Assembly: GCF_900232105.1 (NCBI RefSeq)
Contig: NZ_LT934425.1
Span: forward strand, 2,130,001 to 2,162,000
DNA: 32,000 bases
Source: Candidatus Kuenenia stuttgartensis
GTDB lineage: Bacteria; Planctomycetota; Brocadiia; Brocadiales; Brocadiaceae
Direction of reading: 5' to 3'
Part shown: positions 1 to 32,000 of the stretch, piece after piece
How the letters are laid out: the number at the start of each line of letters is the position of its first letter
Position numbering within the stretch: position 1 is the stretch's first letter
The notes under the pieces: generated by a model
Database searches by the model: none
What the model saw: the letters and a program-made list of their open reading frames with translations, nothing else
What the model was told of the DNA's origin: nothing
Translations under genes and position numbers: made by a program

Positions 1-110
1 TCATGTTTCATTTGCAACACCCAGAAACGATGAAAAATGGTTTTATAACCATATCGTGTTGTAGTATCTGTACTTAAACTATTTTTTGTAGTCTTATTTT
101 CGAGCCAGAT
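1..110 (-). repeat. Interspersed ~110-bp repeat, inverted copy of 26956..27067; cut by the window edge
   Basis: Reverse complement of 1..110 (atctggctcgaaaataagactacaaaaaatag...gggtgttgcaaatgaaacatga) aligns colinearly with 26956..27067. Roughly nine in ten bases are identical by eye, with one 1-nt indel in a T run. Confidence 0.8.
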
Positions 111-287
111 CGGTCATGTTAGTCTTTTTTCAAGCGTAATTTTTTAATCTGAAAGAGTCAAAGCAGGTTGAAATGCAAGAATTTACTGGAATATCGTTTA
201 AGAGTAAGATATTTTCACCAGGCAGATATAAGTATGATTGACCACAAGCTAAACAAATTATATGAATCTACTAATCGCCTAATCAAA

Positions 288-455
288 ACAATACTAGTTC
301 GTGCAGGTGCAATACCAGTTTTGGTAGATTCTGGCCCCATTACCTGGAATATGGATGTGGGGAAACTCAAGATTAAGCTTGAGGATGAGATTGATAGAAA
401 AGGGAATAAGAAAATAAAGGTGATTATGGTAGTTCATATCTACGGTCTTCCGGTT
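288..455 (+). pseudogene. Internal fragment of a DegT/DnrJ/EryC1/StrS-type PLP aminotransferase
   Basis: Residues 41-96 of ORF 168..479 read TILVRAGAIPVLVDSGPITWNMD...KIKVIMVVHIYGLPV. This is the GAxPVxVD ... VHxyG block of the family (compare the intact gene 12330..13475: GKPVFADI...KAIQIMHYAGIP). The rest of the enzyme is absent. Confidence 0.5.
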
Positions 456-596
456 ATATTGGCCGGATTTAGATGTTGATCTGGAAATTGACAACCTTGA
501 AAATCCGTAAAAATATCCTTTAAAATCAAAAGTAGATAAAGGATAAACCTTCTTTGAGGTAAAGATTTTTATAGAAAAAACGGAGGACTTGCATTT

Positions 597-1551
597 ATGG
601 AGGTGTTCAATCCACACGACAAATTTTTCAAAGAGACATTTTCCATACGGGAGAATGCAATCGATTTTCTTCGCGGGACGTTTCCCCCGGAAATTTTAAA
701 AAAGCTGGATTTATCCACTTTAACACAGGATAATAACTCATATATCGACGAGGAACTCAAAGAACATTTTTCAGACATTGTATACACCTGTTTCTGTAAA
801 GACAAAGAACTCCGGATAACCCTTTTATTCGAGCATAAGAGTTATGCCGTAGCATGTCCATATCTACAGTTGATGAAATACCTTTTAAAGATATGGGAAT
901 CGAACAGCAAACAGGCGCAAAGGCTCATACCGGTAATTCCGGTGATATTGTATCATGGCAAAGAGACGTGGAACGTCAGGCGATTCAGAGACTATTTTGA
1001 AGGGATAGACGAGGTATTCTTTAGATTTATACCGGAGTTTGAATATCTGCTGACTGATCTGAGTTTCTACAGTAACGAGGAAATAAAGGACAAGGTATTT
1101 AGAAGGGCATCCCTTCAAATAACCATGTTATTAATGAGGAACATATATAATGACAAAATTCTGGGAGATAAGCTAAAGGTATTCTTTGAAATAGGGAAGC
1201 AGTATTTTGAAGAGGGTGAAGGATTAAAGTTTCTGGAAAGTGTAATCAGGTATTTGTACTATGCGTCGGATATATCGGAAGAACGGGTAATAGATACCCT
1301 GAAAGAGGTATCAGAGGAAGGAGGTAAATTGAGTATGACAATAGCGGCTCGATTAATAGAGAAAGGCAAGTTGGCTGGTATAGAGGAAGGCAGAAAGGAA
1401 GGCAAAGAGGAAGGCAGGATAGAAGGCAGAGCGGAAGGTGCGATAGAGGGCGAGAGGAAGGGAAGGTTAAAAGGTAGGATAGAGGGCATAATGGAGGGCT
1501 GGAAAGATGGCGAGTGGAAGGGTGAAAGGAAAGGTCGGATAAAAGGTCTAA
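597..1551 (+). pseudogene. Rpn-family (YhgA-like, PD-(D/E)XK / Transposase_31) recombination-promoting nuclease, copy 1, 5' portion, split by an IS at 1552
   Basis: N-terminus MEVFNPHDKFFKETF, an LLFEHKSY core and an EG-rich tail are typical of the family. It is colinear and highly similar to the intact copy 25844..26872. The ORF reads on into IS sequence and stops at 1586. Confidence 0.8.
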
Positions 1552-1587
1552 GGCACTGTCCAAAAATAATTTGGTATTTTTATTAAT

Positions 1588-2526
1588 TTAGTTAAGTGAA
1601 ATTGTATAATTCCAATCTGGCAAGACACTGTGTTTGTTTATGTTTATTTCTTTCATTTGGTCATCAGTGATTTTGATTCCTTTTTGGTATTCTTTCTCGT
1701 TAAGAATGGCTTGTACGAGAAGACCCGCTCTTGTTGTAGTGCCAGCAATTAAACTTAGCATAACATCATAAGACCTCAAAGGATTCCCTTCCCAATTTTT
1801 ACTGATAAAACTAAACAGACGATGTTCTACCGGATTCCATTTTGATGCTCCTGAGGGATAGTGGCAAATCCTGATGGAGAGTCCGTAAACTTTACAAATA
1901 TTTTGATAAAGCGCATATTTCCACAACCGGGGACGAAATCCGTTGCTCCCTCCTGCGTCACAAAGAATAAGGAGTTCTTTTGCGCATGGATACCTCTTCC
2001 AACCAAATTCATCCAGCCAAATCTTAATTGACTCGACTGCAAATTCCGGTGTGTCATAGGACGTACCAACAATAACTGTCCCTAGATTAGTCAGCAATTC
2101 ATAGATACCAAACGGACATCCAACACCAATTGCCTGTGAACGAAAATCATGGGCCAAAACTTCATTTACTATTTTTGTCCACGCCTTGCCCTCATTTCTG
2201 AAATTACCTATCAATTCCTTTTTCTTACTGTCAACACTGATTATTGGCTGACCAGAATCTTCAAAATACTTTTTTGTCTCATTAATAATTTCAAACTGTC
2301 TATTACGGTTCGGATGGCGTGTCTCTGCTATCGTTTTGCGATTTACTCTCAGAGAATAATCCATGTCCTTAAGAAGCTTACTAACTGTTGTTGCACATAC
2401 GCTTACACCTCTATCACCGCATTCTTTTTTTAGAGTACGTGTGCTTCTTCTCGTCCATATTTTTCCTTTACCCATTGGGTCTCCTGCAGTATCGCCCTCC
2501 ATCAATTCTTCAAGAAGTTTTACCAC
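1588..2526 (-). CDS. ISAzo13-family transposase, DDE catalytic part / orfB (GTG start in the track; more likely expressed by a -1 shift from orfA)
   Basis: HYPSGASKWNPVEHRLFSFISKNWEGNPL matches the characteristic ISAzo13 / Rhodopirellula-type DDE C-terminal motif (PxxxSKWNxIEHRLFSxISxNW). Confidence 0.8.
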   Translation of the reverse strand: MVKLLEELMEGDTAGDPMGKGKIWTRRSTRTLKKECGDRGVSVCATTVSKLLKDMDYSLRVNRKTIAETRHPNRNRQFEIINETKKYFEDSGQPIISVDSKKKELIGNFRNEGKAWTKIVNEVLAHDFRSQAIGVGCPFGIYELLTNLGTVIVGTSYDTPEFAVESIKIWLDEFGWKRYPCAKELLILCDAGGSNGFRPRLWKYALYQNICKVYGLSIRICHYPSGASKWNPVEHRLFSFISKNWEGNPLRSYDVMLSLIAGTTTRAGLLVQAILNEKEYQKGIKITDDQMKEININKHSVLPDWNYTISLN

Positions 2527-3359
2527 ATCAGTTTTTTTTTAATCGAAGAACGACCTGCACCAACCTTACGTATCCGTCCCGGTGTAATGTTCTTACTCGA
2601 AAGTTCCCGACGCCCCTTGGCAATTGTTTTTACATTTATGCCGGTTAGCAGTGAAAGTCTTAAATCGCCGCCATATCCCAGTTTCATTGATTCTAAACCA
2701 AGATAAAGCCGTTTCTGCCTTTCATCAAGTATAGAAAGAAATGTCTGCAGGCAATCCGTAACCGCCTCACTCCCAAAGCCGGGAATTAATACATTTTCTT
2801 CCTTACAAGCACACAACATGATTGATTGTTTACGTCTGGCGAGTTGATCCGCGCCTAACACCTTGGAGATATACAAATATTCTCCGGCAATCTGCTCACG
2901 CAAGACTCTTCCAGATACCACTAATTGAGTCAGTGCATTAAAGACTCGCACATGTACCAGCGTTTGAAGCTCCGAGGCAAAACAACCTTCCAGAGATTTA
3001 TTAATGATGGCCTCGAGAGTATATACAAGACTTCCTTGTTGAGAAAAATATATTTGATTGAAACTCCAAATGCCATATTTATTATAGCTTGCAAGTTTAT
3101 CCAGTGTATGGTATTTGCCTGCATGGGAATAACTCGCACGATGTCCGAGCGATTTTAGCTTCCTGAAAACCGTTGCTTTTGAAGTCGTTCCCAAAGCTTC
3201 TTTGATACTGTCCAGAGTTAAAACGACATCTCTGTGGAATAGTCCCAAAAGCTTGTGATGAGAATACTTAGCTAAACGCATAATGACACTATTAGGATTA
3301 ATGCGCCGGATAAAATACCGCTTAATCCTAATGCTATCACAATGGCCGGAGGGTGTCAA
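2520..3359 (-). CDS. ISAzo13-family transposase, N-terminal (HTH-like) part / orfA; an alternative start at 3278 (MRLAKY) is possible
   Basis: ORF lies inside the IS and ends IKKKLMW* immediately after an A9 run (T9 on the + strand, 2532..2540). It is contiguous with the DDE ORF in the -1 frame. Confidence 0.65.
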   Translation of the reverse strand: MTPSGHCDSIRIKRYFIRRINPNSVIMRLAKYSHHKLLGLFHRDVVLTLDSIKEALGTTSKATVFRKLKSLGHRASYSHAGKYHTLDKLASYNKYGIWSFNQIYFSQQGSLVYTLEAIINKSLEGCFASELQTLVHVRVFNALTQLVVSGRVLREQIAGEYLYISKVLGADQLARRKQSIMLCACKEENVLIPGFGSEAVTDCLQTFLSILDERQKRLYLGLESMKLGYGGDLRLSLLTGINVKTIAKGRRELSSKNITPGRIRKVGAGRSSIKKKLMW

Positions 3360-3465
3360 TGCCTATATTTACCAGTTGTAACGGCTATTACCGTGACATA
3401 CACAAAGACACTACAACGATACTATTGGCACTATACAATACCATGTTATTTGTGGTCGCTCCCTA

Positions 3466-3624
3466 AAGGAAGCAATAGAGATTGGTTTGGAGCTAAAGTA
3501 TGGCGTTGAAGGTTTAAAGCTTCTGGAACGTATCGGAAAAATAGTGGTGATAGAGAAGCTGGTGGCAATAAAAGAAGCGGTGAAAATAGCAAAGAATGTG
3601 GAAGAAATTGAAAAACTGCTCTAA
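3466..3624 (+). pseudogene. Displaced 3' end of Rpn copy 1
   Basis: Translates KEAIEIGLELKYGVEGLKLLERIGKIVVIEKLVAIKEAVKIAKNVEEIEKLL*, colinear with the last ~52 aa of copy 2 (IEAIEIGLELKYGVNGLRLLERIRK...EEIEKLL*). Confidence 0.85.
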
Positions 3625-3894
3625 CAAGAAAAACCCATATTTTATCCAGGAAATAGGGAAAGGACTAAATTCATCGAGAACTATACTCACAAAAGTCCTG
3701 AGGAATTTAATTGTCCGGGCTTCTATTTTTTTAACATCATGTATATTTTTTATACACTTTTTTCCTAACACTTTCTGCTTATGAAAAAATTTTCCTCTTT
3801 ATCGTAGAAAAATTTTAATTAATTTACAGTATTACCCTATAAAAACCTCTTTTTTTGTAACACTTTAGTCATTTGAAACTGGAAATTGTCCTCT

Positions 3895-3921
3895 GTAGTG
3901 CGACGAGGTTCGTCGCACTAC
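3895..3921. repeat. TGTAG-headed perfect hairpin (12-bp stem, 3-nt loop)
   Basis: gtagtgcgacga-ggt-tcgtcgcactac. Confidence 0.7.
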
Positions 3922-3970
3922 ATGAATTTAGTGGGCTTAGATATTTCAAGTGAGGAACGAACAGCAACCG

Positions 3971-4117
3971 TGGGAGCATTCCCGTTTTTTTGTAACCGTT
4001 AATGATGGGGTCAGGACGAAACAACCCTGACAGGGTTTCAAACCCTGTCAGGGTTAACACTACTGCAACGTTTCATTAAAACATAGCGGAAGTTACAAAA
4101 AATCAGGAATGCACCCA
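3971..4117. mobile_element. MITE (family A, GGAGCATTCCC...TTTTTTGTAAC ends), 147 bp, with a 6-bp target duplication
   Basis: TIR is tgggagcattcccgtttttttgtaac (3971..) versus gttacaaaaaatcaggaatgcaccca (..4117). The direct repeat CAACCG lies at 3965..3970 and 4118..4123. Confidence 0.7.
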
Positions 4118-4215
4118 CAACCGTTTATAGCAAATGCTCCGCTCCTACACTTTACGGCAAGTAGCGCTATTATTGGAATTTTTCAAAAGACTAAAGTGTT
4201 ACAAAAGTTTTTGTA

Positions 4216-4236
4216 GAGACGCATTGCATGCGTCTC
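4216..4236 (+). terminator. TGTAG-headed hairpin followed by a T run (terminator-like, with no obvious upstream gene)
   Basis: ttgtagagacgca-ttgca-tgcgtctc followed by ccctttttg. The 8-bp GC-rich stem plus T5 fits an intrinsic terminator. It could equally be a member of the hairpin repeat family. Confidence 0.3.
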
Positions 4237-4453
4237 CCCTTTTTGTTTATTCAGTTAAAAGTCGCCGAAGGTCTAATTTATTATCTTTTTATCACTTATC
4301 ACTTAACGCCTTCTGCCACCCCTATCCATCACCTCTTCCCTCCCCTCACGGATTCAACATTCTTTGCTTCATATCGCCGCAACCATTTTGCCAAAGATAT
4401 TGGTATTAAAGTTGCTAACCTAATCTTACGTTAAAAATTTCAACGTTTTAGTT

Positions 4454-4480
4454 GTAGAGCGAAGAGACTCTTCGCTCTAC
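4454..4480. repeat. TGTAG-headed near-perfect 27-nt palindrome
   Basis: gtagagcgaagag-a-ctcttcgctctac. Confidence 0.7.
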
Positions 4481-4685
4481 ATTGGAAGATTGTCCATGGT
4501 TTATGTTTAAAAAATTCAATCATGGTTTACCCTTAGAAAAATGAGGTGCTGGGTGTGGGTAAAAATAAAAGTAGTTGGGTTTTTGTCTTTTAAAACCCTC
4601 CCTATTTTACTGGAGATCAATCTTATTATTGCCACTGGCACACATTGCCTGTTATTTTGAAATTGCACTACCAAGAGTGATAAAT

Positions 4686-5291
4686 ATGATTAAACTAATT
4701 GGATCTATACTTGCTTCAGGGATTCAGAACCTATTCAAGCAACAGCCTGATGTCTTAAAAAAAACTACTCGCACGGGAATGACTGAATGGAACTTCGGAC
4801 GTCATCTTGCCAGCGAAATAGCAAAATATATCTTCTGGCTTAACCACGATATGGATATTACGAAACGCCACCACAAGAATCGCCGCCCTGACATCATTTT
4901 TCATAAACGAGGTAGCAATGCTTTGAACTATCTGGTAATAGAAATAAAATGCACTGACAACGTTTGTAACGATATTAAAAAAATTAAGATGGATTGGATG
5001 GGCGATGATCTGCATTATCGTTTTGGGTCCAGTATTATTGCTAATTCCAATGGGGATTTCAAGGTAACTGTTTTTTATAAAAATTCATACGAGGTGTTTT
5101 CACAATCGGCACAGACCATAGAATTACCAAAAATCTCTGAATCAGAAAAACAACACTTCATTTCCCTTGTTAATCAAATATCTTACGCAGGTCAAAACGA
5201 CCATAATGCCAACATGTCGGCGGTAGAAAGGCAGATTGATCAGAAGGTTTGCAAACTTTACGGATTAACTGAAAGGGAAGTTTTTATTTGA
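4686..5291 (+). CDS. Hypothetical protein with a PD-(D/E)XK-like motif and a Type IIG/TaqI-like C-terminal LYGLT tail
   Basis: The ATG at 4686 (MIKLIGS...) is preferred over the TTG at 4575. RPDIIFHKRG...NYLVIEIK resembles a PD...(D/E)xK nuclease core. The last residues, VERQIDQKVCKLYGLTEREVFI*, resemble the conserved extreme C-terminus of Type IIG / Eco57I-like methyltransferase-endonucleases. Confidence 0.5.
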   Translation: MIKLIGSILASGIQNLFKQQPDVLKKTTRTGMTEWNFGRHLASEIAKYIFWLNHDMDITKRHHKNRRPDIIFHKRGSNALNYLVIEIKCTDNVCNDIKKIKMDWMGDDLHYRFGSSIIANSNGDFKVTVFYKNSYEVFSQSAQTIELPKISESEKQHFISLVNQISYAGQNDHNANMSAVERQIDQKVCKLYGLTEREVFI

Positions 5292-5357
5292 TGGGTGCGC
5301 AGTTGTTTCATCCATCCTTATTTCGTAATAATAATGTTAAAATAACGGAGACACACG

Positions 5358-5972
5358 ATGGTTTCAGAGGTATTTAGCATAGCGGGAGCGATGATAGGGT
5401 CTGTTGGTGGGGCTGCATTTATAATAGTTGCTCTCAGCACGTGGCTTGGCAAAGTATGGGCCAACCGCATACTTGAGCAGGACAGGCTTAAGTATGCATC
5501 TGGACTGGAGCAAATAAAGAATAAACTTAACTCCGAGAGGGAAAGAAGCCAGTTCGTATTTTCTTTGTATTTTGAGGGGCAGTTCAAAATCTATAACGAT
5601 CTTTGGGCAGCGCTAGTGGAGCTTCAGTATGGGGTAGAACGGCTATGGAAGGAAGCCTCTCGACAGAACCTGCAAAAGTTTATCAAAGCTCTGCAGGAAG
5701 CGACGCCTCAGATCAAGAAGAGTGCGCTCCTCATAGAACCAGAGCATTACAATGAGATTATGAATGCCCTTAGAACCTTCGAGGGATACCGGGTTGGGAA
5801 AGAGCGCCTGGTGTTTGTCAGGCGCTCCGAGAATCTGGATCGAGGGCAGATACAAGAGGTTATTGATAATAACCGAGGCAACCGGGATATAATCAACAGT
5901 TTTACGGACTCCATGTTGCAAAAGATGAGGGAGCGGTTGTGCAAAGCGGGAGTAGTGTTGCCTGGAAACTAA
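5358..5972 (+). CDS. Hypothetical single-pass membrane protein with a long helical cytoplasmic or extracellular tail
   Basis: N-terminal hydrophobic segment AGAMIGSVGGAAFIIVALSTWLG. ggag lies 7 nt upstream of the ATG. Composition is markedly GC-richer than the neighbours. No family recognised. Confidence 0.55.
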   Translation: MVSEVFSIAGAMIGSVGGAAFIIVALSTWLGKVWANRILEQDRLKYASGLEQIKNKLNSERERSQFVFSLYFEGQFKIYNDLWAALVELQYGVERLWKEASRQNLQKFIKALQEATPQIKKSALLIEPEHYNEIMNALRTFEGYRVGKERLVFVRRSENLDRGQIQEVIDNNRGNRDIINSFTDSMLQKMRERLCKAGVVLPGN

Positions 5973-6129
5973 CAACAGCTTGAATCAGACAGGCTTTTTA
6001 CGCTGATGCTCCAAAACAGGAAGGTTAAGCTGCACGTTATACCTAAACGGGAAATTTGGTTTTTTAAAAATCAAAAGATAATTGTGATAGATAGAATGTC
6101 GTCCGTATATTTATTAGCTTGAAAACATA

Positions 6130-7473
6130 ATGACTAAGCAAAAATTCTATATAAGATACAAAAAGCTTCGCAAGGTCAAAAATACCAAGATTGCAAAAAT
6201 TGGCAGAGGGCAGGATTTTGAGATGCTTATTAATGATGTATTTGAAGAAGAAGATATTCTATTAAAAAGAAGCTACCATACTAGTGATAATAAATCAGAG
6301 CAGATTGATGGTGCTATAGAAATTCTAAATCGTGTCATATTATTTGAAGTCAAATGGGTTGCGGAAAATTTAGCAGCATCAGAATTATATTCATTTCTTG
6401 GGAAAATTGACAATAAACTGTATGGAACATTGGGATTGTTTATTTCAGAAAAAGAGCTATCAGATAATTTTTTGTCTGCAATCGCAAGAGGTCGCAGAAG
6501 AAACGTTTTTATCATCCATGGAAGTGACATTAATTTAATTTTCAAGAAGGATGTATCTCTAAAGGACTACCTAACCCATTGTATAAAATTATATTCTTAT
6601 GACAATTTAACCTATTATTCAGTTGCAAGATGGCTCAAAGAAAATGAAAATTTGTCAAACGCTGAAAAAACAGCCCGCGAAATAGAGAAAATAGATAAGC
6701 AGGTAGTAAAAGATACACTCAAAAAAATTCTTGACGTCAATTTAATGCCAAAACATGATATTTATTTAGTTATTGCTGATCTTGGTGAAGCAGAGAAGAT
6801 CAAAGTTGTTAATTATTTATTGAGAGAATATCCAACATATTACAATGCTTACGCAAAATCAGTTTTCGCAAAAAGAGGTAAGTTTGAAAATATAGAAAAC
6901 TCATTGGAAATTTTGCTAGATTCAGGAGAAATTACAAAAAAAATATATTTAAAATACTACCGTCTTTATATAGGAAATCCTGTTAGTTCATATCTCAGAG
7001 ATTTCATGTGGGAAAAATTCAAAGATTACTATAAAAAGTTAAAGAGTGTTAATAAATTAGAATTTGAAAAGGCATTATTAAAGAATTTCGAATCTATATA
7101 TGGATCTTGGTTAGATGAAAATAAATTAACAAATGTAATTGAATATATTTGGTCATCGATGAGTGAAAATACAAAAGCTGAGTTTATCAATTATTACATT
7201 GAAATATATTTTAGTAATCGCAAAGACCATTACGAACAAAAGCAATTTGCTTCCAAAATTGTAACAAACTCTCAAAATAGGAAATATGTAAAAAATTGGA
7301 TTGAAAAGAAAATTAATGAAGAAATAAAATCCAGTAAACTTACTCAAGACGATGTTGAATCTGAAGTCAAATATTTTAATAGATATTATTCTAAGGCACA
7401 GACAATCCTTTCATTCAATGACAGTGATTGGAGGGCTTATTTAACTAAAAAATATAAGGAAAATATAAAATAA
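6130..7473 (+). CDS. Mrr-cat-like restriction-endonuclease-fold protein with a ~300-aa unassigned helical C-terminal domain
   Basis: GQDFEMLINDVF...EQIDGAIE...VILFEVKW...GTLGLFIS...VFIIHGSDI follows the Mrr catalytic-domain pattern (G..FE, D-G-iD, E-x-K, G-fis). Extremely AT-rich. Confidence 0.6.
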   Translation: MTKQKFYIRYKKLRKVKNTKIAKIGRGQDFEMLINDVFEEEDILLKRSYHTSDNKSEQIDGAIEILNRVILFEVKWVAENLAASELYSFLGKIDNKLYGTLGLFISEKELSDNFLSAIARGRRRNVFIIHGSDINLIFKKDVSLKDYLTHCIKLYSYDNLTYYSVARWLKENENLSNAEKTAREIEKIDKQVVKDTLKKILDVNLMPKHDIYLVIADLGEAEKIKVVNYLLREYPTYYNAYAKSVFAKRGKFENIENSLEILLDSGEITKKIYLKYYRLYIGNPVSSYLRDFMWEKFKDYYKKLKSVNKLEFEKALLKNFESIYGSWLDENKLTNVIEYIWSSMSENTKAEFINYYIEIYFSNRKDHYEQKQFASKIVTNSQNRKYVKNWIEKKINEEIKSSKLTQDDVESEVKYFNRYYSKAQTILSFNDSDWRAYLTKKYKENIK

Positions 7474-7874
7474 GCTAACAATTGCATGCTCCAGATGGCA
7501 AGAACATCTACGGCTCTGACGGGCAATTTGCTGGCGGCTTCTGTGAGTATCACATTATTCCCCACATGAATAATACGAAAATAACTGTTACCACCATAGG
7601 CCATATGCCAGCAGAGTTTGATAAGCGAAAAATTACAAACTGGAAGCAGATATATTTTTTGTAGTGGGTGGAATGGAGAGTTACTCTCTTGCAAAAGACT
7701 CAGACGAACATGGCTGGGCATGTAGCGAAGCCAGTTTAGATGAACTTTTACCAGAAGAATTCAGAGGAATTTTTTTTATTGCTTTCGAAAGTAGCATATT
7801 GTTGTATGAAACTGAATATCTATTATCAGATTTAATTGGGAAAAAAACATATATATACTTTGCAATACACAAAT

Positions 7875-8375
7875 ATGACTAAAGATTTTGCCAAACCGTC
7901 AAAAACTATAAAAAAGTGGGAATCGTACGAAGAGGTAGCTACCTACTTCCTCAATGAGCTAGCAAGCAAATTTGGCCTGAGTCATGTAGAAGGAAAACAG
8001 AAGATTCAAGGTCAGCGATCCGGAACCGAATGGGAAATAGACGCCAAAGGCATTCGGCAAGGAAATAAAGGTTTTGTAATAATTGAATGCCGTCATTGGA
8101 ATTCGAAGCAGCCACAAGAGAAACTCGGCAGTTTGGCATACAGTATATTTGATACAGGTGCGGAGGGTGGAATCCTGGTAAGCCTTATGGGAATGCAAGA
8201 AGGTGCTAAAAAGATTGCGTGTGCAGAAAATATTATACCTGTCCAGATGGCTTGTGATAACACGCCTTTCAACTTCATTTTGCAATTTCTAAACAGCGTC
8301 ATGGTTGGAGCACGTGAAACTATATCGGTGGCAGAAAGCATCGTTGTCGTTAAAAAGAGCAGTGATAATACATGA
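7875..8375 (+). CDS. Small Mrr-cat-like restriction-endonuclease-fold protein
   Basis: The ATG at 7875 (MTKDFAK) is preferred over the TTG at 7836. YEEVATYFLNELA...GTEWEIDAKG...GFVIIECRHW...GAEGGILVSLMGMQEGAKKIA matches the stand-alone restriction endonuclease (Mrr_cat) layout. Confidence 0.6.
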   Translation: MTKDFAKPSKTIKKWESYEEVATYFLNELASKFGLSHVEGKQKIQGQRSGTEWEIDAKGIRQGNKGFVIIECRHWNSKQPQEKLGSLAYSIFDTGAEGGILVSLMGMQEGAKKIACAENIIPVQMACDNTPFNFILQFLNSVMVGARETISVAESIVVVKKSSDNT

Positions 8376-8555
8376 ATCCGTTCACTTTAGGAGTTTTTGA
8401 CCTGGCAAAAAATGAGTTAGCGGATAAGCCTAAGTGATTTTTGCTAAATGGGGAAAGCAAATTGCTAATTTTCAGGTACGAGTTATTCAAACTCTGCATC
8501 AAACAATATTTGGTCAAACCTTTTATTATTCAATATCCCTATACAAAAAGACTAC

Positions 8556-8564
8556 TGTTATAAT
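8556..8564 (+). promoter_or_regulatory. Candidate extended -10 promoter element upstream of the glycan operon
   Basis: tgttataat (TGnTATAAT) lies ~57 nt upstream of the 8621 start. No good -35 was seen and the sigma-factor consensus of this organism is unknown. Confidence 0.2.
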
Positions 8565-8620
8565 TGAATTATGAAGATTTTATCCCCCTTGATTAATACT
8601 CAAAAATAGAAATATAGTAG

Positions 8621-8957
8621 ATGAAAAACAATACCGTACTAATAACAGGTGCTGATGGTTTTATAGGTTCGCATCTAACGGAGGCTTTGGTAAAAGAAGG
8701 TGCAAACATAAAGGCATTGAGTTATTATAATTCGTTTAACAATTGGGGATGGCTTGAAAGTATAGATTGCCAAAAGGATATAGAGATTCTTACGGGAGAT
8801 GTAAGAGACCATAATTTCTGTAATCGTATTACGAAAAATGTCAATATAGTATTCCATTTAGCAGCATTAGTAGCAATACCCTATTCATACATCGCTCCAG
8901 ATAGCTATGTTGACACAAACATTAAAGGAACGCTTAATATTTGCAAGGCAGCGCTAG
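8621..8957 (+). pseudogene. NDP-sugar 4,6-dehydratase (extended SDR, LegB/PseB-class), 5' part, interrupted by IS1634-family element
   Basis: VLITGADGFIGSHL Rossmann motif and YYNSFNNWGWLE block. The ORF terminates 3 nt into the IS (8960..8962). Confidence 0.8.
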
Positions 8958-10961
8958 CGTGAGTTTATCACAAAATAAGGCATGAAGCAACGTAACATAA
9001 ATACAGTCAATGCGTTAAGCACAACATCAATTGTATACACTGAGTCCTTGAAGTTTCAGCCGATGTTTGTGGAAATCCATAATGCCTAACGCATTCATCA
9101 ACAGAGATTCCTTGTCGGACATTTCTTCCAATTTGTAGGTAGCCTTAACTCTCCCTCTGGCCTTTGTTTCTTCAAGCATAGCAGAAAGCCTTATATTATT
9201 AAGGGTGTCTAACAGGGTATCTAACGTTCCACTAAATTGTGCGTGCGCTTTTGCCTGATACCACACAATCGCCGCCATTAGGTATCCGAGGACGCAAATA
9301 AAAAAATGCACCCTGATTTTCTGATCCGTCCAGTGAAATTGCGGTTTTAAAGCAAGGTGATAGGGGTTCTTGAGATTTCTAAAGGCATGTTCAATTTTTG
9401 ATTGCCCATAGTAGGCTTTTATAATGTCCGCGGTATCCCAATCGTGATGGTCTGTCATAAGAATCCTGAACCCCAGTTCCCCTTCTATTTCTTCGAGCTT
9501 TTTCTGGTCGATTGAAAAATTCAATTGAAACTTGCCTTCAGATACCTCTTTTAACGACCAATCGATAACATCCTTCGCAAATTGACATTTCACTACACTT
9601 CTTATCGTATCCTCCAGACCCTCTTTGTCCCGCATCTTTCCCTTTGGATTACACAGATGCTGCTGTAAGAGCTTTAACTGATGTTCTGCCTTTTCCAGAG
9701 ACTGAGACATTCCCCTTAATTGCCCAACCTTTAATTTCTCGGAAATAAATACGACAACGGTTCTTTCCTGCCCCCAAATAACCCGTTTGTCATGGTACAC
9801 CTGTATCTTACTGCCGTCAACGTCATATTCCCTGAAATTACACATGGCATCCCCTACCAACTGCTTGTGATGATACGGTGTAAGCGCTCCAACGTAATGC
9901 AATGCCAATCTCTCTACAATAGCCATATTGTCCATGGAATTGTTTCCACGATCAAAAACAATAGTGTGCTTTTTGCTGTCGAAACCTAATCCGGTCATCC
10001 TGTCTTTTATCGTCTCAAGAACCGCGCTGAACACCTTTGCATCCGCCATGTTCCCCTGATAGGTATGGTGAAACAACGGTATCATGTCGTTACGTGTAAC
10101 GACCATCGCCAACCCGACCTGCCTGAGATCGTATCGCTTTTGTTTGTTTTTCCCCCGCCGGGCAATAGTGCATCGCAGATTAGTTGTGTCGATATACGTG
10201 AAAAAATTGGTTGTATCAAAAAACAGTGTGTCGCTTTGAAGGTTGTATGTTTTAAATGTCTTTTCAATTAATTCGCGCTCGATTTCTGCAATGGATTCTT
10301 CAGGAAGTGCATCCATCAAATCCCAGAAATGCTGACTGTCTATTTTACTCAAGCTGTGTCTGAGTAAGTATTCGGCAGTAGTCGTCTTTGCCCAATCCCA
10401 CCATCCTCTTTTGCTGGTAGGCACACACACTCTCCCCACGGCACCCAACAAGAGGGTACTTCCGGCGGTCAGATTATTTCGAACAGGTTTTTTAGCACAA
10501 TACTGCCGTGGCGACTTTATATATTTATTAATCACGGAAGGGACGTCCAGGGCATTGGCCACACTTAGCAATGCGGCTACCGCGCCATGTGAATAAGATT
10601 TGAGCCGTAATTTTTCGGTAAGACCTTGCAGTTGTTTTAATAAATCGTCTGCCTTGCCAAGATAGGCCAGGACGATGGGCCTGGGCTTGCCGTTAACGCG
10701 CCGCGATTCGACAATATACCAATATTTATAACCTCTGGAGTTTTTAGATTGAATGGTAGCCATGGCTATTAGTTGTTAGTGTATACGTAATAGATTAATA
10801 CTCCGTGTATAATAGTATATACAGGCATATAATGCAATATAAATATAGTATTATTCAGTGTATACATAATTTTTTAGACAAAAAAAGTCGCAACCCGATA
10901 CAAATCATTGGATTGCAACTTGATGTCTTTGTCTTACACCTTATTTCGTGATAAACTCACG
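8958..10961 (-). mobile_element. IS1634-family insertion sequence (~2.0 kb)
   Basis: Terminal inverted repeats are cGTGAGTTTATCACaAAATAAGG (8958..) and CCTTATTTcGTGATAAACTCACg (..10961). The target duplication is CTAG/GCTAG (8953..8957 and 10961..10965, boundary ambiguous by 1 nt). Subterminal tgtatacactga inverted repeats lie at 9032..9043 and 10855..10866. Confidence 0.85.
9027..10763 (-). CDS. IS1634-family (IS4-related DDE) transposase
   Basis: 578-aa ORF. The N-terminus SRGYKYWYIVESRRVNGKPRPIVLAYLG is the typical IS1634-family opening. It fills the element between the TIRs. Confidence 0.8.
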   Translation of the reverse strand: MATIQSKNSRGYKYWYIVESRRVNGKPRPIVLAYLGKADDLLKQLQGLTEKLRLKSYSHGAVAALLSVANALDVPSVINKYIKSPRQYCAKKPVRNNLTAGSTLLLGAVGRVCVPTSKRGWWDWAKTTTAEYLLRHSLSKIDSQHFWDLMDALPEESIAEIERELIEKTFKTYNLQSDTLFFDTTNFFTYIDTTNLRCTIARRGKNKQKRYDLRQVGLAMVVTRNDMIPLFHHTYQGNMADAKVFSAVLETIKDRMTGLGFDSKKHTIVFDRGNNSMDNMAIVERLALHYVGALTPYHHKQLVGDAMCNFREYDVDGSKIQVYHDKRVIWGQERTVVVFISEKLKVGQLRGMSQSLEKAEHQLKLLQQHLCNPKGKMRDKEGLEDTIRSVVKCQFAKDVIDWSLKEVSEGKFQLNFSIDQKKLEEIEGELGFRILMTDHHDWDTADIIKAYYGQSKIEHAFRNLKNPYHLALKPQFHWTDQKIRVHFFICVLGYLMAAIVWYQAKAHAQFSGTLDTLLDTLNNIRLSAMLEETKARGRVKATYKLEEMSDKESLLMNALGIMDFHKHRLKLQGLSVYN

Positions 10962-11615
10962 CTAGATAATGGTTGTAAGAGATTGATTCATACTTCAACA
11001 AGTGAGGTTTATGGTACGGCACAATACATTCCTATAGATGAAAAACATCCCTTACAACCGCAGTCACCTTATAGTGCAAGTAAAATTGGGGCGGATGCTA
11101 TTGCCATGAGTTTTTACCATTCTTTTAAATTACCAACAGTCATTGCAAGGCCTTTTAATACTTATGGGCCTCGACAATCGGCCAGAGCAGTAATACCAAC
11201 AATCATCTCTCAGATTGCCAGTGGTAAAAAAGAGATTAAGCTTGGGGATGTATCTCCAACAAGAGATATGAATTACGTAGAAGACACCTGTCACGGGTTA
11301 ATTACTCTCTCTAAATGTGATATGGCAGTTGGAGAAATATTTAACATTGGCTCTAATAATGAAACTTCTATATATGAGATTTTTAACCTGATAAAAGAGA
11401 TTATGGCAAGCGACGCACATTTAGTAACTGATAAGGAAAGGTTGAGACCGGAAACATCTGAAGTATTGAGGTTGTGTTGTGATAATTCCAAACTAAAGAA
11501 GCATACCGGATTTTCACCTCAGTATGCTCTTAAGGAAGGGCTTGAAAAGACTATTAACTGGTTTATCAATCCAAAAAACCTATCAAAATATAAAACGGAT
11601 ATCTACAATGTCTAA
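10962..11615 (+). pseudogene. NDP-sugar 4,6-dehydratase, 3' part
   Basis: LIHTSTSEVYG...SPYSASK (the YxxxK catalytic motif as YSASK)...RPFNTYGPRQ. Joining 8957 to 10966 gives an uninterrupted frame ...NICKAALDNGCKRLIHTSTSEVYG... Confidence 0.8.
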
Positions 11616-12330
11616 ACGAGCAATAATACTCGCAGGTGGCAAGGGGAAAAGATTATTGCCTTATACAATTGTTCTTCCAAAGCCATTAATGCCAATAGGA
11701 GAATACCCTATTCTTGAGGTTGTTGTACGACAGCTTGCATTTTACGGTTTCAGGCACATTACTATGGCCGTAAATCATCAAGCGGAAATTATTCAGGCAT
11801 TTTTCGGAAAAGGGAAAAAATGGAAAGTTAAAATCGATTATTCTTTTGAAGACAAACCTCTCAGCACAATTGCACCGTTAAAGTTAATAAGCAATTTGCC
11901 AGAGGACTTTCTGGTCATGAATGGAGACATACTAACGGACTTAAATTATTCAGATTTTTATCAGTTTCACATCAACAAAAAAAGTATCTTTTTAATTTCT
12001 TCTTATAAGCGAGAATTGAAAAGTGAGTTTGGAGTATTAGAATTTGATAAAAATGCAAAATTGAAGGAGTTTAAGGAAAAACCGGTTGTCCGTTACAACG
12101 TCAGCATGGGTATATATATGGCAAACAGAACCATACTTGAATACATTCCTAATAACAAACCTTACGGTTTTGATAATCTCATGCTCGATTTAATAAAGGC
12201 AGGAAAGCCTGCTACTGTAAAACCGTTCCATGGCTGCTGGCTTGACATTGGAAGGCCAGATGATTATATACAGGCTATTGATGAATTTGAAAAAAATGGA
12301 TTTTTGTTTCTTAAGGAATTAAAAAAATAA
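11608..12330 (+). CDS. Sugar-phosphate nucleotidyltransferase
   Basis: The ATG at 11608 overlaps the upstream stop (ATGTCTAA). MSKRAIILAGGKGKRLLPYT is the G-x-G-T/K-R-L signature of NTP-transferases. Confidence 0.8.
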   Translation: MSKRAIILAGGKGKRLLPYTIVLPKPLMPIGEYPILEVVVRQLAFYGFRHITMAVNHQAEIIQAFFGKGKKWKVKIDYSFEDKPLSTIAPLKLISNLPEDFLVMNGDILTDLNYSDFYQFHINKKSIFLISSYKRELKSEFGVLEFDKNAKLKEFKEKPVVRYNVSMGIYMANRTILEYIPNNKPYGFDNLMLDLIKAGKPATVKPFHGCWLDIGRPDDYIQAIDEFEKNGFLFLKELKK

Positions 12331-13475
12331 TGTGGAAAATACCTTTATCTGACATTAATTTCGACCAAAAAGAGGTAGAAGCAGTCCAAAATGTGATTTA
12401 TTCGGGTTGGCTTACAATGGGAGAGGTTACAAAAGATTTCGAAGCCCGCTTTGCCAGGTATATAGGTGTAGAACATGCATTTGCTGTTTCATCCTGTACC
12501 TCCGCGCTGCACCTTGCTGCTCTTGCTCTTGATATTGGAGAAGGCGATGAGGTAGTATGTCCTTCTCTAACATTCGTAGCTGCGCCGAACTCTATTATAT
12601 ACACCCGGGGAAAACCTGTTTTTGCAGATATAACTAGCGTAACAAACCTAAATATCTCACCTGAAGATATTGAAAAAAAAATTACAGCAAAAACAAAAGC
12701 CATTCAGATTATGCATTATGCCGGAATACCCTGCAATATGGAAAGTATCACCGACCTTGCCAGAAAGCGTGGTCTTCCGGTTATTGAAGATTGTGCTCAC
12801 TCTCCTGGATCGGAGTATAAAGGGAAAAGATGTGGCTCTATAGGAGACATAGGATGTTTTAGCTTCTTCTCCAACAAAAATATGACAACCGGAGAAGGGG
12901 GAATGATTACCACAAATGATGAAAATATTGCTAAAAAAATCAGAACATTACGCTCTCATGGTATGACTACCCTCACCCTTGATAGGCATAAAGGGCATGC
13001 CTTTAGTTATGACGTTACTGCCCTTGGATTTAACTATCGCCTCGATGAGATCCATTCTGCCCTTGGCATTGTGCAGCTTGAAAAACTACAAAAAAGTAAT
13101 GAAAGACGCCTGACATTAGCGACAAAATACCAACAAGCTTTATCTGAAATCCAAGGACTTTCAGTAATTTCCGGGAATGGGATTTCTGTATCATCTAATC
13201 ATATTCTCCCTGTTCTGTTGCCAGAAGAAATAGACCGTGCTAAATTTATGGAATATATGAAACAAAATGGCATTCAGACCAGCATCCACTACCCACCGGC
13301 ACACCTCTTTGATTTCTACCGTCGTATGTATGGATACAAAGAAGGAATGCTGCCACTCACGGAAGAAGTTTCTAAAAGAGAAGTTACATTGCCTCTATAT
13401 CCGTCTATGAATGAAGATAGTGTCAGCATTGTTTGTGATGCTGTTCGTGAATATTTTAAAAAGGAATTAATATAA
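12330..13475 (+). CDS. DegT/DnrJ/EryC1/StrS-family PLP-dependent sugar aminotransferase (PseC/LegC-class)
   Basis: FE..FA.Y.G..HA.AVSSCTSALHLA, SFFSNKNMTTGEGG (Lys-containing PLP site) and RSHG motifs. The start overlaps the upstream stop by 1 nt (TAATG). Confidence 0.85.
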   Translation: MWKIPLSDINFDQKEVEAVQNVIYSGWLTMGEVTKDFEARFARYIGVEHAFAVSSCTSALHLAALALDIGEGDEVVCPSLTFVAAPNSIIYTRGKPVFADITSVTNLNISPEDIEKKITAKTKAIQIMHYAGIPCNMESITDLARKRGLPVIEDCAHSPGSEYKGKRCGSIGDIGCFSFFSNKNMTTGEGGMITTNDENIAKKIRTLRSHGMTTLTLDRHKGHAFSYDVTALGFNYRLDEIHSALGIVQLEKLQKSNERRLTLATKYQQALSEIQGLSVISGNGISVSSNHILPVLLPEEIDRAKFMEYMKQNGIQTSIHYPPAHLFDFYRRMYGYKEGMLPLTEEVSKREVTLPLYPSMNEDSVSIVCDAVREYFKKELI

Positions 13476-14101
13476 TGAATGTGTTGGCTGTCGGCGCTCA
13501 TTTTGATGACATTGAACTTGGATGCAGCGGGACGTTGATAAAACATGTTAAAAATGGTGATAAGGTTATCATGCTAGTAGTTACAGATTCATCTTATAGC
13601 AATCCCAATGGTGAATTAATACGGAATTCTGAAACCGCTTATCAGGAAGGTCAGAAAGCAGCGAACATCATTGGCGCCGAACTGATTTGTTTAAATTATA
13701 AGACCTTCCTGGTTCCTTTCAGTGAAAAGTTAACAAAGGAAATTACTCGTATTATTGAGGATAAGAATATAGATATCATGTATTCCCCATGGATACACGA
13801 CCTCCACAGAGATCACCAGTATGTAGGCAAAAATGCACTTATGGCGGGACGACATGTAAAAAGATTTCTTATGTATCGGCCCAATTATTATGACACAGAC
13901 CAGATGTTCAGGGGAAATGTATATTCTGATATTTCTAATTTCATGGAAAACAAAAGTGAAGTTATTAAAGCACACAAGTCAGAACTTGAAAGGGTAAGGA
14001 ACAGCTGGCTAGACTTTTTCGAAAACCAGAACCAAAATGACGGACAAAAGATTGGGGTAGAGTGCGCGGAGTGCTTTGAAGTTGTTCGATATCTTTTGTA
14101 G
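13475..14101 (+). CDS. PIG-L/LmbE-family deacetylase
   Basis: VLAVGAHFDDIELGCSGTL and HRDHQ motifs. 1-nt overlap with the upstream gene. Confidence 0.75.
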   Translation: MNVLAVGAHFDDIELGCSGTLIKHVKNGDKVIMLVVTDSSYSNPNGELIRNSETAYQEGQKAANIIGAELICLNYKTFLVPFSEKLTKEITRIIEDKNIDIMYSPWIHDLHRDHQYVGKNALMAGRHVKRFLMYRPNYYDTDQMFRGNVYSDISNFMENKSEVIKAHKSELERVRNSWLDFFENQNQNDGQKIGVECAECFEVVRYLL

Positions 14102-14106
14102 GGAAT

Positions 14107-14775
14107 ATGGGTAAGATTGTTACAATTCATCAGCCTGATTTTTTACCATGGCGAGGCTTTTTTGATCGCTGGGGAAAAAGTGATTTGTATATTGTTCTTG
14201 ATGACGTGCAATTTCTCCGAAGAGGTTGGCACCACAGAGATAAAATCAAAACAAAAGATGGCGTAAAATGGTTGACTGTACCTGTTAAAAAAAAGGGCAA
14301 ATATGATCAACTTATACTGGAGGTAGAGATAGATTACAGCACAGATTGGCAAGCCAAGCACTTGAAAACTATTGAAGTTAACTATAAGAAAGCTCCGAAC
14401 TTTGAATATTATTTTGATAAATTGAAATCAATATACGTAAAAAAACACGATCTTCTAATAGATTTAAATATGGATTTATTGATATTTGTTGCGGAAGAAC
14501 TTGGGATAGATACTCCCGCTGTTTTTGCTTCTAGCTATAATGTGAATTCAAATTCAACTGAAAGGCTAATTGAATTGGTTAAGGCAGTAGGAGGTAATGA
14601 ATATTTAACAGGGACTGGTTCCAAGGGGTATCTCAATGAAAAACTTTTTCAAAGAAAAGGTATAAGGGTCGTCTGGCAAAATTACGAGGAGACTTTTTAT
14701 AAACAGTTGCATGAAGATTTTGTTCCACACCTTTCAGGGTTAGACTATCTAATGATGAAATGCAAAAATGACTGA
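14107..14775 (+). CDS. WbqC-family protein (function unknown, polysaccharide loci)
   Basis: IHQPDFLPWRGFFDRW...LDDVQF... resembles the WbqC N-terminal signature. Confidence 0.65.
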   Translation: MGKIVTIHQPDFLPWRGFFDRWGKSDLYIVLDDVQFLRRGWHHRDKIKTKDGVKWLTVPVKKKGKYDQLILEVEIDYSTDWQAKHLKTIEVNYKKAPNFEYYFDKLKSIYVKKHDLLIDLNMDLLIFVAEELGIDTPAVFASSYNVNSNSTERLIELVKAVGGNEYLTGTGSKGYLNEKLFQRKGIRVVWQNYEETFYKQLHEDFVPHLSGLDYLMMKCKND

Positions 14776-15436
14776 CATGAAATGCTATAGTTCAAATAGA
14801 TTTAAAGTTTCCATTTTGGTGGATGACCCCAGTTCATGGATAGTCCCATACGTAGAGAGTTTAAGTGTAAGAATTGGTGAGCAAAACGACGTATCTCTTT
14901 ATTTTAATGCATATGATATAGTGGAAGGTGATTTTTTATTTCTGCTTGGATGCACTTCTATTATACCCAAACAAGTTTTAAATAAGAATAAACATAATTT
15001 GGTTGTGCATGAAAGCGATCTTCCAGAAGGAAGAGGATGGTCTCCGGTAAGCTGGCAAGTATTGGAAGGGAAAAACAGGATACCTATCGTATTATTTGAA
15101 GCTGAAGAAAAACTAGATTCAGGCAGAATTTATTTAAAAGACTATATAGAACTTGATGGCACAGAACTTCTACCAGAAATCAAAAAAAAGCAGGGAGATA
15201 AAACTATTGATTTAGTGCTGACCTTCCTAAATCAATGGCCTGACCTGCAGCCTTCGGGACAGATAGGAATGCCCTCTTATTACGAAAAGAGAACCACAAA
15301 GCATGATGAACTCGATATAAGTAAAAGCATCATCCAAAACTTTAATCATCTTCGTATTATTGATAATGAAAAACATCCTGCATGGTTTCAACTAAATGGA
15401 CACAAATATATATTAAAAATATATAAAACAGACTAA
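14768..15436 (+). CDS. Formyltransferase-family protein (Fmt/PurN-like N-domain)
   Basis: NLVVHESDLPEGRGWSPVSWQVLEG matches the H-x-S-L-LP-x-x-RG formyltransferase catalytic loop. 8-nt overlap with the upstream gene. Confidence 0.7.
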   Translation: MTDMKCYSSNRFKVSILVDDPSSWIVPYVESLSVRIGEQNDVSLYFNAYDIVEGDFLFLLGCTSIIPKQVLNKNKHNLVVHESDLPEGRGWSPVSWQVLEGKNRIPIVLFEAEEKLDSGRIYLKDYIELDGTELLPEIKKKQGDKTIDLVLTFLNQWPDLQPSGQIGMPSYYEKRTTKHDELDISKSIIQNFNHLRIIDNEKHPAWFQLNGHKYILKIYKTD

Positions 15437-15451
15437 TATTCAAGGAGTTTA

Positions 15452-16486
15452 TTGGTGAAAACAATTTCTATCGGAAAATTCATAATAGGCTTAAATGAGC
15501 CTTGTCTCATACTCGCTGAACTCGGTGCTATGCAGGAAGACCTTAATGGGATGAAGAAACTAATTAAGGTTTCAAAAGAAGCCGGTGCCGATGCTGTAAA
15601 GATTCAAACTTACAGGGCAGAAACTATTGCCCATCCATCGGCAGAATTCGAATTTGAAGATGGCTCCAAGATGTTTCAAATGGAGTTCTTTAAAAAACTT
15701 GAAATTTCTCAAGACGACCATAAAGAGCTATTTGATTATGCAAGAGAGCTTGGGATTGCTATTTTTTCGACACCCAGTTACTATGATGATGTTGACTTTC
15801 TTGAAGAGTTGGGTGTGCCAGCTTACAAGACGGGTTCTGATGACTTAACTAATCGCCCTTTCCTTGAATATATCGCACGAAAGGGTAAGCCTATGATTGT
15901 ATCTACAGGTATGTCAACTCTGGCAGAGGTCGAAGAAGCGGTAGAAACAATTTTAAAGACTGGAAATGATCAGTTGGTTCTTCTTCACTGTACGACATCT
16001 TATCCGCCTGCTCCTGAATTTGCCAATCTTAATGTTATGAACACCCTCCGCTCTGCCTTTGACGTTCCCATTGGATATTCAGACCATGTTGCGGGTATTT
16101 TTTCTTCAATACTTGCTGCCAGTATGGGTGCCTCTGTTATTGAAAAGCATATAACCCTGGATCGAAAATCGAAAAGACCTGACTGTGAGGTATCGATAGA
16201 ACCATCAGAGCTAAAGGAGATGGTTGAACAAATTCGTTTAATACCTATTCTTCAGGGAAGCTCGATAAAGAAAATATATCCTTCTGAGAAGAAGTGGCGC
16301 AGGAATGGAAGAAAAAGCCTTGTAGCAAATCGTAATTTAAAATGTGGCGATGTTATTGGAAAAGAAGACCTGAAAATAATCAGGCCTGGAACGGGAATAC
16401 CTCCCAGATACATGGATTTCATCGTTGGCAAGACCTTAAAAAAGGACATTAGTGAAAATGAAATAATTCCTCATGATGCCTTTTAA
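15452..16486 (+). CDS. Nonulosonic acid synthase (NeuB/PseI/LegI/SpsE-like, with C-terminal SAF domain)
   Basis: CLILAELGAMQEDLNGMKKLI...GADAVKIQTY...YKTGSDDLTN...GYSDHV...IEKHITLDR plus a C-terminal SAF-like segment. aaggag lies upstream; the start may be the GTG at 15455 rather than the TTG at 15452. Confidence 0.85.
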   Translation: MVKTISIGKFIIGLNEPCLILAELGAMQEDLNGMKKLIKVSKEAGADAVKIQTYRAETIAHPSAEFEFEDGSKMFQMEFFKKLEISQDDHKELFDYARELGIAIFSTPSYYDDVDFLEELGVPAYKTGSDDLTNRPFLEYIARKGKPMIVSTGMSTLAEVEEAVETILKTGNDQLVLLHCTTSYPPAPEFANLNVMNTLRSAFDVPIGYSDHVAGIFSSILAASMGASVIEKHITLDRKSKRPDCEVSIEPSELKEMVEQIRLIPILQGSSIKKIYPSEKKWRRNGRKSLVANRNLKCGDVIGKEDLKIIRPGTGIPPRYMDFIVGKTLKKDISENEIIPHDAF

Positions 16487-17201
16487 GCCAGATTTCAATA
16501 CAGAAGTTGTAGTAATACTCCAAGCCCGCACAGGTTCTACGAGGCTACCAAATAAGGTTTTGAGATGTTTGGCGGGTAGACCAATGTTGTCGCATTGTAT
16601 TCAAAGGCTTAAGAGAATTGGTGATGGATATCACGTAATCGTAGCAACCTCTACCCTGAATAGAGATTATACTTTGGAGAAATTGGCAATTAAAGAAGGA
16701 GTATTATGTTACAGGGGGGGTGAGAAAGATGTTCTTGATCGTTACTACCATGCAGCGAAATCTGCAGGGGCTAAATTTGTGATCAGGGCAACTGGTGACA
16801 ATCCGTTGGTATGCCCTGAAGAGGCAAAAAGAGTTGTTGAATGCATAACAAGTCAAAAAGTGGATTATGTAACCGGGATAGAAGAAGTAGAAGGTTTAAA
16901 ACTACCGACAGGTGTCGGCGTAGAGGCGTTCACTTTTAAAGCGCTTGAACGATCATGGTTAGAAGGTAACAAAGAGCATCACCGTGAACATGTTAACGAA
17001 TATATTCTTGAGAATCCTGGAATTTTTAGCATAGTCAGGCTCTCCTGTATGCCCCAAAATAGTTGCCCCGAACTCAGTCTGACAATTGATACTAATGATG
17101 ATTTTGAATTTATTGAGGAGATGTTAAGCGGTTTTATTAAGCCTGCAACCGAGATAACTACATCCGAGATTATTAAATGGTGGAGAAAAAGAATAAACTG
17201 A
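16473..17201 (+). CDS. Cytidylyltransferase (SpsF/FlmC-type, putative CMP-nonulosonate synthetase)
   Basis: VVILQARTGSTRLPNKVL..L.GRPML is the SpsF-type CTP-transferase opening. 14-nt overlap with the synthase gene. Confidence 0.75.
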   Translation: MMPFKPDFNTEVVVILQARTGSTRLPNKVLRCLAGRPMLSHCIQRLKRIGDGYHVIVATSTLNRDYTLEKLAIKEGVLCYRGGEKDVLDRYYHAAKSAGAKFVIRATGDNPLVCPEEAKRVVECITSQKVDYVTGIEEVEGLKLPTGVGVEAFTFKALERSWLEGNKEHHREHVNEYILENPGIFSIVRLSCMPQNSCPELSLTIDTNDDFEFIEEMLSGFIKPATEITTSEIIKWWRKRIN

Positions 17202-18220
17202 TAGTTTTTCGCCTTGATGCTGGTCATGAAAGGGGAATGGGGCATCTGTACCGTATGATGACCCTGGCAGATGAATTTAGAAGAAAAGGGCATGACTGTC
17301 TGTTTGTATTAAAAAGAAATGATGTGGCGTCAAGAATTCTTGACAGCGTAAAGTTTAGATGTCTATCTTATCCAGTACATCTTACAGAAGAAGATATAGT
17401 AGAAAAATACTTCAAAGACGAGTTGGAACCTGATCTTTGGATATTTGATATTCTCTCCACTGACGAGACGTTGGTTGTACGGACTAAATCCATGGGGGTA
17501 CCTGTTGTATCATTTGATGATTTAAAGGGTGGTTTGCTCCATGCGGATCTTGTTGTGAATGCCATTGCAGGTTGCTGGGATGAGGAAAGTAAGGTCTCAG
17601 GGCGTATTCCACATGTATTAAGCGGGCCTCGATACGCAATTATTACGTCTGATATAATTAATCTGAAATACAAGAAAAAAATGCCTCAAGAAGACATTAG
17701 GATTGGGGTAACAATGGGAGGAAGTGATACACATGGCGCTACAGTAAAGATTGGACAAGTATTATCCCGTTTTGATGAAAAAGATATGTATGTGAATTTT
17801 TTTCTCGGACCACATTTCATGCATGACATTGAGATGGATGAGATGCTAGCAGCATTTTCACATCCATTTACCGTGAAAAAAGGGGTTTCGGATTTGTATG
17901 TAGAGTTGATTAATAATAATTTGGTCATATGCGGAGGCGGGCAAACTATGTTTGAGTTGTGCTCAATGGGAATGCCTGTTATGGCTCTGGCAAATGAGGT
18001 TCATGAAGAAAAGACCATTAGATATTTTGAGCGCAATGGAGCATGCATCGATATAGGTTCCGTTCATAAGGAACTTGATGATGAGAAGATGTGTAAGTTT
18101 ATTGATGAGATCAAGTACGATTTGGATAAACTGAACCGGTTGGCAGTGAATGCTGTCCAATTAGTTGACGGTAAGGGAACCAAGAGATGTTACAGTGCGT
18201 GTGCAGTCTTAATCAACTAA
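17177..18220 (+). CDS. PseG/SpsG-like nucleotide-sugar hydrolase (GT-B fold)
   Basis: LIVFRLDAGHERGMGHLYRMMTLADEF mirrors the PseG opening (R-x-DA-x-x-x-G-x-GH-x-x-R-x-x-x-LA). C-terminal GGGQTMFELCSMGMP is a GT-B-type motif. Confidence 0.7.
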   Translation: MVEKKNKLIVFRLDAGHERGMGHLYRMMTLADEFRRKGHDCLFVLKRNDVASRILDSVKFRCLSYPVHLTEEDIVEKYFKDELEPDLWIFDILSTDETLVVRTKSMGVPVVSFDDLKGGLLHADLVVNAIAGCWDEESKVSGRIPHVLSGPRYAIITSDIINLKYKKKMPQEDIRIGVTMGGSDTHGATVKIGQVLSRFDEKDMYVNFFLGPHFMHDIEMDEMLAAFSHPFTVKKGVSDLYVELINNNLVICGGGQTMFELCSMGMPVMALANEVHEEKTIRYFERNGACIDIGSVHKELDDEKMCKFIDEIKYDLDKLNRLAVNAVQLVDGKGTKRCYSACAVLIN

Positions 18221-18227
18221 GATATTT

Positions 18228-19280
18228 ATGATGCTTCAGAAAATAAAAGTAAATTCATTCCAGAAAAGGTTCGATAGCCGGTGGAGAAACTTTATTTTTA
18301 ACTGGAATCAAGGGAATATTATAAAATATTACTTGAACAGATACCAGTGGAACATGTATCCAAAGATGGGCAAGGTATCAGCCTTTCCTCTCCATGTCGA
18401 CATTGAGACGACGGCCAAATGCAATTTGCGTTGCGGCATGTGCCCCAGCCGGGAGCTTTCGAAAGAAAAGTATGGTGAATACGGTAATATGAAGATGGAA
18501 CTTTTCAGGAAACTGGTCGATGAATGCACAGAGAATAAGGTTTTTTCCATCCGCCTAAGCTGGAGAGGAGAGGTTTTAATCAATCACGATCTTGTCAAAT
18601 TTGTTCACTATGCAAAGGTTGTCAAGAAGATTCCAAATGTTTCTTTTTTGACCAATGGCAGTCTTTTAAAGGGAGAACTTGCCGAGAAGTTAATAGATTA
18701 TGGTGTCGATTATATTTCGGTATCTATTGACGGTATGGATGGTATGTACGAGAAGATACGGTATCCGTTAAAGTTCCGATCAATTTGTGAAAACCTGAAA
18801 AATTTCAAGGAATTGAAGAGGAAAAAAGGGAAGAAGAAACCTGTTATCCGTGTAACAACCCTGTGGCCTGCTATTGCTCAAGATCCTGAAGCCTTCTATA
18901 CGCGAATGAGCTCTATATGTGACAAGATTGTTTATAACCCGCTGAAAGACTACAGCATCACTGAACCTCAGAAAAAGGATTTTATTTGCCAGTTTCCGTG
19001 GGAGAGGCTGTTTGTAGGTTTTGATGGAAAAGTACAGCCGTGTAGCATAACGACAGACAGTTTTGTCATTGGTGATACAAATAAAAACAGTTTGAAGGAT
19101 ATTTGGCAAAGTACCGAAATGAACGATTTAAGGAATGTCCATTCAAAAATTAAGCGTATGGATGTAATCCCCTGCAATAAATGTAGCTATGGCATTGATT
19201 ATTCTAAATTATGGGAAGGTAGGGACTGGACCAAATGGAATCCTGAAGAACTAAATCAATTGAGTAAGGGAAACCAATAG
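18228..19280 (+). CDS. Radical SAM enzyme with SPASM-like C-terminal Cys motifs
   Basis: TTAKCNLRCGMCPS contains CxxxCxxC. Further Cys residues lie in CQFPW...VQPCS...IPCNKCSY. Confidence 0.75.
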   Translation: MMLQKIKVNSFQKRFDSRWRNFIFNWNQGNIIKYYLNRYQWNMYPKMGKVSAFPLHVDIETTAKCNLRCGMCPSRELSKEKYGEYGNMKMELFRKLVDECTENKVFSIRLSWRGEVLINHDLVKFVHYAKVVKKIPNVSFLTNGSLLKGELAEKLIDYGVDYISVSIDGMDGMYEKIRYPLKFRSICENLKNFKELKRKKGKKKPVIRVTTLWPAIAQDPEAFYTRMSSICDKIVYNPLKDYSITEPQKKDFICQFPWERLFVGFDGKVQPCSITTDSFVIGDTNKNSLKDIWQSTEMNDLRNVHSKIKRMDVIPCNKCSYGIDYSKLWEGRDWTKWNPEELNQLSKGNQ

Positions 19281-19282
19281 CC

Positions 19283-20167
19283 ATGGATATTGAAAAAATG
19301 AAGGCTGAAGTCAAGGCTTCCAAAATAGAAATCAATGAACTTCCCAGATATTCGCCATGGCCATCAAGATTATTTGGTCTTTCTGATTGGGATATAAAAC
19401 ATCGAAACAATGTTATAGTTTCGCATGAATATGGTGAAAAATGGGGTCGCTTGTTGTCTAAATATCAAGAAAGAAAATTCACTAACATAAACGAAGTACT
19501 TCACTACCTCTTTGATACACACTTTTCTGACAATATACTGTTTCATATATATGAGAATATCTATTATTCTGCAAATACGCCAGTTTTTTGGGATTTTTTC
19601 TACAATCAGATTATTCAGGCTATTACAAGGTATTTAACACCAAACGATACATTAGTTGAAATGGGTTGTGGTTGGGGAAGAAACCTTTTTACCTTATATC
19701 AACGTAAATTATTTAAAAATGCCATTGGTGGAGAATTTACACAGGAGGGGATAACACTTGGAAATCTCATTGCTAAAGAATTTAATGTGCCATTAGAGTT
19801 CTTTCACTTTGATTACTATAACCCCAAACAGGAATTTATGGAGAAGATCAACGGTACAGTAGTTTTTTCCCACAATAGCATAGAACAGATTACTCAAATG
19901 CCACAAAAAACTATTTTATCATTGATTGAAAACAGACCTAAGATTGTCTTTCATTTTGAACCTATATACGAATATCGAAACAAGGATACCCTTCTTCATT
20001 ATATGTGGAAACGGTATACTCAAGTAAACGAATATAATATTAATCTTTTGACTTTATTAAAGGATTTTGAAAAGAAAGGCCAAATAAGGATTGATCTAGA
20101 AGTTCCTCATGTCCTGGGACTCAATGCCTTTAATCCTGGAAGTTTTATAGTGTGGCAGCCTATTTAA
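19283..20167 (+). CDS. Class I SAM-dependent methyltransferase
   Basis: LVEMGCGWGRNL glycine-rich motif I. 2-nt gap from the upstream gene. Confidence 0.6.
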   Translation: MDIEKMKAEVKASKIEINELPRYSPWPSRLFGLSDWDIKHRNNVIVSHEYGEKWGRLLSKYQERKFTNINEVLHYLFDTHFSDNILFHIYENIYYSANTPVFWDFFYNQIIQAITRYLTPNDTLVEMGCGWGRNLFTLYQRKLFKNAIGGEFTQEGITLGNLIAKEFNVPLEFFHFDYYNPKQEFMEKINGTVVFSHNSIEQITQMPQKTILSLIENRPKIVFHFEPIYEYRNKDTLLHYMWKRYTQVNEYNINLLTLLKDFEKKGQIRIDLEVPHVLGLNAFNPGSFIVWQPI

Positions 20168-20168
20168 T

Positions 20169-21227
20169 ATGAAAAATCTTTTTATTATAGGCATATTCAG
20201 ATCTGGAACATCTTTGCTCTCAACAGCATTGAATACGCACAAAAATATAATTGTCGGCTGGCAACCTTACATGTTGTTTTTTAAGGCTTGCCGAAACAAG
20301 TATTTTAAAGAGATGTTGAGGGTTCCCTTTGATGAAAAAAACCCTATGGGTATTAATTACTTTAAGACAGTAAAAGATAGAGAACTTTTTCGTGAAGTTT
20401 TTCATTTAATCAGGTTCAATGCTACGGAACTCAGCACTATATTGTCTGAAATTAGGGACTACCTCCTCAGCGATAATGAGAAGATGAATAAAGATATGAA
20501 GCCACATGATCTGGCAAAAAATCTTGACGGTATAGAACCGGGATTCGCCGGGTATATATTAATGCAGTTAATGGAAAGATTATATCTCTCACAAATAATT
20601 ACACGTAATTGGGATATTAAATTTATAGGAATCAAAGAGGTTTTTTGTGAAGAATTTATTGAACCATTATTTAATTATTGCAACTTGAATTCAAAAGTTG
20701 TTCACATAATAAGAGATCCCAGAGCAGTGGTTGCATCCAGAAATTTTGGGAAATATATGGAAGCAACAGGCGCAAAGTACCCCATCTTTTTCATCATCAG
20801 GAGTTGGAAAAGAACAGTGGCAAACTATCTACTAAATAAATGTAATAGCAACTATTTAATGATAAGGTATGAAGACTTAGTTAGAAAGCCTGAAACAACA
20901 ATGAAAAAAGTTTGCGAGCTACTGGAGGTTCAATATTCAAATGACCTATTAAATTTAAGCAACTTTAAGGACAATAAAGGAAGAAGATGGGAATCGAACA
21001 CTTCATTTGATGGTTCTAAAACCATAACCACTTCGTCTGTGAACAAATGGGAAGATATTTTATCTGCCGAAGAAATTGAAGTTGTTGAGTATTATTGTCA
21101 ATCTGAGTTAAATACTTTAGGATACGAAAGAACAACAAAAAGCTTTGATCAAAAAAAAATTTTAAATTTCCAAGAGGATACATCAAACATTTGTGAATGG
21201 TTAAGGGAATATGATTTTAGTTTTTGA
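20169..21227 (+). CDS. PAPS-dependent sulfotransferase-family protein
   Basis: IIGIFRSGTSLL (5'-phosphosulfate-binding loop) and IIRDPRAVVAS (3'-phosphate-binding motif). Confidence 0.7.
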   Translation: MKNLFIIGIFRSGTSLLSTALNTHKNIIVGWQPYMLFFKACRNKYFKEMLRVPFDEKNPMGINYFKTVKDRELFREVFHLIRFNATELSTILSEIRDYLLSDNEKMNKDMKPHDLAKNLDGIEPGFAGYILMQLMERLYLSQIITRNWDIKFIGIKEVFCEEFIEPLFNYCNLNSKVVHIIRDPRAVVASRNFGKYMEATGAKYPIFFIIRSWKRTVANYLLNKCNSNYLMIRYEDLVRKPETTMKKVCELLEVQYSNDLLNLSNFKDNKGRRWESNTSFDGSKTITTSSVNKWEDILSAEEIEVVEYYCQSELNTLGYERTTKSFDQKKILNFQEDTSNICEWLREYDFSF

Positions 21228-21378
21228 AACATATCTTAACAAGTTATTGTAAAATTGGTGAAGTAATTGTTTTTATAAACTGCATGAAGGTGAATCCTGC
21301 TGGATTATTGGTAATAGTCCCTCTATAAATCAGACAAACCTTCTAATGTTAAAAGGTAGTGTTGCTTTTGCTGTTAAC
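21064..21378 (+). repeat. Copy A of a diverged direct duplication spanning the sulfotransferase 3' end, the intergenic spacer and the first ~32 codons of the downstream transferase gene
   Basis: Colinear with 22316..22662. Copy A lacks a ~32-bp stretch (ctgaataaaaaagaaatagaaagattaagaga) that contains the transferase start codon. Scattered substitutions throughout. Confidence 0.85.
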
Positions 21379-21767
21379 GAGGGGAACAGGGTTACATCTG
21401 GACATTTGATTTTGAGGAAAAACTTGCTTTCATAAGTTGCATTCAACTTTCAAAAGAAGTTTCAACAGAGTATTGGACAGCACTCAAAGAAATTTTCAAA
21501 AAATCAAAAAACGAAAGTTTTATACTTGCATTAGACAAAGTGACTAAAGAAATATGAAACGAAATACTTTGGAACATAAAAGAAGCCCAGCAGATAACAG
21601 CACCTACCCCAAAATGGCTGTTCAGTGGTTAATTAAAGCTTTGTACATCTATCAAAGTTCTGTGCAGTTTGATAGTTTAGTGCTTCGAAATCGCCACCTT
21701 CGGGTAGCTGTAAACTGTTACCTGCCATTTTAGAGAGACAACAAAACAACTAAGAGAGAATTAAAAA

Positions 21768-22274
21768 ATGATATCAATGCAATATCCTGAACGACATAGC
21801 AATCATACTTTAGAGCAGAAATCGGAGACCTTTTTTATGCAACATTTACCGCAGGATTGGATTGCAACGACACCCAAAAAGGACTACGGACAAGATTTGA
21901 ATTTGGAAATATGTGAAGAAGGACAATATCGTAGCTTGGATTTGATAGTTCAATTAAAATCATCTGCGACAAGCAATATTCTAAATAATAGAGAAAGACA
22001 TCAACTAAAGGTTTCAACTTACAATTATTTATGGGACAATCTTAGGGTTGTTCTCATTGTAAAATATATTGAAGATGAAAATGAAGCATATTGGACACTT
22101 TTAAAAGATGTTGAACCGCCAGCAAATCCTGAACAAGAAAATTTCATGATTTATTTCCCACGGCAAAATAAACTCTCTGAAATTAACTGGAGCGACATAA
22201 TTAACTATGTAAGACAAGTTACAGACAAAAAATTAGCATCAACGAGAGCAAAGAATAAACAAAATCACAGCTAA
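21768..22274 (+). CDS. DUF4365-like restriction-endonuclease-fold protein
   Basis: E.KSETFFMQHLPQDWIATTPKKDYGQDLNLEI....LDLIVQLKSS fits the DUF4365 pattern (DyGiD...vQlK). Confidence 0.6.
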   Translation: MISMQYPERHSNHTLEQKSETFFMQHLPQDWIATTPKKDYGQDLNLEICEEGQYRSLDLIVQLKSSATSNILNNRERHQLKVSTYNYLWDNLRVVLIVKYIEDENEAYWTLLKDVEPPANPEQENFMIYFPRQNKLSEINWSDIINYVRQVTDKKLASTRAKNKQNHS

Positions 22275-22315
22275 ACATTGAGGTAATGAGACTAGCAAAC
22301 AAAATACTTGCTTAG

Positions 22316-22479
22316 CTGCCGAAGAAATTGAAGTTGTTGAGTATTATTGTCAATCTGAGCTAAATACTTTAGGATACGAAAGGACAACAAAAAGCTTTGA
22401 TCAAAAAACAATTTCAAATTTCCAGGAGGATAAATCAAAAATTTCTGAATGGTTAAGGAAATATGATTTTGGTTTTTGA
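22316..22479 (+). pseudogene. Orphan 3' fragment of the sulfotransferase gene
   Basis: Translates AEEIEVVEYYCQSELNTLGYERTTKSFDQKTISNFQEDKSKISEWLRKYDFGF*, paralogous to the last ~54 aa of 20169..21227. No upstream coding part. Confidence 0.8.
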
Positions 22480-22662
22480 ACCATATCTTAACGAGTTATT
22501 GTAAAATTGGTGAATTAATTGCTGAATAAAAAAGAAATAGAAAGATTAAGAGATTTTTATAAACTGCATGAAGGTGAATCTTGCTGGATTATTGGTAACG
22601 GTCCTTCCATCAATCAGACAAACCTTTTAACGTTAAAAGGTAGCGTTACTTTTGCGGTTAAT
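22316..22662 (+). repeat. Copy B of the diverged direct duplication (see 21064..21378)
   Basis: Begins ctgccgaagaaattgaagttgttgag and ends ...tttgcggttaat. It includes the functional 5' end of gene 22519..24384. Confidence 0.85.
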
Positions 22663-24384
22663 GCTTTTATTACCCATAAAAACTTTGAGAGGCTTCTACC
22701 AACCTATTATGTAGCTACTAATCCACGATTGATGCGGTCTGATTTCCTCAAAGATGACCTAATTCCCAGGTTGCAGAAAAATGATATTACTTGTTTTTTA
22801 AACTGTGAAGCAAAACCAATAATCGGCCATCCTTATGAGAGTCTATACTATATTGAAACTACTGAGTCGCCGTTAATTGTTGATGCTGGCTATAATCTGG
22901 ATATTACAAAACGTTTACATGGAACTCGGGTATCTGTTGTTATTCAGGCTGTGATTCCAATAGCCGTTTATATGGGATTTAAGCAAATTTTTTTAGTGGG
23001 TTGCGACAATGACTATAAAGATTTGAGTATGGAAAAAGCACATTTTTACGGAACTGCTGAACACTGCCCCAACCTTTTGAAATTAAACAACACAGCCAGA
23101 GAGTTATATCCAAGTTATTTTATAAAAAAGGAAACTACGGCCATACAGAATTCGCTCGATGGTAACGAAGAATTTTCCATTGTATATCGTGAAGTAAAAA
23201 AATTAGGCGTAAAAATATATAACTGTACAAAAGGTGGAAAACTTGAGGTATTTCCCAGACTCCGGTTTGAGGACGTCGTCAAAAAAACCACATTAAATCG
23301 CATAATTCTGCACTCATCCCCTCTGCGCAAGATTGATAAATGTTGTGCGGAACAACTGCTGCCGGCATACCATTCTATTGTAATATCAAATATTGACAAA
23401 AACTTCGATTACGGTGAAATGCCTGTGTATGAGCAGGAAATACTGTGCAAGTTAATAAAAAATCAAAATCCAAAAACAATTTTTGAAATCGGCACCTTTC
23501 AGGGAGCAACCACAACCCACCTTGCAGCAAATAGCGATGCAATTGTATATACGCTCGACCTGCCACCAAAGGGCCACATAGATTATCACCCTCCAGATAT
23601 GAATGATCCTGAACTGGACGTTTATCCTGATCAACCAGGCATTAAACATTTCTCAAGCGCGTATGCAGACAGAATCACACAACTATATGGAGATACCCGC
23701 AGTTTCGATTATTCATCATATTACGGGCAGATGGATATTGTATTTGTTGATGGCTGTCATCATTACGACTTCGTACTAAGAGACAGTCTGAATGCTTTCA
23801 AAATGATTAAACCTGATGGGATGATTATCTGGCACGATTATGCTGATTACGCACCGGGTGTAATGAAGGCACTGAACGTTATCAGCGAGAGATACTCACT
23901 AACGCATATTGAAGGAACCAGTTTGGTTGTATATTCCGGAAAATGGGGAGAAATAGACAACAAATCTGAAATAAATACCTCAATATCAGCATACAGTGAA
24001 ACAGAATTATTCAATATGGTTCAAAAAATGATCGATGAAAAAAACTTTGCGTTGGCTAGAACAACTGTCTCAAAGTCGCTTGAAATGTTTCCTGCTTCAG
24101 TTAACCTGCTTTATGCAAAAGCCAAAATAAACATTGAAACAGGCCACATTGATGAGGCGCAGATAACTCTATTAAAAATAATAGAAATTTCACCAGAAAA
24201 TCTTAATGCCTTAAACGGTTTGGCTTCTATAGAAATAAACAAAGGAAATATAGAAGCTGCAATAGAATTCTTAAGAGACATATTGATTCTTGAACCGAAT
24301 AATCAAGCAGCACTGGCGCTTATTTCCGATATTAAAACGAAGTTACTTAGTCTTTCACATGCTAAGAAGGAGAATTTATATTGA
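22519..24384 (+). CDS. Three-domain protein: GNGPS-motif DUF115/MptE-like (Maf / sialyltransferase-like) domain + class I SAM methyltransferase (Methyltransf_24-like) + TPR repeats
   Basis: N-terminal domain: CWIIGNGPSINQTNL...VIPIAVYMGFKQIFLVGCDNDY. Middle domain: IFEIGTFQGATTTHLA...IVFVDGCHHYDFVLRDS...PDGMIIWHDY. C-terminal domain: TPR-like repeats (LEMFPASVNLLYAKAKINIETGHIDEA...EPNNQAALALI). TTG start with ggtga upstream. Confidence 0.7.
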   Translation: MLNKKEIERLRDFYKLHEGESCWIIGNGPSINQTNLLTLKGSVTFAVNAFITHKNFERLLPTYYVATNPRLMRSDFLKDDLIPRLQKNDITCFLNCEAKPIIGHPYESLYYIETTESPLIVDAGYNLDITKRLHGTRVSVVIQAVIPIAVYMGFKQIFLVGCDNDYKDLSMEKAHFYGTAEHCPNLLKLNNTARELYPSYFIKKETTAIQNSLDGNEEFSIVYREVKKLGVKIYNCTKGGKLEVFPRLRFEDVVKKTTLNRIILHSSPLRKIDKCCAEQLLPAYHSIVISNIDKNFDYGEMPVYEQEILCKLIKNQNPKTIFEIGTFQGATTTHLAANSDAIVYTLDLPPKGHIDYHPPDMNDPELDVYPDQPGIKHFSSAYADRITQLYGDTRSFDYSSYYGQMDIVFVDGCHHYDFVLRDSLNAFKMIKPDGMIIWHDYADYAPGVMKALNVISERYSLTHIEGTSLVVYSGKWGEIDNKSEINTSISAYSETELFNMVQKMIDEKNFALARTTVSKSLEMFPASVNLLYAKAKINIETGHIDEAQITLLKIIEISPENLNALNGLASIEINKGNIEAAIEFLRDILILEPNNQAALALISDIKTKLLSLSHAKKENLY

Positions 24385-24722
24385 CAAGACTTGAAGCCTG
24401 GTTTCATACAGTTAATGCCTATAAAGTCCGATATGAAGAACTCTATTCTAATCCTGTGGAAACTCTCAAAGGTATTGAAGAAGATAGAATTTCAGAAATT
24501 GTGGCAAAAAATTCTTTTAGCAAGAAAGCAGGCCAAATACCTGGAGAGGAAGCAAAAGATTCCCCTGCGAGAAAAGGAATTGTTGGAGATTGGAAAAACT
24601 ATTTTGATGCTGAGTGTGTTTCTACCTTTAAAGCGGCATATAATGGGCGTTGGAATAAATTGCTTATAGAACTTGGATATGAGAATTCTAAAAACTTGCA
24701 AAATAATAAAATTACAGAATAG
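24381..24722 (+). pseudogene. C-terminal half of a Sulfotransfer_1-like sulfotransferase (N-terminal PAPS loop missing)
   Basis: VRYEELYSNP...ARKGIVGDWKNYFDAE...LGYE is the C-terminal signature (RKGxxGDWKNxF). The ORF starts at a TTG overlapping the upstream stop (TTGA). No 5'-PSB motif. Confidence 0.6.
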
Positions 24723-24749
24723 AGATAAAGGTTTTTTAAAAAGACAAAG

Positions 24750-25387
24750 ATGATGCTTAATGTTTCCATAATAATCCCAACACGGAATCGGGCAAAAGAC
24801 CTCAAAGTTGCTTTACCCCCGCTTCTCAATCAGGATTACCCCATATTAGAATACGAAATCATTGTAGTGGATGACGGCTCAACGGGCAACACAAGAGAGA
24901 TAACAGAACGGGCTGCATTATTAAATAAAAATAATATCAGATATATAGTCAAACAAATAAGGTTTTCGAAAAATTTACACCTCCCGTCCCTTCTATAAAG
25001 AGGGAATTAAGGGGCGTGCTTGTATAGTATGCTTAGTCAAATAAATCTGTTTTTTAGAAAGCCATTTTATTGCCAAATTCCTAAAATCATATTTGTTTGG
25101 CTATATATATTAGCCAGAACCCGGGCTCCTATCCGGCAGACATTGAGGGGCATCGGAAGCAAAGGGAGAAATTCTTGTCTTTGTCGATGATGGTATTGAG
25201 GCGGTCAACGGGTGGTTATCGTCAATAATGGCGGAATTCGAAAATGAGCCAGTTCACATGTGGTTGGAGGTACCAGTCTTCCCAGGTATGAAGTTGACCC
25301 TCCCAAATGGATCGATAAATATTGTTCCTGGAAAGATGATCAATTAACATGCGGCTCACTGAGTCTCCTAAATAAGGGAAAAGAAAG
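24750..25387 (+). pseudogene. Decayed 5' copy of the GT2 glycosyltransferase gene (paralogue of 28366..~28835)
   Basis: IIIPTRNR...YEIIVVDDGSTGNT...ERAALLNKNNIRYI, then a 154-bp MITE. Homology resumes at 25102 with a 1-nt insertion (cacatgTggttgg) that shifts the frame, and ends at ~25387. Confidence 0.85.
24948..25101. mobile_element. 154-bp MITE inserted in the GT2 pseudogene
   Basis: Ends are gtcaaacaaata... and ...tatttgtttggc (12-bp TIR, 11/12). Comparison with the uninterrupted paralogue (cagatatatatatgagccagaac at ~28548) shows a clean insertion into a TA repeat with ~6 bp of extra TATATA. Confidence 0.8.
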
Positions 25388-25403
25388 GAAAAGGAAATAT
25401 ACA

Positions 25404-25637
25404 ATGACTACTAAAAAGGAATCACTTACTTATAATGACTATGTAAGGGGAATTCAAGATCTAAGACCAGAGGATCAATTAAGTTTAGTTGAAATCATCT
25501 CTGCCGGGCTGAAAAAAACTCTTATGAAAAAAAGGGCTAAACATAGAATTACTGAAATTGAAGGATTGGGGGCAGACATTTGGAAAGGCATCGATGCGCA
25601 GGAATATGTTCGTAAGGAGAGAGAATCTTGGGATTAA
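25404..25637 (+). CDS. Small antitoxin-like protein (orphan; no cognate toxin ORF follows)
   Basis: 77 aa, with aaggaaa upstream of the ATG. ...EDQLSLVEIISAGLKK...ITEIEGLGADIWKGIDAQEYVRKERESWD* resembles small VapB-type partners of PIN toxins as I recall them. The track ORF 25260..25637 fuses it in frame to GT2 debris. Confidence 0.4.
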   Translation: MTTKKESLTYNDYVRGIQDLRPEDQLSLVEIISAGLKKTLMKKRAKHRITEIEGLGADIWKGIDAQEYVRKERESWD

Positions 25638-25843
25638 TTGATGAACGAAACATTTGCCGGTTTGAGGAATATCCCGCCAGCATCCTTGCCGGCGGGAGGT
25701 CAGGCGCAGGGATGCTCCTGATACTATGCACACAACTATGCCGTGTTATGGCAATGTTTTGCCCCTTACATTAATGCGGCATATCGTTATTGTCGGAATT
25801 TTTCAAAAAGTTAAAGTGTTGCAATATTACAGAAAGATCATCA

Positions 25844-26872
25844 ATGGAAATAATCAATCCACACGACAAATTCTTCAAAGAGACATTTTCCATCCGGGAA
25901 AATGTAATCGATTTCCTTAGTGGTACATTTCCCTCAAAAATCCTGAAAAAACTGGATTTGTCCACTTTAACACAGGATAATAACTCATATATCGACGAAG
26001 AACACAAAGAACATTTCTCAGACATTGTATACACCTGTTTCTGTAAAGACAAAGAACTCCGGATAACCCTTTTATTCGAGCACAAGAGTTATGCCGTAGC
26101 ATGTCCGTATCTGCAGTTGATGAAATACCTTTTAAAGATATGGGAATCAAACAACAAGCAGGCGCAAAGACTCATGCCGGTAATTCCGGTGATATTATAT
26201 CACGGCAAAGATACGTGGAAAGCAAGAAGGTTCAGAGACTATTTTGAAGGGATAGACGAGGAATTTTTAAGATTTATACCGGAATTTGAATATCTGCTGA
26301 CAGACCTGAGTAGTTACAGCAATGAGGAAATAAAGGACAGGGTATTTAGAAGGGCATCCCTCCAAATAACCATGTTATTGATGAGGAACATATATAATGA
26401 CAAAATTCTGGGAGACAAGCTAAAGGTATTCTTTGAAATAGGGAGGCAGTATTTTGAAGAGGAAGGAGGGGTAAAATTTCTGGAAAGTGTAATCAGGTAT
26501 TTGTACTATGCATCGGATATAGAGGAAGAACGGGTAATAGACACCTTAAAAGAGATATCAGAGGAAGGAGGTAAATTAAGTATGACAATAGCGGCGAGAT
26601 TAATAGAAAAGGGTAAAATAACCGGTAGGATGGAAGGTCGGATGGAAGGCAGGGAGGAAGGCAGAGCGGAAGGTGCGATAGAGGGCGAGAGGAAGGGAAG
26701 GATAGAGGGTCTAATAGAGGCGATAGAGATAGGTTTGGAGCTAAAGTATGGAGTTAACGGTTTAAGGCTTCTGGAGCGTATCAGGAAAATAGCCGTGATA
26801 GAGAAGCTGGAGTCAATAAAAGAGGCGGTAAAGATATCAAAGAATATGGAGGAAATTGAAAAATTGCTCTAA
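25844..26872 (+). CDS. Rpn-family (YhgA-like, PD-(D/E)XK / Transposase_31) recombination-promoting nuclease, copy 2, intact
   Basis: The start at 25844 (MEIINPHDKFFKETF) was chosen by colinearity with copy 1. LLFEHKSY core, EG-repeat tail and a helical C-terminus. Confidence 0.85.
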   Translation: MEIINPHDKFFKETFSIRENVIDFLSGTFPSKILKKLDLSTLTQDNNSYIDEEHKEHFSDIVYTCFCKDKELRITLLFEHKSYAVACPYLQLMKYLLKIWESNNKQAQRLMPVIPVILYHGKDTWKARRFRDYFEGIDEEFLRFIPEFEYLLTDLSSYSNEEIKDRVFRRASLQITMLLMRNIYNDKILGDKLKVFFEIGRQYFEEEGGVKFLESVIRYLYYASDIEEERVIDTLKEISEEGGKLSMTIAARLIEKGKITGRMEGRMEGREEGRAEGAIEGERKGRIEGLIEAIEIGLELKYGVNGLRLLERIRKIAVIEKLESIKEAVKISKNMEEIEKLL

Positions 26873-26955
26873 ATTTTTGAGAGACCATATTTGTAACTAT
26901 TCAGCGTAAACGATACGCGGCTCGTTCCCAAACCTTGTACTGAACATAGTGAAGT

Positions 26956-27067
26956 ATCTGGCTCGAAAATAAGACTACAAAAAATAGCTCAAGTACAGGT
27001 ACCGCAATATGATATGGCTATAAAACCATTTTCATCGTTTCTGGGTGTTGCAAATGCAACAGGATGA
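26956..27067 (+). repeat. Interspersed ~110-bp repeat (partner of 1..110)
   Basis: See feature 1..110. Confidence 0.8.
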
Positions 27068-27229
27068 CTGTTTGGGAATGAAATTGCACTGGAAAACTCT
27101 GTTTCCAGTGAGGGTTTGACTTGACAAATTATAAACTGTCTGAATCATGTGATTTTATTCCCTATCTATCAACAGACAGGCGAGAAACCGGAGTTTGGGA
27201 ACGAGTTGCGCTTTGCACTCCGGTAGTTT

Positions 27230-27348
27230 GTAACAGTTCACTCTTTCCGGATTGTCTTGGTATTTGAAAAGTACCCACCCCTAGCCCCTCCCAAGAGGGG
27301 AATACAAAAAGTCCCCTCTTGGGGATTTAGGAGTGGGTGAACTGTTAC
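27230..27348. mobile_element. 119-bp MITE (family B) with 12-bp perfect TIRs and an 8-bp target duplication
   Basis: TIR is gtaacagttcac (27230..27241) / gtgaactgttac (27337..27348). Flanking direct repeats are ggtagttt (27222..27229) and ggtggttt (27349..27356). The interior is an imperfect palindrome: cccacccctagcccctcccaagagggga...tcccctcttggggatttaggagtgggtg. Confidence 0.75.
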
Positions 27349-27430
27349 GGTGGTTTGATAAATTATGCTGAATAGTTAACGTCAGTTAAGAATATGCAAA
27401 TAGAAAGAAATAATTCAGGAGGACATAAAA

Positions 27431-27748
27431 ATGAGTACTGATATTAAAGAAAAACTTGAAATACCTGATACGCTAAGAAATATTTATACGGAGATGGAAG
27501 TTTCTCCAATAGGGCTTTTAAAGAACTATGCTTTAAACCTTATTTTAAATAAAATTAATAAATATGAAGCAGAAAACGCATTCTTTGAGAAAAAGTATGA
27601 TTGCAAATACGAAGAATTCAAACATAAAGTCGAATCTATGGAAAAAGAAGAGAATTTTGAATGGGAAGACGATTTGATGGATTGGGAATTTGCGTTTGAA
27701 AATTTTAGATATTGGCAAAAAAAAGCCCATGAGATAAAAGGCGAATGA
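27431..27748 (+). CDS. Small acidic helical protein, putative partner of the downstream DUF6516-like gene
   Basis: aggagg lies 8 nt upstream of the ATG. The stop overlaps the next start (ATGA). No family recognised. Confidence 0.55.
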   Translation: MSTDIKEKLEIPDTLRNIYTEMEVSPIGLLKNYALNLILNKINKYEAENAFFEKKYDCKYEEFKHKVESMEKEENFEWEDDLMDWEFAFENFRYWQKKAHEIKGE

Positions 27749-28089
27749 AGGAAATACTCGACAAATATAAAGATATTATTAAAAAATATGAAATCCTTGT
27801 TTGGGACAGCGAACCACTGGCGTATCGTTTTAAGGCAATAATTACGTTTATGGATGATTCAAGACTTCTGATAAAGGATTATACCTTTCCCCACGGACGC
27901 AAATACTCTTTTCACTGGCAAGACAGAAATAGTCATTTAATAATTCGCTGGGACAATGCAATGCACTGGAAAGACATAGATACTTTTCCACATCACAAAC
28001 ATGAAAAGGCCTCCATATCTTCCTCAAAAGAAGTAACGCTGGAAGATATTTTGAACCATATTTATGAGATTTTGAATGATGGACACTGA
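27745..28089 (+). CDS. DUF6516-like (TumE-family-like) toxin-antitoxin component
   Basis: YSFHWQDRNSHLIIRWDNAMHW...TFPHHKHEKASISSS...LEDILNHI fits the DUF6516 pattern (RyDNapH...PHHkH). Confidence 0.55.
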   Translation: MKEILDKYKDIIKKYEILVWDSEPLAYRFKAIITFMDDSRLLIKDYTFPHGRKYSFHWQDRNSHLIIRWDNAMHWKDIDTFPHHKHEKASISSSKEVTLEDILNHIYEILNDGH

Positions 28090-28365
28090 TCAAAAATTAT
28101 CAATTACTCATATAGATACCCATGATAAAGCCGGTGGTACTGCAAAACAGGAAATACGTATTAAATTAAATATTAAAAGAGTGGTATACGAAAATATTTG
28201 CATTATTACGGATTGCAGAACCGAGGCTTTTCCAAAATGAGAACAGGGTCGATTTAAATTCCCCTCTGGTAGTCAAAGATAAAAAAACGGAAATAGTTAC
28301 AATGTCGAATTACAAAAAATCGGGAATGCTTCCCACTTCAATAGCCAATAAGACTGGAAAATGTA

Positions 28366-29760
28366 ATGAATGCATCAATAATAATACCAACACGCAATCG
28401 TTCAAAGTGGCTAACTTCCGCAATTCAATCTTTCGCAGAACAAGACTTTCCATCCTCTCAATATGAAATCATTGTAGTGGATAACGGCTCAACAGACAAC
28501 ACAGGGGAGATAACAGAACGAGCTGCATTATTAAATAAAAACAATATCAGATATATATATGAGCCAGAACCAGGGCTCCTATCCGGCAGGCATCGAGGAA
28601 TGTCGGAAGCAAAGGGAGAAATACTTGTCTTTGTCGATGATGATATTGAGGCGGTCAACGGGTGGTTATCGGCAATAATGGCGGAACTCAAAGATGAGTC
28701 AGTTCACATGGTTGGAGGTCCCAGTCTTCCCATGTATGAAGTTGACCCTCCCCAATGGGTCGAGAAATATTATTCATGGAAAGATGATCAATTAACATGC
28801 GGCTCACTGAGTCTACTAAATAAGGGAAAAGAAAGATTGGAAATAGATCCCGTATTTGTCTGGGGATTGAATTTTGCAATAAGAAAGAAAACGCTTTTTG
28901 ATTTAGGGGGTTTTCATCCGGATAATATACCAAAATCCCTACAACACTTTCAGGGCGATGGAGAAACCGGGCTGGCCCTGAAAATGAAAGGAAAAGGACT
29001 CAAGGCGGTCTACGCCCCTGGCGCAAAAGTATATCACCACATTCCACGGGAAAGACTCACCGTAGCCTATTTTGAAAAACGATTCTTTTATCAGGGTGTT
29101 TGTGATTCATATACACAAATAAGAAAAAATAAAGGGCTGTCAAATATAAAAATCCCTAACTACCAGATATTCGATCAATTCTTACCAAACGTCCCTGCTT
29201 ATGATCAATATAAACAAATTATCTATAAGCGGATTCATAATGCTTACGTTGATGGGTTTCTTTTCCATCAGGAGGCAGTACAAAAAAGTAAGACGCTTTT
29301 GAAATGGGTCTTGAAGGAAGACTATTTTGATTACCGACTCCCTGAGTTAAACCTACAAGAGCAACAACAAATTCAAGAGGTGAGTGATCGTATCCAAAAA
29401 CGCTCCACACACCTACAATGGCCACGGACTACGGCTCAGGATATGTTCAAGGATGCCTTTAACCTTATTAATTCTGACGACATGGTTACCGCTCTATCTA
29501 AATTAGATACCATGGTACATCAATATCCAAACATGCCGAAAGTGCATCTAACCCGTGCTTTGTGTCTGTCTGCACTTGACCGCCCACGGGAAGCAGTACG
29601 TGCTGCCATTGCTGAATTAACTATTCAGCACGATAATAAACAGGCAGTAGATATATTATTGAAAAATCAACAGGTGTTATTAGAAGAACTGAAGACTGCA
29701 CCCCAAGCGGCAGTTCGGCTTGTTGAACGTATACTAAAGTCCAGACTTAACCGGGTTTGA
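28366..29760 (+). CDS. Family 2 glycosyltransferase with a C-terminal TPR-like extension
   Basis: IIIPTRNR...IIVVDNGSTDNT...ILVFVDDD (DxD), followed by a ~100-aa helical repeat tail (DMVTALSKLDTMVHQYPNMPKVHLTRALCLSALDRPREA). Confidence 0.8.
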   Translation: MNASIIIPTRNRSKWLTSAIQSFAEQDFPSSQYEIIVVDNGSTDNTGEITERAALLNKNNIRYIYEPEPGLLSGRHRGMSEAKGEILVFVDDDIEAVNGWLSAIMAELKDESVHMVGGPSLPMYEVDPPQWVEKYYSWKDDQLTCGSLSLLNKGKERLEIDPVFVWGLNFAIRKKTLFDLGGFHPDNIPKSLQHFQGDGETGLALKMKGKGLKAVYAPGAKVYHHIPRERLTVAYFEKRFFYQGVCDSYTQIRKNKGLSNIKIPNYQIFDQFLPNVPAYDQYKQIIYKRIHNAYVDGFLFHQEAVQKSKTLLKWVLKEDYFDYRLPELNLQEQQQIQEVSDRIQKRSTHLQWPRTTAQDMFKDAFNLINSDDMVTALSKLDTMVHQYPNMPKVHLTRALCLSALDRPREAVRAAIAELTIQHDNKQAVDILLKNQQVLLEELKTAPQAAVRLVERILKSRLNRV

Positions 29761-29860
29761 TTAAACGTATTAAATAATCGGTCAATAACGTGTAATAAAT
29801 ACGTTGTATATTTTGTGTTTAATTTCATAATATTCTTTAAAAATACCCGGAGAGGATAAA

Positions 29861-30217
29861 ATGCAAACAAATATATTGACAGATGAACAGTATAAAATGC
29901 TTTCCCGAAAATTGATTAATAGTATAGAAAGGCATTTTAAGATAACTCCGTTAAATACTTTAAAACACTATAAATATATATTGAGAAAACCTATTTATAT
30001 TACGATTGAAATGGAAAAGGACATTTTTATAGCATCCTTAGATGATATAGAGGCATTTGCTTATGCTGATACAGAATTTGAAGCAATTAATCGGTTGTGT
30101 GAAGAAATAATCAATATCTATGAAGATTTACAGGCGGACAGAGACAATTTAGGTAAATTCCCTAAAAAATGGTTAACCTTCTTAGAGGAGGTTATTGTAA
30201 AAAGTGAAGAAAAATGA
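29861..30217 (+). CDS. HicB-like antitoxin candidate
   Basis: ggagagg upstream. IFIASLDDIEAFAYADTEFEAINRLCEEIINIYEDL resembles the HicB N-terminal fold pattern. 14-nt overlap with the downstream HicA-like ORF. Confidence 0.45.
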   Translation: MQTNILTDEQYKMLSRKLINSIERHFKITPLNTLKHYKYILRKPIYITIEMEKDIFIASLDDIEAFAYADTEFEAINRLCEEIINIYEDLQADRDNLGKFPKKWLTFLEEVIVKSEEK

Positions 30218-30473
30218 AGTAGAAAGGTTATTCAAAAAACTGGAATTGAAGACGCGGTCTACGGGACATAATTATGGGTGGTTGACTGTAAATGAGAAGA
30301 AGATATTAAGAGTTCATTACTCTCATGGGAAAGGGGACATTCCCGATAAAATTGTATCTAAGATTAGAGGGCAGTTAAAACTATCTTTAAAGGATTTCAA
30401 AGACTTAATTGATTGTTCATTGAATTACAACAATTACATCAACATTTTAAAACAAAAGGGAATCATTGATTGA
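30204..30473 (+). CDS. HicA-like mRNA-interferase toxin candidate
   Basis: EVERLFKKLELKTRSTGHNYGW...RVHYSHGKGDIPDKIVSKIRGQLKLSLKDFKDL parallels the HicA/YcfA layout (...GSHH...vP.H.gkdl.kgtl.kIlkq.gls.eef). GTG start. Confidence 0.5.
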   Translation: MKKNEVERLFKKLELKTRSTGHNYGWLTVNEKKILRVHYSHGKGDIPDKIVSKIRGQLKLSLKDFKDLIDCSLNYNNYINILKQKGIID

Positions 30474-30540
30474 TAAAATGGGTGAATGAGTATCTAAATT
30501 ATATTACAACCGAGTTTAAAATAGAAAGACAGTTGCGACA

Positions 30541-30762
30541 AGGAGCATTCCCGATTTTTTGTAACCGTTTGTGTGATTGGGGCAAAACAACGCTTCAAGG
30601 GATATGGTTTGAACAGGAGCATTTCAGATTTTTGGCTAACTAACTGTACATTGTACCACAAACATCCTGCTTGTGGTATTTTACCCTCAAGCTGGAAACT
30701 TGAGTTACTATTCTTCCCCTCCCCCGCTAATGGCATTTTTACAAAAAATCGGGAATGCTCCC
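30541..30762. mobile_element. 222-bp MITE (family A) with 23-bp perfect TIRs
   Basis: ggagcattcccgattttttgtaa (30542..) versus ttacaaaaaatcgggaatgctcc (..30761). Near-identical flanks are gttgcgaca (left) and gttgcaaca (right). A degenerate third TIR-like copy lies at ~30615. Confidence 0.75.
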
Positions 30763-30920
30763 GTTGCAACATAGCGCAGCAAAGCCGTAACCAAAAAGAG
30801 TTTAACCACAAAGGACCTAGCGCGGCCTTTGGCCGCAACCAAAAAGGTGATTTTTAGTTTATTATAAAGTATAGTAGTATCCTCGTAAATAGTAATCAGA
30901 CAATTTGGAGGACACTACTT

Positions 30921-31805
30921 ATGAATAAGTTGATGGAATTATATCGAGACAGGATCGTGGGTGCAATAAGCGGTCTGGACAGGATTCGTTTTCGCGGGAC
31001 ATTGCGGTGGTTGGCCAGTGAGCGTGGGATGGGAACATTCATGAACCAAGCGAGAATTCTGCTTAAGGATTTTTCCGGTTGGGTCAATGGGCTTACGGCA
31101 CAGGTGCGAGACAGTTGTGAATCGCGGGCGAAAGATTTGGGTATCGAGGTGCGGTATTTGATGAGCAGCGGTGTTGATAAGGAGAAGTTGGCTCGCCAGA
31201 TCGCGGCGGATAAGAGGATTACGGAAGGTTCCATCTGCCTGTTGAGTGTGGTAGAGCCTTGTATTGCGCCGATGGTCAAGGGCAACAAGGCCAGCAAGAA
31301 GCTCGAGTTGGTAATGGCGCCCCGCAAGTGTGTCTTTGTGTATCATTATTTTAATGATCCAGTGTTTGGTTTTGGTCATGTTCGTATCCAGAGTTGGGCG
31401 CCGTTTAATATTTTCATTTGTCTCAATGGTCGTCATTGGCTGGAGCGGCAACTTCAGAAGCAAGGTATTGATTATGTTAAGGACGGCAACTGTTTTGTGC
31501 GTATAGAGGATATTGCGGCTGCGCAGGTTCTGCTCCATGAGCAGCTTAAGACTGACTGGGCGAAGCTGCTGAACGGGCTTGCGTTAGGCAGTTGCCCGGC
31601 ATTGTCGCAGATTCTTCGTCCGTTGGAACCGGAGTATTACTGGTCTGCGGATGAGACGGAGTGGGCGACGGACATCATGTTTAAATCGGTTGAGGCATTG
31701 GAGGAGTTGTTTCCATCGTTTGTTCATCATGCGATGCGGGTTTGCGACAGTTCTTCGGTGATGAAGTATTTGGGTAGGCGTAACCTTGCAGGCGCTGCCC
31801 CATAA
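30921..31805 (+). CDS. Conserved-looking hypothetical protein, GC-rich relative to the window; possibly 3'-truncated
   Basis: 294-aa ORF with ggagga upstream. One hand-counted 60-nt line (31141..31200) is ~52% GC. Composition drops abruptly right after the stop. No family recognised. Confidence 0.6.
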   Translation: MNKLMELYRDRIVGAISGLDRIRFRGTLRWLASERGMGTFMNQARILLKDFSGWVNGLTAQVRDSCESRAKDLGIEVRYLMSSGVDKEKLARQIAADKRITEGSICLLSVVEPCIAPMVKGNKASKKLELVMAPRKCVFVYHYFNDPVFGFGHVRIQSWAPFNIFICLNGRHWLERQLQKQGIDYVKDGNCFVRIEDIAAAQVLLHEQLKTDWAKLLNGLALGSCPALSQILRPLEPEYYWSADETEWATDIMFKSVEALEELFPSFVHHAMRVCDSSSVMKYLGRRNLAGAAP

Positions 31806-31818
31806 GCGCTAACTTGTT

Positions 31819-32000
31819 TTAGGTGCGCTCGAAGTATTTTGATATCTGTGTTTTTCGGATTCTTGTATTTTCTGCTAAAGAACAAGCAATGTCATTCCAG
31901 CACTTAAGAACTTCCTGTAATGATAACGCTGGTTCTATAGCCCGTTTTACTTGATTAAGCATAAAAGCAAATTCACGCCATTTGCTTTTAGTCTTCTTGC
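31819..32000 (-). CDS. 3' end of an unidentified minus-strand gene running off the window
   Basis: The reverse strand reads KKTKSKWREFAFMLNQVKRAIEPALSLQEVLKCWNDIACSLAENTRIRKTQISKYFERT* with no stop for 60 codons. It is not in the ORF track because no start lies inside the window. Confidence 0.35.
   Translation of the reverse strand, partial: KKTKSKWREFAFMLNQVKRAIEPALSLQEVLKCWNDIACSLAENTRIRKTQISKYFERT

Follow-up and report, generated by a model that had tools for sequence, protein, structure and literature searches.

A block of four genes at the head of a glycan operon

The window, by which we mean the whole 32,000-nucleotide stretch of Candidatus Kuenenia stuttgartensis DNA that was analysed, contains four intact ORFs on the plus strand (ORF1 to ORF4, Table 1), with MITE and IS debris to their left and a glycan operon to their right. 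This layout had been read from the sequence alone and is borne out, as are the gaps of 66, 157 and 401 nt between the ORFs and, by profile searches, the absence of any methyltransferase, helicase or NTPase within or adjoining the block. The compositional mosaic described in the same reading is real: the GC content is 37.3% in ORF1, 47.3% in ORF2, 28.3% in ORF3 and 41.9% in ORF4, a spread of up to 19 points in a genome of 41.1%, and GC3 is 54% in ORF2 and 24% in ORF3. No recognisable gene and no Rfam or tRNA match was found in the spacer that precedes ORF4, and a search of it for remnants of the genes that neighbour ORF4 homologues also found none.

Table 1. Features of the four-gene block and its edges (positions in the window)
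Feature	Position	Strand	Evidence
MITE-like short repeats, left edge of block	4380..4685	.	parts recur 33 times in the genome, also in most relatives
ORF1, 201 aa, putative restriction-endonuclease-fold core, then two helices	4686..5291	+	motifs; AF2 pLDDT 87.8
Type IIG tail segment of ORF1, in-frame (...ERQIDQKVCKLYGLTEREVFI*)	5143..5291	+	PADLOC REase_MTase_IIG 1166-1240 of 1247
ORF2, 204 aa, N-terminal transmembrane helix (residues 8-26) and helical domain	5358..5972	+	hydropathy
Segment with ORF3, gap and ORF4, replaced in same-genus genome G003	6016..8601	.	blastn synteny, G003 contig C72; ORFs of L012
ORF3	6130..7473	+	
ORF3 N-terminal domain, residues 1-164, Mrr_cat-type PD-(D/E)XK nuclease	6130..6621	+	invariant columns; AF2 core
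ORF3 C-terminal domain, residues 165-447, all-alpha helical-repeat	6622..7473	+	17 helices, pLDDT >90
Spacer 5' of ORF4, 401 nt, unique	7474..7874	.	single copy in the genome
ORF4, 166 aa, small stand-alone Mrr_cat-like protein, D56, E71-x-R73	7875..8375	+	PF04471, alignment A5
NAD-dependent epimerase/dehydratase gene, 5' part, IS-split; right-hand syntenic anchor	8621..8962	+	Pfam; 91% match in G003

The block had also been proposed as a candidate defence island. Understood operationally, as clustering with known defence genes, this term does not apply here: the neighbours are transposases, MITEs and the glycan operon, no known defence system is adjacent in the window, and the only PADLOC matches in the block (PADLOC-DB v2.0.0, 5027 models) are two partial ones, both to ORF1.

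The block is instead a strain-variable accretion spot, as the sequence-only reading had suggested, and both the comparison with a genome of the same genus (G003) and the sporadic distribution of the gene families support this. Synteny between the two genomes covers the glycan operon (95% identity), ORF2 (89% nucleotide match) and the 5' portion of the epimerase gene, which is uninterrupted in G003. ORF2 is the only block gene that the two genomes have in common, and its copy in G003 is frameshifted. Where the window has the segment with ORF3 and ORF4, G003 has a 168-aa gene unrelated to them; the two genomes also differ on the ORF1 side. Because a different gene replaces ORF3 and ORF4 in a genome of the same genus, we consider the accretion spot to be real. 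Neither ORF3 nor ORF4 was found by DNA search in 30 relatives; among 148 other genomes of the phylum the ORF4 family is absent and the ORF2 family occurs in two. The four ORFs fall into four separate families of "hypothetical" proteins, each of them widely scattered. The block thus provides a cleanly bounded case of gene turnover between strains at a single chromosomal spot. The host, an anammox bacterium, is not open to genetic manipulation.

ORF3 joins an Mrr-type nuclease to a helical-repeat domain

The N-terminal domain of ORF3 has the alpha-beta-beta-beta-alpha-beta order of elements, with a glutamate in the helix, an aspartate in beta-2 and (D/E/Q)-x-K in beta-3. Intact catalytic residues, which the sequence-only reading had named as a check, were found both in the AF2 model (pLDDT 91.3), which places an alpha-solenoid after a PD-(D/E)XK core, and in an alignment of 38 sequences, where E31, D60 and E73-x-K75 are invariant or nearly so. 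The fold matches Cdn1, Can2, the small subunit of R.BspD6I, PspGI and NucS with a probability of about 1 and weak E-values. ORF3 itself has no match to PF04471 at E<=1; five homologues have a precomputed PF04471 assignment, and one related architecture reaches 22 bits, just over the cut-off of 21. From its motifs and predicted fold, we regard the domain as a bona fide Mrr_cat PD-(D/E)XK domain.

The C-terminal domain of about 280 residues has no match in Pfam, PADLOC, NCBIfam or PDB and no significant fold match. E330-N331 and Q370 are invariant in it, while the mean pairwise identity within the family is 55.5% for the N-terminal domain and 22.9% for the C-terminal domain. The family comprises 69 clusters (90% identity) of uniform length (about 447 aa), all without a name, in Bacteroidota, Planctomycetota, Spirochaetota and Pseudomonadota, with a median pI of 6.1 (range 4.8-9.1). 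Its nuclease module is also found joined to other accessory domains. PADLOC returned no match for ORF3 or for six diverse family members including one embedded in a restriction-modification (R-M) operon, and full-length homologues were found neither in PLSDB plasmids nor in GenBank phages.

Across 31 loci the ORF3 homologues are stand-alone genes and have no conserved partner. Seven of these loci, from several Bacteroidota families, have the order hsdM-hsdS-[ORF3-like]-hsdR (Pfam, tblastn), in which the ORF3-like stop and the hsdR start overlap. The embedded members form one sub-clade at 28-30% identity to ORF3, separated from it by a long branch, and the hsdM and hsdR genes of these loci are homologous to one another, so that embedding may have happened once and spread with the cassette. 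ORF3 itself is outside any R-M operon. Other homologues are conjugative-element cargo after TraG, a prophage moron between portal and terminase, or adjoin CoiA_nuc and a DUF4011 helicase, or Prok-E2/ThiF/BubE with an integrase present. Several further ORF3 homologues lie in ordinary surroundings (SusC/D, FecR, ECF sigma), as do both sampled ORF4 homologues.

TgvAB (PMC11411939) and PrrC (PMC1484252) are known cases of defence genes that lie within type I R-M operons, a 'guilt-by-embedding' argument has a precedent in a preprint (bioRxiv 10.1101/2024.01.29.577857), and a single-gene system with an Mrr nuclease and a repeat domain has been validated in E. coli (Vassallo et al. 2022, PMC9519451). 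The comparative context and the absence from PADLOC, Pfam, NCBIfam and PDB support the earlier choice of ORF3 as the leading candidate for a single-gene system not yet described. Judged from sequence, ORF3 is a good candidate for a new one-gene anti-phage system, since relatives of it are found within type I restriction operons, in conjugative elements and in a prophage. The further suggestion that it is modification-dependent found no specific support.

ORF1, ORF2 and ORF4

The proposal that three of the genes form one class of PD-(D/E)XK nucleases was not supported, as their mutual relatedness is undetectable and ORF4 has no catalytic lysine. ORF1 makes more sense as a cassette that derives from type IIG/Hma methylase loci, where Hma stands for helicase-methylase-ATPase. 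Its putative nuclease fold is suggested by the motif pattern (E34, D55/D57, K60, R67-P68-D69, E86-x-K88), of which P68-D69 and E86-x-K88 are invariant in a family of 81 clusters (195-230 aa), and by weak restriction-endonuclease-like Foldseek matches (3ijm, Hjc, HindIII, BsaXI and DrdV; E 0.1-0.3, probability <=0.75); neither ORF1 nor three homologues matched Pfam. In one source, homologues carry the name "Type I restriction enzyme R protein N-terminal domain", and ORF1 matches PADLOC PD-Lambda-3_A with an E-value of 5e-5. The last 50-70 residues or so correspond to the end of type IIG enzymes, their C-terminal tail (PADLOC REase_MTase_IIG, E 3e-7) and are 47-48% identical to the C-termini of two type IIG ORFs in the same genome (blastp 1e-11 and 5e-10); this is the sole copy of the tail in positions 3300-8700 of the window. 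ORF1 as a type IIG R-M enzyme was considered and rejected, since only the tail matches, methyltransferase motifs are absent and the protein has just 201 aa. Homologues adjoin helicase-methylase(-ATPase) loci in genomes G012 and G017 and in Geobacter; one from Bacillus lies among retron-like and helicase genes. ORF1 is probably a restriction-fold nuclease cassette of the sort that lies next to or within Hma-like helicase/type IIG-methylase loci, orphaned in the window.

In related genomes we observed gene-cassette arrays that are bounded by copies of the type IIG tail. One tentative explanation, which we consider possible and no better than that, combines ORF1 as a displaced unit of an undescribed cassette-capture mechanism with ORF3 as a new single-protein Mrr/alpha-solenoid immune nuclease. 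Under such a mechanism, diverse defence-type cassettes in anammox genomes would line up, all facing the same way, on the downstream side of Hma-like/type IIG methylase genes, and each would end with a copy of the last ~100 nt of the methylase gene (the '...QIDxxVYKLYGLTxEEIAIVEGKK*' tail). The cassettes could be circles that recombine repeatedly into the 3' end of the methylase gene, giving an integron-like layout but with a coding tail as the attachment site. If confirmed, the arrays would suggest how genes become 'embedded' in Hma/type IIG loci, a route that the paper describing embedding leaves open.

Hydropathy agrees with the earlier description of ORF2 as one N-terminal transmembrane helix followed by a helical remainder, and we take it to be a membrane-anchored helical protein. 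Its family has 1227 representatives at E<=1e-3 with conserved motifs and heterogeneous neighbours. ORF2 belongs to no Pfam or PADLOC family, PADLOC gave only noise for it, and 33 family members had no PADLOC match.

ORF4 matches PF04471 with 22.4 bits (cut-off 21; E 1.4e-4) over profile positions 31-104 of 115 and has no PADLOC match. It had been listed among the PD-(D/E)XK nuclease-fold genes; the strand placed at the x-K position by motif order and Pfam coordinates reads E71-C72-R73, and the arginine is invariant in 27 aligned members, as is K58. The E-x-R site may be non-catalytic. The family has 1143 clusters at 55-70% identity, the annotated ATG at 7875 (166 aa) suits the homologues better than a TTG at 7836, and the two sampled homologue contexts are not defence-like. 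We take ORF4 to be a small, highly conserved and horizontally mobile Mrr-fold protein with a variant site.

Four autonomous genes or one system

The explanation that we favour, with a probability of roughly 55%, is that the four genes are separately acquired, autonomous conflict or defence genes, and that ORF3 represents an undescribed family of single-protein nucleases. Close spacing on one strand, and the joint presence or absence of ORF3 and ORF4 relative to G003, would fit a single cooperating system built from all four genes, from ORF2 and ORF3 or from ORF3 and ORF4. This is very improbable and largely refuted by the co-occurrence data, in which no two of the four families are found together in about 150 foreign loci, with the exception of a distant ORF4-like match on the opposite strand 3 kb from an ORF2 homologue. 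The GC differences, the gaps of 157 and 401 nt and the lack of a conserved neighbour for ORF3 homologues also speak against it, and we found no evidence for cooperation of the four genes. A further explanation, unlikely in our judgement, is that the genes do not serve immunity. They would then either travel with mobile DNA and do other work, possibly as nucleases of DNA repair or recombination, in the maintenance and competition of plasmids or ICEs or, for ORF2, in the envelope, or be drifting towards loss here. This explanation would account for the IS/MITE-rich surroundings, in which the neighbouring epimerase gene has already been broken by an IS, for the frameshifted ORF2 in G003, for the ordinary contexts of some ORF3 and both ORF4 homologues, for the missing lysine of ORF4 and for the lack of PADLOC matches for ORF2, ORF3 and ORF4. 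Against this, none of the four ORFs is truncated or has lost a family-invariant residue, the contexts of ORF3 and ORF1 are mostly R-M, Hma-like, ICE-cargo and prophage-moron positions, and a fast-evolving accessory domain with modular reuse of a nuclease is typical of conflict genes.

In the favoured explanation, the intact Mrr-type domain of ORF3 would be the effector, fused to a fast-evolving alpha-helical repeat domain that may restrain it until an invader trigger releases or directs the nuclease. The trigger might be a phage or plasmid protein; in the R-M-embedded clade, the nuclease might respond when the R-M complex is lost or inhibited, as with PrrC. The activated enzyme would cut DNA. 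The anatomy of the genes, the families to which they belong, their conservation, their contexts and their variability are shown here, and we infer the defence function of the block genes, sensing by the C-terminal domain and DNA as the target. Alternatively, the helical repeats could read modified DNA and target the nuclease, making ORF3 a type IV enzyme with no abortive or sensor step. Mrr_cat (PF04471) is indeed the catalytic domain of Mrr-type type IV enzymes, related architectures match PADLOC mREase_IV weakly (E 4e-4), type I R-M operons are known to harbour type IV systems (TgvAB, PMC11411939) and the gene stands alone without a methylase. We nevertheless think this improbable, as the C-terminal domain is unlike any known modified-base reader and the domain order is the reverse of that in Mrr. 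The C-terminal domain also diverges fast and the family that bears it is not consistently basic, so that a protein-sensing or regulatory domain fits better than a DNA reader.

Should ORF3 protect against phages or plasmids, it would add a widespread family to the single-protein nuclease immune systems, one in which a new alpha-solenoid domain serves as accessory to a classic Mrr effector. How an R-M complex silences a back-up nuclease is a long-standing question for PrrC, and the R-M-wired sub-clade would then provide a second, non-ATPase model for it.

Comparison with known systems

ORF1 homologues directly follow a type IIG-like methylase or the ATPase of Hma-like loci, and ORF1 itself carries a methylase tail, whereas the window has no Hma genes; the family is not among the named HEC systems in the accessible text of a preprint (Payne et al. 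2024). The N-terminal domain of ORF3, and ORF4, have in common with Mrr-type type IV enzymes the fold and motif order of Mrr_cat (helix glutamate, beta-2 aspartate, beta-3 (E/Q)-x-K) and the stand-alone state without a methylase. They differ in that the catalytic domain of ORF3 is N-terminal and a novel alpha-repeat domain replaces the Mrr_N winged helix, while ORF4 has no reader domain and has E-x-R instead.

Lamassu LmuA with an Mrr effector likewise has an N-terminal nuclease and a C-terminal helical domain, and relatives of the ORF3 N-terminal domain on Klebsiella plasmids follow a large AAA/SMC-like ATPase; however, ORF3 has no PADLOC LmuA match, the Foldseek probability for LmuA is 0.11 and no LmuB or LmuC partner lies near any full-length homologue. 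Shedu (SduA) also combines a PD-(D/E)XK effector with a variable accessory domain, comparable to the reuse of the ORF3 module, but its nuclease clade is DUF4263 and not Mrr_cat, and the lone PDB Shedu match is at chance level (E 0.2). The position of the embedded sub-clade is exactly that of PrrC/EcoprrI and TgvAB (hsdS-X-hsdR), with translational coupling to hsdR. Unlike PrrC, ORF3 has neither an ABC-ATPase nor an anticodon-nuclease domain and the window copy is outside an R-M operon, and silencing of ORF3 by an R-M complex is only an analogy. Although the repeats of ORF3 form an alpha-solenoid and no sequence relationship was detected in PADLOC, the E. coli Mrr-nuclease/7-bladed beta-propeller system (PMC9519451) likewise places an N-terminal Mrr-type nuclease and C-terminal repeats in one polypeptide, and it is found on mobile elements and in defence islands.

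A hypervariable site holding four genes

The ORF listing confirmed the four same-strand genes described in the sequence-only reading. The block is flanked on the left by a YhgA/Rpn-type gene, an ISAzo13-family transposase and MITE-like repeats, and on the right by an NAD-dependent epimerase/dehydratase gene with an IS insertion, followed by the glycan operon. The two MITE-like units are present in dozens of copies in the same genome and are also found in most genomes of the family. The strong swing in composition reported across the block is real, with GC contents of 28.3 to 47.3 % among the four ORFs compared to 41.1 % for the genome as a whole (4.41 Mb). Searches of the window gave no tRNA or Rfam family, and promoter and terminator scans of the block gave operon signals at shuffle level only. 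The 401-nt gap preceding ORF4 is single copy in the genome and has no Rfam or tRNA match; we rejected the idea that it is a decayed gene, as it holds no remnant of the genes flanking ORF4 homologues. A flanking repeat uniting the four genes as a single mobile unit was sought and none was found.

Features of the block and its surroundings (window coordinates; ORFs from the ORF listing)
Feature	Position	Strand	Description	GC (%)	GC3 (%)
MITE-like units	~4420-4490 and 4544-4615		two units, within 4400-4615		
ORF1	4686-5291	+	201 aa from ATG	37.3	
ORF2	5358-5972	+	204 aa	47.3	54
ORF3	6130-7473	+	447 aa	28.3	24
ORF4	7875-8375	+	166 aa; TTG at 7836 would give 179 aa	41.9	
Replaced segment	6016-8601		ORF3, 401-nt spacer and ORF4		
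IS	8963-10962		splits the epimerase/dehydratase gene		

The site of the block is a hypervariable spot. We aligned the window with contig C72 of a genome of the same genus (G003, locus L012) and found matches of 95 % for the glycan operon, 91 % for the 5' part of the epimerase gene and 89 % for ORF2, which is frameshifted in G003. An unrelated 168-aa gene stands in place of the segment holding ORF3 and ORF4, while beyond ORF2 a different 214-aa gene is found where the window has ORF1. The frameshift leaves the N- and C-terminal halves of the ORF2 homologue (L012 1545-2183, G003:C72) in different frames. The IS is absent from G003, where the epimerase gene is intact and uninterrupted, and the insertion splitting this gene is therefore recent and strain-specific. 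At the DNA level, ORF3 and ORF4 have no match in 30 relatives, and ORF1 has matches of 75-77 % in two other genera of the same family. A profile search of 148 other genomes of the phylum found the ORF2 family in two and the ORF4 family in none.

The gaps between the genes had raised doubt about one tight operon, and the co-occurrence check agrees with that doubt. Across about 150 loci fetched for homologues of any one of the four families, a second family is absent with a single exception, in which an ORF4-like frame (32 % identical) and an ORF2 homologue lie 3 kb apart on opposite strands. This near-absence of co-occurrence indicates that the four genes are independent acquisitions rather than one system. 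The three nuclease-fold genes of the sequence-only reading are not supported as one class: homology among them was rejected, with hhalign probabilities of 0.1 and 0.9 out of 100. We also considered ORF2 as a partner of ORF3 and rejected it; in loci L003 and L019, the 215-aa genes upstream of the ORF3 homologues show no relationship to ORF2 or to one another.

ORF1 and the type IIG tail arrays

Members of the ORF1 family fall into 81 clusters, are 195-230 aa long and come from Planctomycetota, Desulfuromonadota, Chlorobium, Bacillus and other groups. Conservation is high over the first ~130 residues, where E34, N36, H40, D55, D57, K60, R67-P68-D69, E86 and K88 are invariant; the last 50-70 residues correspond to the C-terminal tail of type IIG enzymes. 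The best fold matches of the ORF1 model (pLDDT 87.8) are the restriction-fold proteins 3ijm, Hjc, HindIII, BsaXI and DrdV, with non-significant scores. A check for viral origin with sequence patterns gave no ORF1-family protein in IMG/VR. In Geobacter, the start of the homologue overlaps the end of an Eco57I/TaqI_C methylase gene preceded by a PLD-SNF2 helicase, and a ThsB-TIR gene and McrBC lie downstream. In the related genome G012, a trio resembling helicase-methylase-ATPase (Hma) systems (helicase, 1156-aa methylase and AAA_13 ATPase) is followed by one small gene and then by the ORF1 homologue. In another relative, G017, the homologue is 4.5 kb from the homologous methylase, in a segment between two inverted IS copies. 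Bacillus homologues are without the tail and are found among helicase, PRTase and reverse-transcriptase genes.

The type IIG tail recurs in anammox genomes as short orphan frames between successive same-strand gene cassettes. The tail peptide (...QIDxxVYKLYGLTxEEIAIVEGKK*) is encoded by the final ~100 nt of type IIG/Hma-like methylase genes; at the DNA level, similarity among tails extends over roughly these 100 nt of coding sequence and goes no further than the stop codon. G012 has nine copies on one strand within 13 kb (L023 = G012:C5:130000-148000, positions 5084-17910), the first being the methylase's own end. Every one of these copies lies at the 3' end of a gene cassette, with the next gene beginning just past the tail stop codon; the cassettes include the AAA_13 ATPase, the ORF1 homologue with its tail in frame, an M78 peptidase with DUF4411, and a 274-aa gene with a radical SAM gene. 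The genome of the window itself carries a mini-array (G000:C1:2630464-2634618) after an Hma-like locus at 2.623-2.635 Mb, and 13, 8 and 6 copies are found in G001 (another relative), G003 and G017, respectively. In other members of the phylum, most tails are single copies within ORFs of at least 770 aa, with a few orphan pairs. The only copy in the window is that of ORF1, and the window holds no Hma remnant.

In its layout this resembles integron-style serial capture at the methylase gene's 3' end, and serial integration there is an attractive candidate for the origin of the arrays. A search of the available literature for the tail motif found nothing relevant, and the available text of a preprint on gene embedding (bioRxiv 10.1101/2024.01.29.577857) gives no mechanism beyond a 'genomic sink'. 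The Hma-like locus of the window's own genome has a 187-aa gene (G000:C1:2626271-2626834) embedded between its helicase and methylase genes, and a gene of this type is directly upstream of the methylase in G017 (L024 654-1214). We take its N-terminus (...HIYNRGINGE...) to be RAYT/IS200-like. The gene is at most a candidate for the recombinase behind the tail arrays.

ORF2 and ORF4

As proposed from the sequence, ORF2 has a single hydrophobic N-terminal helix, and this helix is followed by a helical domain in which the motifs QF..YN.LW, IE..HY and GK are conserved. Its family has 1227 representatives in a library clustered at 50 %, matches no family in Pfam or PADLOC, and weakly matches one PHROG of unknown function. 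The neighbours of ORF2 homologues have nothing in common across 35 metagenomic loci; among them are SIR2, type III and MmeI-type methylases, reverse transcriptases, AbiEii, a Pycsar-type TIR, HerA, MTES_1575 and ordinary genes.

The ORF4 family consists of 1143 clusters of 150-190 aa with 55-70 % identity across distant phyla, a degree of conservation that is unusually high. The assignment of ORF4 to the Mrr-like nuclease fold stands in part: the Pfam Mrr_cat score is just above threshold, but the strand expected to bear (D/E/Q)-x-K reads E71-C72-R73 in 27/27 sequences of the family alignment (A5), replacing (E/Q)-x-K. K58, two residues after the beta-2 aspartate D56, is invariant. Many family members carry a C-terminal CxxC...CxxC zinc ribbon that is missing from the window's copy. 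Two sampled contexts of homologues are not defence-like, and the patterns used found no family member in IMG/VR.

Domain organization of ORF3

ORF3 has no sequence match in Pfam, NCBIfam, PADLOC, PHROG or PDB. We found 69 clusters of its family in a large protein database, nearly all of 435-455 aa and all unnamed. An alignment of 38 family sequences shows strong conservation over residues 20-160 (R26, G27, F30, Q58, D60, E73, K75 and W76 invariant, E31 almost invariant), and conservation in the other ~280 residues is limited to E330, N331 and Q370. Pairs of family sequences are on average 55.5 % identical over the N-domain (residues 1-164) and 22.9 % identical over the C-domain (residues 165-447). 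The AlphaFold2 model based on this alignment (pLDDT 91.3, pTM 0.82) has an alpha-beta-beta-beta-alpha-beta nuclease core, then 17 helices. Foldseek matched the core to the Cdn1 and Can2 nuclease domains, the R.BspD6I small subunit, PspGI and NucS (probability ~1, E 0.04-0.8), and the helical part to HEAT/ARM/TOG-like solenoids only, with low probability. Sequence-profile searches for relatives of solved structure gave chance matches only. Five ORF3 homologues carry a precomputed match to PF04471.

The Mrr-cat-like N-domain of the sequence-only reading thus agrees with the invariant motif residues, the modelled core and the PF04471 matches, and the structure check advised for ORF3 gave a nuclease core, with the catalytic residues intact. 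We conclude that the N-domain is, by its motifs, a predicted intact Mrr_cat nuclease and that the C-domain is a putative new alpha-repeat domain. ORF3 as the Lamassu protein LmuA was not supported by PADLOC or fold searches. The ORF3 family, including an R-M-embedded member, is absent from PADLOC-DB v2, consistent with the proposal that it is undescribed. The analysis establishes anatomy, catalytic motifs, the pattern of conservation, genomic contexts and variability among strains; beyond these, the alpha-repeat domain may have a sensor or regulatory role, the target would be DNA, and the function may be defence. Across family members the C-domain has a median isoelectric point of 6.1, which gives no indication of a surface that binds DNA constitutively.

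The nuclease module is also found C-terminal to a different ~165-aa helical domain, in proteins of 304-317 aa. The loci of this form are among L060-L068, L070, L071 and L078 (e.g. L062 7497-8429) and come from Bacteroidota, a Rhizobiaceae MAG and one IMG/VR viral contig. The module is N-terminal to another domain in a 341-aa form (L064) and stands alone in proteins of ~160-170 aa (L069, L072). N-domain-only relatives annotated 'restriction endonuclease' are found on 691 plasmids (497 Klebsiella, mostly conjugative); no plasmid match covers at least 80 % of full-length ORF3 (best 43 %). GenBank phages gave no match, and the IMG/VR scan gave one N-domain-only relative. At the one locus inspected (L164, Klebsiella variicola plasmid NZ_CP050682.1, 31106-32089), a 327-aa relative directly follows an 869-aa AAA/SbcC-like ATPase, and the two are possibly a two-gene system.

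Genomic contexts of ORF3 homologues

We surveyed 31 non-redundant loci of ORF3 homologues. All-against-all BLAST of the neighbours found no conserved partner, a restriction-modification (R-M) sub-clade and near-identical contigs aside. Some homologues are directly 3' of a TraG coupling protein gene in conjugative elements, and a few are among SusC/D, FecR and ECF-sigma genes. On a prophage-like contig (L010 2572-8938), a homologue (55 % identical) and a 221-aa gene lie, on the opposite strand, between the genes for the lambda-type portal and the terminase (GpA), which is a typical moron position. One homologue is flanked by a CoiA-nuclease gene and a DUF4011/MTES_1575 helicase; another has a Prok-E2/ThiF/BubE cluster and a CoiA-like nuclease on one side and an integrase on the other. 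A CoiA-domain protein is a validated defence gene in E. coli (PMC9519451).

Type I R-M subunits are the one kind of neighbour that recurs. Seven loci, found in Flavobacteriaceae, Prolixibacteraceae, Salinivirgaceae and unclassified Bacteroidota, share the order hsdM-hsdS-[ORF3-like]-hsdR, and in them the hsdR start overlaps the stop of the preceding ORF3-like gene. The R-M-embedded locus L052 (6231-7921) has a 231-aa and a 332-aa gene between hsdS and the ORF3-like gene. The family tree divides at a long branch into two clades. The R-M-embedded members all fall within a single sub-clade of clade A, and the ORF3 of the window belongs to clade B; the R-M link is therefore evidence on the ORF3 family and not on the window's copy. 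Embedding of genes in R-M operons is also the basis of the 'guilt-by-embedding' approach (bioRxiv 10.1101/2024.01.29.577857). The embedded members of the ORF3 family occupy a slot equivalent to that of PrrC within the type I R-M operon of EcoprrI (PMC1484252) and of TgvAB within the R-M cluster of Vibrio VPI-2 (PMC11411939).

Follow-up and report, generated by a model that had tools for sequence, protein, structure and literature searches.

A probable CMP-nonulosonate biosynthesis and tailoring operon in Candidatus Kuenenia stuttgartiensis, with a conserved PIG-L/WbqC/radical-SAM module

How might a 5,7-diamino nonulosonate (NulO), a surface sugar resembling sialic acid, be built from an operon that encodes no acetyltransferase, and which of the additional enzymes encoded there act on that sugar? 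The locus lies in a stretch of 32,000 nucleotides of contig NZ_LT934425.1 of the anammox bacterium Ca. Kuenenia stuttgartiensis (positions 2,130,001 to 2,162,000), here called the window; its genes are on the plus strand unless stated. An earlier, sequence-only reading described eleven closely packed plus-strand genes of named families at 11608-21227, and the ORF coordinates and family matches agree. From 5' to 3', the junctions are 1-nt overlaps at 12330 and at 13475, a 5-nt gap, an 8-nt overlap, a 15-nt gap, overlaps of 14 and 25 nt, and gaps of 7, 2, and 1 nt. Promoter and terminator scans gave what is expected of shuffled sequence, and thus speak neither for nor against a single transcript. 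The operon is larger than that reading stated: it begins at 8621 with a LegB-type 4,6-dehydratase gene, and its 3' limit probably reaches a 621-aa candidate NulO transferase (22519-24384). The absence of a GNAT acetyltransferase from the operon holds for the whole 32-kb window, in which no non-nested ORF of at least about 80 aa has a GNAT or LbH domain, although an acetyltransferase could be encoded elsewhere in the genome.

The family matches support a 5,7-diamino-tetradeoxy-NulO pathway whose front end is Leg-type: the intact LegB scores above the TIGR04180 cut-off, and the gene for a sugar-1-phosphate nucleotidyltransferase follows. This 240-aa protein (11608-12330; PF00483 NTP_transferase, 141 bits) presumably activates GlcNAc-1-P; its best NCBIfam matches, to guanylyltransferases and archaeal GlmU, all stay below cut-off. 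The DegT-family PLP aminotransferase (12330-13475; PF01041 DegT_DnrJ_EryC1, 410 bits), which presumably aminates C4 of the 4-keto-6-deoxy-hexose, carries the lysine motif SNKNMTTGEGG and scores 349 bits against PseC and 268 bits against LegC, each below cut-off. Further along are a NeuB-type NulO synthase with a SAF domain (15452-16486; PF03102, 288 bits, and PF08666; TIGR03569 at 326.6 and TIGR03586 at 296.4 bits, each below cut-off) and a CMP-NulO synthetase, or cytidylyltransferase (16473-17201; PF02348 CTP_transf_3, 107 bits). The nucleotide-sugar hydrolase (17177-18220) is PseG/SpsG-like, and not NeuC-like: it reaches 112 bits against TIGR03590, below the cut-off of 153.55, has no Pfam match, and finds a sole PDB relative in Campylobacter jejuni PseG (3hbm, E 2e-5). 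A Leg-type front end with a PseG-like hydrolase justifies the word "hybrid" that had been applied to the pathway.

A 2026 preprint describes CMP-NulOs of Ca. Kuenenia stuttgartiensis that bear one N-formyl group beside one free amine, with an increment of +14.01 Da, and ties them to a legB-legF-legC-deacetylase-formyltransferase-neuB-legF-legG cluster of NZ_LT934425.1; its account leaves out WbqC as well as the radical-SAM, methyltransferase, and sulfotransferase genes. A study of the Kuenenia S-layer glycan reports NulO fragments at 261, 275, and 289 and an unmasked amine. By our mass calculation these fragments correspond to the NulO backbone plus formyl plus 0, 1, or 2 CH2 units. The N-formylated, methylated product predicted by the sequence-only reading matches these published spectra, and its remark that it knew of no characterized bacterial pathway with such a combination of steps has been overtaken, as the preprint already assigns the core locus to the sugar. 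The same calculation makes acetyl isobaric with formyl plus CH2, which would allow the "+14 Da" species to be N-acetylated rather than methylated. For a sugar with one free amine and one N-formyl group, an acetyltransferase is not needed.

We consider it probable that the locus is a CMP-NulO biosynthesis and tailoring operon and that it provides the NulO at the end of the S-layer O-glycan. This sugar would be a 5,7-diamino-3,5,7,9-tetradeoxy-nonulosonate in which one amine is free and the other N-formylated, with 0 to 2 extra CH2 units. In the model, which is drawn from the family assignments, GlcNAc-1-P would be activated by the nucleotidyltransferase, probably in the way known from GDP-dependent Leg synthesis, the LegB-type dehydratase would make the 4-keto-6-deoxy sugar, and the DegT enzyme would aminate C4. 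In either order, the formyltransferase-fold protein FT1 would formylate one amine (N5 or N7) with N10-formyl-THF as the donor, and the PIG-L enzyme would strip off the N-acetyl group that came with GlcNAc. One amine would thus stay free, and the route would require no acetyltransferase. The PseG-like hydrolase would then release the hexose, the NeuB-type synthase would add PEP, and the cytidylyltransferase would make the CMP-sugar. Methyl groups may come from a class I methyltransferase-fold protein, from the Methyltransf_24 domain of the 621-aa protein, or from both, and transfer of the sugar may fall to the Maf- or Cst-II-like domain of the latter.

How good are the candidates for the two acyl steps? 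The PIG-L/LmbE-family de-N-acetylase (13475-14101; PF02585, 70.7 bits), to which the free amine is presumably due, has the metal motifs AHFDD and HRDH and orthologues of 60-72% identity in related clusters. FT1 (14768-15436; PF00551, 39 bits), presumably an N10-formyl-THF-dependent sugar N-formyltransferase, aligns with profile positions 75-168 only of Formyl_trans_N; its family profile matches 1zgh, ArnA, and sugar N-formyltransferases, and H81, S83, P86, and D117 are invariant. It departs from canonical formyltransferases in having Asn at -4, not -2, from the catalytic His, and it is distant from PseJ, the one characterized NulO formyltransferase (33.9 bits against the FT1 family profile). 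PseJ-type N-formylation in place of PseH has been known since 2018. The FT1 family extends to at least 375 species, almost always adjoining NeuB, usually PIG-L, and rarely GNAT or LbH. We counted the genes up to 6 kb from FT1 in 53 full-length loci that span diverse phyla: NeuB is present in 51 of them, the gene for the cytidylyltransferase in 47, DegT in 45, PIG-L in 44, a second FT-fold gene in 30, GNAT in 5, and LbH in 4. Judged by this company, FT1 is dedicated to NulO synthesis, and the lack of GNAT, which had been taken as exceptional, is the ordinary state of such loci.

Do FT1 and PIG-L act on different nitrogens, or do they exchange the acyl group on one? In the latter case the N5-acetyl would be replaced with formyl and the C4-derived N7 amine never acylated, whereas otherwise FT1 would stand in for PseH/LegH at N7. 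We regard such an exchange as a serious possibility, if somewhat short of an even chance. The two genes occur together in 44/53 loci, and the second acylating partner varies (a further FT-fold gene, LbH, or GNAT in 30, 4, and 5 loci, respectively, or none, as in Kuenenia), as would be expected if FT1 and PIG-L were a fixed pair and N7 were left to another enzyme. However, PIG-L goes undetected in 9/53 loci, and locus L119 has a Hexapep acyltransferase in the FT1 slot while retaining PIG-L, WbqC, and the radical-SAM gene, which is equally consistent with FT1 being a freely exchangeable N-acyltransferase. The position of the formyl group is not assignable by mass spectrometry.

Is this copy of the operon functional? 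The dehydratase had been noted as in need of repair, and it is indeed split. Its 5' part (8621-8957, codons 1 to ~112; TIGR04180 171.5 bits, profile positions 1-109) and 3' part (10960-11615; 305.7 bits, positions 109-296) flank an IS1634-family element of ~2 kb on the minus strand (8954-10965; NF033559 transpos_IS1634, 284 bits) with an intact transposase gene (9027-10763, minus strand), 27-nt terminal inverted repeats (8954-8980 and 10939-10965, 96% complementary), and a 6-bp target-site duplication. A Kuenenia contig without the element, L001, overlaps both legB junctions by 6 nt: positions 6220-8957 of the window differ from its positions 1-2738 by one mismatch, and the 3' part of legB is 100% identical to it from 2733 onward; the remaining 10.1 kb likewise match the uninterrupted allele at 100%. 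The intact LegB protein of L001 scores 490.9 bits, above the cut-off of 475. Since the insertion breaks its first gene, the operon in this genome may have lost its function or suffer polar effects.

It is a lesser possibility, and in our view a doubtful one, that the operon here is a recently inactivated remnant, in which the element knocks out the dehydratase and, probably, transcription of the genes behind it, and that no NulO comes from this copy. The opposite orientation of the element, the freshness of its duplication, and the identity to the uninterrupted allele fit such an event, as do further IS-broken sugar genes nearby (fragments of DegT at 168-479, of a sulfotransferase at 24381-24722, and of GT2 at 24750-25637). 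However, every downstream gene is still an intact ORF, legB is uninterrupted in seven other Kuenenia contigs, cultures of Ca. Kuenenia stuttgartiensis make NulO, and either an outward IS promoter or a second, paralogous dehydratase could keep the pathway running. What this explanation addresses, moreover, is the condition of a single allele, not the coding content of the operon.

Turning back to the biosynthesis and tailoring operon that we favor, what do its distal genes modify? KSMBR1_1970 (19283-20167) has no Pfam or NCBIfam match and is assigned by fold only: its AF2 model (pLDDT 91.5) has class I SAM methyltransferases as all of its top Foldseek PDB matches (E about 1e-8). The family is rare (29 clusters among 5.8 billion proteins), has turned up in NulO clusters only, and usually adjoins the sulfotransferase and the transferase-like gene. 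The earlier reading had asked whether the tailoring genes travel with non-NulO glycans; for the methyltransferase they do not, as all neighborhoods fetched via this gene alone with enough flanking sequence are NulO clusters (L117-L119, L090, L096, L100, L102, L104, and L106). The PAPS-type sulfotransferase (20169-21227; PF00685 and PF13469, Sulfotransfer_1/3) has the motifs RSGTS and RDPR and PDB relatives in the CurM sulfotransferase and TPST. Sulfation of the NulO, also suggested earlier, lacks chemical support: neither the 2026 preprint nor the S-layer glycan study reports a sulfated glycan or CMP-sugar. The 621-aa protein, which has a GNGPS motif, combines an N-terminal MptE-like/DUF115 (Maf- or Cst-II-like) region (PF01973, 27.8 bits, below the cut-off of 34.6) with Methyltransf_24 (PF13578, 48 bits) and TPR domains. 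In L088, L089, L090, L092, L117, and L119, genes for homologues of it come after those for the methyltransferase and sulfotransferase; it is a candidate CMP-NulO transferase and second methyltransferase.

We think it unlikely that the methyltransferase, sulfotransferase, and radical-SAM enzyme act instead on other S-layer glycan residues, or on protein. Methylated HexNAc and dimethyl-deoxyhexose do occur in Kuenenia glycans and offer a methyltransferase other targets, no sulfated NulO is reported, and the methyltransferase and sulfotransferase genes sit at the distal end, adjoining transferase-like and GT2 genes. Yet the methyltransferase family keeps to NulO clusters despite their quite different glycosyltransferase content, the +14 Da species is already present at the CMP-NulO stage, and the radical-SAM gene lies amid NulO genes and is tied to WbqC and PIG-L.

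The tailoring genes had been read as one set, and this grouping does not stand: the radical-SAM gene keeps company with WbqC and PIG-L rather than with the methyltransferase and sulfotransferase genes, whose companion is the transferase-like gene. The radical-SAM gene accompanies WbqC in 6/7 against 2/46 FT1 loci (p = 8e-6). Its product (18228-19280; PF04055 and PF13186, Radical_SAM and SPASM) is BtrN-like with one Cys4 auxiliary-cluster (twitch-type) domain; the family profile aligns with BtrN over both domains (E 3e-24; next match 47 bits), and 14 homologues all keep C65/C69/C72 and C254/C272/C316/C319. The WbqC-family protein (14107-14775; PF08889, 244 bits) has 1127 relatives, and its AF2 model (pLDDT 93.6) has no significant match among PDB folds, the best being the cytidylyltransferase TagD. 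PIG-L, WbqC, and the radical-SAM enzyme form a conserved module, within which the radical-SAM enzyme would most likely abstract an H atom at an amino-sugar carbinol carbon, leading to oxidation or epimerization, not methylation.

The acetamidino synthase PtmG (Cj1324) of C. jejuni is, we assume, a member of the Pfam WbqC family. PtmG makes CMP-Leg5Am7Ac, and its gene lies between legC and neuB. It is nonetheless improbable that WbqC likewise turns an N-acyl group into an amidine, giving an N-formimidoyl or acetimidoyl NulO of which the "free amine" and "formyl" forms are partly breakdown products: the WbqC gene here occupies the same legC-neuB interval, the model weakly resembles HUP-class nucleotide-binding enzymes, and the 2026 preprint notes amidine-to-amide shifts during work-up, but intact CMP-sugars by high-resolution mass spectrometry are formyl (+27.995) and not formimidoyl (+27.011), the fold match is nonsignificant (E 0.03), and the membership of Cj1324 in the WbqC family is itself an assumption.

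The five accessory enzymes of the Kuenenia operon are conserved across phyla. One Thermodesulfobacteriota metagenome-assembled genome keeps the whole cassette at 35-68% identity: LegB 53-58%, nucleotidyltransferase 64%, DegT 48%, PIG-L 64%, WbqC 46%, FT1 60%, NeuB 66%, cytidylyltransferase 57%, PseG-like hydrolase 49%, radical-SAM enzyme 68%, methyltransferase 57%, sulfotransferase 47%, and transferase-like protein 35%. What is new relative to the preprint, then, is the spread of the FT1 family and its neighbors, the link of a BtrN-like radical-SAM enzyme to WbqC and PIG-L, the methyltransferase family, and this cassette in the Thermodesulfobacteriota.

The core of this pathway is already tied to its product in Candidatus Kuenenia stuttgartiensis. 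Nonulosonic acids (NulOs) with an unmasked amine, giving fragments 261, 275 and 289, have been described in the S-layer O-glycan (10.1101/2020.12.03.409086), and a SugarBase preprint reports CMP-NulOs with one free amine, one N-formyl group and an additional 14.01 Da, together with a cluster on NZ_LT934425.1 that comprises legB, legF, legC, deacetylase, formyltransferase, neuB, legF and legG (10.64898/2026.04.20.719630). That cluster is from the same organism, is the same locus as judged by gene order, and carries the same product assignment as ours; the formyltransferase-fold protein encoded at 14768-15436 (here FT1) shows 100% identity to a database protein that bears the name Ca. Kuenenia stuttgartiensis, and the methyltransferase gene of the operon is KSMBR1_1970. 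By mass arithmetic, 261.108, 275.124 and 289.139 fit a diamino-tetradeoxy backbone that bears a formyl group and 0, 1 or 2 additional CH2 units. The suggestion of a formylated and methylated product, made in the sequence-only reading, thus agrees with the published Kuenenia data, with the caveat on its methyl part that acetyl (C2H2O) and formyl plus CH2 are identical in composition and hence isobaric. The “275” NulO could, for instance, be an N-acetyl/free-amine intermediate and not a methylated N-formyl species.

In the proposed mechanism, one nitrogen would be formylated, the acetyl group that stems from GlcNAc would be taken off, and the second nitrogen would stay or become unsubstituted. 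This chemistry explains the missing acetyltransferase. NulOs with a free amine are net-neutral rather than acidic, and they have been proposed to balance the charge of the very acidic S-layer of an anammox bacterium that has to import nitrite (10.1101/2020.12.03.409086). The SugarBase preprint does not discuss the WbqC, radical-SAM, methyltransferase and sulfotransferase genes or the transferase-like gene downstream, and it reports neither the distribution of the system beyond Kuenenia nor the disruption of the locus by an insertion sequence (IS).

An ORF listing bears out the eleven packed plus-strand genes claimed at 11608-21227, with overlaps of 1-25 nt and gaps of 1-15 nt. Of the eleven families that had been assigned from the sequence alone, ten are recovered by Pfam and NCBIfam: NTP_transferase, DegT, PIG-L, WbqC, a partial Formyl_trans_N (FT1), NeuB+SAF, a PseG-like protein, CTP_transf_3, Radical_SAM+SPASM and Sulfotransfer_1/3. 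For the remaining one, the SAM methyltransferase at 19283-20167, neither Pfam nor NCBIfam has a matching model, and the assignment is upheld on the fold, by a confident AlphaFold model and Foldseek. The reported lack of a GNAT also holds: none of the ORFs scanned across the 32-kb window has a GNAT or LbH domain. Scans of the window for tRNA genes and Rfam families gave no match, and promoter and terminator scans returned counts equal to those of shuffled controls and so carry no information on the operon claim.

The operon is larger than first noted, and its first gene is broken. Two plus-strand ORFs, 8621-8962 and 10908-11615, match positions 1-109 and 109-296 of the LegB profile TIGR04180 (171.5 and 305.7 bits) and are separated by an IS1634-family element at 8954-10965, which has its transposase gene at 9027-10763 on the minus strand and 27-nt inverted repeats at 8954-8980 and 10939-10965. 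A public Kuenenia contig with this locus, L001, lacks the element: it matches the window up to 8957 and resumes at 10960, the two matches sharing 6 nt that represent the target-site duplication, and it is 100% identical to the window for 10,134 nt past the junction. Its intact allele (L001:2402-3388) scores 490.9 bits against the TIGR04180 cut-off of 475 and therefore qualifies as a LegB equivalog. Given that legB is intact in L001 and in six further Kuenenia contigs (seven in total) and that the flanks of the element are 99.96-100% identical, the split allele is a strain- or population-level knock-out. The insertion in the legB gene of the window's own genome is recent.

Is this a legionaminic (Leg) pathway, a pseudaminic (Pse) pathway, or a mixture of the two? 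The front end is of Leg type, with a LegB equivalog followed by a sugar-1-phosphate nucleotidyltransferase. By HMM score, the aminotransferase, synthase and cytidylyltransferase are each under every equivalog cut-off. The aminotransferase reaches 267.6 bits with the LegC model TIGR04181 (cut-off 420) and a higher 349.4 bits with PseC (cut-off 423.5), which supports general DegT membership only, and the other Pse equivalogs are likewise below cut-off: PseB at 71.8 (407.75), PseI at 296.4 (340.25) and PseF at 23 (205.7). No Epimerase_2 match, the mark of a LegG-type (NeuC-type) hydrolysing 2-epimerase, was found in the window; there is instead the PseG-like protein, with 112.4 bits to TIGR03590 (cut-off 153.55) and a sole PDB relative, Campylobacter jejuni PseG (3hbm, E = 2e-5). 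In total, the sub-cut-off aminotransferase, synthase and cytidylyltransferase, and a hydrolase that is PseG-like and not NeuC-like, indicate that the pathway is neither canonical Leg nor canonical Pse. The two preprints describe the sugar at the level of its composition.

The GDP-dependent Leg pathway of C. jejuni (PtmE, LegB, LegC, LegH, LegG, LegI and LegF, with PtmG and PtmH for tailoring) shares with Kuenenia a LegB, a dedicated sugar-1-phosphate nucleotidyltransferase, a DegT aminotransferase, a NeuB-type synthase and a cytidylyltransferase, and in both the tailoring genes are lodged between aminotransferase and synthase. However, the Kuenenia operon has no LegH acetyltransferase, a PseG-like hydrolase replaces LegG, the aminotransferase is by score closer to PseC than to LegC, and PIG-L, FT1, radical-SAM, methyltransferase and sulfotransferase genes are added. 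The nearest characterised mixed case is the Sps route of Bacillus subtilis (SpsM, C, D, G, E and F), in which the PseG-like SpsG serves Leg synthesis, and which has, besides a PseG-like protein, a DegT aminotransferase, a NeuB-type synthase and an SpsF-like cytidylyltransferase in common with Kuenenia. Unlike Kuenenia, the Sps route uses UDP-sugars and the acetyltransferase SpsD, and it is without deacetylase, formyltransferase, WbqC, radical-SAM enzyme and sulfotransferase.

FT1, the putative N-formyltransferase, matches PF00551 with 39 bits (cut-off 26.1) over profile positions 75-168 only. Among 20 homologues, His81, Ser83, Pro86, Gly88/90 and Asp117 do not vary, with Asn at -4 (N77) and Val at -2; the triad of sugar N-formyltransferases is Asn-x-His...Asp, with the loop HxSxLPxxRG. 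Matches to the FT1 profile include ArnA, VioF and WlaRD. We rule out that FT1 is PseJ, which scores just 33.9 bits (E = 2e-7), well under 1zgh (75.7 bits) or ArnA. N-formylation in place of the acetyltransferase PseH has precedent in the PseJ route to Pse5Ac7Fo (Anoxybacillus kamchatkensis; PDB 6ci2/6ci4), where a formyltransferase-fold enzyme likewise replaces the N-acetyltransferase. In contrast to that route, the predicted formyltransferase FT1 belongs to another subfamily and is paired with a deacetylase, the Kuenenia product retains a free amine, and the front end is of LegB rather than PseB type.

The protein database contains 624 FT1 relatives, and the family is encoded in at least 375 species-representative genomes (those matching the search patterns), its carriers ranging over Desulfobacterota, Omnitrophota, Bacteroidota, Clostridia, Acidobacteriota, Cyanobacteria, Akkermansia, CPR bacteria and Micrarchaeota. 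For the 53 loci retrieved with 6 kb or more of flanking sequence on each side, we counted the genes within 6 kb of FT1 with iterative HMMs. NeuB was found at 51 of the 53, a cytidylyltransferase at 47, DegT at 45, PIG-L at 44 (it is also present in loci missed by tblastn, as a Pfam check of unlabelled ORFs revealed), a PseG-like gene at 37, a second formyltransferase-fold gene at 30, a radical-SAM gene at 8, WbqC at 7 and a sulfotransferase at 3; GNAT was found at no fewer than 5 and LbH at no fewer than 4, both counts being lower bounds, since the iterative HMMs used to detect these two families (80 loci) were self-built, from one or two seeds each. These neighbours make FT1 and PIG-L a widespread pair dedicated to NulO clusters. 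What had been taken for an oddity of the Kuenenia operon, its lack of a GNAT, is instead the rule in FT1-type clusters (GNAT at 5 or more of 53 loci), which constitute a large, unrecognised class of NulO clusters, typically without GNAT.

The second formyltransferase-fold gene of related clusters is not PseJ either, but is of the 1zgh type: 1zgh scores 248 bits against the protein encoded at L014:10725-11426. Genes of this kind also occur in loci L013, L050, L079 and L085. The 1zgh structure, from Clostridium thermocellum, was deposited as “Methionyl-tRNA formyltransferase”; on the strength of the 248-bit match to a NulO-cluster protein, it is probably a sugar-modifying enzyme and not Fmt.

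The radical-SAM, methyltransferase and sulfotransferase genes had been read as a single tailoring unit, but by co-occurrence the accessory genes fall into two modules. The first joins PIG-L, WbqC and the radical-SAM gene. Six of the seven loci with WbqC have a radical-SAM gene, versus 2 of the 46 others (p = 8e-6); in Syntrophales, Omnitrophota and Desulfovibrionaceae the two recur together with a PIG-L of high identity (60-72%), and the whole module is found in L117 and L119, loci reached independently via the methyltransferase. In L119, a Hexapep acyltransferase and carbamoyltransferases take the place of FT1, while PIG-L, WbqC and the radical-SAM gene are kept. A second subtype of cluster has the order PIG-L, WbqC, FT1, radical-SAM (424 aa), FT2, radical-SAM (~349 aa), Methyltransf_11, NeuB (L083, L087, L005, L006, L008, L011 and L041, mostly from Desulfobacterota and Omnitrophota); a single NulO cluster of this subtype can hold as many as three or four radical-SAM genes.

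The radical-SAM family has an invariant CX3CX2C motif (C65/69/72) and exactly four further invariant cysteines (C254/272/316/319). Its profile finds BtrN, the 2-deoxy-scyllo-inosamine dehydrogenase of butirosin biosynthesis (PDB 4m7s/4m7t), with E = 3e-24, aligning over both the core and the auxiliary-cluster domain with the CX3CX2C core and all four C-terminal cysteines matched one-to-one; the next PDB match has only 47 bits. The enzyme is therefore BtrN-like, and its C-terminal twitch domain is predicted to hold one Cys4 auxiliary cluster. The butirosin pathway also includes a PIG-L-family deacetylase and DegT-family aminotransferases. The substrate of BtrN is an amino-carbohydrate (an amino-cyclitol), whereas that of the Kuenenia enzyme, which is ~80 residues longer at its N terminus, must differ. 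Because BtrN dehydrogenates an amino-cyclitol by radical-SAM chemistry, we infer hydrogen abstraction at an amino-sugar carbinol carbon, which would bring about oxidation or epimerisation. Neither a keto nor an extra-amino NulO has been observed; unlike with BtrN, the result may therefore be epimerisation or something else. It is unlikely that the enzyme is a methylase, as it is BtrN-like and without a cobalamin or HemN-like domain.

WbqC matches PF08889 over its full length (244.2 bits; residues 9-220 against profile positions 1-213 of 218). It has no sequence relative in the PDB, and a Foldseek search of the PDB with its predicted model (pLDDT 93.6) gave no significant match, the best being HUP-class cytidylyltransferases (E 0.03-0.2). 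PtmG (Cj1324) of C. jejuni is presumably a WbqC-family protein. The literature gives its function and not its family, naming it as the Leg acetamidino synthase (sources including 10.64898/2026.04.20.719630).

The second module joins the methyltransferase, the sulfotransferase (20169-21227) and the transferase-like gene. The methyltransferase family is rare, with just 29 clusters among 5.8 billion proteins, and a PDB sequence search gave only marginal matches, to C-methyltransferases. An AlphaFold (AF2) model built from 29 homologues reached a pLDDT of 91.5, its top 50 Foldseek matches in the PDB were all class I SAM methyltransferases (probability 1.00), and the motif LVEMGCGWG has E126, G128 and G130 invariant; going by this modelled fold, the product of 19283-20167 is predicted to be a class I SAM methyltransferase. 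Among loci fetched by the methyltransferase alone, L089 and L092 have the order methyltransferase-sulfotransferase-transferase-like gene, L110 has methyltransferase-sulfotransferase up to the contig end, L090 has NeuB-cytidylyltransferase-methyltransferase...transferase-like gene, and L091 has DegT-PIG-L-methyltransferase. All three Pfam-annotated methyltransferase neighbourhoods are NulO clusters, and most of the longer contigs with distant homologues also contain NulO genes. Do the tailoring genes travel with glycans other than NulOs? The methyltransferase does not in the neighbourhoods examined, nor does the radical-SAM gene in the available sample; for the sulfotransferase the test was an indirect one.

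The sulfotransferase (PF00685 60.8 bits, PF13469 60.1 bits; PDB relatives CurM sulfotransferase and TPST) retains, as read by eye, the 5'-PSB- and 3'-PB-class motifs FRSGTS and RDPRAVVAS, and domain and motifs together class it as a putative PAPS-dependent enzyme. Farther downstream, past a DUF4365 gene, lies the transferase-like gene (22519-24384, plus strand), which encodes a 621-aa protein with a weak MptE-like/DUF115 domain, Methyltransf_24 and TPR repeats. Its N-terminal domain scores 27.8 bits with PF01973 (MptE-like), under the cut-off of 34.6, and was rejected as a solved Maf, there being no PDB sequence match. By eye it has an IIGNGPS motif and an N terminus reading CWIIGNGPSINQ...YYVATNP, which presumably resembles the GNGPSL CMP-sugar motif of Cst-II (GT42) and Maf proteins. 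Homologues of the gene follow the methyltransferase in several unrelated NulO clusters.

Directly upstream of a YhgA-like (Transposase_31) gene at 597-1586, a 103-aa ORF (168-479) matches part of a DegT aminotransferase (positions 81-126 of the Pfam profile) and looks like a further sugar gene that a mobile element has broken. Five plus-strand ORFs upstream of legB (4575-8375; 238, 204, 447, ~70 and 179 aa), with no Pfam match except a weak Mrr_cat, are conserved in all Kuenenia contigs and look defence-like and not glycan-related. The DUF4365 (restriction-endonuclease-like) gene between sulfotransferase and transferase-like gene (21768-22274) is present in Ca. Kuenenia hertensis and absent from the syntenic Thermodesulfobacteriota cassette, and is thus probably an unrelated insertion. 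A 113-aa ORF (24381-24722), with a 4-nt overlap onto the stop codon of the 621-aa gene, matches the last third of a sulfotransferase (positions 155-248 of Sulfotransfer_1) and is present in every Kuenenia contig examined; its short length may reflect truncation of a paralogue or a mis-called start. GT2 fragments stand at 24750-24998 and 25260-25637 and a full GT2 gene at 28366-29760, with a YhgA-like transposase (25790-26872) and a TumE-type toxin pair (27431-28089) between them; the fragment at 25260-25637 repeats residues ~117-165 of the full GT2 almost verbatim, which, with the intervening genes, suggests a rearranged or duplicated glycosyltransferase gene.

The cassette recurs outside Kuenenia. 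A Thermodesulfobacteriota MAG (L088) has the whole gene set in nearly the same order (35-68% identity), adjoining a Wzm/Wzt transporter, and an Omnitrophota MAG has PIG-L-WbqC-FT1-NeuB-PseG-like-radical-SAM (58%)-sulfotransferase (45%). Common to Planctomycetota, Thermodesulfobacteriota and Omnitrophota is a cassette of LegB-type front end, PIG-L, WbqC, FT1, BtrN-like radical-SAM enzyme, uncatalogued methyltransferase, sulfotransferase and candidate Cst-II/Maf-like transferase. We speculate, in a reading that we consider rather improbable, that it may encode an undescribed class of NulO that is zwitterionic (free amine), N-formylated, modified at C-H by the radical-SAM enzyme (anaerobic epimerisation or oxidation) and O-sulfated, with WbqC as a new-fold enzyme acting on the unmasked amine. 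A radical-SAM enzyme with a nonulosonate as its substrate would be a first, as would a bacterial NulO that is sulfated.

Four families, FT1, WbqC, the BtrN-like radical-SAM enzyme and the Pfam-less methyltransferase, now have tight, testable genomic associations. The logic of a deacetylase and a formyltransferase without an acetyltransferase extends to at least 375 species in many phyla, including CPR bacteria, DPANN archaea and cyanobacteria, and, given this wide spread, N-formyl or de-N-acetylated sugars of Pse/Leg type are probably far commoner than the few characterised cases suggest.

Follow-up and report, generated by a model that had tools for sequence, protein, structure and literature searches.

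Between an intact sulfotransferase gene and an intact MptE-like gene of Candidatus Kuenenia stuttgartensis lies a 937-bp insert (21379-22315) with a DUF4365 gene, bracketed by diverged direct repeats of the very junction that it interrupts. The question raised by this locus is whether the arrangement represents a mobile element, possibly one driven by its own nuclease, or the residue of recombination among the surrounding genes. The window, that is, the whole 32,000-nt stretch of DNA analysed, is part of a mosaic nonulosonic-acid/glycan (surface-sugar) gene cluster of Ca. Kuenenia, in a genome closed as a single contig of 4.4 Mb. The features around the insert are as follows.

20169-21227, + strand: sulfotransferase, intact, alpha allele, 352 aa (Pfam Sulfotransfer_1 and Sulfotransfer_3, E 1e-16)
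21064-21378, + strand: repeat copy A, consisting of sulfotransferase tail, spacer (21228-21269) and orphan MptE-like head (21271-21378)
21381-21557, + strand: ORF X, headless 3' end, 58 codons plus stop, read as the putative end of the preceding integron cassette
21592-21723, + strand: attC-type imperfect inverted repeat, 132 nt (DNA fold and covariation)
21718-22274, + strand: 5' part of the DUF4365 cassette, with conserved 5' leader (TTACCTGCCATTTT...) and intact ORF
22288-22479, + strand: orphan sulfotransferase tail, remnant of the beta allele, about 63 codons plus stop (tblastn, 77% to sulfotransferase residues 291-352)
22316-22662, + strand: repeat copy B, consisting of sulfotransferase tail, spacer including the 32 nt that copy A lacks, and MptE-like codons 1-48
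22519-24384, + strand: MptE-like (GNGPS), Methyltransf_24 and TPR gene, intact, 621 aa (Pfam)
24381-24722, + strand: third sulfotransferase fragment, of a different allele, 113 codons, C-terminal only (Pfam Sulfotransfer_1, profile positions 155-248 of 255)

The bracketing repeats as remains of two alleles

An assembly artefact, by strain collapse or by a chimeric join of two alleles, would account for repeat copies that differ as two strain alleles would and for short-read graphs that tangle at 21064-22662. This reading, whose probability we consider negligible, is refuted by the closure of the chromosome as one contig, by an identical layout in at least seven further, independent Kuenenia assemblies (NCBI, JGI, ENA), and by a second species, Ca. 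K. hertensis, which keeps the layout at 95% identity over 13.4 kb, with divergence even across the insert and substitutions of its own in both repeat copies and in the insert. The arrangement thus arose once, before the split between the K. stuttgartiensis-like lineage and K. hertensis. The only close relative of the MptE-like protein found in a contig scan was that of K. hertensis, and an identical copy of the 621-aa protein is present on at least 23 public contigs. An exact-pattern scan of metagenome contigs with a 26-mer from the repeat core gave 0 matches, near-identical records possibly lying outside the scanned set.

The copies are colinear and bracket the 937 bp as the first-pass annotation had described, with identities of 93% and 90% on the two sides of a 32-nt indel. 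Specifically, 21060-21269 matches 22312-22521 over 210 nt (93%) and 21270-21377 matches 22554-22661 over 108 nt (90%; self-BLAST of the two segments, E 3e-86 and 2e-34), the 32-nt segment 22522-22553 between these blocks being present in copy B only, and the first 44 nt are exact between the copies (21064-21107 and 22316-22359). Copy A comprises the last 55 codons of the intact sulfotransferase (21063-21227), the spacer and 36 codons of a next gene that has lost its start, and copy B joins an orphan tail to the intact MptE-like gene, again in agreement with the earlier description. In copy A, the head lacks a usable start, the retained TTG having been thrown out of frame by the 32-nt deletion, and its former GNGPS motif has degenerated to GNSPS; this deletion and the head's right-hand joint are common to all A copies, in the genome carrying the window (G000), G003 and L020. 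The edges originally drawn for the repeats need one correction: copy B begins some 25-30 nt earlier, near 22288, the additional stretch consisting of diverged sulfotransferase codons, and 22316 is therefore the edge of a high-identity, apparently converted tract and not the insertion joint. The cassette meets the orphan tail within 22275-22287, and the illegitimate left joint lies at 21379-21380. Among the flanking genes, the intact sulfotransferase has a dN/dS of 0.31 relative to K. hertensis; the fragment at 24381-24722 gave no match in tblastn with the 352-aa sulfotransferase as query.

The direct repeats are the remains of two alleles, alpha and beta, of the sulfotransferase-MptE junction and not a fresh duplication, consistent with the original suggestion that one copy came from a different lineage. 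The alpha and beta haplotypes recur across G000, G003, L020 and G010, a genome of another genus; the working sulfotransferase comes from the alpha allele and the working MptE-like gene from the beta allele. G010 carries an orphan sulfotransferase tail with no cargo, and the KQNT... codons of the orphan tail are common to the orphan tails of L020 and G010. Both copies in L020 are mosaic, copy A changing from beta to alpha and copy B from alpha to beta, and one K. stuttgartiensis MAG is of B type at the first two diagnostic positions in its copy A. Because of such alpha/beta mosaics, gene conversion between the copies since the arrangement arose appears likely, and would have produced the 44-nt identical core.

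Sulfotransferase tails have also been crossover points for swaps of whole glycan-gene blocks between strains and genera. In L020, the left block is 95% identical to the genome of another genus and the right block is unrelated, with switches at ~21170-21195 and 22359/22360, and the module itself has 5 differences from the window in 1165 nt (99.6% identity), showing that homologous crossover inside the sulfotransferase tail joined different glycan blocks. Orphan ends of the other allele stand beside an intact allele and crossovers fall within the shared segment, the two features of a displacement scar, displacement itself being the putative mechanism; the third sulfotransferase tail (24381-24722) and a GT2 5' remnant next door are further orphaned ends of this kind.

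The cargo: attC-type hairpin and DUF4365 gene

Judged from its sequence, the 937-bp insert appears to be a fragment of a foreign integron cassette array and not an element in its own right, its parts being the 3' end of a small-ORF cassette, the putative attC of that cassette, and a DUF4365 cassette cut about 10 nt past the stop. The first-pass annotation had overlooked this origin of the cargo, and had passed over the attC-type hairpin as a possibly structured leader.

attC sites are imperfect inverted repeats of ~57-141 nt in which R'' (...AAC) pairs with R' (GTT...), with unpaired bases before the L boxes. The segment 21592-21723 has this length and these boxes: R'' is AGATAAC (21592-21598) and R' is GTTACCT (21717-21723), pairing at 6 of 7 positions, followed by an unpaired TAAA and then by CTACCC/GGGTAG and TGGC/GCCA helices, and the cassette boundary G|TT falls at 21717|21718. 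Across an alignment of 6 sequences from ~4 lineages, one of which supplied the structure, 81.7% of cells are paired compared with 21-42% when the partner strand is slid, compensatory changes on both sides occur in 10 of 22 pairs, and none of 500 shuffles reaches the observed pairing. The signal emerges only once related sequences are added, the z-scores of single-sequence RNA folding being unremarkable (-0.05 and -1.5), and in Rfam the hairpin had no match at the gathering threshold, with nothing beyond noise at E<5.

The relatives of the cassette point the same way. Their DNA homology to the window is confined to 21624-22274, and homology among them begins exactly at GTT: L032 and L033 are identical at 60/60 positions downstream of G|TT and at 5/21 upstream, and L030 and L031 at 60/60 and 12/30, respectively. 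The cassette of L032/L036 and L033/L035 is identical behind unrelated upstream sequence, with similarity upstream of GTT at chance level. In 5 relatives, the cassette opens with 10 nt whose exact reverse complement lies shortly past the last gene, and this complementarity co-varies across four sequences (GTTACCTGCC, GTTATAAGCC, GTTAGCAGCA and GTTAGCTGCT). The relatives that enter into this putative attC assignment lie mostly on short contigs, and no integrase-proximal array was seen for most of them; L016 has a tyrosine recombinase directly upstream that scores 176 bits, below the TIGR02249 cut-off.

The genome has an integron integrase of its own (TIGR02249, 411-426 bits, cut-off 265) at G000:2802206-2803507, 650 kb away. 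The attC-type site is not in an array next to intI/attI, the integron beside intI carries different attC sites, and no further copies of the hairpin's attC family were found in the genome. The DUF4365 cassette of the window has no 3' attC of its own, apart from a doubtful GAGGTAAT 5 nt past the stop, and what the window holds is therefore a fragment and not a complete cassette. Insertion by IntI at a secondary site, GTTAA (21373), was considered and rejected because the upstream cassette ORF is headless and the joint is not a cassette boundary.

That headless ORF, X, has a counterpart of 76 aa at 76% identity (E 4e-13) in a HMMER search of 1.84 billion proteins, with further matches to the C-terminus of a 198-aa protein and to a 54-aa protein. 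It has no Pfam family, does not occur in 87 other genomes of the order, and yielded no candidates in a word-indexed protein search. Its 3 differences from K. hertensis are all non-synonymous (3/3). The possibility that ORF X is the C-terminus of a lost Abi_alpha partner was rejected, tblastn giving no similarity.

The DUF4365 ORF spans 21777-22274 (165 aa), an alternative start at 21768 giving the 168 aa originally annotated, and the family assignment is confirmed by a match to PF14280 (59.1 bits against a cut-off of 24.3, E 6e-16, residues 16-145). The protein is predicted to be an intact PD-(D/E)XK nuclease of the DREN-like type. D36, D40, Q59 and K61 of the catalytic core are invariant in 21 homologues and E13 is conserved in at least 90%, the set E13, D36, D40, Q59-x-K61 being complete in the window protein. 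In a Foldseek search of the PDB with the AF2 model (pLDDT 89.9, pTM 0.83), the top 14 hits were SPARDA nuclease chains, with E from 2e-8 to 4e-4, and the next were I-Ssp6803I and Hjc. A dN/dS of 0.23 relative to K. hertensis shows, on a small sample of 16 substitutions, that purifying selection has preserved the gene in intact form; its transcription probably comes by read-through from the glycan operon.

Relatives of the DUF4365 gene are apparent integron cassettes in defence neighbourhoods, with defence-type partners such as Abi_alpha and a PD-Lambda-3_B-like HEPN protein. In those at 55-83% identity, a partner begins 1-4 nt past the DUF4365 stop and is Abi_alpha/PDC-S47, a PD-Lambda-3_B-like protein (E 4e-79) or PDC-S32. 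At the window locus, the sulfotransferase tail starts no more than 13 nt past the DUF4365 stop, and tblastn of 21200-22700 with Abi_alpha and 172-aa partners found nothing. Loss of a partner in Kuenenia is nevertheless not certain, because a single-gene DUF4365 cassette exists in L016, at 82% identity. Among plasmids, the collection searched gave only DUF4365 matches of 30-36% identity.

Possible histories of the locus

The same architecture recurs, as the first-pass annotation had pointed out, at the GT2 gene 3 kb downstream, where 24850-24947 and 25102-25387 match 28460-28835 at 91-94%.

24750-25387, + strand: GT2 5' remnant interrupted by a 154-bp MITE (24948-25101), forming the upstream copy of the second repeat
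25388-28365, + strand: second cargo, with a 77-aa ORF, a Transposase_31/Rpn-like gene (25790-26872) and a TumE toxin pair (27431-28089; Pfam)
28366-29760, + strand: GT2 gene, intact, the downstream copy of the second repeat (Pfam; 86% to the GT2 of L020)

The GT2 gene of L020 is uninterrupted, and the GT2 site of the window looks like a product of the same process as the 937-bp site.

For that process, we favour, with a probability of roughly 60%, a scar of illegitimate and homologous recombination, by displacement or patch repair, that was later homogenised and in which a foreign cassette-array fragment was trapped. Most economically, foreign DNA would have landed in the MptE-like gene, after which an incoming allelic segment would have restored or displaced the gene, with a homologous joint on one side and an illegitimate joint on the other, in a displacement like those by homology-facilitated illegitimate recombination (HFIR). 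The left end of the fragment is joined illegitimately to codon ~37 of an old MptE-like allele, and its right end is joined to codon ~288 of an old sulfotransferase allele; later, the copies would have exchanged sequence by gene conversion, and the sulfotransferase tails served as crossover points in the block swaps. We infer the order and number of these events because no genome with the ancestral state, empty or intermediate, was found among the relatives searched. Import with flanking homology and a single crossover, as first proposed, also fits, but only as one of several fitting histories. Classical transposition had been dismissed from the outset, and indeed there are no TIRs at the cargo ends, no short target duplications, and no transposase in 21379-22315. 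In kind, this is an ordinary scar rather than a new mobile element, and no evidence points to mobility, whether autonomous or driven by the nuclease.

Direct repeats that correspond exactly to the homology segment lie on both sides of the cargo, as in a Campbell-type integration, in which a small circle bearing a copy of the sulfotransferase tail and MptE head plus the cargo would have entered by one RecA-dependent crossover and could loop out as a 1252-bp circle to re-enter any sulfotransferase-tail locus. The near-identity of the module in L020 despite different flanks on both sides, the seemingly reciprocal mosaics there, and three Logan contigs that are exact 1282-nt rotations of 21064-22315 with a 30-nt end overlap would all suit such a module. 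Yet a k=31 graph with a 44-nt exact core yields such circular contigs, and the same runs hold a chromosomal B-side contig starting at 22330 or 22402; the Logan contigs, examined as candidates for an excised circle, are explainable by the exact core together with clipped branches. Neither an empty site nor a deletion allele was seen in at least seven larger-k assemblies from NCBI, JGI and ENA. Unlike in a clean Campbell product, the copies are old alleles of unequal extents, copy B continuing to the left as diverged sulfotransferase codons, and a block swap with a G010-type locus, itself already bearing an orphan tail, accounts for the left flank of L020. We therefore regard a Campbell-type module as unlikely. 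Also improbable, somewhat more so, is an event in situ, either a tandem duplication of ~350 bp followed by insertion at the joint or a single break-repair event with a very long target duplication, after which the copies drifted apart. The order of intact upstream gene, orphan head, cargo, orphan tail and intact downstream gene is that of a junction tandem duplication, and most of the nucleotide differences between copies A and B in the orphan tail alter the protein (11 nt changes, giving 8 aa changes). However, divergence is uneven, alpha/beta blocks are common to several genomes, and a cargo-free orphan tail exists in another genus; to the left of 22316, copy B continues as a much more diverged allele; the cargo would have needed to land exactly on the joint; and the GT2 remnant, too, begins as a different allele (~60% identity in the first 100 nt). 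The final picture is the same for a Campbell-type crossover and for tandem duplication with insertion at the joint.

Two PD-(D/E)XK genes within 5 kb, each inside a bracketed insertion, raise the further idea that the DUF4365 protein, and the Rpn-like nuclease at GT2, cut nearby DNA and promoted their own capture or homing, leaving flanking duplications; the first-pass annotation had likewise invoked nuclease-promoted recombination. The resemblance of the fold to the homing endonuclease I-Ssp6803I and to Hjc resolvases is compatible with this idea, as is the bracketing of 2 of the 5 Rpn-like paralogues, whose homology is confined to the ORF, by local direct repeats. But with ~100 loci in the genome showing local diverged direct repeats, 2 of 5 counts for little; the DUF4365 gene is single-copy in the genome; none of its relatives examined, which are defence-partnered cassettes, is flanked by host-gene duplications; and the joints lie inside the cassette-array fragment and not at its ends. 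Nothing ties the nuclease to the joints. The gene in the GT2 cargo is a predicted member of the Rpn (YhgA-like, Transposase_31) recombination-promoting nucleases, which have the PD-(D/E)XK motif and are a different family from DUF4365. Nuclease-driven spread is accordingly very improbable. As a long shot, the unit of sulfotransferase tail, MptE head, attC, DUF4365 and sulfotransferase tail might be a cassette with homologous flanks, looping out in a RecA-dependent manner and re-entering different glycan loci wherever a sulfotransferase tail is resident. Its retention would then reflect a stimulation of diversity in the surface-glycan locus by the orphan nuclease, by the resident integron integrase working on the stranded attC, or by both.

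Relation to known systems and implications

The favoured scar of illegitimate and homologous recombination has a published parallel. HFIR-like displacement leaves orphaned 3' ends in T6SS effector-immunity and Rhs/CDI loci (PMC5361080), and the window shares with such scars the strings of orphaned gene ends beside an intact allele, the pairing of one homologous with one illegitimate joint, and mosaic alleles common to strains. The window differs in that its genes encode glycan-modifying enzymes instead of toxin/immunity pairs, and in having an orphaned 5' head as well as an orphaned 3' tail, with foreign integron DNA trapped between them; for the window, an HFIR-like mechanism is what we infer.

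The cargo itself resembles integron cassettes and attC sites, including CALIN (solo attC), in its 132-nt inverted repeat with AAC/GTT boxes, whose structure is kept while the sequence varies, in relatives that break at G|TT and start with the complement of their own attC, and in cassettes that are promoterless and carry one or two genes. Unlike an integron, the window contains only a fragment, made up of a single attC preceded by a headless ORF and followed by a cassette lacking its own attC, 650 kb from intI within a glycan operon, and the joints are not at core sites, so that the integrase did not place the fragment. A true integron integrase in the Kuenenia genome has already been noted (PMC3607928), and defence-type cargo, as in the DUF4365 cassettes, is reported for sedentary chromosomal integrons (10.1101/2024.07.02.601686).

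In SPARDA short-Argonaute systems, the DUF4365/DREN domain is the collateral DNase effector (SPARDA papers). The window protein belongs to the same Pfam family, has SPARDA DREN as its best structural match (Foldseek E 2e-8, TM 0.55-0.68) and keeps the E...D...QxK pattern, but it is a stand-alone, single-domain protein of 165 aa, with no APAZ fusion and no short Argonaute, its neighbours being the sulfotransferase remnant and the MptE-like gene. It also matches PDC-M02A in PADLOC (E 4e-8), a component of the candidate defence modules that combine DUF4365 with HEPN/Abi_alpha (PDC-M02, with a PD-Lambda-3-like partner), although in Kuenenia the partner of such a two-gene module is missing.

For annotation, the "leader" becomes an attC-like site, the flanking pieces pseudogene remnants, and a 59-aa ORF across the hairpin spurious. 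A caution also follows, that wherever the exact core of a direct repeat exceeds k in length, k=31 contigs with terminal overlap can mimic circles. The locus offers a clear example of integron DNA apparently stranded far from its integrase, and small genes for DUF4365 nucleases, with or without an Abi_alpha/HEPN partner, emerge as a family of putative integron cassettes, which adds to the recent picture of integrons as stores of defence genes. Anammox surface-glycan loci are rebuilt through short conserved gene ends that act as crossover points for block swaps, even between genera, and every round of block swapping leaves orphaned gene ends behind.

Two junction alleles around the DUF4365 insert

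A repeat search matched copies A and B, the diverged direct repeats at 21064-21378 and 22316-22662 that bracket 937 bp of cargo, in two segments, 21060-21269 against 22312-22521 (210 nt, 93% identity) and 21270-21377 against 22554-22661 (108 nt, 90%), offset by a 32-nt segment found in copy B only; the initial 44 nt of both copies form an identical core. The bracketing repeats, their cargo and the similar architecture at the downstream GT2 gene reported in the first-pass annotation are real. Copy A begins within an intact sulfotransferase gene and then takes in a spacer and 36 codons of an MptE-like head, in which GNGPS has decayed to GNSPS and the TTG is retained but out of frame because of the 32-nt deletion. 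Copy B comprises an orphan sulfotransferase tail and the start of an intact 621-aa MptE-like/Methyltransf_24/TPR gene, and the cargo holds a headless 58-codon ORF end (ORF X), a hairpin and the DUF4365 gene. The GT2 5' remnant just downstream opens as a different allele.

Sulfotransferase sequences in the window
20169-21227: intact sulfotransferase gene (352 aa), 3' end within copy A
24381-24722: third sulfotransferase tail, just downstream

We aligned six copies of this junction from the K. stuttgartensis chromosome, Ca. Kuenenia hertensis and the Logan contig SRR21120498 (L020), and found two haplotypes of the sulfotransferase tail, alpha and beta. The two K. hertensis copies are alpha (A) and beta (B), at 89%/87% identity. 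In K. stuttgartensis, the initial ~100 nt of copy B are alpha-like, which raises the identity to 93% and accounts for the 44-nt identical core; we read this stretch as a probable gene conversion by copy A. Beyond its left edge at 22316, copy B runs on for ~25 nt as diverged sulfotransferase codons (KQNTCLA...). These recur upstream of copy A in L020 and, in G010, a genome of another genus of the same family, within an orphan tail that follows WbqC. Together, the haplotypes and the recurring diverged codons show that the copies are remnants of two sulfotransferase-MptE junction alleles and not a fresh duplication, which bears out the earlier suggestion that they derive from different alleles.

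Separately, the K. stuttgartiensis MAG GCA_002632395.1 (L022/L055) carries copy-B bases in copy A at 21108 and 21131, the first two A/B-diagnostic sites, and has no other differences from the window; this might be either a gene-conversion polymorphism or a consensus artefact between the repeats.

A cassette-array fragment as cargo

DNA homology between the window and relatives of 78-83% identity is confined to the stretch between 21624 (at most) and the stop codon. The sequence common to all close relatives begins exactly at GTTACCTGCC, 58-65 nt before the ATG, and contigs with an identical DUF4365 gene are 60/60 identical downstream of the GTT and 5/21 upstream, where they are unrelated. In five relatives, the first 10 nt from this start recur as an exact reverse complement a short distance beyond the last gene, and this start/end complement co-varies across four different sequences. 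The region 21592-21723, previously taken for a leader, forms on folding a long imperfect hairpin that carries AAC/GTT boxes. Among six related sequences, 10 of the 22 hairpin pairs show compensatory changes, and 81.7% of alignment cells are paired, a share that drops to 21-42% once the partner is slid; none of 500 shuffles reaches the observed value. It is by these traits that integron gene cassettes and attC sites are defined. ORF X, whose homologues are small proteins (for example, 76 aa at 76% identity), ends 35 nt before the hairpin and is best read as the putative end of a preceding cassette. Given these features and the position of ORF X, the cargo represents part of a cassette array, in the order X 3' end, attC-type site, DUF4365 cassette without its own attC. 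A 59-aa ORF at 21554-21733, which crosses the hairpin and has no homologues, is most likely spurious.

The joints of the cargo are not integrase joints: one lies inside ORF X (21379/80) and the other just after the stop codon (22275-22287). The chromosome carries a genuine, intact integron integrase at 2802206-2803507 (12207-13508 in locus L082; TIGR02249, 426 bits, cut-off 265) beside canonical GTTAGGC/GCCTAAC sites, and a Kuenenia integron integrase has already been mentioned in the literature (PMC3607928). This integrase is 650 kb from the cargo, and the attC family of the cargo has no other occurrence in the genome; thus, the fragment is foreign. The resident cassettes lie on the minus strand of L082 at ~10100-11820; the first of them is preceded by a GTTAGGC core, and a 200-aa ORF is followed by a canonical GCCTAAC...GTTATAC attC. 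IntI pseudogene fragments are present at several other places in the genome (e.g., 1541392, 3777159 and 4386729). Within the window, 3840-4511 contains several strong intergenic palindromic AAC...GTT candidates near an Rpn-like fragment (61-151 nt, down to -0.31 kcal/mol per nt), which are candidate attC-like or REP/MITE-like sequences.

More than 100 proteins of ~160 aa are related to the DUF4365 protein, and those with a named source mostly carry the label Bacteroidota; its catalytic-core residues (E13, D36, D40 and Q59-x-K61) are conserved. Its AlphaFold model (pLDDT 89.9) best matches SPARDA nuclease chains, followed by I-Ssp6803I and Hjc, and PADLOC assigns it to PDC-M02A. In the relatives, the gene is usually accompanied by a partner 1-4 nt downstream, such as a 212-aa Abi_alpha protein, a 267-aa PD-Lambda-3_B-like HEPN protein or others; one relative, 82% identical, forms a single-gene unit. 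Compared with K. hertensis, dN/dS is 0.23 for DUF4365 (from 16 substitutions) versus 0.31 for the sulfotransferase, and the gene for this predicted nuclease is intact. In two contigs, L016 (ENA ERZ27228644, 4815-5539) and L017 (GCA_964387075.1), DUF4365 cassettes adjoin tyrosine recombinases that are integron-integrase-like but score below threshold (176 and 201 bits versus the curated cut-off of 265); in L016, the recombinase has the same orientation as the first cassette, which consists of DUF4365 alone.

Age and mosaicism of the locus

The window spans 2130001-2162000 of the source chromosome, which is closed (4.4 Mb), and K. hertensis YC6, of the same genus, is collinear with 10963-24348 at 95% identity, has both copies and the insert, and diverges evenly across them. 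The arrangement also occurs, essentially without differences, in five NCBI assemblies, one JGI contig and one ENA contig, and the 32-nt deletion and right-hand joint are common to all A copies. No empty site was found in any assembly examined or in 88 genomes of the order. The layout does not stem from an assembly artefact, and the scar is old. Because all lineages share the same layout, deletion and joint, it arose in a single event before the K. hertensis and K. stuttgartiensis-like lineages split.

The same module is present in L020, where it shows 5 differences over 1165 nt (21195-22359) and has an identical DUF4365 ORF. The flank to the left of it (radical-SAM, NeuB, WbqC and others) is unlike the window at the DNA level and matches G010 at 95% identity over 6.1 kb. 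The left switch falls inside the sulfotransferase tail, at ~21170-21195; on the right, a different tail allele takes over at 22359/22360, and an 883-aa gene comes next. These switches inside tails show that whole glycan blocks have been exchanged through homologous crossovers in short shared tail segments. The 6.1-kb nonulosonic-acid block shared with G010:C59:8047-15673, at 95% identity, encodes radical-SAM, NeuB, CMP-transferase, WbqC and a decayed sulfotransferase tail, and points to a recent inter-genus transfer of a glycan block.

The GT2 remnant is split at 24948-25101 by a 154-bp MITE whose terminal inverted repeats are imperfect and ~31 nt long. Contig L021, otherwise 100% identical, and the intact GT2 copies lack this MITE, so its site is found both filled and empty. 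The Transposase_31/Rpn-like genes form a set of five or six paralogues (84-91% amino acid identity) whose DNA homology ends precisely with the ORF; they share neither flanks nor TIRs. The copy at 2478661 is also flanked by direct repeats of 95 nt (97%) and 505 nt (92%). A ~110-nt repeat family with at least 10 loci, often paired 430-530 nt apart, may be a small non-autonomous element.

Other repeats in the window and genome
Window 597-1586: Transposase_31/Rpn-like copy
Window 3496-3621: Transposase_31/Rpn-like copy
Window 25790-26872: Transposase_31/Rpn-like copy
Genome 819741, 1459469, 2478661: Transposase_31/Rpn-like copies
Window 1-110: ~110-nt repeat
Window 26962-27074: ~110-nt repeat
Genome, e.g., 2129531/2129995, 694590/695019, 1000893/1001354, 3656115/3656571, 4210300/4210759: ~110-nt repeat pairs

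Formation of the layout

We propose that foreign DNA interrupted the MptE-like gene and that an incoming allelic segment (beta tail plus MptE) would then have restored it, with one joint made by homologous and the other by illegitimate recombination, leaving the old MptE head and the new sulfotransferase tail as orphans. The same logic underlies a published proposal of HFIR-like displacement to explain orphaned 3' ends in T6SS and Rhs loci (PMC5361080), and the GT2 site fits the same scheme.

Alternatively, a circle could have integrated by a single Campbell-type crossover, as might be suggested by three 1282-nt Logan contigs (L026, L027 and L028) that are exact rotations of 21064-22315 with a 30-nt terminal overlap. 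However, 1282 equals 1252 + k-1, and such contigs are expected because the 44-nt exact core exceeds k = 31 in the assembly graph; moreover, the same runs hold the chromosomal continuation, starting at 22330 or 22402, and we therefore rejected these contigs as evidence of a circle. A tandem duplication of the junction preceding the insertion is another alternative to displacement by an incoming allele. Capture of the cargo driven by the nuclease, in line with the "nuclease-promoted" recombination of the first-pass annotation, is unsupported, given that there is no sign of DUF4365 acting on the locus, its relatives lack flanking host duplications and local diverged repeats are common in this genome (~100 loci). 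That annotation, which overlooked the key feature, an attC-type site that identifies the cargo as part of an integron array, nevertheless rightly dismissed transposition and invoked homologous and illegitimate recombination.

The locus is thus a new example of known processes and not a new kind of element; it helps annotation and sheds light on how glycan loci of anammox bacteria come to be mosaic.

Follow-up and report, generated by a model that had tools for sequence, protein, structure and literature searches.

The rpn gene referred to here as copy 2, one of two paralogs in a 32,000-nt stretch of the Candidatus Kuenenia stuttgartensis genome (the whole of this stretch is called the window below), is very probably a gene within a gene of the Rpn nuclease family, in which a long RpnL-type toxin and an internally started RpnS-type antitoxin would be made from a single reading frame. 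A first-pass annotation of the window had proposed this toxin/intragenic-antitoxin arrangement, and the proposal gains support from the homology of the internal start to a proven one, from the conservation of its Shine-Dalgarno (SD) sequence and ATG, and from the repeats and tail of the predicted short protein, which are hallmarks of RpnS. The comparisons described below indicate that this SD and ATG together form a site of internal translation initiation that has been conserved and that corresponds by homology to the proven one in Escherichia coli RpnA. The internal-start design was already shown in E. coli in 2023, and the Kuenenia gene is a well-supported further example of it, not a new mechanism.

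In the systems described by Zhong et al. (2023; PMC10400941), the toxic nuclease RpnL is blocked by RpnS, and toxin/antitoxin behavior was found throughout: for RpnA, RpnB and RpnP2 in growth inhibition, and for RpnC in an SOS assay. The first-pass annotation had described the E. coli Rpn proteins as toxic antiphage nucleases with an internally translated antagonist, RpnS, and this background is accurate by the same source. Zhong et al. (2023; PMC10400941) also describe a C. difficile rpn gene with an internal ribosome-binding site and start that made a small protein in E. coli, and mutation abolished the product. The Kuenenia gene is likewise a non-enterobacterial rpn gene, with a predicted internal ribosome-binding site and start, although from a different phylum.

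The full-length gene and its nuclease domain

Copy 2 is a plus-strand open reading frame (25844..26872) that begins with the ATG at 25844 and ends with the stop codon at 26870-26872, and it encodes a full-length, RpnL-type protein of 342 residues. Residues 5-189 (25856..26410, + strand) match the YhgA-like PD-(D/E)XK nuclease domain (COG5464/PF04754, named Transposase_31 in Pfam; E 4.8e-42 for the Pfam match), a region modeled by AF2 with pLDDT values above 90. The nuclease residues D60, E79 and K81 are intact in copy 2 and invariant across 71 homologs, and in a BLASTP alignment they correspond to D63, E82 and Q84 of E. coli RpnA. The same comparison gives an E value of 7e-17 between the copy 2 product and RpnA, with an overall identity of 24%. 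Matches of the product to the NCBIfam RpnA and Rpn-family models are weak and lie under the curated cut-offs. A PADLOC search returned no model matching copy 2, and searches of PDB sequences, with the full protein and with a profile of the short forms, gave only spurious low-complexity matches.

All homologs that we aligned share the N-terminal sequence MEIxNPHDKFF. A TTG codon at 25790, upstream of the ATG, was considered as an alternative start of the long form and rejected, because every homolog begins at MEIxNPHD. The long-form start at 25844 has almost no SD, with a calculated anti-SD duplex of only -1.2 kcal/mol.

The internal SD and start codon

The strongest anti-SD duplex in the gene (-13.7 kcal/mol) is instead found far inside the reading frame, at 26565..26572 (+ strand; AAGGAGGT, core GGAGG at 26567-26571), where it is encoded by residues E241-G242-G243. 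It is followed by an in-frame ATG (M247; 26582..26584, + strand), the predicted RpnS start, which lies 738 nt downstream of the long-form start and 10 nt beyond the GGAGG. From this codon, a predicted RpnS-type short open reading frame of 96 amino acids plus a stop codon runs to the end of the gene (26582..26872, + strand). The first-pass annotation had reported the GGAGG, the ATG at 26582, their spacing and approximately the last 96 residues as the resulting product; the coordinates are confirmed by the sequence and the product by translation. A 96-residue protein identical to this product is present as a called protein in a public collection. When the RNA flanking the internal start was compared with 200 shuffled sequences, 194 of these were more structured (z +1.6).

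The 3' end of the Kuenenia 16S rRNA reads GGATCACCTCCTTTCT and carries a canonical anti-SD, and SD motifs are found before the first ATG in 30% of long open reading frames, as compared to 8.9% for internal ATGs. In this genome, GGAGG occurs at positions -17 to -5 of 134 of the 20,616 internal in-frame ATGs (0.65%), so that the combination of GGAGG and ATG in any one gene could be due to chance. It is the comparison across phyla, described below, that places the observation far beyond chance.

A second strong SD-like run, GGAGGGG, occurs upstream at 26465-26471 (E-G-G, residues 207-209) and is specific to copy 2; the other four paralogs read GGTGAAGGA or GATGAAGGG at this place. We ruled it out as a start signal because it has no start codon at SD spacing and is not shared by the other paralogs.

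A simple scan for promoters of the sigma-70 type, and of that type only, found none inside copy 2 on the plus strand. By this measure no internal promoter is evident, and the gene may or may not give a short transcript like those of E. coli, whose rpn genes have internal transcription start sites. A literature search found no Kuenenia study of transcription start site mapping, ribosome profiling or N-terminal proteomics.

Homology to the proven RpnA start

For comparison with the Kuenenia gene, the E. coli rpnA sequence was fetched and translated. BLASTP pairs M247 of copy 2 (MTIAARLIEKG) with M244 of RpnA (MTIAERLRQEG), and the two proteins have the common head MTIA-RL---G. At the DNA level, the internal start of rpnA consists of AAGGAG, 6 nt and ATG. 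Since M247 and M244 are aligned, the Kuenenia ATG is the positional homolog of an experimentally proven internal start: in RpnA, changes at K240, E241 and M244 abolish the short product, RpnAS (Zhong et al. 2023; PMC10400941).

Conservation of the start across phyla

Eighty related loci were fetched from reference genomes, and 75 of these were analyzed by a script that identified the codon aligned with M247, calculated the anti-SD duplex energy of the preceding 17 nt, and ranked this energy against every other in-frame position of the gene. The 42 loci from outside the Bacteroidota belong to Brocadiales, Spirochaetota, Desulfobacterota, Acidobacteriota, Campylobacterota and unclassified bacteria. 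Conservation in orthologs had been put forward in the first-pass annotation as a check on the internal Met and SD, and in these lineages both prove to be conserved. All 42 loci have a start, which is an ATG at the aligned codon in 39, and an ATG or GTG one codon upstream in the other three. In 41 of the 42, no other in-frame position of the gene gives a stronger anti-SD match than the site before the start; in the remaining one, this site ranks at 0.018. At the protein level, M247 and G243 are nearly invariant among the 71 homologs, down to 37% identity, with the Met located two residues upstream of the M247 position in one clade.

The residues that encode the SD differ by lineage. They are Gly-Gly (GGAGG) in most loci, Lys-Glu-Val in L026 (AAGGAGGT), Arg-Gly-Glu in L023 and L032, and Ala-Gly-Gly in L039. 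Of the 31 distinct loci with a Gly-Gly SD, 26 (84%) use GGA for the first Gly; elsewhere in these genes, GGA accounts for 28.5% of the Gly codons (binomial p 2e-10, a value that is overstated because the test counts related sequences). The comparison thus indicates that the internal SD is selected at the level of bases, and not at that of residues.

The Bacteroidota loci are different in that both signals are mostly lost. A strong SD is kept in only three of the 33, and in 19 of the 33 the position holds a codon other than ATG, in most cases GTT or ATT. Initiation in the Bacteroidota largely proceeds without an SD. Because the SD and the ATG are both lost in this phylum while the protein is kept, the two signals appear to serve initiation and not protein structure.

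Two groups of Bacteroidota homologs have features of their own. In a clade of metagenome-assembled genomes, mostly Bacteroidales (L027, L034, L040, L041, L049-L051, L054, L057, L060, L070, L074 and L081), the Met is replaced by Val or Ile (GTT, ATT or GTA), and the GGAGG is weakened or lost as well; in these genes the short product may either have been lost or be started elsewhere. The Spirosoma homologs (L067, L071, L072, L078 and L080) have a repeat unit of about 15-17 residues, and not four, which includes the whole head motif (MTVAEELIREGEKRA...), so that their tails form a ladder of up to six in-frame Met-headed copies with no SD.

Structure of the short form

The predicted short form has three parts, namely the head MTIAARLIEKG, seven four-residue units, and a helical tail. 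The repeat array (26627..26710, + strand) reads RMEG, RMEG, REEG, RAEG, AIEG, ERKG, RIEG and has a DNA period of 12 nt (TRF detects period 12 at 26624-26673). The repeats, whose pattern is x-x-E-G, begin near residue 16 of the short form, approximately 15 residues after the Met; in the published RpnS proteins they begin 8-20 residues after the Met, and their number varies among strains (Zhong et al. 2023; PMC10400941). Repeat number is also variable in Kuenenia: the length differences among the five paralogs of this genome and the alleles in other Kuenenia assemblies are all multiples of four residues, and L004 and P0009, which are 98% identical, differ by exactly one repeat unit.

The C-terminal module (26696..26869, + strand) was assigned by hhalign and AF2 as a helical, divergent DUF4351-like tail. 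In hhalign, a profile built from the Kuenenia-type tail aligns with the DUF4351-type tails of homologs at a probability of 84% (E 7.4e-6 over 55 columns), and it shows no relation to the RpnA-type tails, which are PF27070-like. A Pfam search with the short form itself (P0002) gave no match to DUF4351 (PF14261); two more distant members of alignment A3 do match this family. Sub-threshold matches of the short form to Yae1_N (Pfam), which is driven by the repeats, and to FliH (NCBIfam), which covers the repeat region alone, were rejected as compositional.

The AF2 model of the short form is all-helical, with pLDDT values of about 90 for residues 32-96 and below 50 in the head and repeats (residues 1-31 are poorly modeled). 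A long helix occupies residues 27-56 of this model and residues 240-271 of the full-length model (mean pLDDT 85), and the internal Met is therefore located near the start of the helix. RpnAS is a dimeric three-helix bundle (Zhong et al. 2023; PMC10400941; PDB 7TH0). A Foldseek comparison of the short-form model with PDB structures found nothing better than E = 6, and no match to 7TH0, which was present in the library.

Copy 2 can be compared feature by feature with E. coli RpnA-E and the plasmid-encoded RpnP2. It has in common with these the YhgA-like PD-(D/E)XK nuclease, an in-frame internal SD/ATG at the homologous position, the MTIA-RL---G head, four-residue repeats that start 8-20 residues downstream of the Met and differ in number between close relatives, and a helical C-terminal module. 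It differs from RpnA in the tail that follows the repeats, which is DUF4351-like and not PF27070-like, and from RpnAS in the length of the short form (96 versus 49 residues).

Paralogs and genomic setting

The genome that we searched for further copies is a single contig of 4.41 Mb, and it contains five near-full rpn copies with 87-90% identity to copy 2: copy 2 itself (L001), L002, L003, L004 and copy 1, which is interrupted by an insertion sequence. The sequence GAAGGAGGTA and the ATG are kept in all five paralogs, and adjacent synonymous sites differ. This conservation says little by itself because the copies are so similar; likewise, the two paralogs in the window are 90% identical and add little against chance.

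Copy 1 starts with the ATG at 597, and its 5' part extends to the insertion (597..1553, + strand). Its GGAGG is at 1320-1324 and its internal ATG at 1335-1337, again 738 nt into the gene, the same layout as in copy 2 and in agreement with the first-pass annotation. The reading frame is broken after ...GRIKGL (at about 1553) by an ISAzo13-family insertion sequence with approximate boundaries 1554..3457 (- strand), which contains an open reading frame at 1588-2526 (- strand) that matches PF07592 (DDE_Tnp_ISAZ013; E 5.8e-108). The displaced 3' end of copy 1 follows at about 3458..3624 (+ strand), as judged by junctions read in the sequence, and exactly 52 residues are encoded beyond the junction. 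The insertion thus removes the last 52 codons from both products, just as had been proposed.

L003 (G000:C1:1459469-1460458, - strand, outside the window) has a TAG at codon 2 (ATG TAG GTT...) in a frame of 330 codons that is otherwise intact. It keeps the internal SD and ATG, and the next Met in this frame comes downstream of the catalytic D, E and K. Since only codon 2 is nonsense and the rest of the frame is intact, L003 may at present be a source of the short, antitoxin-type product alone. The gene is intact in close alleles elsewhere (P0010).

Runs of a 7-nt unit (CTCTGAC or TTCTGAC) lie directly upstream of L002 (G000:C1, about 2478560-2478650), and similar runs are found at L099:1150-1245, upstream of a standalone short gene in another Kuenenia assembly; these may be a shared repeat associated with rpn modules.

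Copy 2 is located in an accessory module, with a decayed 5' fragment of a glycosyltransferase gene on one side and a TumE-like toxin pair on the other, after which an intact glycosyltransferase gene comes next. The pair (window positions 27431-28089, downstream of copy 2) consists of two genes coupled by ATGA, the second of which is a TumE-family toxin gene (PF20126; E 8.5e-23). The rpn family is patchy in the order, with a match in eight of 59 sampled genomes, this genome included.

Nuclease-less relatives

In another genome of the order, the loci L094:499-729 and L095:346-624 have lost the nuclease part and kept the SD, the ATG and a complete head-repeat-tail reading frame. The two differ in repeat number, and the frame is open for only 28 and 15 codons, respectively, upstream of the ATG. 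A Kuenenia metagenome-assembled genome contains a nuclease-less gene of 82 residues (L099:1274-1522) that starts from a shifted Met behind AGGAGG. L097:1362-2219 is a split version, in which a TGA that overlaps the SD divides the gene, such that a 207-residue nuclease cistron ends 15 nt before a 72-residue cistron; the latter begins at the same ATG as the predicted RpnS start. No standalone copy of the short form was found in the present genome.

L094, L095, L099 and the split L097 match the standalone genes, rpnSs, of Zhong et al. (2023; PMC10400941), whose products were annotated as DUF4351. The Kuenenia-type tail is related to tails of the DUF4351 type (PF14261), the family to which standalone RpnS-type genes such as E. 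coli ypaA are assigned, and in L094, L095 and L099 the same head, repeats and tail follow the same SD and ATG, whereas the module in the window is embedded inside a nuclease reading frame.

Proposed mechanism and alternative explanations

In the arrangement that we consider very probable, ribosomes that start at the nearly SD-less ATG at 25844 would make the 342-residue nuclease of the RpnL type, while those that bind the strong SD at 26565-26572 would start at the ATG at 26582 and make the last 96 residues only, the RpnS type. The short protein would consist of the conserved head MTIAxxLxxxG, the variable four-residue repeats on a long helix, and the helical DUF4351-like tail. By analogy with RpnA, RpnB, RpnC and RpnP2, the short form would use the helix that bears its repeats to pair with the same stretch of the long form, would block toxic DNA cleavage, and would thus act as the intragenic antitoxin of a probable antiphage nuclease; the number of repeats would decide which short form fits which long form. 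For Kuenenia, we infer that the short form is translated, that the long form is toxic and is neutralized by it, and that the gene has a role in phage defense. Several observations count against the scheme: the 10-nt spacing between GGAGG and ATG is longer than in most genes, though still within the normal range; the sigma-70 scan detected no site inside the gene; the short form has no direct Pfam match to DUF4351; its model is poor for residues 1-31 and has no significant Foldseek match; and PADLOC offers no matching model.

The alternatives differ in how much of this scheme they retain. It is highly improbable that no internal initiation occurs, and that E-G-G-x-x-x-M is merely a protein motif at a domain boundary with the GGAGG as a by-product of its Gly-Gly codons. 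The near invariance of residues G243 and M247 would fit such a motif, as would the presence of GGAGG before an internal ATG 134 times in the genome, but a motif does not explain why 84% of loci have GGA as the first Gly codon when the background is 28.5%, nor why the SD survives changes of residue (KEV in L026, RGE in L023 and L032, AGG in L039), with the start shifting by one or two codons alongside it. Moreover, the two signals decay in the Bacteroidota where the protein is kept, the same SD and ATG head standalone genes, and the homologous site in RpnA is proven. We find it equally hard to credit that the SD-like site acts within the long message only, either as a pause site for folding or as the relic of an old fusion that joined a nuclease gene to a small DUF4351 gene. 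The site does lie where the nuclease part gives way to the long helix, and two-gene and split versions exist; a pause, however, needs no in-frame start at SD spacing, yet 42 of 42 loci from SD-using lineages have one, and selection on synonymous sites over four or more phyla would be unexpected for a relic.

A different kind of alternative accepts that the short protein is made internally and questions only that it is an antitoxin. It might assist the nuclease as a stoichiometric partner or positive cofactor, in the way that Cas11d serves Cas10d, or else be a sensor or specificity factor. The comparative data back separate translation and are silent on the sign of the effect, and the tail here is DUF4351-like, unlike the RpnA-type tail that was studied for structure and inhibition; in addition, Zhong et al. 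(2023; PMC10400941) cite Cas10d/Cas11d as a case in which the two products of an internal-start pair complement each other in function. On the other hand, each Rpn pair tested in that study was a toxin and an antitoxin, though with different tails, and the genes that encode only the short form, together with the paralog knocked out at codon 2, are what would be expected of an antitoxin that persists alone. We regard a role other than that of an antitoxin as quite unlikely.

The antitoxin reading can also be extended, more doubtfully, from single genes to the genome as a whole. The five Kuenenia paralogs would then be mutually insulated toxin/antitoxin pairs, coded by repeat number and sequence, and would form a within-genome network in place of independent defense genes. 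How much short form is made per long form would be fixed by the difference between the nearly absent SD of the long start (-1.2 kcal/mol) and the nearly perfect SD of the short start (-13.7 kcal/mol). Damaged copies, such as L003, the insertion-truncated copy 1 and the nuclease-less genes of relatives, would be antitoxin-only or mismatched modules, and could shape cross-protection or addiction between copies.

Significance

These rpn genes are at present annotated as "putative transposase", and the 96-residue product is missed. With their analysis, the RpnL/RpnS gene-within-gene design comes to include an anammox planctomycete and the DUF4351-like type of tail. The comparison across phyla amounts to a clean natural experiment, with nucleotide-level selection where SD initiation is used and decay in most Bacteroidota, and it supports the suggestion of Zhong et al. 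(2023; PMC10400941) that co-expression of long and short forms is broadly conserved. For Kuenenia itself, the result is a set of five loci for predicted toxic nucleases that are in different states (intact, with a nonsense codon 2, or interrupted by an insertion sequence), and these may bear on phage defense and genome instability in an industrially important bacterium.
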